Of a stretch of DNA of 42,480 nucleotides, positions 1 through 42,480 are shown one piece after another; within the stretch, counting starts at the first letter, position 1; the number at the start of each line of letters is the position of its first letter. The stretch comes from Omnitrophica bacterium GWA2_41_15 (GTDB taxonomy: Bacteria > Omnitrophota > Gorgyraeia > Gygaellales > UBA12090), in the NCBI GenBank assembly GCA_919902675.1, contig CAKKRH010000005.1, positions 1-42,480 on the forward strand, given 5' to 3'. The position numbers and the translations under genes are program-made. A model generated the notes under the pieces. That model worked only from the letters and a program-made list of their open reading frames with translations, did not search any database and had not been told where the DNA came from.

Positions 1-15
1 TTGCTCAATTGCTCT

Positions 16-51
16 GTGCGCTGTTATTAAAAATTTTATGTAACAGCGCAC
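16..51 (-). terminator. Hairpin downstream of tsf (possible terminator)
   Basis: 11-bp perfect inverted repeat GTGCGCTGTTA/TAACAGCGCAC with a 14-nt loop, abutting the tsf stop codon. No clear U-tract. Confidence 0.3.
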
Positions 52-575
52 TACTGCCCCAGCTGAAAACGGGCGAAGCGGCGAATCAGGATATTTTCCC
101 CAATTTTACCTACCAGTGAATTCAGGTATTCCTTAATCGTAAGTGAAGGATTCTTCACGAAGGCCTGCTCTAAGAGACAGGACTGTTTATAGAAGCTCTC
201 GACGTCAAGCTGTTCCTTCGCTGTCTCTGCCGGAACTTCTTCCCGCTTTACATACTTAGGCCCCATCGCGGCAATGTGCAAAGCCACATCAGAGCTAAAT
301 TTTATAAACTCTTCGTTACGGGCGGCAAAATCTGTTTCGGAGTTAATCTCCACTAAAACTCCGACCTTGTTGTCAAAATGCACATAAGAAACCACTCTGC
401 CCGCGCCCGCGGCGCGATCCGCCTTTTTCGCGGCAATCTCCAGGCTCCTTTTCTTTAAAATCTCCAGCGCCCTGGGCAGGTCACCCTTGGAATCTTCCAA
501 AGCTTTCCTACAATCAGACACTCCCAAAGAAGTAGTCTCGCGTAGTTTCTTAATCTGTTCTAAGGAAGCGTTCAT
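51..575 (-). CDS. tsf: Translation elongation factor Ts (short form)
   Basis: 174-aa ORF with an N-terminal EF-Ts UBA-like signature (TSLGVSDCRKALEDSKGDL). 4-nt overlap with upstream rpsB; conserved rpsB-tsf order. Confidence 0.9.
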   Translation of the reverse strand: MNASLEQIKKLRETTSLGVSDCRKALEDSKGDLPRALEILKKRSLEIAAKKADRAAGAGRVVSYVHFDNKVGVLVEINSETDFAARNEEFIKFSSDVALHIAAMGPKYVKREEVPAETAKEQLDVESFYKQSCLLEQAFVKNPSLTIKEYLNSLVGKIGENILIRRFARFQLGQ

Positions 576-1486
576 TTCTTGATTCTCCTTTTATTCTTGG
601 CGTCAAACGTTGAATCTGCCGGCTTGGTTTTTAAGGGATGCTTTATACTAGCATCATTATTATCCACGCCCGCGACCTTCTCGGCCAGCTCAACTATTTC
701 TTCTTTTACCTTAATATCTTCACTTTCAACCTTAGCGCCTTCGGAAGGGCCCTGAATCTCGGATATATCGGGCTTAACGCTGGCCTGGGTTAAATAATCC
801 AGGAATCCCTTTCTTCCCTCAGCTATAGACTCCGCCACCAGGCTGATTATCAGCTTGATTGATTTGATAGCATCGTCATTTCCGGGAATCGGGTAATCAA
901 TTAACTCCGGATTACAATTAGTATCAATAAGCCCGGCCACCGGTATGCCTAACTTCCTGGCCTCGGCCACGGCAAGCTCCTCTTTTTTAGAATCCACCAC
1001 AAACAAGGCCGCCGGCAGGCGCTCCATATCCTTGATGCCGCCAAGGCTGTTCTCCAGCTTTCCCCTTTCCCGCATCATCAAACCGACTTCCTTTTTGGTA
1101 AAATTAGCCAGCCTGCCGTCTTCTTTCATTTTATCAATATCTTTAAGCCGGGCCACTGACTTCTTGATGGTGGAAAAATTAGTCAAAAGGCCTCCCAGCC
1201 AGCGGGAGGATACATGAGGCATTCCGCAGGCCTTAGCCTGTTCAGCGACCATAGCCTGGGCCTGTTTTTTAGTGCCCACAAAAAGGATGGTTTCGCCTTT
1301 AATAGCCAGCCCTTTAAGGAATTCCCGCGCTGTCTTTAGAGACTCCAGGGTTTTCTCCAGGTTAATGATATAAATCGAGTTTCTTGCTCCAAAAATGTAC
1401 GGCGCCATTTTGGGATTCCAACGTTTAGTCTGATGCCCAAAATGCACCCCCGCTTCAAGTAACTGCCTAATCAATTCATCTGCCAA
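572..1486 (-). CDS. rpsB: 30S ribosomal protein S2
   Basis: 304-aa ORF with S2 signatures (VHFGHQTKRWNPKM, LFVGTKKQA, RWLGGLLTN) and a charged C-terminal extension. Confidence 0.95.
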   Translation of the reverse strand: MADELIRQLLEAGVHFGHQTKRWNPKMAPYIFGARNSIYIINLEKTLESLKTAREFLKGLAIKGETILFVGTKKQAQAMVAEQAKACGMPHVSSRWLGGLLTNFSTIKKSVARLKDIDKMKEDGRLANFTKKEVGLMMRERGKLENSLGGIKDMERLPAALFVVDSKKEELAVAEARKLGIPVAGLIDTNCNPELIDYPIPGNDDAIKSIKLIISLVAESIAEGRKGFLDYLTQASVKPDISEIQGPSEGAKVESEDIKVKEEIVELAEKVAGVDNNDASIKHPLKTKPADSTFDAKNKRRIKK

Positions 1487-1745
1487 TGGTATTCCCTCCT
1501 ATTATTAATTATCAAATGTTAAAAACAAATATCACCCGCCGCTTCCGAGGCAGGAAAATGACAAATCTTTGATTTTTTCCTAAACTACGGCCGCGCCTTT
1601 ACATCTTTCCTTAATTAGAATAGAAAGTATGCCCTTCTGGGTCAGTGACAAAAAATGTAATTTATAATTATAACACAAAAATCCAATCTGGCAACCGAAA
1701 ATTTTGATTTTGTGGTTTTAATGGATTTTTATTGGTTTTGGCCGA

Positions 1746-3677
1746 TTACGGGCTTTGAATCACCCGGGATTCCAATTCTTTTATCTTGGCCTGGATGTCG
1801 AAAATCAACTTCTCTATCTCCTTCAGGCGGCGGCCGTATTCCCTGGCCGTATCCTCATCCCGGAAGATATGCGGGTTAGATAAGGCCCGAACCTTGGCAT
1901 AATTCTCTAATTCCAGCTTTTCTTTATCTTTTTGCAGACTGCTTATGCTTTCGCGGAGGGCGGAATTATGGGCCTTGCGGGTTCTTTCTTCTTCTTTGCG
2001 CTGTTTTTCCTTTTCTATGTTCGCCTGCCTTTGCTCTTGGGGCCGGGAATATCCGGCGGCCTTGCGAGAAGTATTGTTTTCAAGAGAAGTTTCGCCTTTA
2101 TCTTTTTTCTCCAGGTAATAATCAAAATTACCGGGGAATTTTCTCACCCGGGAATCTTTTACCTCATACACCACATTAGCCACGGAACGCACAAAATAAA
2201 TATCATGGCTGATAAAAACCAGCGTTCCCTCGTAATCCTTTAAAGCCTTTACCAGGGCCTCCACCGCGTCCACATCCAAATGGGTAGTCGGTTCATCCAA
2301 GAGCAGGAGATTGGGAGGGTTGATTAAAAGTTTGGCTAAAATCAGCCGGCTCTTTTCTCCTCCGGATAAAACGCTCACCTTTTTATCCGCGTCATCTCCG
2401 CTAAACAAAAATGCTCCTAAAATAGTGCGGATACTCTCCTCAGGCATAAAGCCGGCCGCGGCGGAATAGGCCTCCTTCAATACGGTATTTTCCGGATGCA
2501 AGACATCCATCCTGGTCTGAGAAAAATAACCAACATCCACATTGTGGCCCGGCTTACGCAGGCCGCGGTCTACATCCACCACCCCGGCCATAATCTTTAG
2601 AAGGGTGGACTTGCCTGCCCCGTTTTCCCCAGCCAAGACCGCTTTTTCATCCTGGGTAATCTCAAAATCCAGGTCCTTATACACCTGGACATCACCGTAA
2701 GATTTGGAAATCTTTTCTAAGTTCATTACCCGCCAGCCGCTTCTTTTAGTTGAGGGAAAATGAAAGTTGTGAATACTCTCCCGGCGATCTTTAAGCACGA
2801 CAATTTCCGGCATACTCTCTAAGACCCGCCTCTTGGCCCTGACCGAGGCCGCTTTATTCGGCTGGGCGTGAAAACGCCCGACAAATTTCTCCAACTGCTC
2901 TCTTTTTTTCTCCTGCTCTTTAAACTGCTTGATCTGGTATGTCCGTTTTTCCTCCTGGATCAGCTCATAATGCTCATAATTACCCTTGACCTTGGCAATG
3001 GAGCCATTCTCCAGGATTAAGGTATAATTAGTGACCTCGGTCAAAAAGGCCTTATCGTGAGAGATCATAATAAAGGTGCCCTCAAAATCAGCCAGATAAC
3101 TTTTCAACCAAAGCGCGGCATTTAAATCCAGGTAATTAGTCGGCTCATCCAAAAGCAAAAGGTCATATTTATAGGTAAGCAGTTTAGCCAGGAGGGCGCG
3201 CATCTGCCAGCCTCCGCTCATCTGGGATATCAGCCGGTTAAAATCCCTCTCTTTAAAGCCTAAACCCATTAGAATTTTCTTGGCCTTATGCTCCAGCTCA
3301 AAATATCCCAGGACCTCCAGATTGTGCAAAATCTCACCGTAGCGCTTTGAGCCGGCTTCATTTTTTTCCTCCAGAAGCTCTTTCTCTTTTTTTAAGGCCA
3401 GTATCCTTTCCTCTCCTTCGGTAAGCTCGGATAAGACCGTGTTTTCGGACCTGAAGCTGGACTCCTGCCGGAGATGGCCGATGTGGAAATTTTTGCTTAT
3501 CTGCACTGCTCCGCTATCGGGCTCCAAATCACCCAGAATCAGAGAAAAAAGCGTAGACTTCCCCGCGCCGTTGGGCCCGATCAGGCCGACCTTTTCCCCG
3601 CGGTTTATGCTTAAAGATACCTTTTCAAAAAGGACCTTACTGCCGTAGTTTTTAGATAGATTGCTTAGGTTAATCAT
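1746..3677 (-). CDS. ABC-F family ATPase (Uup/YheS-like, no membrane domain)
   Basis: Two Walker A motifs (GPNGAGKST, GENGAGKST) and two ABC signatures (LSGGWQMR, LSGGEKSR). No TM segments; K/E-rich C-terminal coiled coil. Confidence 0.9.
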   Translation of the reverse strand: MINLSNLSKNYGSKVLFEKVSLSINRGEKVGLIGPNGAGKSTLFSLILGDLEPDSGAVQISKNFHIGHLRQESSFRSENTVLSELTEGEERILALKKEKELLEEKNEAGSKRYGEILHNLEVLGYFELEHKAKKILMGLGFKERDFNRLISQMSGGWQMRALLAKLLTYKYDLLLLDEPTNYLDLNAALWLKSYLADFEGTFIMISHDKAFLTEVTNYTLILENGSIAKVKGNYEHYELIQEEKRTYQIKQFKEQEKKREQLEKFVGRFHAQPNKAASVRAKRRVLESMPEIVVLKDRRESIHNFHFPSTKRSGWRVMNLEKISKSYGDVQVYKDLDFEITQDEKAVLAGENGAGKSTLLKIMAGVVDVDRGLRKPGHNVDVGYFSQTRMDVLHPENTVLKEAYSAAAGFMPEESIRTILGAFLFSGDDADKKVSVLSGGEKSRLILAKLLINPPNLLLLDEPTTHLDVDAVEALVKALKDYEGTLVFISHDIYFVRSVANVVYEVKDSRVRKFPGNFDYYLEKKDKGETSLENNTSRKAAGYSRPQEQRQANIEKEKQRKEEERTRKAHNSALRESISSLQKDKEKLELENYAKVRALSNPHIFRDEDTAREYGRRLKEIEKLIFDIQAKIKELESRVIQSP

Positions 3678-3757
3678 CGCGAAAGGAAATTGAGATTATT
3701 AAAAAACCTGTTTTTCCATAATTTCAATTTATATTCTTAACTGCCGTCTTTTACTAT

Positions 3758-3867
3758 CATCTGTGAACCATCAACCGTAAACTGGCTTAACCACAACGCA
3801 GTCAAACCCGCGATTCACGGCTGACGGCTAGCGTAAAGGCATTTTTGTACTGTCAACTGTCAACTAA
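3758..3867. repeat. Intergenic copy of a heptamer-flanked dispersed repeat element
   Basis: About 110 bp alignable at roughly 80 percent identity by eye with 5058-5170 inside dnaX. Shared core CGCAGTCAA.CC.GCGATT...CTGACGGCT..GTAAAGG, followed by CTGTCAA heptamers. The last heptamer overlaps the recR stop codon. Confidence 0.65.
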
Positions 3868-4463
3868 ATAATCCGGCGGGCTTCCAGGGCTTTGGAGAGG
3901 GTGGCGGAATCAGCGTATTCTAAGTTTGAACCTACCGGGAGGCCTAAGCCGATACGGCTTAAACAGACCTCCAGCGGTTTAATCAGCTTGGTAAGATATA
4001 AGGCGGTGGTTTCGCCTTCGGTATCGGAATCAGTGGCGATAATTACTTCCTGGATATTTTCCTGTTTTATCCGCTGAATCAGGCTGTCAATCTTCAGTTG
4101 AGCCGGCCCTCTTCCCTCCAGAGGGTCAATGGCGCCCAAAAGCACATGATAAAGGCCGTTAAAGGTGCCGGCCTTTTCAATTGAGGTTACGTCATTAGGC
4201 CTCTCCACCACGCAAAGAATACCCCGGTTACGTTGGGAATTGGAACAGATAGAACATTCATCATCCTCGCTTAAATTATGACAACGGTTACAAAGGCGCA
4301 CCTTGTCTTTTAATTCAATCAGCCTTTGGGAAAGCAGGACAATATCGTCTTTGGGAGAATTATTCAAAAGATGAAAAACAATTCTTTCCGCGCTCCTTCT
4401 TCCGATACCCGGAAGCTTGATCAATTCCTGAATCAGTCTTTCTATAGTAAGGGGATAATTCAT
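3864..4463 (-). CDS. recR: Recombination protein RecR
   Basis: 199 aa with an N-terminal HhH (LPGIGRRSAERI), a C4 zinc finger (CNRCHN...CSIC) and a Toprim region (VVERPNDV...ATDSDTEGE). Confidence 0.95.
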   Translation of the reverse strand: MNYPLTIERLIQELIKLPGIGRRSAERIVFHLLNNSPKDDIVLLSQRLIELKDKVRLCNRCHNLSEDDECSICSNSQRNRGILCVVERPNDVTSIEKAGTFNGLYHVLLGAIDPLEGRGPAQLKIDSLIQRIKQENIQEVIIATDSDTEGETTALYLTKLIKPLEVCLSRIGLGLPVGSNLEYADSATLSKALEARRII

Positions 4464-4465
4464 TT

Positions 4466-4545
4466 TTAATCCTTCGACACTTCGACTTCGCTCAGTGTAG
4501 TTCGAATTGTAGTGAGCTTGTCGAACTACTTTTGCTCAGGATTAA
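4466..4545. repeat. 80-bp palindromic intergenic element between dnaX and recR
   Basis: Terminal inverted repeat TTAATCCT/AGGATTAA (4466-4473 and 4538-4545). Inner 9-bp inverted repeat GTAGTTCGA/TCGAACTAC (4497-4505 and 4521-4529). Its end supplies the GAAGGA Shine-Dalgarno of recR. Confidence 0.4.
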
Positions 4546-4565
4546 TGGTGAGCGCAGTCGAACCA

Positions 4566-6284
4566 TTAACTCTTTCTGACTATCCTGCCGTTAAAGGTAT
4601 TCAAGGTGGATTTTAATAAATGGTCGTCATGCTCATTCTCGCCGGTTGAGTCCGAAACAGGCTTTTTCTCTTCTTTGGTAACGGCAAAATTTATCTTGAT
4701 GTCCTGTTTAAGCAATTCTTTCCATATTTTTTCCAGAAGAATATGATTTTCTTTGCCTTCCAATGACTCTTTATGAAAGCCCGCCCTTGGAGGAAAGCCG
4801 ATAGTCAAGACACTGCCTGAGGTCTTACACGGGCTTCCTTCTTCCAGATAATGCGCGGCCGAAACCTTAACTTTAGTTAAACGCTCCACAAACTGCGGCC
4901 ATAATCCTTTCACCTTTTCCAAATCTAACTCATGGAGTTCACAGTTAACAGTTGACGGTTCACGAAAAGATACTTTTTTGCTGTTATCTGTCACCTGTGA
5001 ACTGCTATCTGTCGTCCGTGGGCTGTTAACTGTCGTCCGTGGACTGTGAACTGTCAACTGTGAACTGTCAACTAACTTAGCCTCGGCGCAGTCAAGCCTG
5101 CGATTTACTACTGACGGCTCATGTAAAGGAGTTTTCTTACTGTCAACTGTCAACTGTGAACTGTCAACTAATCTGGCCGGCGCTTTACAATCCTTTACCT
5201 GGGAAGATAATTTTACCAGGGCTATTTCTAAGGGTATGCGCAGGCTGTCCATATATCTGGCGGTTTCCTGGGCACCGAGCAAGGCATTAAAGCCCAGGAA
5301 AATATTCTCTAAAGAAATCTCCCTGGCCTGGCCGGCGATCAGCTGACAGAGTTCCCGCGGTAGGTCCAGAAGCTTCTCCTGGTTAGAAACAGCGGCCTTA
5401 ACTATCATCAAATTACGGTAATGCTCAATCAGATTAACTAAGAGCTGATTCAAGTCCTTGCCTTGCTCTATCAGCTCATCTAAAAATTCCAAAAGCCCTG
5501 CAGTGTCATTTTTGATTATTTTATTCACCAATTCCAGAAGATACTCCTGTTCCAGCACCCCCAAGATAGAATGCGCGTCCTTCAGTCCGATGTCTCCTTG
5601 AGCAAAAGAAACCAGCTCATCCAGCATAGACTCGGCATCGCGCAAAGAGCCGTCAGAGGCCTTGGCCAGCGCCAAAAACACCGCCGGCTCCACCTTGAGA
5701 TTTTCCGAGGTGGCTATTTGCTTTAACTGCTCAATTATCTTCAAATTAGTAATCCGCTTAAACTCTAAAAACTGACAACGCGAAATTATGGTAGAAAGTA
5801 TCTTTTTAGGCTGGGTAGTGGCAAAGATGAATTTTACGTGGGCCGGAGGCTCCTCCAGAGTTTTCAGCAGGGCGTTAAAGCCTTCAGAGGTAATCTGATG
5901 CACCTCATCTATAATATATATCTTGAACTTCCCCTGAACAGGCGAGAACTTAACATTTTCCCTTAAGGCCCGGATATCGTCAATGCCGCGGTTAGAGGCG
6001 CCGTCAATCTCAATCACATCTAAGCTTCTGGCCTCGGTAATTTCAACGCAGGAAACGCATTTATTGCAAGGGATTACTGCCGGGCCTTTTTGACAATTTA
6101 AGGATTTGGCCAGGATTCTGGCGGTTGAGGTCTTCCCCACGCCGCGCGGCCCGGCAAAAATATAGGCATGGGCCAGGCGGCCAGCGGTAATAGCGTTTTT
6201 TAAAGTGGTGGTAACCTGATCTTGCCCAACAACATCATCAAAACTTTGCGGACGCCACTTGCGGGCAAAGACTACGTAAGACAT
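4566..6284 (-). CDS. dnaX: DNA polymerase III subunit gamma/tau
   Basis: 572 aa with a clamp-loader AAA+ module (GPRGVGKTSTARI, zinc module CQKGP..CNKCVSC, DEVH, SRCQ). Repeat-rich linker at about aa 372-450, then a C-terminal tau-type region. Confidence 0.95.
   Translation of the reverse strand: MSYVVFARKWRPQSFDDVVGQDQVTTTLKNAITAGRLAHAYIFAGPRGVGKTSTARILAKSLNCQKGPAVIPCNKCVSCVEITEARSLDVIEIDGASNRGIDDIRALRENVKFSPVQGKFKIYIIDEVHQITSEGFNALLKTLEEPPAHVKFIFATTQPKKILSTIISRCQFLEFKRITNLKIIEQLKQIATSENLKVEPAVFLALAKASDGSLRDAESMLDELVSFAQGDIGLKDAHSILGVLEQEYLLELVNKIIKNDTAGLLEFLDELIEQGKDLNQLLVNLIEHYRNLMIVKAAVSNQEKLLDLPRELCQLIAGQAREISLENIFLGFNALLGAQETARYMDSLRIPLEIALVKLSSQVKDCKAPARLVDSSQLTVDSKKTPLHEPSVVNRRLDCAEAKLVDSSQLTVHSPRTTVNSPRTTDSSSQVTDNSKKVSFREPSTVNCELHELDLEKVKGLWPQFVERLTKVKVSAAHYLEEGSPCKTSGSVLTIGFPPRAGFHKESLEGKENHILLEKIWKELLKQDIKINFAVTKEEKKPVSDSTGENEHDDHLLKSTLNTFNGRIVRKS
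4934..5170. repeat. Two tandem copies of the heptamer-flanked repeat element, in frame inside dnaX
   Basis: CTGT(C/G)AA heptamer runs at 5044-5071 and 5140-5167, plus a 21-nt tandem repeat CTGTCGTCCGTGG.CTGT.AA at about 5009-5050. Two related cores lie at about 4950-5000 and 5075-5139. Encodes LVDSSQLTVDSKKTPLHEPS... and LVDSSQLTVHSPRTTVNSPRTT...SKKVSFREPS. Confidence 0.75.
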
Positions 6285-6317
6285 GGCTTAAAGAGGTTAG
6301 AAGTTAAAAGTTAAAGG

Positions 6318-6974
6318 TTAGAAGTTATATAATACGCCGGCTTCAAAGGTATCGCAATCATCGGCATGAATCCTGTCGCGGTGGCGCCAGTCTAAATTAA
6401 GCCGGGCTTCTTTAGCCAGCGGAATAAGCACGCCGGCAATTGCTTCTACGCGTGTTCCCCGGCCCAGGCGAAAATCATAGGTATATTCTCCAGAGATATA
6501 CCCTTTAAGGATATCTTTTCCCGGAACCAACTGATGGCTTAAACTCACTATGCTCAGGGCCTCAAGCATATCGGTATCCTTAATCACTCCCCGGTTATAC
6601 ACCGGCTCCGAACGCCACAGCTGACGCAGCTGTTCTCCTAAATAAAAGAAATCCCTCCAATTAAAACCTAATTCCACTCCGGCAGAAACCCTTTCTTTTT
6701 TACGGCGTTCTACATTATGCCGCGCTTCCACAAAAGGTATTACCTTTAAGCTGACTTCTTTGCCGGGTGAGGAATTAATCTTCTTCACCAAAAACGCCTC
6801 CAGGCGGTTGGCGTAAAAATTTTCATCCGCATGGCGGATATCATGGTTAAAAGTAAGGCTGTAGCGCAAGGGGAGCTTGGACCCCCCGGCAAAACCAAAA
6901 GAATAAGAGAAAAGCGCTATCCCTAAAACCAGCGCCGCCGTCTTTCTTATTCTTCCCGCTCGTATCAACCTCAC
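6318..6974 (-). CDS. Putative outer-membrane beta-barrel protein
   Basis: 218 aa with an N-terminal signal-like hydrophobic segment, alternating amphipathic strands and a C-terminal aromatic residue (..GVLYNF). GTG start in the track; exact start uncertain. Confidence 0.45.
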   Translation of the reverse strand: MRLIRAGRIRKTAALVLGIALFSYSFGFAGGSKLPLRYSLTFNHDIRHADENFYANRLEAFLVKKINSSPGKEVSLKVIPFVEARHNVERRKKERVSAGVELGFNWRDFFYLGEQLRQLWRSEPVYNRGVIKDTDMLEALSIVSLSHQLVPGKDILKGYISGEYTYDFRLGRGTRVEAIAGVLIPLAKEARLNLDWRHRDRIHADDCDTFEAGVLYNF

Positions 6975-7116
6975 CTCAGACTAAACCGCTTAAGAAAATT
7001 ATATTATAACAAAAATCATCTTAAAAATGTAAAAGTTATTTCTCTTATCTGAATTCCGGCTCAAGGGCAATTGAACCCCGCCTTTAGACAGATTAAACCA
7101 CGGGCTTTCTTTTATT

Positions 7117-7689
7117 TTATTTAGGGAAATCAAACTTAATTTCTACGTCTTTTTTCTCTGCTTCGGCGGCCTTAAAAAGCTCTTTCGGCTTCATCTGCAG
7201 CATCTGAGCCACCAGGGTATCCGGTATCTGGGCAATCCTGATATTATAATTATTCACCGATTCGTTATACAACTCCCTGCGGTCGGCAATCTGGCTTTCC
7301 AGATAACTTATGCGCTGCTGGAGCTGGGTGAAATTCTGGTTTGCCTTTAGGTCTGGGTAATTCTCCGAGACAGCGAACAAGGTCTTCAGGGCCCCGCTTA
7401 AGGAATTCTCCGCCTGTGAAGACTCCCCCACGGTCTTTGCCTGAAGACAGGCAGTGCGCGCGGCGGTAATTTTTTCCAGCGTTTCCCGTTCATACTTCAT
7501 ATACCCTTCGCAGACCTTGATAAGCTTCGGTATTTCATCATAGCGCTGCTTTAATAATACATCAATATTCGCCCAGGCCTTCTCAATATTGCGCGAGAGG
7601 ACAATCAGCCCATTATAAACGGCGACAAAATAAAGCGCTATCCCTACCAGCAAAAAGAACAAAACACCCAAAACAATCGCTAATATCAT
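7117..7689 (-). CDS. lemA: LemA family membrane protein
   Basis: 190 aa with an N-terminal TM helix and LemA-type conserved stretches (NGLI.L.....AWANIDVLLKQRYDEIP, YPDLKANQNF..LQ). Confidence 0.85.
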   Translation of the reverse strand: MILAIVLGVLFFLLVGIALYFVAVYNGLIVLSRNIEKAWANIDVLLKQRYDEIPKLIKVCEGYMKYERETLEKITAARTACLQAKTVGESSQAENSLSGALKTLFAVSENYPDLKANQNFTQLQQRISYLESQIADRRELYNESVNNYNIRIAQIPDTLVAQMLQMKPKELFKAAEAEKKDVEIKFDFPK

Positions 7690-7710
7690 ACTTTCCTCCC
7701 TTGTTATCTT

Positions 7711-8634
7711 CTATCCCACTAAACCCAGACGTATTAATAAATACGCCATTGATACCAAGGTCAATACCACGCCCCCAAAAACCCCCCCGATTACCTCCCA
7801 GTTCAATGTCTGGATAAGCTCCTTCTGGCTATGGTCGGAGATAATAAAAGTAGTGGCCTCGCTCCCCTGGCCGATAATCACGTCCGCGTGCTCTTCGCGC
7901 TGAGAAGCTGATTTCGCTTCTTCTTCCAGTAGCTCCTGTTCCAATTTGGCCACCGCCCAAGACCATTCCTGCCCGTCTACAGCCCCGTCTTTATTCTCAT
8001 CAATGGCCTTCATTTTTTCTTGATTGGATTTCAGCTCCATTATCCGCTGGTGCAATTTATCGTTATGATCAACCCAGTCGGTTTCTTTTTTTCGCGCGCT
8101 GCCCAACACATACACTGCCTGCTCGGGAAATATATCCCATTCTTTAAAACGCAGCGAAGAAGCAAAAAACCCGGTTTTGTGCCTTATGTTGATAGTATTC
8201 AGAAACCCTGTAAGATTATCCGGGATACTTTTCCCCATGCCGGTCCTAAATTCGTAGCTTACCTTAAGAATCAACTCCGCTGCCTGTGGCGCCACCAAAA
8301 CCCTCCCGGTGCCGTCATCTATCCAAAAGGGGCAATAAAAACTGTCTCCCTTGGCAATAGTAACCCAGGAGCCTGATTTTCCCCGGCGTTCATAGCGCTC
8401 GACCAAATAGCGGTAGGCCACGCAGTCAAAACCGCTTAACGGGCCGCGCAAGGTTTTTACCTTTCTGGCCTTGCCTGTTAATTCCACCAGCCCCATGGCC
8501 ATGCCGCGGATTGTCGAAGTGGGAATGTTCTCTATAAGCCTTTTTCGCCTTAAGCGGGTAAAGCCCCAGAAAAAAGCCCATATCCCAAATCCGAAACCAA
8601 AAGCCGCCCAACCAATATCCCTATCATCGCTCAT
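7711..8634 (-). CDS. GIDE-domain (E3-ligase-like) membrane protein
   Basis: 307 aa with N- and C-terminal TM helices and the motif IENIPTSTIRGMAMGLVELTGKA typical of bacterial GIDE proteins. Sits immediately upstream of LemA, the usual pairing. Confidence 0.6.
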   Translation of the reverse strand: MSDDRDIGWAAFGFGFGIWAFFWGFTRLRRKRLIENIPTSTIRGMAMGLVELTGKARKVKTLRGPLSGFDCVAYRYLVERYERRGKSGSWVTIAKGDSFYCPFWIDDGTGRVLVAPQAAELILKVSYEFRTGMGKSIPDNLTGFLNTINIRHKTGFFASSLRFKEWDIFPEQAVYVLGSARKKETDWVDHNDKLHQRIMELKSNQEKMKAIDENKDGAVDGQEWSWAVAKLEQELLEEEAKSASQREEHADVIIGQGSEATTFIISDHSQKELIQTLNWEVIGGVFGGVVLTLVSMAYLLIRLGLVG

Positions 8635-8705
8635 CTTTATTTAATTATACCATTTAACTAAAAGAATTCAAAAGGATATTGCCGGACAAAACCGCTCTTT
8701 CGCGT

Positions 8706-9815
8706 TTATAAATTCTGCCAATCCTTAAAAACCGGCTGACAGCCTTTGCGGCAGACCATTTGCCTGACCTCCTCTATAGTGCTGGTATCGGCAATATCAA
8801 ACTGCCCTTCGGTTTTATCGGAGAGCGTGTATCCGCCTACCTGGGTCCTGGACCCGGCGGATAAACGGGTCAGCCCCAAACCAATGAGATTGCCACGCAG
8901 TTCTTTGCTCTCCCGGGTAGAGATGGTAATTCCCACCCTGGGCAGGAAAATCCGGGTAGCTACAATAGCCTGGGCCAAATCCCGGTCGCTAAGTGGGCAA
9001 GAAGGAGAAAAATTTCCCACCTGGGGCTGTATCCGGGGAAAAGAAACCCCCAACTCAATATCCGGATAGTTACGTTCCAGCCAGTGAGCCTGGAGCCCGG
9101 TTAAAAAAACCTCTTTACGAAAGTCCGAAAGACCGAGCAGGGCCCCAATATTTATTTGCCGCATCCCAGCCTGGGCCGCCCGCTCAGAAGCCTCCAGCCT
9201 AAAGCAATAGTCGCTCTTTGGCCCCTGCCCGTGCAATTGGGCATATAGCCGGCGGTCATAGGTTTCCTGATAAATAGTCAATCCGCAAGCCCCGGAGGCG
9301 ATAAGCTGGGCGTATTCATCGGCGCTCAAGGGATAGATTTCAAGCGAAATCATACTAAAAGATTGCTTCAATATGGATACGCATTCCTTTATATAGGAAA
9401 GGGGAGATTTGGCGCGCGACTCTCCGGTCAATAGCAATATCTGCCGGATACCGCTCTTGGCGATTTCCTCTGCCTCCTGCTGAAGCTCAATGAGGCTGAG
9501 CCGCTTCCTGGCTATGGGGTTAGAATGTTTGAATCCGCAATAGGAGCAGTCGTTTTCGCAGTAGTTAGAAAGATACAGCGGGGCGTAAAACTGGATGACC
9601 CTGCCAAAATTGCCCAGGGTTATCCGCTTGGCCTTCTGGGCCAGGGCTTCAAGATAGTCAAAAGCCGCCGGGGATAGCAATACCAGAAAATCGCTCTCTA
9701 AAAGCGAATCCTTATTTAGAACCCGCTCAACATCTTCCGGCTTGACCCGGCTAAAGAAGTCCGCGAAATCAAAGCGCTCAAATCTCTCAATCTGCTCATA
9801 AAAGGTTTTGGGCAT
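8706..9815 (-). CDS. thiH: 2-iminoacetate synthase (radical SAM)
   Basis: 369 aa with a CxxxCxxC radical-SAM cluster motif (CENDCSYC). Last gene of a thiS-thiG-thiH unit behind a TPP riboswitch. Confidence 0.85.
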   Translation of the reverse strand: MPKTFYEQIERFERFDFADFFSRVKPEDVERVLNKDSLLESDFLVLLSPAAFDYLEALAQKAKRITLGNFGRVIQFYAPLYLSNYCENDCSYCGFKHSNPIARKRLSLIELQQEAEEIAKSGIRQILLLTGESRAKSPLSYIKECVSILKQSFSMISLEIYPLSADEYAQLIASGACGLTIYQETYDRRLYAQLHGQGPKSDYCFRLEASERAAQAGMRQINIGALLGLSDFRKEVFLTGLQAHWLERNYPDIELGVSFPRIQPQVGNFSPSCPLSDRDLAQAIVATRIFLPRVGITISTRESKELRGNLIGLGLTRLSAGSRTQVGGYTLSDKTEGQFDIADTSTIEEVRQMVCRKGCQPVFKDWQNL

Positions 9816-9832
9816 AGCTTTTGGAAGGAATA

Positions 9833-10600
9833 CTAACGCAAGAACCCGGTCAGAGGGGAAGAGGCCCGCGCGCTTTCTTTTATGGGGCTAACGCCGCTCT
9901 CATAGGCCAGCCTGCCCGCCTCTACCGCAAGCGAGAAAGCCCGCGCGATTAGAATAGGGTCATCTGAAGTAGCCACAGCCGTATTCACCAGGACCGCGGC
10001 CGCTCCTATTTCCATGGCCTGGGCGGCATGGGAAGGCCGGCCGATACCGGCATCTACCACAATCGGCAGCTCAATCTCCTCAATAAGTATCTTGATTAAT
10101 TCCCGGGTACGCAATCCCTTATTCGTCCCGATAGGAGCGCCCAGGGGCATAATCGAGGCGGCCCCGGCGTCGCGCAGGCGCCGAGCATCAGCCAAATCCG
10201 GATTAACATAAGGCATAACTATAAACCCTTCTTTGGCCAGAACCTCAGCGGCTAAAATAGTCTGGGCGTTGTCGGGAAGCAGATATTTATTATCCGGGAT
10301 AACCTCTATCTTTATCCAATTGCCGCAGCCTAAGGCCCGGGCCAGGCGGGCAACGCGGATTGCCTCCTGGGCATCCCTGGCCCCGGAGGTATTAGCCATC
10401 ACTATGCAATCCTTAGGAATGTACTCCAAGATGTTGTCATCCTTGGCCTGGGGGTCAATCCGTCTTAAGGCCACGGTAACAATATGCGCCCCCGAGCTGA
10501 CGATTGCCTCTTGCATTATTTTGTAGGAAGCGAATTTTCCCGTCCCCAGGAAAAACCTGCTACGCACCGGCTGCCCGGCAATAATAAGCTGGTTTGCCAT
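9833..10600 (-). CDS. thiG: Thiazole synthase
   Basis: 255 aa with ThiG-type TIM-barrel sequence (GTGKF....M.EA...[18 protein letters not shown]). Confidence 0.95.
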
Positions 10601-10602
10601 CT

Positions 10603-10839
10603 TTATCCGCCTCCTACAAACGACACGATTTCCAAGCTATCGTTTTCTTTTAAGACCACCGAATCAAATTTTTCCCGGGTTAAAATAGCGCCGTTATATT
10701 CCACTACCACCGCCTGAGGATCGATTTTACGTCCGGCAATTACAGCCGCCAGAGATGCCTCTTTGGCCAAGAGAACATCTTCACCGTTAATACGCACCTT
10801 TATCGAAGTCTCCATAAAAAAACCCTTATGCCTAAGCAA
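10603..10839 (-). CDS. thiS: Sulfur-carrier protein ThiS
   Basis: Ubiquitin-like small protein ending in GG (..IVSFVGGG). Start is either TTG at 10839 (6 nt after AAGGAG) or ATG at 10815 ([12 protein letters not shown], no SD). Confidence 0.85.
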
Positions 10840-10845
10840 TAAGGG
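10816..10845 (-). terminator. Expression-platform hairpin of the TPP riboswitch (attenuator/sequestor)
   Basis: Minus strand CCCTTAT-N9-ATAAGGG followed by TTTTTTT that runs directly into the ATG at 10815. The hairpin also covers the alternative TTG start. Confidence 0.5.
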
Positions 10846-10861
10846 CTCCTTAGCGCTTGCT

Positions 10862-10953
10862 TTCGGATCCCTCCGCTGGCATTACCCAGATCAGGTTTTC
10901 GGGTCATCCGCTTCTCTTGGCGGAACTCTCAGGCCGGATAACGACCTCCCCTC
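10862..10953 (-). promoter_or_regulatory. TPP (THI-box) riboswitch
   Basis: The minus strand reads GGGGAGG..CCGGCCTGAGAGTTCCGCC...GACCCGAAAACCTGATCTGGGTAATGCCAGCGGAGGGA. It contains the invariant CTGAGA, ACCC and AACCTGATCTGG.TAATGCCAGCG.AGGGA blocks. It sits upstream of thiSGH. Confidence 0.9.
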
Positions 10954-10970
10954 TTAGTTTTACTTATTTA

Positions 10971-10999
10971 ATTAAAGCACACACCGGCTTCTTTGTCAA
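10971..10999 (-). promoter_or_regulatory. Sigma70-type promoter of the thi operon
   Basis: Minus strand TTGACA (10999-10994), 17-nt spacer, TTTAAT (10976-10971), about 10 nt upstream of the riboswitch. Confidence 0.6.
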
Positions 11000-11050
11000 G
11001 ATAGAGCGCGATACTCCTCTTTGAGGAGGTTGAAATTTTTGCCCGCGCCC

Positions 11051-11896
11051 TCAGATATCCTTTTCCTTAGTTTCCTGAATAGCGTCCTCACTGATTATAT
11101 TAGGCCTCTTTTGGCCTACGGGATAGCCTTTTATCTTTATGGCCTCTTTAAGCGCCGCGACCCTGCTTTGGGGATAGGGATGGCTTGAAAAAACATAAAA
11201 AACCGGCCAGCACTTCTCCTTGAACGACATCTTCTCAAAAAAATCAACCGCCCCGGCCACCCCGCCATAGGTTTTATTTAATAAGTCTAAGGCGTATAAA
11301 TCCGCGGCTCTTTCCTGGGAGCGCGAGAAGCTCATCTGGGCGCTTGTTAGCGCGTTGTGAATAAGATTATTGGCTGAACTATCTCCGCCAAATAAAACTG
11401 AACTGATTAACAAAAATATTAACCCGCGCCCCAGGCCCCGCAAATGGTCCCGGTGATAAAAATGGCCTAATTCATGCGCCAGCACCATGGCTAACTCATT
11501 TTCTGAATCCGCCTTCTTTAAAAGCGCGCTGAAAACCACAATATTCCCTCCCGGAAGGGCAAAGGCGTTAATCTTTTTTGATCCTTCCACATAAACCTTG
11601 TAAGTAAAAGGCGGCAATTCCCGGCCCTTCTCCAGCAATTCATCCAGTATCCGCTGAAGCCGTGCCTCAAGGCCTGAGGGCTCTCCTTTCTTAAGCCCGG
11701 CGGAAAATAACCTGCCTAACTTCCGTTCCGTCTTTATTGAAACCCTGGGGGCGATATAATCCACGGCAAGGCCAAGCAGTATATAGGCCGCGAGTATCAA
11801 TCCTAATATTCTTAAGACCAGCTCAAAAAAATCCTTAACCGGCGACACGGGTGAAATATTCACATTGCCCTTAATCTGCCGGGGGGTAAATTTCAT
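11051..11896 (-). CDS. M48-family zinc metallopeptidase, membrane anchored
   Basis: 281 aa with an N-terminal TM helix and HExxH (AHELGHFYHRDH). 4-nt overlap with the upstream YbjQ-like gene. Confidence 0.85.
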   Translation of the reverse strand: MKFTPRQIKGNVNISPVSPVKDFFELVLRILGLILAAYILLGLAVDYIAPRVSIKTERKLGRLFSAGLKKGEPSGLEARLQRILDELLEKGRELPPFTYKVYVEGSKKINAFALPGGNIVVFSALLKKADSENELAMVLAHELGHFYHRDHLRGLGRGLIFLLISSVLFGGDSSANNLIHNALTSAQMSFSRSQERAADLYALDLLNKTYGGVAGAVDFFEKMSFKEKCWPVFYVFSSHPYPQSRVAALKEAIKIKGYPVGQKRPNIISEDAIQETKEKDI

Positions 11897-12321
11897 TTTT
11901 TATAATAGACCGCGGTCCCGTATGCCAAGGCCTCCGTGGAACCGGCAGTGCTGATTTGGCAGGTTTCGATTCGCAAATTTAAAATTATATCCGCGCCCTG
12001 GGCACTTTCCTTCAACCGCAAGACCGCTTCTCTTCTTGCCCGGTCAAGAAGGCTCTCATAGGCGCTAACTTCGCCCCCCAGCAGATTCCGCAATCCGGCT
12101 AGGATTACCTTAAAATAATCGGTGGCAATAACCGCGTTGCCTTGCACCAGAAGCGTTGAATCTATCGGTCTATCCTCCAGTAGGTTTTTGCTTGAAACCG
12201 CCGGAAGATAAATAAACTTCGCCTCCCGCTCTTCTATAGACTTATAATGCTTCTTCTCAACCCGGGTCCCGGCGAAATACCCGACTCCGATCATGATAAC
12301 AAGAAATATTAAATCTAACAT
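11893..12321 (-). CDS. YbjQ (UPF0145) domain protein with N-terminal TM helix
   Basis: 142 aa: a hydrophobic N-terminus, then a YbjQ-type domain (GLRNLLGGEVSAYESLLDRARREA...GTAVYYKK). Confidence 0.7.
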   Translation of the reverse strand: MLDLIFLVIMIGVGYFAGTRVEKKHYKSIEEREAKFIYLPAVSSKNLLEDRPIDSTLLVQGNAVIATDYFKVILAGLRNLLGGEVSAYESLLDRARREAVLRLKESAQGADIILNLRIETCQISTAGSTEALAYGTAVYYKK

Positions 12322-12336
12322 AAGGGACCTCCCTGA

Positions 12337-12651
12337 TTATTCAACCTTTACCGCTGTGCCATAGACATACAATTCAGCCGCGCCGGGAGCGATATTAGAG
12401 GTAGAAAACCTCACATTGATAATCGCGTTTGCCCCTAATTGCCGGGCCTGCTCTTCCATGCGTTCAATGGCCTGGCGGCGGGATTCCTCCATCAAGGCGG
12501 TATAACTCTTCAGCTCCCCGCCCATAATATTCTTAAGCCCGGCGCCCATATCCTTAAACGCGTTTTTCGCTCTTACGGTACTGCCGCAAACCAGCCCAAA
12601 ATGCTCCATAATCTTTTTACCCGGCGTTGACTCAATATTAGTAAGTATCAT
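12337..12651 (-). CDS. YbjQ (UPF0145) family protein
   Basis: 104 aa with the typical YbjQ sequence (GLKNIMGGELKSYTALMEESRRQAIERM...GANAIINVRF...YGTAVKV). Confidence 0.85.
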   Translation of the reverse strand: MILTNIESTPGKKIMEHFGLVCGSTVRAKNAFKDMGAGLKNIMGGELKSYTALMEESRRQAIERMEEQARQLGANAIINVRFSTSNIAPGAAELYVYGTAVKVE

Positions 12652-12811
12652 TGCTATCTCCTCCTTTTTTGGGGATCAAATCGACACCCTTAAAAAACAC
12701 AACTCCGCTATTTCCCGCCGCATCCGGAGACGGCGGATTTTCTATTTTCTATTTTTCTTGCCGAAGGCTTTTATTTAAGGTAGAATAGCCTTAATAAAAA
12801 AGGAGGATAGA

Positions 12812-12961
12812 ATGTCCAAAGGAAGAAAGGCCTTCGGGCCGAGCAAAAAGAAAGCCGGCGATATACACCACTGCAAAAAACCGAAAAAGAAAGCTTTGTA
12901 TAAAATGCCGGCTGCCACTGAACAAGAAATCAAGCACAAGCGGGTAAGCACCCCGCGATAA
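12812..12961 (+). CDS. Small, very basic ORF (49 aa), function unknown
   Basis: Not in the track (under 60 aa). ATG at 12812 lies 5 nt after AAGGAGG. Sequence MSKGRKAFGPSKKKAGDIHHCKKPKKKALYKM... It competes with the minus-strand 83-aa ORF at 12775-13026, which has a poor RBS. Confidence 0.3.
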   Translation: MSKGRKAFGPSKKKAGDIHHCKKPKKKALYKMPAATEQEIKHKRVSTPR

Positions 12962-13061
12962 TGCTTCTTCTCTAAAAACGCTTCGTAACAGCCATCAATT
13001 CCGATCAAATAATAAAAGGCATTCACTCGGCCCTTGCGAAAACCCCATTCGGAAGGGCCGT

Positions 13062-13352
13062 TTATATGGCCTCATAAGCCTTCTTTCCTTTTATATAGCT
13101 TACAAGACCTTCCATAAAAGCATCTTCGCCAAAAACAATTTGCGCTTTTACCTTCTTCCATATCGACTCAGCCCTAATACCTTCTCTCACAAATTTCCTG
13201 TAAGCACTTTCCGCTGCCTTCCCATCAGAAGCAAACTGCCCAAGAATCCAATTCGCCTCAAGACACGAATGAGGCTTTTTCCAACCTACTGTTGCTAAAT
13301 AGCTGCTCCATGTCCAGTCATCAGGGCCCTGCGCTAACCCGGGATAGCGCAC
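13062..13352 (-). pseudogene. C-terminal fragment of an IS200/RayT-like (Y1) transposase-family protein
   Basis: The ORF begins mid-domain (..VRYPGLAQGPDDWTWSSYLATVG...) with an in-frame TAA just upstream. It matches the region that follows the catalytic Y1 domain in REP-associated tyrosine-transposase-like proteins (recalled, not searched). The N-terminal catalytic part is absent. Confidence 0.5.
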
Positions 13353-13428
13353 CCTGACCCCTTATTGCTCTGGATTTTTTATCGGAATTGAAGGAAGAGT
13401 TTTAAGCCTTATTGTGTGAATCATTAAA

Positions 13429-13475
13429 AATTCGAACCCTTGCGCTCCTTGATGAGGAGCAAAAAGGTTCGAATT
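13429..13475 (-). terminator. Intrinsic terminator after tRNA-Ser(GCU)
   Basis: Minus strand nested hairpin AATTCGAACC..GCTCCT-catca-AGGAGC..GGTTCGAATT followed by TTT. Confidence 0.5.
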
Positions 13476-13483
13476 GGTATCAA

Positions 13484-13575
13484 TGGCGGAGAGGCTGGGA
13501 TTCGAACCCAGGGACCCAGTTTCCCAGGTCAACTCATTAGCAGTGAGCTGCATTCGGCCACTCTGCCACCTCTCC
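13484..13575 (-). tRNA. tRNA-Ser (anticodon GCU)
   Basis: Hand-folded cloverleaf: acceptor GGAGAGG/CCTCTCC, anticodon arm GCTCA-CTGCTAA-TGAGT, long variable arm, T-arm CTGGG-TTCGAAT-CCCAG. CCA is encoded. Confidence 0.95.
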
Positions 13576-13590
13576 CCAATTTCTTGTATC

Positions 13591-14079
13591 TCAATTAAGC
13601 TGATAAGGTTTATAGGCGGGTTTTAGACGTTTTTTCTTAAAGAATTCCTTTAATAACAATCCACATTCTTCTTTCAGGACGCCGCTTTTGGCGGGTGCGC
13701 GGTGATTCAGCTTCAAGTGATTAGCAATGTTTACTACCGAGCCGCAGGCGCCGGTTTTGGGGTCTTTGGCGCCGTAAATTATGTTTTTTATCCGCGCCAG
13801 GACCAATGCCCCGGCGCACATACTGCACGGCTCAATTGTAACATAGATAGAGGCCTCGTTCAACCATTTGCTTCCCAGGGTGGAAGCCGCCTGGGTAATG
13901 GCGATCATCTCGGCGTGAGCCGTAGGATCATTGAGACGCTCGATCTGATTATGGGCTTTGGCGACAATTCTTTTCTGACTGACAATGATTGCCCCGACCG
14001 GGACCTCATCCTCCTCAAAGGCCTTTCGCGCTTCTTTTAAGGCCTCGAGCATATAGTATTTATCAAGCTGGATGCTCAC
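13591..14079 (-). CDS. tadA: tRNA-specific adenosine deaminase
   Basis: CDA zinc motifs HAEMIAI and PCSMCAGA. Start is GTG at 14079 or ATG at 14052. The track start at 14115 overlaps tRNA-Arg and is rejected. Confidence 0.9.
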   Translation of the reverse strand: MSIQLDKYYMLEALKEARKAFEEDEVPVGAIIVSQKRIVAKAHNQIERLNDPTAHAEMIAITQAASTLGSKWLNEASIYVTIEPCSMCAGALVLARIKNIIYGAKDPKTGACGSVVNIANHLKLNHRAPAKSGVLKEECGLLLKEFFKKKRLKPAYKPYQLN

Positions 14080-14088
14080 AAATTTAAA

Positions 14089-14162
14089 CGCGCCCGGGCC
14101 GGATCGAACGGCCAACCCTCAGTTCCGTAGACTGATGCTCTATCCAATTAAGCTACGGGCGC
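14089..14162 (-). tRNA. tRNA-Arg (anticodon ACG)
   Basis: 74 nt: acceptor GCGCCCG/CGGGCGC, anticodon arm TCAGT-CTACGGA-ACTGA, T-arm GGCCG-TTCGATC-CGGCC. CCA is not encoded. Confidence 0.95.
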
Positions 14163-14181
14163 AAAATCATATTTTATTAAT

Positions 14182-14271
14182 TATCCAATCCGCCTACGCT
14201 CACTTCGTTCGCTACGGCGGACCCGCCATAGTCTACCGCAAGTAGACGTAGGCGGGTTAAGCTACGGGCGC
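14182..14271 (-). repeat. Partial duplicate of the tRNA-Arg 5' 22 nt, split by a 67-nt palindromic element
   Basis: On the plus strand, TATCCAAT (14182-14189) and TTAAGCTACGGGCGC (14257-14271) together reproduce 14141-14162. The 14190-14256 insert has terminal inverted repeats CCGCCTACG/CGTAGGCGG and two internal hairpins. Confidence 0.7.
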
Positions 14272-14312
14272 AGGTTAGTTCACAGTTCACAGATAACAGT
14301 TGACAGATAAAG
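14272..14312. repeat. Heptamer array of the dispersed repeat family (opposite orientation)
   Basis: GTTCACA GTTCACA GATAACA GTTGACA is the reverse complement of the CTGT(C/G)AA units seen at 3850-3863 and inside dnaX. Confidence 0.55.
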
Positions 14313-14329
14313 ACCTTGAGATAAAAAAG

Positions 14330-15667
14330 CTACATCTTTATTTCGGCCAGGGCTTTGGCTCTGTCGGTGCTGTAGAGACTGCAAAATTTGGTTACCTCTA
14401 TATAAGAAGTCTGGTTTAATTTCTTTAACTTACGCAGTATCTCGGCGCGTAGTTTTGTCTCTTTAATCACCTCAGTCGGATACAGGCCTTTGGCCTTGGC
14501 CAGGTGATCGCGGTAAGGGCCGGGGCTTAACTCGCAGAATTTATCCGTATCTGAATCGTATTTCCAGACCGGACAAATCAAAACCTCTTTTTGCTCAAGA
14601 CCGGCGGTTTCAACCAGCTCATTGACCACCCTTCTCACCTTGCCGCCTGATTCCAGCTTTTTCATAATCACAAAGACATCCACCAGATTAATCAGCACCG
14701 AGGGCGCGTTCATCGGCTCATTTTGCAATCTAATGATGGCCTCCCGGGAAGTGGAGGCGTGAATTGTGCCCATACAATACCTGCCTACATTCATCGCAGT
14801 CATTAAATCCTTGGCTTCAGCGCCTCTGACCTCGCCGATAACAATCCGGTCCGGGCGCATCCTTAAGGAATTTTTCACCAAATCCGCCAAACTGATATTC
14901 TCATTGCTTTCTAAGCGCGAACATTCATTCAAAGAGTAGGTGTTTAATTCCAGAGTGTCCTCGATCACTACTAAGCGGTCCTTTGGCGGAATAAACGACA
15001 ATAAAGCATTCAATAAGGTAGTCTTTCCAGCTCCGGGGCCTCCGGCGATAATAATGTTTCCCGGCTTAACCGACATTCCCTCAACATAAATCCAGAGCTG
15101 GGCCGCCAGCTCATAAGAAAGGGCGTGCTTATCTATCAAATCAATAATGCTTAAAGGGTGCATTTTGGCCCGGGTGATGGTCAACTGCGGCCCAAAAGGG
15201 GATTGCACGATATTCACCCTGCCACCGCCATCCGGAAGTTCTAAATTAAGGATGTCACCTATATTATCAATATTATTCCTGCCGGAGAAAACTATCAGCT
15301 TTTTTATAAATAGTTCCAGCTCCTTGGAGCCGGAGAACTTCTTATCGGTCTTGATGAAGCCGCCTTTAGTGCTGTGCAAGAATATGGGCTTAAGTCCGTC
15401 TATAACGATGTCCTCGACATCCTGGTCATTCAGGAAGCCGGAAATCACCTCTAATGTCATGAAATCCCGGGCAAAGTGCTCAGCAGAGGCCGCGTCCACC
15501 AGAAAACCCACCTTTTTAATCAGGCCCTTATCCTCGGGATTAGCCCCTAGCTCCAAAAACACCTCACAGACCAGCTCTTTTCTTTCCGCGTAATCCTGGG
15601 CCAGGTTCATCCTGCCGGCCAATACCGCTACTATTTTAAGTTTTAAGTCTATTATTGTTCTTTCCAT
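14330..15667 (-). CDS. Type II/IV secretion-family ATPase (CpaF/VirB11/FlaI-like), orphan
   Basis: 445 aa with Walker A GGPGAGKTT, Walker B/Asp box RPDRIVIGEVRG and a His box GTIHA. Confidence 0.8.
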   Translation of the reverse strand: MERTIIDLKLKIVAVLAGRMNLAQDYAERKELVCEVFLELGANPEDKGLIKKVGFLVDAASAEHFARDFMTLEVISGFLNDQDVEDIVIDGLKPIFLHSTKGGFIKTDKKFSGSKELELFIKKLIVFSGRNNIDNIGDILNLELPDGGGRVNIVQSPFGPQLTITRAKMHPLSIIDLIDKHALSYELAAQLWIYVEGMSVKPGNIIIAGGPGAGKTTLLNALLSFIPPKDRLVVIEDTLELNTYSLNECSRLESNENISLADLVKNSLRMRPDRIVIGEVRGAEAKDLMTAMNVGRYCMGTIHASTSREAIIRLQNEPMNAPSVLINLVDVFVIMKKLESGGKVRRVVNELVETAGLEQKEVLICPVWKYDSDTDKFCELSPGPYRDHLAKAKGLYPTEVIKETKLRAEILRKLKKLNQTSYIEVTKFCSLYSTDRAKALAEIKM

Positions 15668-15725
15668 TATCTATTTTATGTAAGCCCTAAAAAATTATAA
15701 CATTCGCCTATTCCTCTGTCCATAA

Positions 15726-16646
15726 TTAAAAGCCTTGATAATAATTATAGGTCATCAGGGCGATATCGGAAATAAACCTTTTGGCGGAGGCGGCGAATTT
15801 ATCCTGGTGCTTGGTAAGCACGCATATCAGAAAGTCGCCTTTACCCGTAAACACGATTCCGGCGTCATGGCAGATATGATTTTCCAGTCCGGTTTTGTGG
15901 GCGACGGTTACTCCTTCAGGGAGCTTTCGGGGAATGCGGTCCCTGACCTTTTGCTGTTTTAAAATACTTAGGCATTTCTCGGAAGTATTTCTGTCCAGGA
16001 AATTCCGGCGGTAAAGTATCTCTAAAAGATAGGCCATATCCTCGGCGGTGGTGTAATTTTCCCTGCCTTCTTTCCTTTCCTCGAAATCCATCATCCGGCG
16101 GACCAAATTGGTATTACGCAGGCCTAAGCGGATAAAATAATCGTTAAAGGCCTCAAATCCCAGGAGGTCGATCAAAATATTAGTGGCGGTATTATCACTT
16201 TTGGTGATCATCGGTTCAAATAATTCCTCTACCGAAAATATGGAACCGACAGAGGTGTCCCCAAGCACCTTCGAGCCGGGGACCTTCTCATAAGCCTTGA
16301 GGCTGACTAAATCACTTGTTCTCACCTTGCCTTCCTGCTGGGCGTAAAAATAAGAAAGCAGGATAGGCACCTTTACCAGGCTTGCCGATGGGAACAACGC
16401 CCCTTTATTAAAATCAATCTCCCACCCTTGGTTCAAATCCTTAATTACAATACCAATGTTTCCCCTGAAATCCGCGATTCTGCCTTCAATATCTTTTTTA
16501 AGGTTCCCCCAAGCCGCCCTTCTCTGCTCCAACAAAACCTGCCTCTTGCGGGCCTCCTGGTAATCCTGAAACATCCGGAATCCCAAAAACATTCCCAGCC
16601 CTAAAAAGACGATGCCCGATAAAATAAGTGTCTTCTTTTTTAACAT
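15726..16646 (-). CDS. Class A beta-lactamase-fold serine hydrolase, membrane/signal anchored
   Basis: 306 aa with an N-terminal hydrophobic segment and the motifs SxxK (SLVK), SDN (KSDNTATN) and KTG (HKTG). Confidence 0.75.
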   Translation of the reverse strand: MLKKKTLILSGIVFLGLGMFLGFRMFQDYQEARKRQVLLEQRRAAWGNLKKDIEGRIADFRGNIGIVIKDLNQGWEIDFNKGALFPSASLVKVPILLSYFYAQQEGKVRTSDLVSLKAYEKVPGSKVLGDTSVGSIFSVEELFEPMITKSDNTATNILIDLLGFEAFNDYFIRLGLRNTNLVRRMMDFEERKEGRENYTTAEDMAYLLEILYRRNFLDRNTSEKCLSILKQQKVRDRIPRKLPEGVTVAHKTGLENHICHDAGIVFTGKGDFLICVLTKHQDKFAASAKRFISDIALMTYNYYQGF

Positions 16647-16741
16647 ATACAGCCCCGCTTAAAATAATGGGCAGAAATCACTCTGCCTGCTATCTGTTTA
16701 TCAGTTAATCCTGCCGGCGCCAAAGAAACACCGCGGTAGTT

Positions 16742-17368
16742 TTACTTTTTGGCCTTATCGTCCTCAGGCTTTTCTTTATAACTAAGCCCGAGCTCTTTCT
16801 TTTTAGATTCCTTCTCGAAGCGCTGCTTCTTCCAATGCATTTTCTTATCGCTTTTCTGATCCTCAAAATGCTTCTTAACCGCCGCCTTCTTCTCTTCGGG
16901 CGTCATTCCGGAGGCGGCAATCTCTTCTAAAAATGCCGTATTTCTATTATACTGTTGGTTGCGCCAGGTAGCATTCTCCCTATACTGCTCTTCATAAAAG
17001 CCGGTCAACTCCTCTTTTTCCTGCTCGCTCAACTTATTATTCCCGGCCAGCTTTTCCTTTATCGCGGCCATATGGTCATTGTGCGCCTTTTCGTAAAAGT
17101 TTTTCTTATCCTGGTGCTTTTTCTCCTGATACGACTTTATGGCCGCGGATTTTTCTTCCGGGGTTTTTCCCTCCAGGCTCTTTTTGAATTCCCGGCTCTC
17201 TTCTTTTTCTTTTTGCTTGTACCGTGTCTCTTTTTCCTGCTTATCCTTGCGAAAGCTCCCCTTGGAGCCGTATTCCGCGAAAACCGGCGAAGAGAATATA
17301 AAAAACAACCCTGCTATCAGCGTCAAAACTAAAAATTTTCTTTCCATTGCAGCTCTCGTGAATACCAT
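16742..17368 (-). CDS. Secreted K/E-rich repeat protein, function unknown
   Basis: Signal peptide (..IFSSPVFA) and repeated TPEEK.AA.K / EKEEL units. The start may be the second ATG at 17347. Confidence 0.5.
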   Translation of the reverse strand: MVFTRAAMERKFLVLTLIAGLFFIFSSPVFAEYGSKGSFRKDKQEKETRYKQKEKEESREFKKSLEGKTPEEKSAAIKSYQEKKHQDKKNFYEKAHNDHMAAIKEKLAGNNKLSEQEKEELTGFYEEQYRENATWRNQQYNRNTAFLEEIAASGMTPEEKKAAVKKHFEDQKSDKKMHWKKQRFEKESKKKELGLSYKEKPEDDKAKK

Positions 17369-17383
17369 AAATTTAGAAAAAAT

Positions 17384-17472
17384 TGGCGGAGAGGGAGAGA
17401 TTCGAACTCTCGGACCTTTTCAAGTCACGCGCTCTCCAGGCGCGCGCGCTAAACCAGCTACGCGACCTCTCC
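17384..17472 (-). tRNA. tRNA-Ser (anticodon GGA)
   Basis: Acceptor GGAGAGG/CCTCTCC, anticodon arm CGCGC-CTGGAGA-GCGCG, long variable arm, T-arm GAGAG-TTCGAAT-CTCTC. CCA is encoded. Confidence 0.95.
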
Positions 17473-17567
17473 GAAATCTATCTTTTTTAGAATCCCTATT
17501 ATACCGGGATATAGCGGATTCGTCAACACTGTTGCTAATCTTTGTCTTTTCGGTTACAATAGCGCCT

Positions 17568-18533
17568 ATGCTTAAAATCGGAAATCTAAAATTGACCTCC
17601 AATATTATGCTTTCCCCCATGGCCGGGATAAGCGACCTGCCCTTTCGCCGGCTTAACCGCGAATTCGGCTGCCGCTTTGCCTTTGTGGAAATGATTAATG
17701 CCCGCTCCTTGGGCTACAAAAGCAAAAAGACCCAGTCCATGCTTTCTACAGACCAAAAAGACAAGCCCTTAGGGGTGCAGCTATTGGGCTGTGAGCCCAA
17801 TTTCATTGAAAGGGCTATGGATATTCTCCAGAAATATGAGTTTGACCTCCTGGATTTTAACTCGGCCTGCCCGGCCAAAAAGGTAGTCCGCCGGGGTGAA
17901 GGCTCCGGACTGCTTAAAGACCCCAAAAAGCTCAACCAATTATTAAAGATTGTAGTCAAGAATTCTAAAGTCCCGGTAACGGCAAAAATCCGCGCCGGTT
18001 GGGATAAGAGCTCTATTAACGCCAAAGAAGCCGCGCTCTACGCCCAGGATGCCGGGATAAAAGCCCTGTTTATCCACGGCCGGACCAGAGAGCAAGGCTA
18101 CAGCGGAAAGGTGGATTATAAAATAATTAAAACGGTAAAAGACGCCCTGGAGATTCCGGTAATCGCCAGCGGCGACATCCTTTCGGCAAGCCTGGCCAAA
18201 AAGATGTTTGACGAAACCGGATGTAACGGCATCGCCGTGGCCAGGGGGGCTTTGGGCAATCCCTGGATATTCCGGGAAATCGACGAATTCCTGAAAAGCG
18301 GAAAAATAACCGCCCGCCCGAATTCCAAGGAAATAGCCCAGACAATGCTTGAACACCTGGACCTCTGTATTGATTTTTACGGAGAGAAATTCGGGGTGAT
18401 GATTTTTCGTAAATTTATCAGCTGGTATACCAAGGGCCTGCGTAAGGTCAGGGCCTTACGCGAAAAGGCCTCCCGGGCCAAGACCAAGGACGAAATCTTA
18501 AAGCTCAGCCAAGAATTTATTTCGTCCGGTTAG
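17568..18533 (+). CDS. dus: tRNA-dihydrouridine synthase
   Basis: Dus family sequence from MLKIGNLKLTSNIMLSPMAGISDLPFRR onward. The track ORF start at 17139 runs through tRNA-Ser and the opposite-strand gene, so the ATG at 17568 is used. Confidence 0.9.
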   Translation: MLKIGNLKLTSNIMLSPMAGISDLPFRRLNREFGCRFAFVEMINARSLGYKSKKTQSMLSTDQKDKPLGVQLLGCEPNFIERAMDILQKYEFDLLDFNSACPAKKVVRRGEGSGLLKDPKKLNQLLKIVVKNSKVPVTAKIRAGWDKSSINAKEAALYAQDAGIKALFIHGRTREQGYSGKVDYKIIKTVKDALEIPVIASGDILSASLAKKMFDETGCNGIAVARGALGNPWIFREIDEFLKSGKITARPNSKEIAQTMLEHLDLCIDFYGEKFGVMIFRKFISWYTKGLRKVRALREKASRAKTKDEILKLSQEFISSG

Positions 18534-19305
18534 AATTGATAACCTTAAGCATATCTTTATGGATCCTGCCGTTTGAAGCCACTATAAAATGCCTTTGGTC
18601 TAAGGGCATACTTTCGCCCAGCCTTCCGCTAACCCTGCCTCCGGCTTCTTCCACGATAAGCTTCCCGGCGGCAAAATCCCAGGGGCTTAGTTCAAATTCC
18701 CAGTAGCCGGCCGCCCGCCCCGATGCCACATAACATAAGTCCAGGGCCGCCGCCCCCAGCCGCCTTATGCCCAGGATATGCTTAAAGAGAAAGCTCTTGA
18801 CCGCCTTTAGGGTCTCATCCACTTCCCTGCCCCGGCTGTAATAGAAACCGGTAATAAGCATTGACTGGCGCAGTTTAGAGGCGGTGTTTACCCGGATAGG
18901 CTTTCCGTTTAAGAAGGCCCCCTTGTCTTTCTGGGCGTAAAAAAGCTCTTTGCGCGTTACATCATAAACAGCCCCGGAAAGCACCCGGTCCTTATGGACA
19001 AGGGCAACCGAAGAGCAGAATATCGGCAGACCGCAGGCGAAATTGTTGGTCCCGTCAAGGGGGTCGATCACCCAGGTGTATTCCGAATCGGTCGTGGGGT
19101 ATTTGTTTTCCTCGGCCAGGAAGTTGTGCCGCGGGAAATGTTTCCTTATGAAAGAAACCACCGCCTCTTCGGCCTCGATATCCGCGCAGGTCAACAAATC
19201 AAAGGAGGCCGATTTGGTTCGGGGCTTAAAATCACCCCGGAAATATTTTTTATGGATCTCCCCGGCTATCTTAGCCGCGCGCAAAGTGATATCCAGATAT
19301 TCCAT
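18517..19305 (-). CDS. Inositol monophosphatase family protein (SuhB-like)
   Basis: 262 aa with IMPase motifs (FLAEE, WVIDPLDGTNNF, W.FAAG). Confidence 0.9.
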   Translation of the reverse strand: MEYLDITLRAAKIAGEIHKKYFRGDFKPRTKSASFDLLTCADIEAEEAVVSFIRKHFPRHNFLAEENKYPTTDSEYTWVIDPLDGTNNFACGLPIFCSSVALVHKDRVLSGAVYDVTRKELFYAQKDKGAFLNGKPIRVNTASKLRQSMLITGFYYSRGREVDETLKAVKSFLFKHILGIRRLGAAALDLCYVASGRAAGYWEFELSPWDFAAGKLIVEEAGGRVSGRLGESMPLDQRHFIVASNGRIHKDMLKVINSNRTK

Positions 19306-19339
19306 CTTATGCCGTTATGGTTACCATAAAAAGGATTGA

Positions 19340-19945
19340 TTAGCCGGTTTTCTTATCATAATAAGCGCTGTCTTCTTTTATCTTAAGACCTTCCTCGATA
19401 ACGCGCGCGGACCACAAATCGGCAAAGTGCACCAGGAGCGTAAGCGGCATTTCGTGGTGGGCCGCTTCCCTGTTTGATTCGACATACTGGCCGTCGTGAT
19501 AGAGGATTGCCTGGGCCTCAGAATCGGATAAGGGTATATATTTGGCTATTAAGTATAGGCTGCGCGCCGCCAGGCCCATATACACCTCTTCCGGGTTAAT
19601 CTTATAGGTCATATTCCTCTTATCAATCTCCCACTGGTTGTCATTCTTAAGATATCTGGGTTTTCCCGGCATGCCGATTTTTCCGGCGTCATGCAAAAGA
19701 CCGACAATAACGCAGGATTCATCCGATATCTCAGGGGCCAGGGTATCTCTTAATTTTAACATCATTTCCGTAACGCCCACACTGTGCTCCAGCAGGCCGC
19801 CTTCCTTATTCAAGTGAAACCTGGTGCTGGCCGGACTGGTAAGCCAACTAGTATCTTTTTCAAACATATTAATAAAAACGTCAAATTCTTTTTTACGTTT
19901 GGTAACTTTGTTTTTTAGGAATTCGTATCGCTCTTTAACGCTCAT
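19340..19945 (-). CDS. HD-domain phosphohydrolase
   Basis: 201 aa with H...HD metal motif (LEHSVGV...GLLHDAGK). 4-nt overlap with the upstream gene. Confidence 0.7.
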   Translation of the reverse strand: MSVKERYEFLKNKVTKRKKEFDVFINMFEKDTSWLTSPASTRFHLNKEGGLLEHSVGVTEMMLKLRDTLAPEISDESCVIVGLLHDAGKIGMPGKPRYLKNDNQWEIDKRNMTYKINPEEVYMGLAARSLYLIAKYIPLSDSEAQAILYHDGQYVESNREAAHHEMPLTLLVHFADLWSARVIEEGLKIKEDSAYYDKKTG

Positions 19946-20337
19946 TTACGCCCTCCGGTTCTTTCCGGGGATCCTTCCTGCCCGGCGCTCAATTTTTGCT
20001 TAAGCTCGGTAACCGCCTTGCGCAAATCAACCACAAGCTGTTTGAGCTGTTTAATCTCCTCTGCCGACTTTTTCTGGGCCTCTTCGAGTTTGGCGGCGCG
20101 CGCTTCCGCGGCCAAAAACCTCTTTACCGTATACTGCCTGAAACTCTCCATCGTTGTAACACTGCCGGATTTTGTAATCTTCTGTCCCTCGGGAACCAAA
20201 ACAGTAACATTTCCCTGGCGTATTTTTTTCATTCCCTCAGGCGCGTTCTCCCGGCTATCTTTATACCCTTCGGCCATAACAACACAGACCGGAAAAATAA
20301 ATATAAAAGCTATCAAACACACGGGGATTCTTTTCAT
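19942..20337 (-). CDS. Secreted coiled-coil protein, function unknown
   Basis: 131 aa with a signal peptide (..FPVCVVMA) and a charged coiled-coil C-terminal half. Confidence 0.5.
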   Translation of the reverse strand: MKRIPVCLIAFIFIFPVCVVMAEGYKDSRENAPEGMKKIRQGNVTVLVPEGQKITKSGSVTTMESFRQYTVKRFLAAEARAAKLEEAQKKSAEEIKQLKQLVVDLRKAVTELKQKLSAGQEGSPERTGGRK

Positions 20338-20628
20338 CTTGATACCTCCTGTAAGCGCCTTTAAACGGCTTTCATTTTCATTTGAAGAAAAACAGAAAAA
20401 AGACTGACCCTGCCAAAGCCGCGATAATCAAAAACACCCCCATCAGTTTAGTATTGCGGATTTCCTTAGGCATAGAAACAGGCTCAATCCTCCAGTTTAT
20501 CCTCAAATAAAATCTCCTCTAAACCTCGATAACTTGCGCCGGCCTTAAAAACATCCAAAGCCCAAACATAACACATACCGCGAAAATCAAATTTTCCATT
20601 ATTGCGTTAGTAATGATAATGTAATAAT

Positions 20629-20739
20629 GGGGTCAAACCTCGAAATTAGAACTTAAGCTGTCCGCTATTTTTGTTAAGGTTTTATCCTGTCTTGCATAAT
20701 GAGTTTTCAGATTAAATTCAACATTCAAGGCCTGACCCC
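20629..20739. mobile_element. Possible 111-bp MITE-like element
   Basis: Imperfect 19-bp terminal inverted repeats GGGGTCAAACCTCGAAATT / AACATTCAAGGCCTGACCCC. The GGGGTCA terminus is shared with the 80-bp element at 30955 and 32708. Confidence 0.3.
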
Positions 20740-20861
20740 TTATTTACTTATTTACATCAAGGGTTAGAATTGGTATTAGTGGCGGCGCCGCACTCACTGC
20801 CTCGCTTGTCGCTCGGCTGCGCTCGCCGCGGCATCCGCCAGTTTTCACTTGTCGTGAAAAC

Positions 20862-20951
20862 TGGCGGAGAGTGGAGGATTTGAACCTCCGGTCACCTTAC
20901 GGCGACAACGGTTTTCGAGACCGCCGCATTCAACCGCTCTGCCAACTCTCC
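20862..20951 (-). tRNA. tRNA-Ser (anticodon CGA)
   Basis: Acceptor GGAGAGT/ACTCTCC, anticodon arm GCGGT-CTCGAAA-ACCGT, long variable arm, T-arm GGAGG-TTCAAAT-CCTCC. CCA is encoded. Confidence 0.95.
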
Positions 20952-20970
20952 GATACGATTTAATCCTGGC

Positions 20971-22263
20971 TTAGCCGACCAATCCCAGGGATATTTTTTC
21001 GAACTCTTTTTCCGCGCTCAGGAAGGCGTTGACCACGAATGGATCAAACTGGGTGTTTTTGCCGTCTAAAATAATTTTTACGCTCTCGGCGTGGGTATAG
21101 GCCTCTTTGTAGCATCTTTTACTGCGCAGGGCGTCATACACATCCGCCAGGGCCATGATCCTGGCGGACAAGGGGATGTTCTCACCCGGAATACCCTGGG
21201 GATAACCCTTCCCATCCCAACGCTCATGATGATACTGGGCTATCTGAATAGCCATGGTCAACAAGGACTGAAAACCTAACTTCTTATCCGCCTCGATAAG
21301 GATCTTTGCCCCGTGCTCGCAATGTTTCTGCATCTCGGCAAATTCTTCAGGGGTAAGCTTGCCGGGCTTATGCAGGATAGCATCACTCACCCCCACTTTG
21401 CCCACATCGTGCAGAGGAGAAGCCTTCATCAGATCAGTGATATAATGCTGACTCAAATACTTGCTGTAGGGCGATGATTTAAGCAATTCCCGGGCTAATA
21501 TCCCCACATATAACCCTGTCCTTTCCAAATGGCGTCCGGTTTCCACATCCCGGATTTCCGCCAGATAAGCCAGGGCGTAAATTATGGCGTCAACGGTCCT
21601 CTCCAGCTTAAGGGTGTTTGATTTCTGGGTCTGATGGGCCTTAAAGAAGATAAAAAACAGCAATATATACAACAAAATACCCGCCACAGCCACTGAGGTC
21701 CACACAATCAAGACCCCCTGTTTAATGCGGACCAAAAGCTCTCGCGCGGATTCATAAAACTCAACCACCCCTACAGTTTCATTATTGGATATTATCGGGA
21801 CAAATATTTCCAGGGCAGTTTCGCTGTAACGCTCCAGGCGGTTTTCATCCTTATCCAAACGCATAAAAGCGCTGCTCACCGCACCGCCTGAGGCCAGCTT
21901 AAAGTCAGGGTCATCCTTAAAATTCTTCCCCATCAATTCTTTCTTACTGCTCCATACAATAGTCCCCTGCCGGTCCCAGATCTTCACATCAAAGACTGAA
22001 CCCAGCGATTGCAATTGGGCGGCAAACCCTTCAAACTCAAGCGGCATCTGGGCGCCTTTACCTGAAGCAAGCAGAGAACAGACCTGAGGCCTCTCTTCTA
22101 CTATATAAGCCACCATCCTCGGAAAGATATTAGTATAGATTTTAATCGCCTGGGCACTTAAGCGCTCAGACAGTAAAAAACCCAAAACAAGAGAAACCGA
22201 AAGACTTACCGTAAAGGTGGCAAGCGTATACTGAAGAATAATATTCTGCCTGAATTTTGTCAT
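20971..22263 (-). CDS. HD-GYP domain signalling protein with membrane-flanked periplasmic sensor domain
   Basis: 430 aa with two TM segments flanking a sensor region. C-terminal HD-GYP motifs HDVGKV and HHERWDGKGYP. Confidence 0.85.
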   Translation of the reverse strand: MTKFRQNIILQYTLATFTVSLSVSLVLGFLLSERLSAQAIKIYTNIFPRMVAYIVEERPQVCSLLASGKGAQMPLEFEGFAAQLQSLGSVFDVKIWDRQGTIVWSSKKELMGKNFKDDPDFKLASGGAVSSAFMRLDKDENRLERYSETALEIFVPIISNNETVGVVEFYESARELLVRIKQGVLIVWTSVAVAGILLYILLFFIFFKAHQTQKSNTLKLERTVDAIIYALAYLAEIRDVETGRHLERTGLYVGILARELLKSSPYSKYLSQHYITDLMKASPLHDVGKVGVSDAILHKPGKLTPEEFAEMQKHCEHGAKILIEADKKLGFQSLLTMAIQIAQYHHERWDGKGYPQGIPGENIPLSARIMALADVYDALRSKRCYKEAYTHAESVKIILDGKNTQFDPFVVNAFLSAEKEFEKISLGLVG

Positions 22264-22277
22264 AATGTATCCCTTGC

Positions 22278-22766
22278 TTAGCCCTTACCCGCCTTTTCTG
22301 CCAATAATTGCCGCACCAAGGCATCAATTTCACTCTGGCTAAGCTTTCTATCCGCTACCGGCGCGCTCTGATGGGCCGTTGAGACATTTTCTTGAACCTG
22401 CGCGACACTGACAGGGTCCCCTGCCTTAATTTTCCTGAGCTCTGAAAGGTCGCTCTTGGTCTTACCGATAATAATCACGGGGCTGGCCGGTTGAGGCCTT
22501 TCTGTTTTGCTCATAGGCGTCGGCCCAAAGAACACGCAAATACACCTTCCCTGCGGCCAATAGGCAACATCACCCGCTTCAACCTCGGAACTTAACGCGC
22601 CATTATCACAAGAAGTAGCAATTCCCGCCTCAAAATAAATTTCATCTCCCCATGTGGAAATCGCGGCATCCAGGGGAAGATGCGTGATAATATCCCGCGC
22701 GGTTAAGCTATTATTAAACTCCGCGAGAAAACAACAGCTTTTGGTCTGAAATGATATCCGCGGCAT
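22278..22766 (-). CDS. Cyclophilin-like fold protein (TM1367-like) with C-terminal extension
   Basis: The motif GDVAYWPQGRCICVFFGPTP is typical of the cyclophilin-like family (recalled from memory). Confidence 0.55.
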   Translation of the reverse strand: MPRISFQTKSCCFLAEFNNSLTARDIITHLPLDAAISTWGDEIYFEAGIATSCDNGALSSEVEAGDVAYWPQGRCICVFFGPTPMSKTERPQPASPVIIIGKTKSDLSELRKIKAGDPVSVAQVQENVSTAHQSAPVADRKLSQSEIDALVRQLLAEKAGKG

Positions 22767-22811
22767 ATAAGGTTTTAGAAAAACAGCGCTGCCTTTTATT
22801 CTAAAGGTTGC

Positions 22812-22845
22812 ATTATATCACAAAATCCGCGGAAAAACAGCGGCT
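22812..22845 (-). promoter_or_regulatory. Extended -10 promoter candidate for the cyclophilin-like/HD-GYP genes
   Basis: Minus strand TGATATAAT (TATAAT at 22817-22812), about 45 nt upstream of the ATG at 22766. No good -35. Confidence 0.35.
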
Positions 22846-22877
22846 CTTTATAACCCCGGATATAAGAAAGCATTACC

Positions 22878-24965
22878 TCAGTTAGAATCCGCCCGCGAAA
22901 CCTCTTCAATCGCCTGCGCCACTCCCCTTTCAATCTTACGTTCAATAAAATTAGGGATATGCGCCTGAAGCTCTTTTTTCAAATCAGACTTAAGCCACTT
23001 AAAATTCATCCGGTGTAAAATCCCGGAAAGTTGAAAGTTGAATGTCAACTGATTAAGGTCCGGGCTTATGAGCTTAAGTAAGCGGGTAAACTTGGGCGAT
23101 TCACCGAGCAATTGCCTGCTTAAAGCTAAAGACATCTTGCTTGAAACAAAATCATTTATGCCTAATTTAAAATAGCCGCCTAAATCCACATCCTGAGAGT
23201 TTAAATTTATTTTATATAAGCTGGCGCCATTTTCAGTAACCGCGAAATAAGAAGATGCCCGGTGAAAATCTATCTTTTTCAGCGCGGGAAGTCCAAAGAA
23301 ATCAGCCAGCCATTTGAAAAATTCGAAGTTGTGTAAATACCCATTTTGAATATTCATCCTTCCGCCTAAGCCCAGAGCCGGATAAGTGCCAAAAAACATC
23401 CGGCCGTCCAATGTGCCGTAAACCTTGGAAAAATGAATCAGGATGTCCTCAAGCTTATTGGCAGTTACGGCTTTGACCTTGATTGTGGAGCGGATTTTTG
23501 GCACCGGGCCGGCTAAATCCATCCGCGCCTGGCCCTTAAGAAATCCGTCATAAAAGCGGGAATCAAATTCAATGTATTTAACCCTGTCCCGCTTAAGATA
23601 TAGAGTAGCGCCTACATCTTCCAGCGCTACTCTATATTTATTGCTTTCCGTTTCGCAAAATAAATTCAACTCTCCTAAAGACATTTTGACTCGCGGATAG
23701 CGGTCAAAATTAAGGCCTAAGTCTTTAAAATCAACCTTAAGTTTATCTAAAGGAGGACTTGCCTTTTGCTTTTTTATAAAATCAAAGAGCAGTGTTCCGC
23801 TGCCATTAACCGCCATATCCTTAAATGATGCCTCTATCGCTAAATCAATTTTCTTGAGATTTTCGCTGACGTGCTTTTCTAATTTTGCCGGCCCAAAAGA
23901 CAGCGCTATATTCAATAAAATCTTATCGTGAAAACCAATATTTCCTTTTATGCCGATAGGGTTATTATTCAAAATAAAATTCAAATGTTCTATCTGAATA
24001 TCAGGAAGGCGCAGATTAAGCCGGCATTCTATATCCAGAATATGCAGATTCACCAAAGACAAGTCAATATTTGAAGATAAAGCGCGCGTCCGGCGGGGAG
24101 AGAATTTATTTTTTTTAGGAGCCCCAAAAACAGGCAGTTGATAAGGCGGCTCCTGAAACGCGGTATTGGCAAAAATAAAACCATTCGCCTGAAAGATACT
24201 ACCGGTGAGGTCTCCCCATAATTGGGCATAAAAATTCTGCCTCTTCAGTTCTAAATTTTCCAAAGAAAATCCGTCATCCTGAAGAAAACCTTTGAAATTA
24301 TAACGTAGAGGCAAACCCTTGATTTTTGAAAAAAGCTTCCGCGCGCCCGCAGCTGAAGAATTAACAGTTTCTTCATTGATTAAGCCGGAGCCCGTGATAG
24401 AATCGCCTTTTATTTTTAATAAAAAATCAGCTCGAATATATCCTGAAACGCCTTGGTCAGGGCCTAACTCCAGCTTAGCTCTTTTAATACTAAGCATTAT
24501 ATCCTGCCGGGGTAAAAGTTTGATAAAATCAACTATTTGCTGAAAATTGTTTTTTATAAGCTCCTGGAATTTATGGTAATCTGTCCTAAGATTATAAAAA
24601 CAGATGCTCTTGACAGAGAGGCTCCTTTTGATGATAAGCTCCGAAAGAGAAAACCGTATCAGCGCGCGCGGGATAACTAAAAACTGTTTGTCTGGCGGCG
24701 GAGCTGTTTCTCCTTCTCTTTTTAAGAAATGTCCGGGCTCACTAAAGGAAATAGTATTTACGACAATAAAATCAGGAGGAAAATAAATGAGGCTCTTTAT
24801 GAATGGCTTCTCAGGTAGACGCGCGCCTAAAGCGCTTACTATTGTATTTTTGGATTTGTTAAGCAGGATATTTCCGCTGATAGTGATTATCGCGGCTATG
24901 ACAACCATAACCAGGAGCAGGCGGAAAATTATTTTAGTAGGTGATGTTCTCAAATAGTTTGTCAT
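22878..24965 (-). CDS. Large membrane-anchored protein, function unknown (possibly AsmA-like)
   Basis: 695 aa with a single N-terminal TM helix and a long beta-rich body. No catalytic motif seen. Confidence 0.45.
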   Translation of the reverse strand: MTNYLRTSPTKIIFRLLLVMVVIAAIITISGNILLNKSKNTIVSALGARLPEKPFIKSLIYFPPDFIVVNTISFSEPGHFLKREGETAPPPDKQFLVIPRALIRFSLSELIIKRSLSVKSICFYNLRTDYHKFQELIKNNFQQIVDFIKLLPRQDIMLSIKRAKLELGPDQGVSGYIRADFLLKIKGDSITGSGLINEETVNSSAAGARKLFSKIKGLPLRYNFKGFLQDDGFSLENLELKRQNFYAQLWGDLTGSIFQANGFIFANTAFQEPPYQLPVFGAPKKNKFSPRRTRALSSNIDLSLVNLHILDIECRLNLRLPDIQIEHLNFILNNNPIGIKGNIGFHDKILLNIALSFGPAKLEKHVSENLKKIDLAIEASFKDMAVNGSGTLLFDFIKKQKASPPLDKLKVDFKDLGLNFDRYPRVKMSLGELNLFCETESNKYRVALEDVGATLYLKRDRVKYIEFDSRFYDGFLKGQARMDLAGPVPKIRSTIKVKAVTANKLEDILIHFSKVYGTLDGRMFFGTYPALGLGGRMNIQNGYLHNFEFFKWLADFFGLPALKKIDFHRASSYFAVTENGASLYKINLNSQDVDLGGYFKLGINDFVSSKMSLALSRQLLGESPKFTRLLKLISPDLNQLTFNFQLSGILHRMNFKWLKSDLKKELQAHIPNFIERKIERGVAQAIEEVSRADSN

Positions 24966-25461
24966 CTACATATAATTCCACCTTATCAATATAATACATC
25001 ATCCGGTATTTTATTCCCAAAGGAGAGGTATACGCGTATCCCTTTGATTCCTGGAACAAAAGACTCAAACGTTTGAGGCTGATGATCTGATTCTTTAATT
25101 TCTCCACTAAAGACTCATTCTTATGTATCTGGGGCACCTTCAAAAGATACATAAGAACAAAGGGCAGGCCTTTTGAATCGGGATAATCATTAATAAAATT
25201 ACTCAGGGCCTCTGCCGCGTTCTCATAATTTGCCGTGATAAAATAATATTCTCCTATGGCGAAGGCGGCATCGGAAGCGTGTTTTGAATCAGGATTATTT
25301 TCTAAGAGTTCACGGCAACGCATAAAGGCGAAATCCCTGTTTCCGGATTCCGCCTCCTGAACGGCCGCTGAATACAGCTGTCTCGCCTCCTGAGCGAATC
25401 CGCGGTGAGAAAACAGGATAATGAATAAGAATAACGATGAAAGTGTTTTATTGATTTTCAT
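24934..25461 (-). CDS. Secreted TPR-like repeat protein
   Basis: 175 aa with a signal peptide (..SHRGFAQE) and TPR-like helices (AIGEYYFITANYENAAEALSNFINDYPDS). Confidence 0.55.
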   Translation of the reverse strand: MKINKTLSSLFLFIILFSHRGFAQEARQLYSAAVQEAESGNRDFAFMRCRELLENNPDSKHASDAAFAIGEYYFITANYENAAEALSNFINDYPDSKGLPFVLMYLLKVPQIHKNESLVEKLKNQIISLKRLSLLFQESKGYAYTSPLGIKYRMMYYIDKVELYVDDKLFENITY

Positions 25462-25507
25462 GGCTATTTTGTTCGCGCTCCTTTACGCGTGGCTTAATGC
25501 GCCGGAC

Positions 25508-26137
25508 TCAGCCGTCAAGGTGTTTAACCACCATTTCCAATGACTGCTTCTTGGGGCCTTCGCTTGTTTTAGCGGCATAACCTACGGGAATCACCGCCAT
25601 AAACTCACCCTCCGGAGATTCACCGATAAACTTCAAGATATCGTTCTTAATCAACACCAGCACTCCCAGCCAGACCGCGCCCAGCCCTAAAGACGTAGCG
25701 GCAATTAATAAGTTCTCCACCGCGGCGGCGGAGCTTTGTATCTCCATAATCCGGAAGAAATCGTGCGCGGTATCCTTATCCACCTTAAATAATTCGGTCC
25801 CTCTTGAAATAAGCTCGCCGCTATTGGCCACGGCAATCACCACCGGAGCGGAAATGATACTGCGCGCCGCCAAACGCAGTATCGCCGAGGACGGCTTAGG
25901 GAAGTCGTTGGCCTTAGCGCTTATAAAATCAGCCAGATCACTTTTAATTTTGCCTCTTAAGACAATAAAACGCCAGGACTGCTGATTATGCGCTGACGGC
26001 GCCTGATTGGCCGCGTGCAGAATAATCCGCAAGTCGTCCTCGCTGACCGGCTTATCCAGAAACATCCTCACACTGCGACGGTTTTTTATAGAGCGCAAGG
26101 TGTCGTTCTTTGACAAATAGATTTCATTATCACTCAT
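25508..26137 (-). CDS. Nitroreductase family protein
   Basis: 209 aa with RRSVRMF and APSAHNQQSWRF motifs. Confidence 0.85.
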   Translation of the reverse strand: MSDNEIYLSKNDTLRSIKNRRSVRMFLDKPVSEDDLRIILHAANQAPSAHNQQSWRFIVLRGKIKSDLADFISAKANDFPKPSSAILRLAARSIISAPVVIAVANSGELISRGTELFKVDKDTAHDFFRIMEIQSSAAAVENLLIAATSLGLGAVWLGVLVLIKNDILKFIGESPEGEFMAVIPVGYAAKTSEGPKKQSLEMVVKHLDG

Positions 26138-26194
26138 TTTTACCTCAATTCCCCGTGACCGCGAGCCGGTCCCGCTATTTTCTTTAAAAAAATA

Positions 26195-26368
26195 CTATTT
26201 AAAAACAAAAGGCACATTAATTCCTAAGAGCCTTTTCCATTTTCTTCCGTTTTTTCTATCTGAGGTATAGCGTAAATTAAAAATAACAAACTTAAGATAA
26301 TCGTCCATTGAAAGCCATTTATCTTTTGTTGGAATGTTACAAATAACCGGTAATTTCATCTTTTCCAT
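26195..26368 (-). CDS. Small ORF (57 aa) immediately downstream of the nucleotidyltransferase-like gene
   Basis: Not in the track. ATG at 26368 lies 4 nt after the upstream stop codon. Sequence MEKMKLPVICNIPTKDKWLSMDDYLKFVIFNLRYTSDRKNGRKWKRLLGINVPFVFK. Confidence 0.3.
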   Translation of the reverse strand: MEKMKLPVICNIPTKDKWLSMDDYLKFVIFNLRYTSDRKNGRKWKRLLGINVPFVFK

Positions 26369-26372
26369 CGCC

Positions 26373-26915
26373 TCAATCCTCCAATATCCCGACTATTCTG
26401 GAATAGATTTCTTCTGTACCGTATTTTAAACATAGCGTTCTAAAATTATTGCTTTTAAAATCCATCTTGTTAATCCTGATCAAATTAATTATATCCGGCA
26501 GGTCTTTCATCTCGCGCATCTTTGGATTATATTTAATTGAATGGAGCTTCAGGGCGATCAGATTGTTTAAAGAAGGCACGATGAATCTCTTGTTCGCGAT
26601 ATTTATCTTCTCGCCGTCTTTAATAATTTTACTGAGCGTGTCCTCATCCACAAACATAAAATCAATATCCATAAGCATCAGCTGATTACTTTTAAGCCTT
26701 GTAAAAACTTCCTGGCTGTAATCAGTCTTATAGCCGGCATTTCGCAATAAGGGTAAAATTCTTTCAAAATCTTCTTTGGTTATCAGGAAATCGACATCTA
26801 AAGTCTGGCGGGTAACCTTATAATGATTAACCGCAAATCCCCCTATCAAGACACAAGACACGCCATTTTTATCGGCTATATCGGAAATCAGGTGAAATAT
26901 TGTTTCATCTTTCAT
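26373..26915 (-). CDS. Putative nucleotidyltransferase-fold protein (MNT/AbiEii-like)
   Basis: 180 aa with GG.A......R.T.DVDF in the N-terminal third, as in minimal nucleotidyltransferases. The assignment is tentative. Confidence 0.45.
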   Translation of the reverse strand: MKDETIFHLISDIADKNGVSCVLIGGFAVNHYKVTRQTLDVDFLITKEDFERILPLLRNAGYKTDYSQEVFTRLKSNQLMLMDIDFMFVDEDTLSKIIKDGEKINIANKRFIVPSLNNLIALKLHSIKYNPKMREMKDLPDIINLIRINKMDFKSNNFRTLCLKYGTEEIYSRIVGILED

Positions 26916-27096
26916 CGGTTAATCCAGCGGCATTCTGGCGGCCCGTCTATCGCTTTACTTTCCGCAAAATGCGCTTTTTTTTATTATACCATTAAATATG
27001 AGTGGTTCTATAAAAATTGTTTAAACTCTTGATTAAAACTATCAGTATATGATAAGATAAGAATTATTTAACAGGCAGTACTTATCCGACACACCG

Positions 27097-28767
27097 ATGA
27101 TTTCCCATCTCACCATTAAAAACTTTGGCCTCTTTGACCATATCACGATAGAATTCTCCAAGGGCCTGAATATCTTAACCGGAGAAACCGGCGCGGGGAA
27201 GTCCATCCTCATTGACGGGCTGCGCTATGCCCTGGGCGAACGCCTTGACCCCTCTCAAATTCGCGACCCCCAACAACCTTGCGCGGTAGAAGCTATTTTT
27301 GAAATATCGAAAAATCTGGTAAATGACTATGAAGCCCTATCTGAATTTCTCCCGGAAAAAGAAACCTCTCTGATTATCAACCGCGCCTACCTTCCTGACG
27401 GCCGTAACCGGGCCAGGATAAACGGCCTCTCGGTAACGATTGCGCGGCTCAAAGAATTAGGCAACCACCTCCTTGATTTCCACGGCCCCCACGACCATCA
27501 GATGCTCCTTTCTTCTGACGCCCATTTATCCATGCTTGACAGGCTTAGCAATATTAACGCGCCCAAAAACGAATACAGCCAGATATACCGGAAGTATCTT
27601 GAGCTTGCCGGGGAACAGGAGAAATTAAAGGAATTATCGTCGTCACGAGAAAGAGATATCGAAATCTTAAAACACCAAATCCGGGAACTAGAACAAGTTC
27701 CTCTTGAAGAAGAGAAATATACTGAATTACTGGAAAAACAAAGCAGGCTGAACAACTCCGAAAAACTCTATGAGCGCGCCGGCTGGCTCATCAACGCCAT
27801 TGAAAATGACGAATCCGGGATTTCTCAGGCTATTACCAAAGCCTTTCCCCATATACGGCTTTTAAACAATATTGACCCGGCCACCTCAGTGCTCACTGAA
27901 AACCTAAACCAGATCCAGGAAAAAAGCGATGAAATCTTATCATACCTGAGAGACTACCTGGAAAAACTCTCTTTTGAACCGCGAGAGGCAAATGAAATCA
28001 ATAAGTCTTATGATACCTACATTGAGCTTAAGCGAAAATACGGCCCCAGCTTAGACGAAGTCAGTAAATTTTACCAATCTGCCAAAGAGAAATATGATGC
28101 CCTGATTAATTTTGAGATAAACTCCGCTGAGCTGAATGAAAAAATAAGCTCCCTGCGCAAGGAATTAGCCCGGATCGCCCAAAAAATTACCAAAAAAAGA
28201 AAGGCAGCCGCCGACAGCCTCAAGGAGACAATCGAAAAGGAATTACAAGAGCTAGGGATTACGCACGCGCGGTTTGAATGCGGGATTGAAAAGGCTGAAC
28301 TTAACCCTGACGGGCAGGATAAGGTTATTTTCTATATCAGCCCAAACGCGGGAGAGGATTTAAAACCGTTAGCTGAAATTGTGTCATCGGGCGAGGCGGC
28401 ACGGCTGATGCTGGCCTTAAAGAAGGCCTTGATAAAAGTTGACCCCATACCGGTTTTGATTTTTGATGAGATAGATGCCCAGATAGGCGGGCGCTTAGGC
28501 ACTATTACCGGTAAAAAACTCAAAGAACTCTCTGTTGATAGACAGGTGATTCTCATCACCCACCTGCCCCAAATAGCCTCTTTTGCCGATACTCACTTTA
28601 AGATCTACAAAAAAATAGAAAACAACCGCACTCTAACCGCGATAGAAGAGCTTGACGCAGCCAAAAAGATAAAAGAAATAGCCAAGATGATGAGCGGAGA
28701 AAAGGAAAGCGCTATCGCCATAACCCACGCCCAGGAAATGCTCACCCAGGCAAAAAACCTGCCTTAG
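27097..28767 (+). CDS. recN: DNA repair protein RecN
   Basis: 556 aa with an SMC-like head (NILTGETGAGKSI), a long coiled coil, and C-terminal signature and Walker B (SGGEAARLMLALK, LIFDEIDAQIGG). Confidence 0.95.
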   Translation: MISHLTIKNFGLFDHITIEFSKGLNILTGETGAGKSILIDGLRYALGERLDPSQIRDPQQPCAVEAIFEISKNLVNDYEALSEFLPEKETSLIINRAYLPDGRNRARINGLSVTIARLKELGNHLLDFHGPHDHQMLLSSDAHLSMLDRLSNINAPKNEYSQIYRKYLELAGEQEKLKELSSSRERDIEILKHQIRELEQVPLEEEKYTELLEKQSRLNNSEKLYERAGWLINAIENDESGISQAITKAFPHIRLLNNIDPATSVLTENLNQIQEKSDEILSYLRDYLEKLSFEPREANEINKSYDTYIELKRKYGPSLDEVSKFYQSAKEKYDALINFEINSAELNEKISSLRKELARIAQKITKKRKAAADSLKETIEKELQELGITHARFECGIEKAELNPDGQDKVIFYISPNAGEDLKPLAEIVSSGEAARLMLALKKALIKVDPIPVLIFDEIDAQIGGRLGTITGKKLKELSVDRQVILITHLPQIASFADTHFKIYKKIENNRTLTAIEELDAAKKIKEIAKMMSGEKESAIAITHAQEMLTQAKNLP

Positions 28768-28810
28768 TAAAGGGTTAAAAAGCAAAATTATCTTCCTATC
28801 ATCCATAAAT

Positions 28811-28849
28811 AGATAAGGCCCGACACTATGCTAGTGCCGAGCCTTATCT
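28811..28849. terminator. Bidirectional terminator hairpin between convergent recN and cspA
   Basis: 16-nt arms AGATAAGGCCCGACAC / GTGCCGAGCCTTATCT with 14 of 16 positions paired. A/T-rich flanks on both sides. Confidence 0.6.
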
Positions 28850-28859
28850 ACAACAAAAA

Positions 28860-29063
28860 CTATACCTTCTTTACGTTTGTTGCCTGGGGGCCTTTTTGAC
28901 CCTCTTCAACTTCAAATTCAACCGCTTGTCCCTCGGCTAAAGATTTAAAACCTTCGCCTTGGATCGCGTTGTGATGAACAAAACAATCCTTGCTTCCGTC
29001 ATCAGGCGTTATAAATCCATAGCCTTTCTGATCGCTGAACCATTTAACTTTACCTTTTGCCAT
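28860..29063 (-). CDS. cspA: Cold-shock protein
   Basis: 67 aa with RNP1/RNP2 motifs (KGYGFI, VHH). Confidence 0.95.
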
Positions 29064-29184
29064 TATTCACTGCCTCCTTCCGATAAGATTTTAGCAAATA
29101 ACAGCAAAAAGAAAAAAACGCAAGGCGACTTACTTATTTACCTTGCGATTGTAAGCTTCTACTCGCCTATTCACTAATTAATTT

Positions 29185-29213
29185 ATTATACCCCAATCTT
29201 GGCTCTTTGTCAA
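29185..29213 (-). promoter_or_regulatory. Consensus sigma70 promoter of cspA
   Basis: Minus strand TTGACA (29213-29208), 17 nt, TATAAT (29190-29185). Leaves a 5' UTR of about 115 nt, as is typical of csp genes. Confidence 0.7.
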
Positions 29214-29222
29214 TTAAATTGT

Positions 29223-29290
29223 TGAAAATGATGTGGTGAAATGATGTGTATGTTTTCTGGGGACATAACTGTTTCTGGGGACACATAACT
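29223..29290. repeat. Two adjacent pairs of tandem direct repeats
   Basis: TGAAAATGATGTGG / TGAAATGATGTGT (29223-29249), then GTTTTCTGGGGACATAACT / GTTTCTGGGGACACATAACT (29252-29290). Confidence 0.6.
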
Positions 29291-29526
29291 TATTTCGACA
29301 TGTCCGGTAATTTATGCTTAGGCTTTTCGCTTAAACCTCGCCTGACGCTGGATAAGGCCGCGGAGTTCTTATAAAGCCACGCCTCATGTTCAGGGACAGC
29401 CATCATCGGCTCAAGGACAATCTTACCCTCAACCATCTCAGCATTGTAAAGGGTAGCATTTGATTTAGCCGCCCTTAGAATTTTACCTAATGGAATACGT
29501 TTGCGCTCATCTAACGACAATAACAC
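29290..29526 (-). CDS. Small AbrB/SpoVT-like (antitoxin-type) DNA-binding protein, tentative
   Basis: GTG at 29526 lies 8 nt after AGGAGG. The N-terminal SLDERKRIPLGKILR resembles the looped-hinge-helix fold. No partner toxin gene is evident. Confidence 0.35.
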   Translation of the reverse strand: MLLSLDERKRIPLGKILRAAKSNATLYNAEMVEGKIVLEPMMAVPEHEAWLYKNSAALSSVRRGLSEKPKHKLPDMSK

Positions 29527-29559
29527 GAGAAGCACCTCCTTTTTTTACTCTCTGAGTAA

Positions 29560-29588
29560 AGTATACAACATTGTATCATTGTTGTCAA
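29560..29588 (-). promoter_or_regulatory. Sigma70 promoter with palindromic spacer (operator-like)
   Basis: Minus strand TTGACA (29588-29583), 17 nt, TATACT (29565-29560). The spacer holds the inverted repeat ACAACA-N9-TGTTGT. Confidence 0.6.
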
Positions 29589-29668
29589 GTGGGTATTACC
29601 CAACTATGTATGCTCCGTCGCTGTACCCCTGACAATAACGAAACAAGGATTTCTCGATGCTTTCAATT

Positions 29669-30574
29669 TTATTGTTCTTTCGAAAAATCCGGCAAAATGT
29701 TAAGTCTCTGTTTAAAATCTTCGGTTCTTACAATATCAAGATAAAAAGAAAAGTAATCAACAAAACCATTTTTGCGATACTTTCCAGGAATATCGGCTTC
29801 GACATAACCCATTTTCCTCAAGAGACTTTCCGCATCAGATACTGCTCCTTCACCACGAGAAGAATTATTATCTATATCTTGAATACAACTATCTTTCGAT
29901 ATTGCGCTACCATCAAGATAAGGAGTACTAATAGATTTGACCTCATTACACAACTCTTTATTTTTTAGTTCGGTAGCCAACGCATAAAAACACGAAGATC
30001 TGGCATACTCAATCTGATCCCCAGGAGAAGCAAAGCCCCCTCCCATGGTAGCCCTAGGCGATATTCTGTAGCACATAGCTGGCGACTTCATATCAAGAGC
30101 TATACCCATATATGACCACTCAAGCTCATTAGCATCCCTGCAATCTTTCCACTTAGGGTCCTCCGCAGACTCCCTATCACCCACGTATATTTCTACTGCT
30201 TTAGAACCAATAAAACCTTGCTCCGAATTTACACCAATCATTAATTCACTTTCCCCTATATACTTATCATCCAACCTTAACTTAGTATTTATATTCTTTC
30301 CTTCCACATTAGTTAGCGCTTTCCCTAACATTATTAAACTTTTCGGAGAAGTGATATTTCCTTCAATAATAATTTCAATGACAACATCATCACCCGGCTT
30401 GAACTTCTGCCCTTCTTTAGGAGAAACGATTTTGATATCATATCCGGGCTCAATAGTATGCTCAAACTTATTACTTTTTCCTTCTCGACTTTGCAGATTC
30501 TCCGCGAAACCCAGATGAATAAAAGTTAAGAAGATAAAAGATATGAACAAAACATAAGTTAATACATTCTTCAT
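29669..30574 (-). CDS. Secreted protein, function unknown
   Basis: ATG at 30574 lies 6 nt after GGAGGT. Signal peptide MKNVLTYVLFISFIFLTFIHLGFA. AT-rich coding sequence with several Cys residues. Confidence 0.5.
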   Translation of the reverse strand: MKNVLTYVLFISFIFLTFIHLGFAENLQSREGKSNKFEHTIEPGYDIKIVSPKEGQKFKPGDDVVIEIIIEGNITSPKSLIMLGKALTNVEGKNINTKLRLDDKYIGESELMIGVNSEQGFIGSKAVEIYVGDRESAEDPKWKDCRDANELEWSYMGIALDMKSPAMCYRISPRATMGGGFASPGDQIEYARSSCFYALATELKNKELCNEVKSISTPYLDGSAISKDSCIQDIDNNSSRGEGAVSDAESLLRKMGYVEADIPGKYRKNGFVDYFSFYLDIVRTEDFKQRLNILPDFSKEQ

Positions 30575-30655
30575 AAAATTACCTCCATTTTTTGACGCTC
30601 CTAACTCTCTTGGCAATTAAACATTGGCAATTTTCTTGCTTAATTATCCCAAATA

Positions 30656-30952
30656 TTATGCCGGGCTCAGATAATAATTATCCCTTTGGCCTTTTCTAAA
30701 CAACTGATACCCTAATCCGGCAACCATTGCCGCGTTATCCAAATTTAATCCTTTGGCCGGGAACCAGACCCTGACCCCCGATTTTTTGGCTTCCTCTTCC
30801 ATCCGCAGGCGGAAATAATTATTTGCCGCCACCCCGCCGCCGACAACCAGGGATTTCATCCTTTTCCGCCGGCAGGCCTGGAGAGACTTTCCCACCAACA
30901 CCCTCACCACCGCCTCCTGAAACCCCGCCGCAATATCTTTTCTGAGAAAAGG
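30656..30952 (-). pseudogene. tsaD: 3' fragment of tsaD (tRNA t6A threonylcarbamoyltransferase)
   Basis: Encodes only about the last 95 residues (..RKDIAAGFQEAVVRVLVGKSLQA...LVVGGGVAANNYFR...DNAAMVAGLGY..). The reading frame runs upstream into the MITE copy at 30955 and hits TAA. There is no ATG and no N-terminal ~235 aa. Confidence 0.8.
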
Positions 30953-30954
30953 GG

Positions 30955-31034
30955 GAGAAAAGGGGTCAGAGTGATTTTATTAGCCGTCCACTTTGCCCGT
31001 TTTGTCAAGTTAAATCCCTCTGACCCCTTTTCCC
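30955..31034. mobile_element. 80-bp MITE-like element, copy A
   Basis: Terminal inverted repeats GAGAAAAGGGGTCAGAGTGATTT / AAATC(C)CTCTGACCCCTTTTCCC. Core TATTAGCCGTCCACTTTGCCCGTTTTGTCAAGTT. Confidence 0.8.
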
Positions 31035-31140
31035 CCAATCAAGGACCTTGATACCTCGAAAATTGCGAATTGAAATATGTCGAATTTTCAAATCTAACCT
31101 CACATTAGATTGAACTCCTAACACTAAGTTCTGTTTCTTC

Positions 31141-31159
31141 TCTACCTTTACCAAAGGTA
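31141..31159 (-). terminator. Hairpin 19 nt downstream of the 445-aa gene
   Basis: CTACCTTT-acc-AAAGGTAG, a perfect 8-bp stem. No U-tract. Confidence 0.3.
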
Positions 31160-31177
31160 GCTATCGGGATTACCACT

Positions 31178-32515
31178 TTATCGTTCTAAGTAAGACTTGC
31201 CAAATTTCTTATGGAACTTAGAAGGAAACTGATCTTCTTTAAGGTAAAATTTTGAGAAACGATCCTCTTTAATCCATGCGTAACTATTAAGCTTATCTTT
31301 CAGTTCTCCATATTTGGAGGGGATAGATAGTTCATCCATAACTCTCTTTACAAATGCTCGATATCTTCTCCCTACAAAATATTGCTTATATAATACGGAG
31401 GGAATAGGAAACCTTATTCCTGCATCATCACCTTCAACCTTAATACCTAAAAGCGTTGTGGGTGGAGTCAAAGTAATAAATCTTTCCTCCATACCTTTCT
31501 CTCGCAGAATATTTTTGCCAATATTTTCGATTTCCCGCACCAGCTTTGACAGTGGCTTATAATCCTCTTTAGTAATAGATTCTTGAATATTCGACAACAT
31601 TTCTCGGAGCTCTACTGTTTCCTTTTCATCCCTTATCTGAAATAGAACATCAAGGAAATCATCGCCACTCGTACTTTCACGTATTAATAACGGCAAAAAT
31701 CCTGGTAAAACGATATTACTAGCAGAATCCACTCCTCCTAATGATTTTAATGAATCACGCAACTTTCCTTGAAATCTGCCAATTCCATTAGTAAATGCCT
31801 CAGCAAAAGCTGGTCCGCTTTTAGCACCAGAATTTATACGATTAAGAAAGTCGTAAGCAAAAAAATCTCTTAATGGATGAGGCATATATGAACACTCATG
31901 TTGAGCAGCGAATACTTGATGCCATATATATTGGTTCCCTATCCATCCCATCACCGACAACATTCGTTGCACATGCTTTGATAGTTTATCCCAATTCACG
32001 CCCGCTCCGTCGCTCCCTAAGATACGTAATTGCTTTCCTAACACTTCATCAGATGGACTAGACAAAATAGCTTCAATTAACGGACTTTCTTTATCAATTC
32101 CGTGAGCACGGAAGACTAAAAAAAACTCAGAAGATGAGTATTCCCAGATAAAATCACTAAATGCATTAACCTGAAGAAAATACTCAGAGAACAAAGATCG
32201 TTCTGAACCTGCGCGAAAAGCATCTGACCATATACTCATCATAGCTGAAGAAACTTGAATTAGATCTTGATCCTCATTAGTATTAAGCGATTCAAAATGA
32301 AAAGCTTTATTTTTTAGTAAGCTTTTCCGTGCAGGAGTAAGTTCTTTCTTATAATTATCGGGAACAATTATCTGTTCATTTAGTAATACGGCTTCACAAA
32401 ATCTAGCTAAACTAACGTGTTCTATATCTAAAAGGGCCGGTTCTTTTAGTAGGGCCTTACCAAGAGTGCGCTGAACACTTGAAATAGTTGAATTATCAAT
32501 TAAAACCCTACTCAT
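31178..32515 (-). CDS. Orphan 445-aa protein, function unknown
   Basis: ATG at 32515 lies 4 nt after AGGAGG (the track start at 32536 is less likely). No signal peptide or TM and no motif I recognise. Very AT-rich. Confidence 0.6.
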   Translation of the reverse strand: MSRVLIDNSTISSVQRTLGKALLKEPALLDIEHVSLARFCEAVLLNEQIIVPDNYKKELTPARKSLLKNKAFHFESLNTNEDQDLIQVSSAMMSIWSDAFRAGSERSLFSEYFLQVNAFSDFIWEYSSSEFFLVFRAHGIDKESPLIEAILSSPSDEVLGKQLRILGSDGAGVNWDKLSKHVQRMLSVMGWIGNQYIWHQVFAAQHECSYMPHPLRDFFAYDFLNRINSGAKSGPAFAEAFTNGIGRFQGKLRDSLKSLGGVDSASNIVLPGFLPLLIRESTSGDDFLDVLFQIRDEKETVELREMLSNIQESITKEDYKPLSKLVREIENIGKNILREKGMEERFITLTPPTTLLGIKVEGDDAGIRFPIPSVLYKQYFVGRRYRAFVKRVMDELSIPSKYGELKDKLNSYAWIKEDRFSKFYLKEDQFPSKFHKKFGKSYLER

Positions 32516-32707
32516 ACAACCTCCTAACAAAACCATATCCCGCTATTTATTCGAAAAACCTAGAAGCGTCCCGTAGTTTTATTCAGGGACAGTTTCCGCT
32601 TTGGCGCTGAGACACTTTCCCGATTAATGCGGAAAACGCCACTTGCGCCAACGGTCAACCGAACGATTCACGAAACAAGCTCCCCACGGAAGGCTTTGGC
32701 TAAAAAT

Positions 32708-32787
32708 GAGAAAAGGGGTCAGAGTGATTTAACTTGACAAAACGGGCAAAGTGGACGGCTAATAAAATCACTCTGACCCCTTTTCCC
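32708..32787. mobile_element. 80-bp MITE-like element, copy B (inverted relative to copy A)
   Basis: Same termini as copy A. The core AACTTGACAAAACGGGCAAAGTGGACGGCTAATA is the exact reverse complement of the copy A core. Confidence 0.8.
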
Positions 32788-32814
32788 TGATTTTGTAAGA
32801 AAATTAAGGGCGGT

Positions 32815-33480
32815 TTATGACCTTGAGAGTTCGGCGATTGCTTTGACATGCTCCCAAGAAGAAGCTAAGAAAATATTTGCTTGCCCAGCTTCTTTTGACG
32901 GGCTATTTGATAATACCCCGATCAATTTATCAGTTCCCTTAAGTACAACTGGCGAACCGCTAAAACCACCAGCGACCGCACCTGTTATTTGGATATTTTT
33001 TCTTACTCCTGCATGACGTAAAGCAGCACCAATCACTCCCTCTGCATATGTTGGCGCGTGTGTGGAGTTCAGCAACTGTTGACCAAGCGGAAAACCAGCA
33101 TATCCAACGGGTTCACCTACCCCTGGATTGGCATTAACCAAAACCAGGCCGTCTTGTGATTCTTTATCAATAAAATCCTGGGGAACTTCAGCAAGCCGCA
33201 ATATGGATAAATCGTGGTCCAAATCGATACAGCTCACTACTGCCCTGCTATATTTTCCCATATTCCCCACCACCAGCAATCCTATCAATTCAATCGGAGC
33301 TCCTAATAAATTTTCAACAACATGTGCACAAGTAATTAGCACTTTGTAATCTTTTAACCAAAACGCTGTTGCAATTACATCGAGCCCCTCGATAAATGCT
33401 TTTCCTTGTGATGGTTGAAACTTCGGTCTTAAAGTTCCAATGGCACGTACAGCTTTATATACAAGTGGATTATTTTCCAC
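32815..33480 (-). CDS. Cytoplasmic trypsin-fold (S1/Trypsin_2-like) serine protease
   Basis: 221 aa with no signal peptide. Catalytic triad candidates are H53 (TCAHVV), D90 (DHDLSILRL) and S174 (GGFSGSPVV). GTG start overlaps the upstream gene by 11 nt. Confidence 0.8.
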   Translation of the reverse strand: MENNPLVYKAVRAIGTLRPKFQPSQGKAFIEGLDVIATAFWLKDYKVLITCAHVVENLLGAPIELIGLLVVGNMGKYSRAVVSCIDLDHDLSILRLAEVPQDFIDKESQDGLVLVNANPGVGEPVGYAGFPLGQQLLNSTHAPTYAEGVIGAALRHAGVRKNIQITGAVAGGFSGSPVVLKGTDKLIGVLSNSPSKEAGQANIFLASSWEHVKAIAELSRS

Positions 33481-33739
33481 ATGACACCTTACCTTCTGCT
33501 ACTGCGATTCTATTGAGATGGAAGTGAACGACGAGGTTTACTGCGGATCGCTTTCCCTCAGTGCTACTCATTTTGTATTTGTTGAGCTTACGAATACATT
33601 CATCTAAAGCCAGGTTTAATTTCAGCGCTTCCTCAAACTTTATTTTCAAGTTTAGCACCTTGGTATCTCCACTCACCTTGGACTTTTCAGGGCTATATTC
33701 TGATATTTCACAAGCCCCAAAACTAAAAGTCTTCTCCAT
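33470..33739 (-). CDS. 89-aa protein, function unknown, translationally coupled to the protease
   Basis: ATG at 33739 lies 5 nt after AGGAGG and 10 nt after the methyltransferase stop codon. No recognisable motif. Confidence 0.55.
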   Translation of the reverse strand: MEKTFSFGACEISEYSPEKSKVSGDTKVLNLKIKFEEALKLNLALDECIRKLNKYKMSSTEGKRSAVNLVVHFHLNRIAVAEGKVSCGK

Positions 33740-33749
33740 ATTTACCTCC

Positions 33750-36700
33750 TTAAGTTGCCGATGCTATCTTTTTATAAGCATCAAGTGTGGCGTCTTTAAC
33801 ATTTTGCGGAACGATCAGAAAAGTGGCTAAAATATGGGCAAACTCATCCTCGGATACCTCATATAGATGCGCTATTATCCCATCGAGTTCCGCTCTAATC
33901 TTGATGCGCTCTTCTGAATTGGTTACGCCGTCTTTATGACTTTTTAGTCCCGCTACTTTCCCTAACTCATTAAACTCGGGTTCAGTGCATACCAACTTAG
34001 CAACCAGCTTGGCGATTTTTATAAATGTTTTATCCTTATCGGTTAAGCGCGGGATAGGCAGTTGATAAATAAAAAACATATTGATATTCGTGGTTACTTT
34101 TTGCCTCAGAAACCAATCGATAACAAAAGAGTTAAATAACCCTGTGCAATAAAGCTGAGTTAATTCATCAAGGTTATCGCACATATTAAGGGAATTACCT
34201 GTAAAAGAGGGCGGGATAATCGTACACACCAAAGTACGTTCATTCGTATTGGAAGCTATTGATCGATAGGCAAGGCGGTATTTCTGATACCCCAGCAACT
34301 GTCCTTTGTCAGGCGTCCTACCCAAAAGAGCTGCTCTGCCCTTTTTCTCATTCACCCAGAAGCGCGGGACTGAAAGATTAGACTGAAACTGCCACATCAT
34401 TTTTCCTTCAAGCAACTGAATATTCCCGTTCCCTTGAGATGTCTTAAATAAACTACTGTCATTCGTCATATCAAACTCTCTGGTAACACGAAAACTCCAA
34501 CCATTCTGTATTTCGTCGCCCAATAAAGGGAATTGAAGCATTTTTTCAGCGATTTCTACATCTGCCGATTCCTTAAACTCCATTACAGAAAGCGAATCAG
34601 GAGAAAGACGCCGTACCAGATTTATATTAATTTTAACTGACCCTTCCTGGGGAAAACCATCAAGCTCCTCTACATCATGACGCATAAATGCCGCAGGGAA
34701 AGAATCGGTTTTTAGGCCTGTTTCAAAAGTCAATACAACAAACTTGAAGCTCCTGTGTACCCCTTCAAATATCTCCTTCCGATTTTCGAAACAAAATAAG
34801 CCAGTCAACTGTGTTTCCGCGAATAACATCTCCCGTAGTTGCTTTGACCCCAGATCGGTATAAATCCCGCTCGGAATAACGATTCCGCAGTAACCGCCCT
34901 TACGAAGCAGATTAAAGCACTGCTCAGTGAAAAGCTTATAGAGATTAATATCTGTTCCTACCTTCTTACCGTCTACAATGCTAATTTGATTTTTATACTG
35001 AGGGGCGGAACGAAAATAAGCACTAACATGCGGGTATTTGTTGAGATACTCAAACCATGCTTTTCTTATATCATGATCCTTCAAAAGTTTTTCCTGCTCT
35101 TCCTCAAAGTCCTTAATAGTCATTTTCTTCTTGCTTACTAAATCAGAATACTGCTCAAAAAACTCCTTGGCATTGGGCTTAAATATCTCCCACGGCGGAT
35201 TGGTAATTATCGCATCAAAACCACCACCTTGACCTATAATTTCATCAAACTCGAAACCCCAATGAAAAGGTTTTAACGCCTGTATGTCCTCTATACGCAG
35301 AGGACGCTTAATTGTTTTTCCTTCGCACTTTTCTTTTTCATCCCATGCTGCCTGCTCATATTTAATCTCTAAATGATGGAACTCATCGAGAATAATTGAA
35401 TTAAGCGTCTCAACCGCGGATTGTTTCTGCGCAGTAATCTGATCACGCAATGACCGTAAATCATCCGCATAATCTGTAGCATGACGGTATAGCTTAATCA
35501 ATCTATTCTTTTCTTGAAGTATACGGTTATATTTCTGTTGGCTACGTTCAGCAAGAAATGCAGCTTGAGCATCTTTCTTGCCTGGCGATTCTTTTACATC
35601 AAACAACAAACTCATCTGCCCAGAATCTTGGTCTTTCTTTTTTGTCTGTTGCTTTTTAGCAGGATCTGCCTGATTTCTCTCAAAAGCGGAAGCATCCACA
35701 CGAATCAAGCCAATTAGAGAATTACCTGCCTGAATGTTAAAATCGATATTGGGAAGCGGCTCAAGATCTTCTACAGAATTCGCCGCTGCTACCAAAGCCA
35801 AGAATAAGCGTAATTTGGCTATTTCCACGGCCTCATCCATAATATCAACACCAAAAAGGTTATCGGTGATAATCGCTTTCTTGATATAGTAACCCGAGCT
35901 GGGATGACTGTCTTCAATGTCTTTAAGCCACTTGGTGAGGTTTTTGTCTCCTAAGAACTTAATCTTGCCTATCAACGCAGAATAAACGCCAATAAGAGAC
36001 TTCATAGCCGCTACCAGGAAAGCGCCAGATCCACAGGCGGGATCCAAAATACTCACTTCAGGCAGGATATCAAATAGAAGCCGCTTACAGAGGTGAGTAT
36101 CTAAATTAAGTAAGAGATCTCCGATGGTTTCAAACTGTCGACTTGCCACCGCTCCTGGAATCCCTGGAGTGTTCACCCGATCAAGCACGAGATGCTGAAT
36201 AGTCTTTTCACATAGGTATTCAGTAATCTCGGGGCGGGTATAATAGGCGCCGAATGCCTTCTGATTGATGTATTTTTCAAATATGTAACCCAGAACATCT
36301 GGATTGATTTCATTATCCTCTCCACCTGGGGTATCATTAAGATTCCAAGAATATCGTTGGAATAGATTCAAAACATTCTCAAAAGCCTTATCAGGGATAT
36401 GGATTTTAGGATATTTAAGTTCAACGATGTGAGGCAAAAATAACCCGCCGTTTAGATACTTGATTTTACCAAGTAATTTGAGTGCCTGAGAGGATCTCTG
36501 GTTTTCTGGCTTGGCAAATCCTTCGAAGAATAAAAGTATGAGAAAATCGCTAAAAAATAGGTTTTTCCCTCTCACCTTGCTTTCTGCAAGCTTAGTCTGC
36601 AAATAATCCAGATTCCCGTTATCAAGGAAGCGCTTCTTCTGCAGAAAATAGATAAACATTAAGCGATTTAATAAAACCGAGGCATACCAATGACGCTCTC

Positions 36701-37277
36701 GATCATCATCAATACCTTCAATAAGCTCCAGAAATGCCAGATGTTGATCTTGAAACTCTCCATAGAATCTCTTAGTGACACGTTCAACATCAAGAGCGTT
36801 CTTTAGACGACGCGCCACTTCAACTACAGAGATATCTCCAGTCTTTTCAAAATCACTAATATCGAAAACGATTCCACTTAACTTGCTAATAAAAAGATCG
36901 CCTGGTTGGCCTTTGAAGTAAGAATGGTCTCTGGGGTACGACTTCCCATCCTCTCTTTTAACCCAATACCAGATGCTTTGTGTTTTATCTTTGTCGATAA
37001 AAATGAGGAGGTTTTCGTGGTAAGTTTTTGATAACTCTTTGTGGATGGCCTTGCGGGTTTTGGCGTCGGGAATCTTGCCTTCAGAAGTACTAATCTCTAA
37101 TGCGACCACTCCTGCTAACTCTGCGATCTGACGGAAGGAAAACTTTATATCAAATATCTCTTTATTTTCAGTTTTTTTACTACCTGGCTTTGACCAACCA
37201 AGCTCTTCAATGAAAAGCTTCTCAAAGTCGAACTTTTGCAGCAGGTCTTGGGTACGGGTGATGTTTAGTTTACTCAT
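33750..37277 (-). CDS. Eco57I/PglX-like gamma-class N6-adenine DNA methyltransferase (1175 aa)
   Basis: Motifs GAYYTRPE (aa 343-350), LDPACGSGAF (aa 411-420), GNSLIG and FDAIITNPPW (NPPW at aa 693-696). A charged insert lies at about aa 530-650. Large N- and C-terminal domains of unknown role. Confidence 0.9.
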   Translation of the reverse strand: MSKLNITRTQDLLQKFDFEKLFIEELGWSKPGSKKTENKEIFDIKFSFRQIAELAGVVALEISTSEGKIPDAKTRKAIHKELSKTYHENLLIFIDKDKTQSIWYWVKREDGKSYPRDHSYFKGQPGDLFISKLSGIVFDISDFEKTGDISVVEVARRLKNALDVERVTKRFYGEFQDQHLAFLELIEGIDDDRERHWYASVLLNRLMFIYFLQKKRFLDNGNLDYLQTKLAESKVRGKNLFFSDFLILLFFEGFAKPENQRSSQALKLLGKIKYLNGGLFLPHIVELKYPKIHIPDKAFENVLNLFQRYSWNLNDTPGGEDNEINPDVLGYIFEKYINQKAFGAYYTRPEITEYLCEKTIQHLVLDRVNTPGIPGAVASRQFETIGDLLLNLDTHLCKRLLFDILPEVSILDPACGSGAFLVAAMKSLIGVYSALIGKIKFLGDKNLTKWLKDIEDSHPSSGYYIKKAIITDNLFGVDIMDEAVEIAKLRLFLALVAAANSVEDLEPLPNIDFNIQAGNSLIGLIRVDASAFERNQADPAKKQQTKKKDQDSGQMSLLFDVKESPGKKDAQAAFLAERSQQKYNRILQEKNRLIKLYRHATDYADDLRSLRDQITAQKQSAVETLNSIILDEFHHLEIKYEQAAWDEKEKCEGKTIKRPLRIEDIQALKPFHWGFEFDEIIGQGGGFDAIITNPPWEIFKPNAKEFFEQYSDLVSKKKMTIKDFEEEQEKLLKDHDIRKAWFEYLNKYPHVSAYFRSAPQYKNQISIVDGKKVGTDINLYKLFTEQCFNLLRKGGYCGIVIPSGIYTDLGSKQLREMLFAETQLTGLFCFENRKEIFEGVHRSFKFVVLTFETGLKTDSFPAAFMRHDVEELDGFPQEGSVKININLVRRLSPDSLSVMEFKESADVEIAEKMLQFPLLGDEIQNGWSFRVTREFDMTNDSSLFKTSQGNGNIQLLEGKMMWQFQSNLSVPRFWVNEKKGRAALLGRTPDKGQLLGYQKYRLAYRSIASNTNERTLVCTIIPPSFTGNSLNMCDNLDELTQLYCTGLFNSFVIDWFLRQKVTTNINMFFIYQLPIPRLTDKDKTFIKIAKLVAKLVCTEPEFNELGKVAGLKSHKDGVTNSEERIKIRAELDGIIAHLYEVSEDEFAHILATFLIVPQNVKDATLDAYKKIASAT

Positions 37278-37287
37278 TCATCTATAA

Positions 37288-40200
37288 TCACTTTTTAGAT
37301 AGCCCCATGGAACAAATAATGTGCGGATCTGCTTCTTCATCTTCCTCGTGAATCTGGCAAAGTCGGCCTTCATCACGCAAAGCAATAACGAGTTGAGCTA
37401 ACGCCTCATCTGAAATACCACTACGTAGCTGACGGTTAAGAGTATCCGTCGCCGACTGCCTTAGCGGATATCGATAAATCTCATCGATTGATTTAATCAG
37501 TTCATCTGTTTCAAATAATGTTCCTCGTACTGTTTCGACATACCTTTTTAATCGCTCGTAAGTACGAAATCTGGCTCCTGAAGGCCGCCCCAGCTGACCG
37601 CCAGTTGACTTCTCCTCCTCCGCGATAATTCTTATTGCCTTTTCAACAAGCTCGTGATGTCTGTCTAAGCGCTGGACGGCTTCGGTATTAGCAGAACATT
37701 CTGCCATTTTTAATACCACAAGCTGAGATTCTGTGACACTTTCTCCACTTTGGTTAATCCAAGCAAGAGCATCGTTATCTTCAGGGGTGCGCATGTAAAC
37801 AAGCACGCCTTCTGGCTTCTTTTCAGAAGCTTCGAACTTCTTAGTACTATATACAACTGGGGGCAACTCAGGGATAATCTTCTGCAATTCGGGATCTTGC
37901 GTTGTTGCATTTTTCCAGATCTGATACGCGTATGATGCTAAATCGACTTCTGTATCATCTTCCTCATCGAGAATACCTGCTTTTTCATGATATAAATCCA
38001 ATACTCTCTGATCATCACGGTCATCTTCAAAAAATTGCTCATCTGTACCAACAACCTCTGCGTTCTCTTTAAGGCGCTGTCGAACGCGGCTTCTTAGACG
38101 CAAAATCCGCTCAACCCCGTCTGCTGGTAAGAAAGAATAGCAAAGGATGTTTTCTGAATGTTGCCCAATTCGGTCTACACGACCTACTCGCTGAATTAGC
38201 CGTATAATTGCCCAAGGCAAGTCGTAGTTTACTACAATAGCGCAGTCCTGGAGATTTTGCCCTTCGCTCAATACGTCAGTAGCAAGCAAGACCCGCAATT
38301 CATCCTTGGGATCGACTTCAGTCCTTTTTTCGTTACTTACAGGACTGAACCTCCAAGCCATCTCCGTCGGGTTTGAAGAATCACCTGTCACGCCGACCAT
38401 CCTCGTGATACATTGTACTTTTAATTGCTCTTCCAGATAATGCACTGTATCCGCGAACTGAGTAAAAACTAGAACTTTTTCTTTGCCGTGTTTCTTAGCA
38501 ATCAAAGATATTAGCTCTTTCAGTTTCGCATCCTGAGAAGGATTCCAATCAGGGCACCTCTGCAGCAATTTGAATAACTCGTTGGCATCTTTTTTCAAAT
38601 CATCAGCCAGATCTTTAATAAATAAATCTGGCCTAAGCCACTTAAATCGTTTCTTGTGCTTTGCAAAATGCTCCTCGTAGATAATCTTGGCGCGGGCTTT
38701 ATAATCGCTTTCAGTTTTAAGAGAACCTGAATTGGTATTCGAGCTGTTTTCCTCATTCTCCCCTTCCTCAAAGAGCTCTACCGCAGCTCCAATATCTTCA
38801 TCAGCGTCACTAAATCTTGAATCTAAAAACTCTGCCGCCTGGCTACCAATAGGAAGCGGCTGCCCTGTTTCAATTGCGTGTAAAAAGATATAGTTACGCA
38901 GGATATGTCTTTCAATGGATTGAATAAATACCTGACCGCTACTTTCTAGACGCTTAAAAATATTCGTCCTACAAAAGCCCATAAGCCGCTTACCAGCGCG
39001 CGATAAATCCTGCAGCACTTTAGCTTCTATCTGAGTCGGCGGAGTATGCGGAGATGGTTCGATAAAGTTACCGAGCCCGTAACGAGGTAAGCTCAAAGCA
39101 TTGATGATATTCACCACGCCTTGTTCATATAGCTTGGCATATTGATCATCGGGATTACGCTCATCAATGGGGATCGGTACTGTTTTAGGAATACGATTCG
39201 GGAAATATGAACGCCGGCCATCGGGAAAAGTTAGATACTTGCGTTTCGTTTTTTCATCGGTCTTGGCATAATTTGTCATTATAAAGCTTCTTGTTCGACG
39301 AACCAAATATAAACGCATTAAATCGCGCCAATCATCAGCATATATGCTTTTTTCGAACGCAGCCAGCGACCTAACCGCGCACTGGTGCTTTCTAATAAAC
39401 TCAGTTTCACCCATCTCTTTGATTAGTTGCTCTGGTCTAAGTCCCAAATCTTTATCTTCTGGTATAAAAAGACGGAGCTGACTCGAGAGATCAAGATACG
39501 TCTTGTTGTAGGGTGTCGCGGAAAGCAAAATAACTTTACTGTCGTTCGCTTGAATATAGTCCTGAATTACTTTGAACCGCTTGCCTTCACGGTTTCTCAG
39601 ATTATGACTTTCATCGATCAATACGAGTCGGTATCTTTTAAGCTCAGGGAGCTCACGAATCGCCTTGCTGATTGGAAGAACCTTAGCGTGCATTCGATAC
39701 TTATACTGATAATCCTCCCACATTTTTACTAAGTTCTTTGGACAAAGAATTAGCGTCTCGAGCCCGTGATCATCTTCAAAGATCCTGGCTACCGCTGTCG
39801 CCATTAATGTCTTGCCTAAACCTACGACATCACCTATAAGCACGCCACCTCGTTTATTAAGATGGTGCGCGGAAATTTTGACTGCTGCTGTTTGAAAATC
39901 AAAAAGTGTATTGCCGAACTCTCTTGGTATCCTAAACTCAGAAAGCCCGGCTCGTGCCTCCTGAGAAAGATGGTAGGCCATCTTAATATAGATATAATAC
40001 GGAGGTATTAAATCTTCACGCGCCCAGCTTTCACCGATTATATCGACCAATTCCTGAGAGATATCAAAAGACCATTTATCATTCCACCGATCCTTGAACC
40101 ACCCTGCCAACTTCTGACAAGCGTCATAGTCTAAAACGTCTATATTTAACTCTCCTTGCTGGGAGAGACCTGACAAGGTCAAGTTACTACTCCCCAAATA

Positions 40201-40668
40201 ACCAACTATGGGATTAATAGGATCTTTTCTGAAAAGAAGATAGAGTTTGGCGTGAAGAGGATGCCGCACAAACAGCTTTACCTGAACTTTTTTGGCTTTA
40301 ATTTGAGCGGACAACCGCCTTAATCCAGCCTCGTCTTCATTGGTAGGAACACCCAAAGTCAATTGGCGCCGGAACTCCTCCGCAAGCTGTTTTTTTAATT
40401 TATTGGCAGTAACAAGATCAATTTCGCCATTTTTCTTAATTAACCCAAGTGCCTCTCGTAATGATTCTTCAGGAAGACGCTGCATCCCTACTAATAAACG
40501 GCAACAATTTTCTTCTCCACCAGACCATTGGTCAACGTAATTATTGAGCTGTTTCCATCCTCTTAGATTAAAATATCCTACACAAAAATCCGCGCGCTCA
40601 GACAGGTGGAGAGTGTCTTGTAAAGCAAGAAGCAATTTCTGGTCAATGTTATCAAATATCCGGGGCAT
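37288..40668 (-). CDS. PLD-family nuclease domain fused to SNF2-family ATPase (1126 aa)
   Basis: Single HKD motif HAKLYLL...GSSNLT (H139, codon 40254-40252). SNF2/SF2 motifs GDVVGLGKT, LIDESHNLRN, LLSATP, LSEGQNLQD and QRVGRVDRIGQ. Confidence 0.9.
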   Translation of the reverse strand: MPRIFDNIDQKLLLALQDTLHLSERADFCVGYFNLRGWKQLNNYVDQWSGGEENCCRLLVGMQRLPEESLREALGLIKKNGEIDLVTANKLKKQLAEEFRRQLTLGVPTNEDEAGLRRLSAQIKAKKVQVKLFVRHPLHAKLYLLFRKDPINPIVGYLGSSNLTLSGLSQQGELNIDVLDYDACQKLAGWFKDRWNDKWSFDISQELVDIIGESWAREDLIPPYYIYIKMAYHLSQEARAGLSEFRIPREFGNTLFDFQTAAVKISAHHLNKRGGVLIGDVVGLGKTLMATAVARIFEDDHGLETLILCPKNLVKMWEDYQYKYRMHAKVLPISKAIRELPELKRYRLVLIDESHNLRNREGKRFKVIQDYIQANDSKVILLSATPYNKTYLDLSSQLRLFIPEDKDLGLRPEQLIKEMGETEFIRKHQCAVRSLAAFEKSIYADDWRDLMRLYLVRRTRSFIMTNYAKTDEKTKRKYLTFPDGRRSYFPNRIPKTVPIPIDERNPDDQYAKLYEQGVVNIINALSLPRYGLGNFIEPSPHTPPTQIEAKVLQDLSRAGKRLMGFCRTNIFKRLESSGQVFIQSIERHILRNYIFLHAIETGQPLPIGSQAAEFLDSRFSDADEDIGAAVELFEEGENEENSSNTNSGSLKTESDYKARAKIIYEEHFAKHKKRFKWLRPDLFIKDLADDLKKDANELFKLLQRCPDWNPSQDAKLKELISLIAKKHGKEKVLVFTQFADTVHYLEEQLKVQCITRMVGVTGDSSNPTEMAWRFSPVSNEKRTEVDPKDELRVLLATDVLSEGQNLQDCAIVVNYDLPWAIIRLIQRVGRVDRIGQHSENILCYSFLPADGVERILRLRSRVRQRLKENAEVVGTDEQFFEDDRDDQRVLDLYHEKAGILDEEDDTEVDLASYAYQIWKNATTQDPELQKIIPELPPVVYSTKKFEASEKKPEGVLVYMRTPEDNDALAWINQSGESVTESQLVVLKMAECSANTEAVQRLDRHHELVEKAIRIIAEEEKSTGGQLGRPSGARFRTYERLKRYVETVRGTLFETDELIKSIDEIYRYPLRQSATDTLNRQLRSGISDEALAQLVIALRDEGRLCQIHEEDEEADPHIICSMGLSKK

Positions 40669-40669
40669 A

Positions 40670-40873
40670 TTATTCCTCTAAAAAATAAGCTGGCTCTTTT
40701 TTAAGCGCCTTTGCTATTTTCACCAGCGTCTCAATCGAAGGCATTGAAAGACCGGTTTCGTATCGGGAAATGCTCTTTTGTTTTGCGCCTATTTTGTTCG
40801 CCAAGTCAGTTTGATTCAAATCAAGTTCTATCCTGGCTATTTTAATCTTTTTACCTAACTTTTTTGCGTCCAT
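40670..40873 (-). CDS. XRE-family helix-turn-helix regulator (C-protein-like)
   Basis: 67 aa with an HTH_3-type sequence (LNQTDLANKIGAKQKSISRYETG). The stop codon lies 1 nt before the ATG of the PLD-SNF2 gene. Confidence 0.85.
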   Translation of the reverse strand: MDAKKLGKKIKIARIELDLNQTDLANKIGAKQKSISRYETGLSMPSIETLVKIAKALKKEPAYFLEE

Positions 40874-40892
40874 TTGTCCTCCAAAATAACAC

Positions 40893-40920
40893 TTGACAAG
40901 CCCTAAAAATAGGGTATACT
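40893..40920 (+). promoter_or_regulatory. Plus-strand near-consensus promoter with palindromic spacer
   Basis: TTGACA (40893-40898), 16 nt, TATACT (40915-40920). The spacer contains the perfect palindrome CCCTAAAAATAGGG (40901-40914). Confidence 0.5.
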
Positions 40921-40936
40921 TTCCTTGTAAGTCTTA

Positions 40937-40978
40937 GGGCAATCACTGCGGATGCGGGGGTTGCCCAATTTGTTTTTT
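40937..40978 (+). terminator. Plus-strand terminator-like hairpin with U-tract
   Basis: GGGCAA-N18-TTGCCC followed by AATTTGTTTTTT. It overlaps the last codons of the DUF3800 gene on the other strand. Confidence 0.4.
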
Positions 40979-41728
40979 AGGCAATATAATCAGTCCGTAA
41001 CCACGATATTTCCCGCAGGAATGTTTACGAAATTTACTCTTAATCACGTCATAAGCGATATAAAAGTTCCTCTTATTTAAATATCTCCTGCCTATAGGCG
41101 TTATAACAGAGTCCACTAATTGCAAGCCGGGAATATTCTCATCTTTCTTTCTAATACGGAAGTCAGTTATACTTTCTGCTATATCAATGGGCCTAAGGAA
41201 CCTTGTGCCGCTGATTTTCAGGTCTAAAAAGGCTAAGCTTAGCTGATTATCCAGCTGCTGTCCCCTGCTCTCCGCAATAATAACGCCTTTCGCTTTCTTT
41301 TCTTTCAAGAACATAACAAATCTCTCCACAATTACTTCCAGGGAAAGAAGATACGGGTCAATGGCATTCTTGTAATGCTTAATATGCTCATTCTTATCTA
41401 TAATACAAGCGACTAAATCAAATTCAGCGTCTTTGATGATTTTATTTAGGCCGGCGTAAAACTCGCCTCTTAAATCCTTATCACGCAACTTTTCATAACC
41501 CTTGCCATCTCTGGTATACTCAGCCAAATGCAGGACAATTTCTTTATTCCCAAAGAAGTCTTCTTTAAATTTATTAAGAGTAGCCGTTAAAACTTTCTCT
41601 TCATACTGAAAATCAATAATACATCCAGCCAAAACAAAAATAGGATACTCAGGGTCAATCATGATTAGATCGTGATCGCCTGATTCATCCAGAAAAAGCA
41701 CCGAATTTCCCTTCTTGGAATCATTCAT
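40943..41728 (-). CDS. DUF3800-family protein
   Basis: 261 aa with an N-terminal FLDESGD and a C-terminal GLQLVDSV, both typical of DUF3800 (recalled from memory). Confidence 0.7.
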   Translation of the reverse strand: MNDSKKGNSVLFLDESGDHDLIMIDPEYPIFVLAGCIIDFQYEEKVLTATLNKFKEDFFGNKEIVLHLAEYTRDGKGYEKLRDKDLRGEFYAGLNKIIKDAEFDLVACIIDKNEHIKHYKNAIDPYLLSLEVIVERFVMFLKEKKAKGVIIAESRGQQLDNQLSLAFLDLKISGTRFLRPIDIAESITDFRIRKKDENIPGLQLVDSVITPIGRRYLNKRNFYIAYDVIKSKFRKHSCGKYRGYGLIILPKKQIGQPPHPQ

Positions 41729-41747
41729 AACAGACTAAAAATAATGC

Positions 41748-41775
41748 TTGACAAATATACCCTTTGAGGTATAAT
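41748..41775 (+). promoter_or_regulatory. Consensus sigma70 promoter reading toward the recombinase
   Basis: TTGACA (41748-41753), 16 nt, TATAAT (41770-41775). The palindrome TATACC-N6-GGTATA (41756-41773) overlaps the spacer and -10. Confidence 0.6.
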
Positions 41776-41852
41776 TTAGTCATTAAGGGAATATTAGATT
41801 TATACCGCTTGAGGCTAATATATACCTGTTCTACTATAAATGCAAGGAATTT

Positions 41853-42089
41853 ATGGATACGACTGAGATTGCTTCCCCGCCACAAATCTTGGCGGGTAGC
41901 AATGGCAAACAAGAGAAACTAAATTGGCAAGACTCTTTGCCTATCCAGCGCTTACTGGATGCAATCTCTTCTATTATAGCCCAGGAATACATTACGATAG
42001 CCAAACAGAATCCGACAGTATTTGCAGAGATTGCTTCACCCCCTTCGGGGGTTCGCAATGACTACCACGGAATGGAGGATAAAAAATGA
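41853..42089 (+). CDS. 78-aa ORF upstream of and overlapping the recombinase start (ATGA)
   Basis: 4-nt overlap with the recombinase ATG. Weak RBS. Contains two related hairpin repeats, so coding status is uncertain. Confidence 0.3.
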   Translation: MDTTEIASPPQILAGSNGKQEKLNWQDSLPIQRLLDAISSIIAQEYITIAKQNPTVFAEIASPPSGVRNDYHGMEDKK

Positions 42090-42480
42090 AAGCCGCAATA
42101 TACGCAAGATATTCTTCTGAGAATCAAAGCGAAAAGAGTATTGATGATCAGATACGAGTATGCAAAAACTACTGCAAAGAGCATGAAATTGCTGTGAGCA
42201 ATGAGCATATCTATATTGATGAGGCAATCTCCGGCTCTCTTATAAATCGTCCCGGACTCCAGGCGCTGGATAAGGCTGCTGAAGACAGAGAATTTGAGGC
42301 AGTGGTAGTAGACGACCTCTCCCGCCTTTCGCGCAGTAACCACCAAATGCTTACCTTAGTGCTCAAGTTTAATTATTTACAAGTTACAAGTTACGATCAT
42401 CTCGGTAGCGGATGGGATATGCACAGATGACGAAAACTCAAAGTTAGGAATTCAGATACGGGGGTTAGTAAACGAATTAT
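42086..42480 (+). pseudogene. Serine recombinase (resolvase-type N-terminal domain), frameshifted; runs off the window
   Basis: MKAAIYARYSSENQSEKSIDDQ... (catalytic Ser region), RPGLQAL and VVVDDLSRLSRS. The frame breaks at a 7-bp tandem duplication TTACAAG TTACAAG (42377-42390). Removing one copy gives ..LQVTIISVADGICTDDENSKLGIQIRGLVNEL, open to the window edge. Confidence 0.8.

Follow-up and report, generated by a model that had tools for sequence, protein, structure and literature searches.

Five closely packed genes of an Omnitrophica bacterium, which encode a small regulator, a nuclease–ATPase fusion, an adenine methyltransferase, an 89-residue protein and a trypsin-like protease, raise the question of whether they make up one dedicated composite defence system, as the first-pass annotation had proposed, or an enzyme of a predicted restriction–modification (RM) class to which further genes have been added. 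The genes lie in a window (the whole stretch of DNA that was analysed) of 42,480 nucleotides from Omnitrophica bacterium GWA2_41_15 (GCA_919902675.1 CAKKRH010000005.1:1-42480). Taken jointly, the results are best read as an RM-like core on a serine-recombinase island, together with a PrrC-like latent protease module; this reading is put forward with moderate confidence, and the mechanism of the module is one that we infer.

Organisation of the operon

The operon and the element at its 3′ side consist of the following features:

40670..40873, minus strand: XRE/Cro-C1 type HTH regulator (XRE), 67 aa (Pfam HTH_3, 4e-16)
37288..40668, minus strand: HKD (PLD-family) nuclease fused to SNF2 ATPase (PLD-SNF2), 1126 aa (Pfam and PADLOC)
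33750..37277, minus strand: Eco57I/MmeI-type gamma-class N6-adenine DNA methyltransferase (MTase), 1175 aa (Pfam Eco57I, 7e-22, and MmeI_Mtase)
33470..33739, minus strand: p89, small basic alpha/beta protein of a restriction-linked family of its own, 89 aa
32815..33480, minus strand: cytoplasmic trypsin-fold serine protease, 221 aa, GTG start (Trypsin_2, 1e-10)
32710..32785, minus strand: 76-nt palindromic element with a long hairpin (inverted repeat I4), 30 nt downstream of the protease stop

The five ORFs are co-oriented and follow each other in the order XRE, PLD-SNF2, MTase, p89 and protease (5′ to 3′), with spacings of 1, 10 and 10 nt and a final overlap of 11 nt. The ORF calls reproduced exactly the spacings, domains and motifs from which five tightly packed minus-strand genes had first been proposed, and the same gaps and overlap, together with the hairpin behind the protease stop, uphold the claim of a single transcription unit. 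On RNA folding, the palindrome yields a 23-bp stem (−39.1 kcal/mol, z = −6.9) and is likely to be the 3′ end of this unit; a second copy, 99% identical, is located at 30957-31032. Consensus scans for promoters and terminators gave results no better than those for shuffles. Strong Shine–Dalgarno sequences precede p89 (AAGGAGG), XRE (GGAGG) and PLD-SNF2, the operon was found to be identical in 14 metagenome contigs, and all five ORFs are real genes.

The XRE stop sits 1 nt before the PLD-SNF2 start, so this regulator is the likely controller of the operon; a palindrome (CCCTAnnnnTAGGG) is located just upstream of its gene. The protein matched the PADLOC model capH (8e-12), gave RmrA N-terminal matches and, weakly, matched ‘Control_protein’. 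In other PLD-SNF2 operons the same position is held by p89 or by small ORFs whose products resemble HTH or RHH proteins (by eye from the sequences). As a repressor, XRE would control the pair formed by PLD-SNF2 and the MTase.

The nuclease–ATPase and methyltransferase pair

According to Pfam, PLD-SNF2 contains PLDc_2 (residues 59-195), the RE_NgoFVII PLD domain, SNF2-rel_dom and Helicase_C (715-835). Its motifs are H139-A-K141, GSSN 159-162, GLGKT 283-287, DESH 352-355 and QRVGRVDR 826-833. The earlier description of one HKD motif and a complete SNF2 ATPase in one chain is borne out; the best PADLOC model was PDLC01075 ‘HKD+Snf2’ (7e-51). Plasmids of cyanobacteria and Pelobacter, as well as 80 metagenome loci, carry homologues that are 52-72% identical. 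H139, K141 and GSSN are invariant across seven PLD-SNF2 homologues, and the Walker A motif and DESH are likewise kept in homologues. The protein is presumed to be the restriction/translocase subunit.

The MTase carries the motifs DPACGSG (412-418) and NPPW (693-696). It was matched by PADLOC REase_MTase_IIG (4e-123, best stretch residues 3-367) and by TIGR02987 (Alw26I/Eco31I-family) over residues 647-1170. Its N-terminal part of about 366 aa is 41-61% identical to that of the partners of homologous PLD-SNF2 genes; an N-terminal identity of 41-49% was found with homologues that diverge to about 30% at the C terminus. The protein is composed of a conserved N-terminal domain without recognised fold and a variable C-terminal target-recognition part. 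The REase_MTase_IIG matches raise the possibility of a type IIG enzyme with the nuclease in the MTase chain. No nuclease Pfam family was found in it, in agreement with the earlier description of an Eco57I-like adenine MTase without detectable nuclease. Neither the full protein nor a 41-sequence profile of the N terminus matched the PDB by sequence, and a Foldseek comparison of an AF2 model of residues 1-400 (pLDDT 76) with the PDB gave nothing below E = 0.01, and neither a nuclease nor an HsdM-like match. The conserved N-terminal stretch reads ...F-x-D95-x5-Q-x-W... and not D...(D/E)xK.

The combination of an HKD-SNF2 protein and an Eco57I/MmeI-type MTase is widespread and conserved, with more than 538 metagenomic relatives. 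The analysis covered 85 PLD-SNF2 loci (80 metagenome loci plus reference loci); at least 54 of them have the MTase gene directly 3′ of PLD-SNF2, as does the window after a 10-nt gap, and most of the others are incomplete contigs. The pair is also carried by the plasmids pANACY.05 of Anabaena cylindrica, pNPUN01 of Nostoc, pSYSX of Synechocystis and pPRO1 of Pelobacter. On pSYSX, the ‘helicase-related protein’ WP_011153866 accompanies the MTase homologue Slr6050, which has tentatively been identified as M.Ssp6803IV (GAm6AGGC in GAAGGC) and of which a knockout could not be segregated (PMC6105098); such non-segregation is as expected if a cognate restriction activity exists. Fusions of HKD domains to SWI2/SNF2 ATPases in bacterial RM systems have been noted earlier (PMC3417536). 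In the literature on this class, no biochemical study was found, only the Slr6050 methylome and knockout data and comparative-genomic mentions.

Judged by sequence, the locus belongs to the RM-like pairs of the HKD-SNF2/Eco57I type, since it combines a single N-terminal HKD with SNF2 and has an adjoining gamma-class MTase with the N-terminal domain of the family. It shares with known pairs the two proteins in the same order, the intact catalytic motifs and the small regulator that is often found upstream, and differs from them by three additional genes, those for XRE, p89 and the protease. As an RM class the core pair had been predicted before, although it is little studied, and it is not a new architecture as claimed earlier. 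In operation, the MTase would use its variable C-terminal part to find a short asymmetric site and would methylate the host DNA, and the HKD-SNF2 protein would act as an ATP-driven translocase–nuclease that attacks unmethylated DNA, presumably dimerising to form one HKD active site like other single-HKD nucleases. The N-terminal 370 aa or so of the MTase probably dock it to this partner, a role that is a guess because no fold match was obtained.

Comparison with named systems

DrmA, DrmB, PglZ and BrxC/BrxL had been described as absent at the outset, and none was found among the scanned window proteins. Membership of DISARM class 1 was rejected because the DrmA helicase and DrmB (DUF1998) are both missing from this set. 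The vocabulary of SNF2, PLD and N6A MTase is shared with that system, and partial HMM matches to DrmD and DrmMI were obtained; however, the PLD is fused to SNF2 here and is the separate protein DrmC there. The DrmD equivalog NF038317 scored 126.6 bits against a cut-off of 610, with a match that covers only the helicase C-terminal region. BREX (types 1-6) was rejected because no PglZ, BrxC/DUF499, BrxA/B or BrxL was present among the scanned window proteins; the PglX models reached 31-48 bits against cut-offs of 400-900, with 48 bits where the cut-off is 500. The BREX-related BR, Hma and MANTIS-type systems are centred on a DUF499 (BrxC-like) ATPase (PMC12839542), and were rejected because this protein, too, is absent from the scanned set. 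What the locus has in common with BREX and BR systems is a large gamma-class MTase resembling PglX, and an SNF2-type helicase, to which a nuclease is fused in some cases (PMC12839542). Their helicases bear TUDOR domains and C-terminal PD-(D/E)XK nucleases (PMC12839542), whereas the window protein has an N-terminal HKD.

Type III and type ISP enzymes resemble the core pair in that an ATP-dependent SF2 motor and a nuclease are combined with an adenine MTase. The MTase would, in each case, read a short asymmetric site of which one strand is methylated, and the tentative GAAGGC assignment of Slr6050 fits this pattern. In type III enzymes, Res is a Rad25-like helicase with a PD-(D/E)XK nuclease and Mod is a beta-class MTase, whereas here an SNF2 motor with an N-terminal HKD nuclease is found beside a gamma-class Eco57I/MmeI MTase. 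Type ISP enzymes are fused polypeptides, in contrast with the separate proteins of this locus.

The genes 3′ of the methyltransferase

The slot 3′ of the MTase gene varies between loci: elsewhere it is occupied by AAA_21 (OLD-like ATPase) with DUF4276, by Fic, GmrSD or DprA-like genes, or by nothing, and VapBC is inserted in the pSYSX pair. An 88-aa gene after the Pelobacter MTase was compared with p89 as a possible homologue and rejected. The first-pass annotation had placed p89 and the protease in no named system, which was upheld.

For p89, one database yielded 81 homologues and a second one 375 representative clusters, almost all of 85-110 aa. Its net charge is about +5 (residue count). 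No match to Pfam, NCBIfam or PADLOC was obtained, nor did an AF2 model (pLDDT 90) give a fold match in the PDB or BFVD. Homologues immediately precede PLD-SNF2 in two other lineages (L053/54 and L152) and adjoin TIR_2 in L052, and a type I operon (L150) has one between AbiGi and a 215-aa protein without family match; p89 is also found solitary. The 215-aa gene was considered as a diverged protease and rejected by a protease-profile HMM search; by eye, its product looks GGCT/AIG2-like. Fusion proteins of p89 from the representative search contained no informative domains and are probably chimeric calls, and no p89 was found in IMG/VR.

The protease scored 42.9 bits with Pfam Trypsin_2 (cut-off 27.6). 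Its triad H53, D90 and S174, in canonical order and with a GxSGxP serine motif, is invariant in 44 homologues. A total of 193 homologues with 55-89% identity across phyla was collected, and none was found in IMG/VR. Among species-representative genome loci, the protease was RM-linked in 18 of 39, mostly as hsdM-hsdS-protease-hsdR; a full hsdR was present in the same cluster in 14 of these 18 loci, an HsdS-type gene directly preceded the protease in 12, and hsdR followed directly in eight at a spacing of 0-10 nt. The order hsdS-protease-hsdR with this 0-10 nt spacing recurs independently in Gammaproteobacteria, Saccharibacteria, Microgenomates and Planctomycetia. Split type IIG/IIB-like operons also contain the protease, and in the remainder of the genomes it is solitary. 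On long contigs, the nearest relatives all lie within RM operons: L061 after hsdR (78% identity), and L001 (76-77%) and L063 (70%) in split operons of the form HSDR_N_2-N6_Mtase / protease / Methylase_S. Neighbour joining places the window protease with RM-embedded copies, and such copies are spread over the whole tree. About half of the homologues are solitary and adjoin housekeeping genes (gyrA, GH31 glycosidase, dnaG), so the protease needs no RM partner and need not be toxic. Because the family is strongly linked to RM operons of several types, the relationship between RM and protease is real and apparently undescribed; no relevant report of an RM-embedded trypsin-like protease was found in the literature. 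It is in this RM-linked protease family that the novelty of the locus lies.

A survey of gene neighbourhoods, suggested in the first-pass annotation, linked p89 and the protease separately to restriction-type operons, but the two occurred together in no other lineage among the loci examined, and 0 of 80 close PLD-SNF2 loci contained either. With unrelated accessory genes in the slot 3′ of the MTase elsewhere, this co-occurrence pattern means that the claim of a dedicated five-gene composite system, with a methylation module wired to a proteolytic effector via a coupled small protein, cannot be sustained. Since p89 never accompanies the protease elsewhere, their overlap here may be chance juxtaposition; p89 may, in this lineage, be a small DNA-binding or inhibitory partner that is translationally coupled to the protease. 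By homology and synteny, the locus has an RM-like core of two genes under a regulator, and by comparative context p89 and the protease are restriction-linked genes, each mobile on its own, that were added to it.

Island context

The operon is flanked by the following features:

40943..41728, minus strand: DUF3800 gene (Pfam, 6e-16), separated from XRE by 69 nt on its upstream side
42086..42430, plus strand: serine recombinase N-terminal resolvase domain (Resolvase, 2.5e-20)
31178..32536, minus strand: 452-aa protein, between the two 76-nt palindrome copies
30656..30940, minus strand: tsaD 3′ fragment (Pfam TsaD, model positions 202-263 of 264, the last 60 or so residues)

The DUF3800 gene is a neighbouring island gene, and its membership of the operon unit is uncertain. 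A DUF3800 gene was also observed about 2.4 kb from the protease in a Magasanikbacteria locus (L001-L004). The 452-aa protein gave no Pfam, PADLOC or NCBIfam match and had no homologue in the examined loci outside the window's own lineage; its gene and the flanking palindromes form a separate cassette downstream of the operon. The tsaD fragment is the probable edge of an integrated island, on the other side of which the resolvase domain lies; in sister contigs, this domain is followed by an ORF of 446 aa with Recombinase and Zn_ribbon_recom.

Possible roles of the protease

In the EcoprrI locus the genes are arranged as prrA-B-C-D. PrrC is encoded within this type IC locus and is set off when the RM enzyme is inhibited (PMC12707154). 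Like PrrC, the protease is an accessory protein whose gene sits inside an RM operon and is transcribed with it, and it holds the same hsdS-X-hsdR slot in type I loci; unlike PrrC, which is an ABC-ATPase/HEPN RNase, it has a trypsin fold, accompanies several RM classes and also occurs solitary. An embedded and co-oriented gene that recurs in RM operons across taxa, as is characteristic of a PrrC-type ‘guardian’, was found in the 18 of 39 loci and in L001, L061 and L063. Trypsin-like domains are also present in the defence contexts of RT-protease UG/Abi class XI, Lamassu LmuA variants, PDC-M35A and Lit, and weak PADLOC matches of the protease were obtained with RT-Protease_XI (6.5e-13), PDC-M35A (7e-07) and LmuA (1e-04). 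There, the domain comes with a sensor (RT, SMC-like or other), either as a fusion or as a pair, whereas here a bare 221-aa domain recurs with RM partners.

Most likely, the protease would be coupled to RM function much as PrrC is, with the role of a latent regulator or second-line effector. Expressed together with the RM enzyme, it would stay inactive in normal cells, be released when the RM complex is inhibited or overwhelmed, and go on to cleave a conserved protein of the cell or the phage. Against this, the 221 aa show no sensor domain, the partners belong to different RM classes (type I, motor-less split IIG/IIB-like and HKD-SNF2), and one way of physical docking common to all is not obvious. 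A more specific proposal, which is tentative and on balance doubtful, is that the family represents a new class of RM ‘guardians’: the latent protease would dock on the MTase/specificity core shared by type I, IIG/IIB-like and HKD-SNF2 enzymes, be set free when this core is disabled by DNA mimics or by the anti-restriction proteins of phages, and abort infection by cleavage of a highly conserved cellular target, with p89 acting here as its coupled inhibitor or adaptor. Such a target would explain the identity of 55-89% between proteases of different phyla.

Alternatively, the protease and p89 could be autonomous single-gene modules (stand-alone defence or selfish) that insert preferentially into RM operons and defence islands for co-transfer and co-expression, with no functional coupling to methylation or restriction. 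The solitary copies of both genes are consistent with this explanation, as are the use of the slot 3′ of the MTase as a dumping ground for unrelated defence genes, the lack of p89 and protease in the 80 close PLD-SNF2 loci, and the co-occurrence in L019, which is divergent, 2.5 kb apart and in a clade of otherwise solitary copies. However, the repeated hsdS-protease-hsdR placement at 0-10 nt in independent loci is tighter and more position-specific than random island clustering, and the spread of RM-embedded copies over the whole tree likewise makes mere insertion rather unlikely.

A role in restriction alleviation or establishment was considered improbable. Here the protease would degrade or trim a restriction subunit or RM regulator when the host chromosome is under-methylated, so that a mobile RM operon could enter naive hosts safely; it would be the counterpart of ClpXP, whose degradation of translocating HsdR is an established route for types IA and IB (PMC12707154). 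Besides this precedent, the integrative island on which the operon sits, the many protease carriers among CPR bacteria with reduced proteostasis genomes, and related loci that encode autoproteolytic repressors of the LexA-like S24 kind and an HsdR that weakly matches S24 argue for such a factor. Against it, the R partners have nothing in common in their folds except SF2 motors, a motor is missing altogether from the split IIG/IIB-like partners, the protease gene is the last in the operon here although early expression would be expected, and the solitary copies are left unexplained. A CapH/CapP-like switch, in which a signal of damage or infection would lead the protease to cleave the XRE repressor, so that the operon is induced, was suggested by the capH match of XRE and the presence of both genes in one operon, but was rejected as highly improbable because CapP (CBASS CapH/CapP) is an ImmA/IrrE-type metallopeptidase and not a serine protease of the Trypsin_2 type, no XRE homologue lies beside the protease in any other locus examined, and capH-type matches are generic for HTH_3 domains.

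Implications

HKD-SNF2 proteins with IIG-like MTases are abundant in environmental bacteria and on cyanobacterial plasmids, and the example in the window, with its intact regulator, is a good entry point to them. For the preferred reading of an RM-like core with a PrrC-like protease module, the question of the protease is easy to test, with a single small gene and a clear active-site mutant. If the protease is only a hitch-hiker, the locus is an ordinary defence-island mosaic; if it is functionally coupled, a proteolytic arm would be added to the short list of ‘RM guardian’ mechanisms (PrrC, PARIS).

Operon organisation and signals

The five genes are located on the minus strand of the window, in the following order:

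40873-40670, minus strand: XRE regulator, 67 aa (ORF listing); HTH_3 (Pfam)
40668-37288, minus strand: PLD-SNF2 (HKD-SNF2) protein, 1126 aa; PLDc_2, SNF2-rel_dom and Helicase_C (Pfam)
37277-33750, minus strand: methyltransferase (MTase), 1175 aa; Eco57I and MmeI_Mtase (Pfam)
33739-33470, minus strand: p89, 89 aa (ORF listing); no Pfam match
33480-32815, minus strand: protease, 221 aa, GTG start; Trypsin_2 (Pfam)

Successive genes are separated by 1, 10 and 10 nt, and the last two overlap by 11 nt. Coordinates, gaps and overlap were all as reported in the first-pass annotation, and every motif named there was located in the proteins. Strong ribosome-binding sites precede p89 (AAGGAGG) and XRE (GGAGG), and one also precedes PLD-SNF2. 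A 76-nt palindrome starts 30 nt past the protease stop codon and forms a 23-bp hairpin (-39.1 kcal/mol, z = -6.9). The five genes therefore form a single compact unit whose 3' end is defined. A candidate operator for XRE is the palindrome CCCTAtttTTAGGG (40900-40916, minus strand), approximately 30 nt ahead of the start codon of that gene.

Genomic setting

The operon is present in identical form in 14 contigs from several samples, some named Hain_H52. The surrounding island has a GC content below that of the rest of the window and is delimited by two features:

30656-30940: 3' fragment of tsaD, on one side
42086-42430 (42086 onward): serine recombinase, on the other side

The tsaD fragment and the recombinase on either side suggest that an integrative element entered at the tsaD 3' end. 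In every sister contig the recombinase is called as two ORFs (for example, at 1-1395 of sister contig L145), a 114-aa Resolvase protein and a 446-aa Recombinase+Zn_ribbon protein. A DUF3800 gene lies 69 nt upstream of XRE, and another is found near the protease gene of a Magasanikbacteria locus. The 76-nt palindrome occurs in two copies with 99% identity (30953-31036 and 32710-32785; arms of 21-25 nt, spacer of 34 nt), of which one closely follows the protease stop codon and the second closely precedes the tsaD fragment; neither the window nor unrelated loci contain a further copy. The two copies flank a 452-aa gene without annotation (31178-32536), which may be a mobile cassette; the palindromes may instead be duplicated terminators.

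A few kb from the island, the window encodes a 180-aa AbiEii/NTP_transf_5-type nucleotidyltransferase (26373-26915) and, divergently, a 556-aa RecN-like SMC_N/AAA_23 ATPase (27097-28767) with PADLOC matches of the mad3/LmuB type. On the 444-kb contig L144 (2818-9731), PLD-SNF2 and MTase are split into several ORFs; both are intact in five other contigs carrying the same DNA, and the breaks are probably a consensus error of the assembly rather than pseudogenisation.

Core pair of PLD-SNF2 and methyltransferase

The PLD-SNF2 motifs HAK (139-141), GSSN (159-162), GLGKT (283-287) and DESH (352-355) are invariant across homologues, and the MTase carries DPACGSG (412-418) and NPPW (693-696). The top PADLOC model for PLD-SNF2 was PDLC01075 'HKD+Snf2' (7e-51); the DrmD, BrxH and DpdE models ranked lower and covered the helicase C-terminal region only. 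The MTase was matched best by REBASE-derived 'REase_MTase_IIG' models (4e-123, best stretch residues 3-367). No NCBIfam equivalog reached its cut-off (DrmD, 127 versus 610; PglX, 48 versus 500).

Full-length PLD-SNF2 homologues (52-61% identity, tblastn against plasmids) were found on Anabaena cylindrica pANACY.05, Nostoc punctiforme pNPUN01, Synechocystis PCC 6803 pSYSX and Pelobacter propionicus pPRO1, with a large 'DNA methyltransferase' just 3' of every one. Scanning of metagenomes yielded over 538 relatives; the best 80 of these loci (58-72% identity) were analysed together with reference loci, 85 in total. The MTase lies directly 3' of PLD-SNF2 in at least 54 of the 85, and most of the other contigs end before the slot is visible. 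The first ~366 MTase residues are 41-61% identical among homologues and the C-terminal part drops to ~30%, the pattern expected of a constant docking/catalytic part and a variable target-recognition part.

The MTase homologue of pSYSX, Slr6050, has been tentatively designated M.Ssp6803IV (GAm6AGGC), and its knockout failed to segregate (PMC6105098), as would be expected if the adjoining HKD-SNF2 protein restricts unmethylated DNA. Bacterial restriction-modification (RM) systems with HKD domains fused to SWI2/SNF2 ATPases have been noted by comparative genomics (PMC3417536). On the strength of the homologous pairs, the Slr6050 data and these recorded fusions, the core pair is assigned to a widespread, conserved and essentially uncharacterised predicted RM class, and not to a new architecture.

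The first-pass annotation had seen no nuclease motif in the MTase, and none of the approaches used here supported one. Pfam returned no nuclease family, and neither the sequence nor a 41-sequence profile retrieved a PDB match. The AF2 model of residues 1-400 displays an N-terminal beta-rich domain (pLDDT ~90) with no significant fold match in Foldseek, and the conserved stretch reads F-x-D95-x5-Q-x-W, not D...(D/E)xK. The HKD domain of PLD-SNF2 is the only credible nuclease seen in the operon.

Comparison with named defence systems

Membership of DISARM, BREX and the BREX-related BR systems was considered and rejected, since core genes were not found among the scanned window proteins: DISARM requires DrmA and DrmB, BREX requires PglZ and BrxC, and BR systems are centred on a DUF499 ATPase (PMC12839542). 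MANTIS is likewise built round a DUF499 ATPase, according to the title and abstract of its report. The earlier statement that DrmA/DrmB, PglZ and BrxC are absent thus holds for these proteins.

Accessory genes and p89

The slot 3' of the MTase is variable. It holds an AAA_21 ATPase and DUF4276 in Anabaena, and elsewhere a Fic protein with a winged helix, GmrSD or DUF2513, or is empty. The commonest accessory gene of this class within the sample encodes a DprA-like (DNA_processg_A) protein of 170-250 aa just 3' of the core pair in eight metagenome loci (L064, 7962-8603; L102, 9181-9942; L111, 17131-17763; and five more). In pSYSX a VapBC-type pair (VapC toxin and small upstream partner, 11487-12120) separates PLD-SNF2 from Slr6050; just downstream lie a ubiquitin-like E1/E2/multiubiquitin cluster and an HTH + ImmA/IrrE pair.

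p89 represents a genuine, conserved family whose members are ~85-110 aa long (81 homologues, 375 representative clusters). It is basic (net charge ~+5) and received no family assignment, and its AF2 model (pLDDT 90) had no counterpart in PDB or BFVD. In two other lineages (loci L053/54 and L152) it lies directly upstream of PLD-SNF2, overlapping it or 35 nt away, a slot occupied elsewhere by small ORFs that by eye resemble HTH/RHH proteins (XRE in the window, RHH-like in pSYSX). Further copies follow a TIR_2 gene adjoining a IIB-like RM system and SIR2 (L052), follow hsdR in a type I operon between a 215-aa protein without family match and AbiGi (L150), or stand alone amid housekeeping genes (L055). 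p89 is possibly a small DNA-binding regulator or effector partner.

The first-pass annotation had proposed a dedicated five-gene system with a coupled p89/protease pair. This was not borne out: profile searches of six-frame translations detected neither a p89 nor a protease homologue in any of the 80 best metagenome PLD-SNF2 loci, and outside the lineage of the window p89 was never seen beside the protease. The first-pass observation is upheld and its interpretation supported in part: the locus newly combines a predicted RM class with two restriction-linked accessory families.

Protease family

The family comprises 193 homologues (55-89% identity) spread over phyla as different as Patescibacteria, Gammaproteobacteria, Planctomycetota, Verrucomicrobiota and Acidobacteriota; all have ~220-245 aa and no added domains. 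The triad H53/D90/S174 is invariant in 44 homologues. None was found in IMG/VR, and a literature search found no description of the family as an RM-operon component. Contexts were counted in 39 species-representative genomes carrying a member, as collated below.

Genomic contexts of the protease family
RM-linked: 18 of 39 genomes
Full type I hsdR in the cluster: 14 of the 18
HsdS-type gene directly before the protease: 12 genomes
hsdR directly after, spacing 0-10 nt: 8 genomes
Degraded copy beside a type I system: 2 genomes

Pfam confirmed HsdM_N/N6_Mtase, Methylase_S and HSDR_N/SWI2_SNF2/T1R_D3 in two of the loci (L007 and L032). Split type IIG/IIB-like operons with the order HSDR_N_2-N6_Mtase-Eco57I / protease / Methylase_S were found in three genome loci (L010 and L015 among them) and in metagenome loci L001 and L063. 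Among long contigs, the nearest relative (78% identity) directly follows hsdR. Other copies are solitary, adjoining gyrA, GH31 glycosidases or dnaG, or lie beside other defence-type genes. In a neighbour-joining tree, RM-embedded proteases occupy all major branches and the window protease clusters with such copies; the solitary ones fall into two clades, one of CPR and one of Verrucomicrobia/Acidobacteria. A PLD-SNF2-MTase pair accompanies the protease in one other locus, L019; the genes are divergent and 2.5 kb apart, the PLD-SNF2 is distant (~30% identity), and the protease belongs to a solitary clade. This co-occurrence may well be coincidental.

In L040 (941-1615) and L041 (10001-10675) a homologue without intact ORF (42% identity, tblastn) has an HsdS-like fragment on one side and a complete type I system on the other; it is probably a decaying copy. 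LexA-like repressors (LexA_DNA_bind + Peptidase_S24) are encoded directly upstream of the protease-bearing split operons (L001, 4846-5484, and L063, 347-1000, by Pfam; L010, 214-861, and L015, 364-966, by clustering), which points to SOS-type autoproteolytic control of protease-carrying RM operons. The type I HsdR of L061 (6528-9986) shows a weak Peptidase_S24 match. A YgjP-like (M48/WLM-type) metallopeptidase follows hsdR in L007 (15007-15732, Pfam), and the genes that follow hsdR in L008 and L031 cluster with it; all three type I operons bear the serine protease as well.

Proposed mode of action

Homology and synteny make the following scheme the most likely: XRE would control the RM-like core pair, the MTase would mark an asymmetric site, and an HKD-SNF2 dimer, presumably forming one HKD site, would translocate and cut unmarked DNA. 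The protease would be an RM-linked accessory, by analogy with PrrC, the anticodon nuclease of the EcoprrI locus, which it resembles in position and co-expression. PrrC is kept latent by the RM enzyme, and inhibition of the latter is the trigger (PMC12707154).

The chief argument for coupling of protease and RM is the recurrent, tightly spaced hsdS-protease-hsdR order; solitary copies and heterogeneous RM partners argue against obligate coupling, and pure hitch-hiking into a permissive slot is a rival reading. The protease might instead be a built-in restriction-alleviation factor, for which ClpXP provides a precedent (PMC12707154). Cleavage of the XRE repressor is the least well supported alternative. 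The protease family is the part of the locus that merits follow-up.

Follow-up and report, generated by a model that had tools for sequence, protein, structure and literature searches.

A family of small, HtrA-like serine proteases is recurrently embedded in restriction-modification (R-M) operons of several types. One of its members lies in the 42,480-nucleotide stretch of Omnitrophica DNA analyzed here (referred to as the window), where its gene overlaps that of an 89-aa protein. Each of the two genes represents a widespread, unstudied family of its own that occurs repeatedly inside or beside restriction and other anti-phage clusters. The two genes do not appear to constitute a dedicated toxin-antitoxin-like or inhibitor-protease module; they were joined only recently in this lineage. 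In the literature, we found no description of a cytoplasmic serine protease that recurs between hsdS and hsdR as well as in HKD-SNF2 and type IIG-like systems.

Organization of the Host Operon

The operon is encoded on the minus strand in the order (DUF3800)-HKD nuclease/SNF2 helicase-N6-adenine methyltransferase-small protein-protease-hairpin (Table 1). A preliminary description, made from the sequence alone, had placed the two genes at the end of an R-M-like operon. This location was confirmed: the helicase-nuclease and methyltransferase genes lie upstream on the same strand, and gaps of 10 nt separate the methyltransferase gene from the helicase gene on one side and from the 89-aa ORF on the other. 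The DUF3800 gene, 274 nt upstream of the helicase gene, is possibly the first gene of the transcription unit; in another R-M locus (L048), a DUF3800 homologue is located directly upstream of the protease homologue. The HKD-SNF2 protein, presumed to be the restriction/translocase subunit of the R-M-like system, contains the motifs HAK...GSSN, GLGKT, and DESH and matched the PADLOC model HKD+Snf2 C3a139 (6.9e-51) as well as DrmD-like models. The methyltransferase is of the Eco57I/MmeI type, with motif I (DPACGSG), motif IV (NPPW), and target-recognition regions; it matched the PADLOC model REase_MTase_IIG (3.8e-123) and also the DrmMI model.

Table 1. Features of the operon and its downstream boundary in the window
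Feature	Position	Strand	Remarks
DUF3800 gene, 261 aa	40943..41728	-	Pfam PF12686, E 5.7e-16
PLD(HKD)-nuclease + SNF2 helicase, 1126 aa	37288..40668	-	Pfam PLDc_2, SNF2-rel_dom, Helicase_C, RE_NgoFVII
Type IIG-like N6-adenine DNA methyltransferase, 1175 aa	33750..37277	-	Pfam Eco57I (7e-22), MmeI_Mtase, N6_Mtase
AGGAGG ribosome-binding site of the 89-aa ORF	33745..33750	-	5 nt before ATG; abuts the methyltransferase stop codon
89-aa basic protein, pI 9.2	33470..33739	-	ATG start; motif FEEALKLN
Overlap of 11 nt, end of the 89-aa ORF and GTG start of the protease	33470..33480	-	
Serine protease, 221 aa	32815..33480	-	GTG start; Pfam Trypsin_2
Palindromic element, copy 1	32710..32785	.	perfect 21-nt inverted repeat, 34-nt loop, then TCATTTTT on the minus strand
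Palindromic element, copy 2	30957..31032	.	opposite orientation to copy 1

The operon was compared with two known classes of systems. In type-2 BR systems, a Swi2/Snf2 helicase with an HKD endonuclease fused to its N terminus and a large N6-adenine methyltransferase form an effector/modifier pair (PMC12839542), and the window operon likewise has an HKD-Swi2/Snf2 helicase and an N6-methyltransferase. However, BR systems are centered on a DUF499 ATPase (PMC12839542), which the window operon does not have. Similarly, the DrmD and DrmMI models of class 1 DISARM match the helicase and the methyltransferase, but DISARM requires DrmA, DrmB, and DrmC. Neither DUF499 nor any of these three proteins was present in the window, in L104, or in L016. 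Membership of the host operon in type-2 BR or DISARM was ruled out because these components are missing.

The 89-aa ORF and the Protease ORF Are Genuine Overlapping Genes

The gene starts read from the sequence in the preliminary description, an 89-aa ORF with AGGAGG placed 5 nt before its ATG and an 11-nt overlap with the GTG start of the 221-aa protease, were borne out on the minus strand. A Shine-Dalgarno-like GGTAAGG is located 6 nt upstream of the GTG. As judged from this arrangement, the two genes are predicted to be translationally coupled and co-transcribed. When the window was compared with its close relative L101, the 89-aa ORF differed by 30 synonymous-only versus 3 non-synonymous codon changes and the protease ORF by 84 versus 26. 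Both ORFs are genuine genes, and the 89-aa ORF, for which homologues were also found, is under purifying selection.

The Protease Is an HtrA-like Enzyme without PDZ Domain

The protease matched Pfam Trypsin_2 (PF13365) with 42.9 bits, the curated cut-off being 27.6. Its proposed catalytic triad, H53, D90, and S174, is intact and was invariant in 26 of 26 aligned homologues and in all 69 full-length family members. The AlphaFold model (pLDDT 84) shows a double beta-barrel and best matched the protease domains of MucD, HtrA1, DegS, and DegQ in the PDB (E about 1e-9, TM about 0.64), with a probability of 1.00 for HtrA, DegS, and MucD; a profile search of the PDB also found HtrA. In sequence-profile as well as structural comparisons, the best matches came from the HtrA/DegP/DegS/DegQ/MucD family (PA clan, S1C). 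The protease has in common with this family the His-Asp-Ser order, the active-site loop GGxSGxP, and, at the S1 pocket position, a residue that is small or hydrophobic (A168 in the window protease). It differs from that family in its length of only 221 aa, in lacking PDZ domain, signal peptide, and membrane anchor, and in an N-terminal segment of about 35 residues that is specific to its own family and strongly conserved there; its identity with solved HtrA proteins is only 17-20%. No PDZ domain was matched, and the chain ends 47 residues after S174. Members of the family are roughly 220-245 aa long, PDZ-less, cytoplasmic, and HtrA-like.

The N-terminal 30 residues of the window protease are hydrophilic (mean Kyte-Doolittle value -0.21), and the sole hydrophobic maximum of the protein corresponds to an internal core strand. 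The hydropathy profile shows no transmembrane-like N-terminal segment, in agreement with the earlier statement that the protease has no export signal, and predicts a protein with neither signal peptide nor membrane anchor, hence a cytoplasmic enzyme.

In PADLOC, weak to moderate matches were obtained to RT-Protease (class XI, 6.5e-13), PDC-M35A (7e-7), and protease-type LmuA (1e-4), indicating that similar trypsin-fold domains serve as defense effectors. The matches span the protease domain alone, however, and the window contains no reverse transcriptase, LmuB, or PDC-M35 partner.

The Protease Family Is Recurrently Embedded in R-M Operons

Metagenome contigs were scanned with a protease profile, and the homologues recovered were 36-82% identical. 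R-M genes, labeled with locally iterated HMMs, were located beside the protease in at least 23 of 79 loci (about 30%), and among the 59 loci whose flanking sequence extends over 1.5 kb or more, a conservative script count found 13 with an R-M gene directly adjacent to it; these figures are raw counts and represent lower bounds because many of the contigs are short. Immediate upstream neighbors (n = 63) included Methylase_S (11), N6_Mtase (3), and N6_N4_Mtase (2) as well as EcoRI and D12 methylases. Immediately downstream (n = 65), HSDR_N (6), Methylase_S (5), ResIII (4), Mrr, Shedu SduA_C (2), and ThsB TIR (1) were encountered.

The typical R-M arrangement was that of a type I system with the order hsdM-hsdS-protease-hsdR. 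The succession hsdS-protease-hsdR was seen in L021, L044, L051, L065, L067, L075, and L082, and L078 has the order hsdM-protease-hsdR. The protease was also found in split type IIG-like operons (methyltransferase-protease-S subunit), next to an N6_N4 methyltransferase gene with a large gene downstream of it (possibly type III), and, in L016 as in the window, in the context of HKD-SNF2 and methyltransferase genes. Across the family tree, cases embedded in R-M operons are scattered among at least six clades. The subclade of the window protease also shows the R-M link (L014, L015/L016, L017); in L013, whose protease is 82% identical, the upstream gene already differs. Neighbors in other loci encode GIY-YIG, GmrSD_N, HNH, and AAA_15/21 proteins.

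A serpin beside the protease homologue of L039 was considered as an inhibitor partner and was judged unrelated because it carries a signal peptide and adjoins a secreted glycosidase. An origin of the two genes from phages or plasmids was also rejected, as neither protein found a match in pattern scans of IMG/VR, in INPHARED phages, or in PLSDB plasmids.

The Small Protein Belongs to a Second Widespread Family

A word-indexed search retrieved 81 homologues of the 89-aa protein, and an exhaustive search retrieved 368 representative clusters (50% identity, E ≤ 1e-3). The family is widespread and consists of basic, stand-alone proteins of about 87 aa. The AlphaFold model of the window protein (pLDDT 88.7) has the topology beta-beta-beta-alpha-alpha-beta-beta. 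The protein matched neither Pfam nor PADLOC and no helix-turn-helix family, and NCBIfam yielded only a sub-threshold thiopeptide match. Foldseek searches with the model returned nothing usable (best E 1.7 in the PDB and 0.3 in BFVD), and the sensitive profile search that had been recommended for this protein led only to a chance match in the PDB. Longer proteins matching the family (P0208, P0229, P0340, P0256) were without informative Pfam domain or chimeric-looking, so that no instructive domain fusion was obtained. On the basis of the high pI and a conserved K/R-rich loop, one may guess that the small protein binds DNA or RNA.

The small gene comes first in L104/L105, where a stop/start overlap leads into HKD-SNF2 and methyltransferase genes, in L109 (beside SNF2), and in L002 (beside HsdR). 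The gene holds an internal or terminal position in the window, in L106 (L106-L108 share the order HsdR-215 aa-small-AbiGi), in L103 (beside TIR_2), and in L012. In L110/L111 it is located beside DUF4145 and near a type II R-M system, and in L102 it is followed by a DUF262/GmrSD-like gene, identified by visual inspection of a 33-residue N-terminal fragment. Elsewhere, its neighbors encode DprA-like proteins and a dCTP-deaminase-like protein.

Like C proteins and RptR, the ~87-aa proteins are small and basic. Their genes often come first or lie just before restriction genes (L002, L104/L105, L109, L102) but are internal or terminal in other loci. C proteins, however, are helix-turn-helix proteins, a class to which the 89-aa protein gave no match. 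RptR is a 79-aa dimer of four helices (PMC12255303), and an RptR identity was rejected because RptR is all-alpha, whereas a mixed beta/alpha fold was predicted for the 89-aa protein. The ~87-aa family further differs from both in that it occurs downstream of effector genes too. We take the small protein to be a probable regulator or adaptor.

Co-occurrence Does Not Support a Dedicated Pair

The preliminary description had seen a toxin-antitoxin-like arrangement in the overlapping genes, with the upstream small protein as an inhibitor, substrate, or adaptor of the protease. The overlap is present, but the proposed analysis of co-occurrence across genomes gave no support for this assignment. A homologue of the small protein was detected in 0 of 80 protease loci (tblastn and profile HMM, E ≤ 1), and conversely the protease was absent from all 12 genome loci containing the small protein (genome contigs scanned with the small-protein profile). 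In the further small-protein loci L102-L112, no Trypsin_2 gene was called alongside in the precomputed Pfam listings. The pair was confined to the near-identical contigs L093-L099 and one close relative, L101. All-against-all clustering of neighbors revealed no non-homologous conserved small ORF upstream of other protease genes; the small clusters that recurred near the protease were only antisense ORFs inside the protease gene.

An obligate-pair model was rejected because the partner was missing from the loci of either family in tblastn and hmmsearch analyses of both locus sets. A dedicated pair, with the small protein as a specific inhibitor or adaptor, is unlikely because a dependent protease would not lack the small protein in nearly every lineage. 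Of the features of type II toxin-antitoxin modules, the small upstream overlapping gene was present, but co-occurrence across genomes was not found. When a small ORF neatly overlaps an enzyme gene, this alone does not justify the label toxin-antitoxin-like.

The 89-aa protein could instead have been recruited in this lineage alone as inhibitor, antitoxin-like partner, adaptor, or substrate, such that the coupled genes would form one module. We regard such a lineage-specific functional pair as rather unlikely. The 11-nt overlap and the internal Shine-Dalgarno-like motif are consistent with it, and so is L101, in which the small protein is 97% and the protease 89% identical at the amino acid level. 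The pair shows the same 11-nt overlap in L101 and sits behind a different upstream gene than in the window; therefore, it was inherited or moved as a unit. Moreover, the small family often adjoins potentially toxic enzymes (TIR, dCTP-deaminase-like, DprA/SLOG-like, AbiGi, nucleases), a mix of neighbors resembling the mix-and-match pattern of antitoxins. Nevertheless, co-occurrence does not extend beyond the window's closest relatives. In many lineages the protease stands alone, packed between hsdS and hsdR, and thus does not need the partner; in many R-M-embedded loci it follows hsdS or hsdM after 2-14 nt, which leaves no room for a small partner gene. L102, which has its upstream gene in common with L101, retained the small gene (85% identical) and has the GmrSD-like gene in the place of the protease. 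The basic character of the small protein, which lacks any match to an antitoxin or inhibitor fold, also argues against a functional pair.

Proposed Roles of the Protease and the Small Protein

We tentatively favor, at slightly less than even confidence, the explanation that the two genes are independently mobile accessory cassettes, neighbors only in this lineage, with the protease acting as a second-line effector or regulator and the small protein as a regulator or adaptor of defense operons. The tight 11-nt overlap retained in L101 speaks against independent cassettes, as it would also be expected of a functional pair. The protease probably backs up restriction as an effector or regulates it. 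For activity, trigger, substrate, and regulation of both proteins we infer the following. The protease would most likely be co-expressed with the restriction complex and, according to a PrrC-like logic, would stay quiet while restriction works; once restriction is inhibited or overwhelmed, it would cleave host or phage proteins. The small protein may be a generic nucleic-acid-binding regulator or adaptor of defense operons rather than one specific for the protease.

PrrC, a latent effector that guards a restriction enzyme, provides the best available analogy (PMC12707154). Its gene resides within a type IC locus, and PrrC detects when the restriction enzyme is inhibited (PMC12707154). In EcoprrI (hsdM-hsdS-prrC-hsdR), as in many of the protease loci, a single accessory enzyme gene in the same orientation lies between hsdS and hsdR. 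This junction is a hotspot for embedded defense genes (PMC12255303), and defense functions are overrepresented among the genes embedded in systems of the type I R-M, BREX, and DISARM kinds (bioRxiv 10.1101/2024.01.29.577857). In contrast to the protease, PrrC is an ABC-ATPase/HEPN-type tRNA nuclease, and the two have no sequence or fold relation. The same-orientation embedding of a PrrC-like guard was found for the protease, but a near confinement to R-M systems was not: PrrC hardly ever occurs outside R-M loci (bioRxiv 10.1101/2024.01.29.577857), compared with roughly 30% of the protease loci that are R-M-linked. This lower proportion speaks against the favored explanation, as do the 221-aa protease domain without obvious sensor module and a homologue in a Kerfeldbacteria genome that lies in a housekeeping-looking setting between PPDK and dnaG-rpoD.

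It is improbable, in our estimation, that the operons carry the protease as their own factor for restriction alleviation or establishment, degrading HsdR, HKD-SNF2, or Res when these attack unmodified host DNA. Its part in mobile R-M systems would correspond to that of ClpXP with EcoKI, and type IA/IB systems are known to be controlled through degradation of HsdR by ClpXP (PMC12707154). The neighbor tallies and locus maps associate the protease mainly with ATP-dependent translocating systems (type I, HKD-SNF2, Res-type), and many family members stem from groundwater and candidate-phyla bacteria with reduced genomes, which also fits alleviation. A further argument in its favor is the M48 peptidase that accompanies the type I R-M island RptR-RMS-DarTG-M48 of EPEC as a conserved companion (PMC12255303). 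Like that of the window protease, the gene of this peptidase closes an R-M operon, one in which a small leader gene and embedded accessory genes are also found (PMC12255303); however, it is a zinc metallopeptidase of another catalytic class and fold, and the comparison is positional only. Against alleviation, the R subunits beside the protease come from unrelated families, so that a single specific substrate is hard to imagine, and many loci have no R-M gene nearby.

A plain housekeeping or quality-control role of the protease in the cytoplasm, both genes having entered the operon by chance insertion at a recombination hotspot without any defense role, would agree with the Kerfeldbacteria locus, with the glycosidases, chaperonin, or Hsp70 near several other loci, and with the known hotspot character of the hsdS-hsdR junction (PMC12255303), but is very improbable: embedding in the same orientation with gaps of 2-20 nt recurs in at least six separate clades and four R-M types and is therefore not due to chance, the family is patchy across phyla as are mobile accessory genes, and GC content drops by about 6 points from the left part of the window to the operon region, which contains other defense-type genes.

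We also consider a broader possibility, unlikely though somewhat less so than any of these alternatives: that the two families are new, widespread defense accessories, the protease being a proteolytic counterpart of PrrC and the ~87-aa protein a leader regulator or adaptor with a new fold. If true, translocating restriction enzymes of several types would hold a latent protease or be co-expressed with it, and this protease would be unleashed upon a block of restriction or would tune the nuclease subunit. The ~87-aa protein would be pluggable before many unrelated restriction and abortive-infection effectors, and the window would show both families plugged into one HKD-SNF2/methyltransferase system. 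R-M-embedded genes have repeatedly proved to function in defense or counter-counter-defense, as exemplified by PrrC, DarTG, and "guilt by embedding" candidates. Should the protease act on restriction subunits or on phage anti-restriction proteins, proteolysis would join the back-up and control modes of restriction. The small protein belongs to a large family, and its confident model corresponds to no known fold; it offers an inexpensive and tractable starting point in the search for a new defense regulator or adaptor.

Palindromic Elements Downstream of the Operon

The inverted repeat behind the protease gene (copy 1 in Table 1) is likely a terminator or boundary of the operon; a standard terminator scan was silent on it because its loop exceeds 8 nt. 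A 452-aa ORF further downstream (31178-32536) was considered as a partner and rejected, being without family match and having homologues in same-species contigs only. The two copies of the palindromic element bracket this ORF, and the element itself is confined to same-species contigs.

Organization of the Operon

The genes for the 89-aa protein and the 221-aa trypsin-fold protease close the R-M-like operon, with the methyltransferase and helicase-nuclease genes on the 5' side and a putative terminator on the 3' side. Gaps of 10 nt separate the upstream large genes and the 89-aa ORF, the ribosome-binding site of which abuts the stop codon of the methyltransferase gene. The final 11 nt of the 89-aa ORF overlap the start of the protease gene. 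Ribosome-binding site, overlap, and position at the operon end were all as the preliminary description had given them.

Features of the operon and its surroundings (window positions unless a locus is named)
Feature	Positions	Strand	Characteristics
DUF3800 gene	40943-41728		Heads the operon, before helicase-nuclease and methyltransferase
Helicase-nuclease, 1126 aa		minus	Upstream, same operon; PLD/HKD nuclease (HAK...GSSN) and SNF2 helicase (GLGKT, DESH)
Methyltransferase, 1175 aa		minus	Upstream of 89-aa ORF; Eco57I/MmeI-type N6-adenine; DPACGSG, NPPW
89-aa ORF	33470-33739	minus	ATG start, AGGAGG 5 nt upstream
Protease, 221 aa	32815-33480	minus	GTG start, GGTAAGG motif 6 nt upstream
Palindromic element, copy 1	32710-32785		3' of protease stop; perfect 21-nt inverted repeat, 34-nt loop, T-run on minus strand
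452-aa ORF	31178-32536	minus	Just after operon
Palindromic element, copy 2	30957-31032		Opposite orientation to copy 1
84-aa ORF	30656-30910	minus	TsaD C-terminal end only (profile positions 202-263 of 264)
SMC_N/AAA_15 ATPase	27097-28767		Low-GC part
AbiEii/NTP_transf_5-like nucleotidyltransferase	26373-26915		Low-GC part
316-aa ORF	L016 7010-7960; L015 503-1453		Between methyltransferase and protease

On a 444-kb contig of the same organism (L093, 1-5731), the HKD-SNF2 and methyltransferase genes were called as several fragments, and the small gene and the protease gene were intact. Either long-read assembly indels account for the fragmentation, or the R-M genes are truly decaying and both accessory genes are kept. 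In locus L048, too, a DUF3800 gene (2006-2848) was seen directly 5' of a protease homologue; that locus differs from the window operon in having a IIG-like methyltransferase and an S subunit. DUF3800 is possibly a third accessory gene that recurs in such systems.

The Two Proteins

The protease gave an above-threshold match to Trypsin_2. Its triad, described earlier as intact, was invariant (His53, Asp90, and Ser174) in 69 of 69 full-length relatives examined. The AlphaFold model (pLDDT 84) superposed on the protease domains of MucD, HtrA1, DegS, and DegQ (E about 1e-9, TM about 0.64), and HtrA was also recovered when PDB sequences were searched with the protease profile. Unlike HtrA proteins, the window protease has neither a PDZ domain nor a hydrophobic N terminus, the latter in line with the earlier remark that an export signal is absent. 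An N-terminal segment of 35 residues is specific to the family and strongly conserved in it. The PADLOC models that came near the protease were distant protease-domain models only.

The small protein is basic (pI 9.2) and belongs to a large family whose members stand alone and are 85-125 aa long, for which one search returned 81 matches and another 368 representative clusters. Its strongly conserved core comprises G8, C10, P17, N30, FEEALKLN at 35-42, and a K/R-rich loop. Comparison of the window with the close relative L101 revealed 30 synonymous-only and 3 non-synonymous codon differences; the protein is under purifying selection. The structure, predicted with confidence (pLDDT 88.7), is beta-beta-beta-alpha-alpha-beta-beta, and it had no fold match in PDB or BFVD. 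Pfam and PADLOC gave no match, and NCBIfam gave a sub-threshold match only. Assignment as a C protein or as RptR was rejected because the fold differs. Size, charge, and promiscuity of the protein fit a role as regulator or adaptor, DNA binding being putative only.

Co-occurrence of the Two Genes

The small-protein profile led to 12 genome loci (Bacteroidota, Chlorobi, Planctomycetota, Delta-, Beta-, and Gammaproteobacteria, Actinobacteria, and Patescibacteria), and the protease profile led to 80 metagenome loci (36-82% identity). When these were searched for the respective partner by tblastn and by profile HMMs on six-frame translations (E<=1), a small-protein homologue was found in 0 of the 80 protease loci and a protease in 0 of the 12 small-protein loci. 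The pair was confined to L101 and to near-identical contigs from the same organism (L093-L099, from groundwater and other metagenomes). By this key test, the two genes are not a pair, and the toxin-antitoxin-like reading of the preliminary description is unsupported.

L101 encodes a protease 89% and a small protein 97% identical to those of the window; the 11-nt overlap is retained, and the gene upstream of the pair differs from that in the window. L102 carries the same upstream gene as L101 and an 85%-identical small gene; the gene that follows begins MAKIQDVIKERHKYKVDLTYQRPDGAW and is not the protease. By eye, this short fragment resembles a DUF262/GmrSD-like N terminus. The comparison indicates a constant small gene with a changing gene behind it. 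In L013, with a protease of 82% identity, a different gene already lies upstream. A lineage-specific functional pair is a possibility to which the overlap preserved in L101 points, but everything else argues against it.

Genomic Contexts of the Protease Family

Immediately upstream of the protease, HsdS was encoded in 11 of 63 cases, and N6_Mtase, N6_N4_Mtase, EcoRI, and D12 methylases also occurred. Downstream neighbors (65 cases) were HSDR_N (6), HsdS (5), and ResIII (4), as well as Mrr, Shedu SduA_C, and ThsB-TIR. With many contigs being short and neighbor labels coming partly from our own locally iterated HMMs, labeled R-M genes surrounded the protease in 23 of 79 loci by raw count; a conservative script count placed R-M genes directly adjacent in 13 of the 59 loci that had flanks of 1.5 kb or more. 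The order hsdM-hsdS-protease-hsdR, with gaps of 2-14 nt, recurred in L021, L044, L051, L065, L067, L075, and L082, and L078 had hsdM-protease-hsdR. Split type IIG-like systems (L014, L017, and L048) showed the order methyltransferase-protease-S subunit, and in L035 an N6_N4 methyltransferase gene and the protease gene preceded a 971-aa gene. The only other locus with the protease beside a window-type HKD-SNF2 and methyltransferase operon was L016/L015, in which an unrelated 316-aa ORF without any family match replaces the 89-aa gene.

R-M-linked proteases were spread across six or more clades of a neighbor-joining tree, the clade of the window included. The remaining long loci contained GIY-YIG, GmrSD_N, HNH, EcoRI methylase, and AAA_15/21 genes alongside ordinary genes. 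One context is non-defensive: in one Kerfeldbacteria genome (L113, 6001-6738), a 58% identical homologue has an N-terminal extension of ~25 aa, common to a whole clade. It is flanked by PPDK on one side and on the other by a 120-aa gene, after which come dnaG and rpoD. In L039 (6696-7910), a serpin gene was located ~300 nt 3' of the protease homologue; it encodes a signal peptide and adjoins a gene for a large secreted glycosidase, and a link with the cytoplasmic protease is improbable. Neither family was found in phage or plasmid collections.

Genomic Contexts of the Small-protein Family

The small gene adjoins very different defense genes. In L104/L105, it comes first, with stop/start overlap, in a window-like HKD-SNF2 and methyltransferase operon; it lies upstream of an SNF2 gene in L109 and of hsdR in L002. 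L106-L108 have the order HsdR-215 aa-small-AbiGi. In L103, it follows a TIR_2 gene beside a IIG-like R-M system and SIR2, and in L110/L111 it follows DUF4145 beside a type II R-M system. Elsewhere, it was located after DprA-like and dCTP-deaminase-like genes or next to an integrase gene or to OLD and transposase genes. Linkage to SF2 translocase-nucleases in five independent contexts, the window included, suggests that the small gene of the window is affiliated to the R-M-like operon and not to the protease.

Origin and Possible Function

The anatomy is best accounted for if two accessory cassettes, independent of each other, were appended to the R-M-like operon and became a fused, translationally coupled pair only recently. 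Restriction operons are known to harbor embedded accessory genes, and the finding does not represent a new system type. Neither family was described in the literature searched. [quoted passage not shown] In position and orientation, the protease resembles PrrC, DarTG, and the M48 peptidase, and from this likeness we favor a role as second-line effector or regulator that would work alongside restriction. Of the two main alternatives, a built-in restriction-alleviation protease would act on the translocase subunit, in analogy to ClpXP and HsdR (PMC12707154); the other is an abortive-infection protease that would be self-contained and simply ride along.

Surroundings of the Operon

A palindromic element of ~76 nt occurs twice in the window, with perfect 21-nt arms (GAAAAGGGGTCAGAGTGATTT) and a 34-nt loop. 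The loops of the two copies are reverse complements, and the copies bracket the 452-aa ORF. The element was seen in same-species contigs only; it could act as a terminator, could be MITE-like, or could mark the edge of a cassette that is invertible or was inserted. The copy 3' of the protease is likely the end of the transcription unit. The 452-aa ORF had no match in Pfam, PADLOC, or NCBIfam, and its homologues were confined to same-species contigs, without association to the protease family elsewhere.

The 84-aa ORF looks like the remnant of a truncated tsaD, suggesting that the island inserted into or beside this gene; the fragment is also present in L093-L095. GC content is ~47% in the left part, where four tRNA genes lie at 13.5-21 kb, and ~41% from ~22 kb rightward (22000-42480). 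With its lower GC content and its AbiEii-like and SMC/AAA_15 genes, the right half looks like a defense island.
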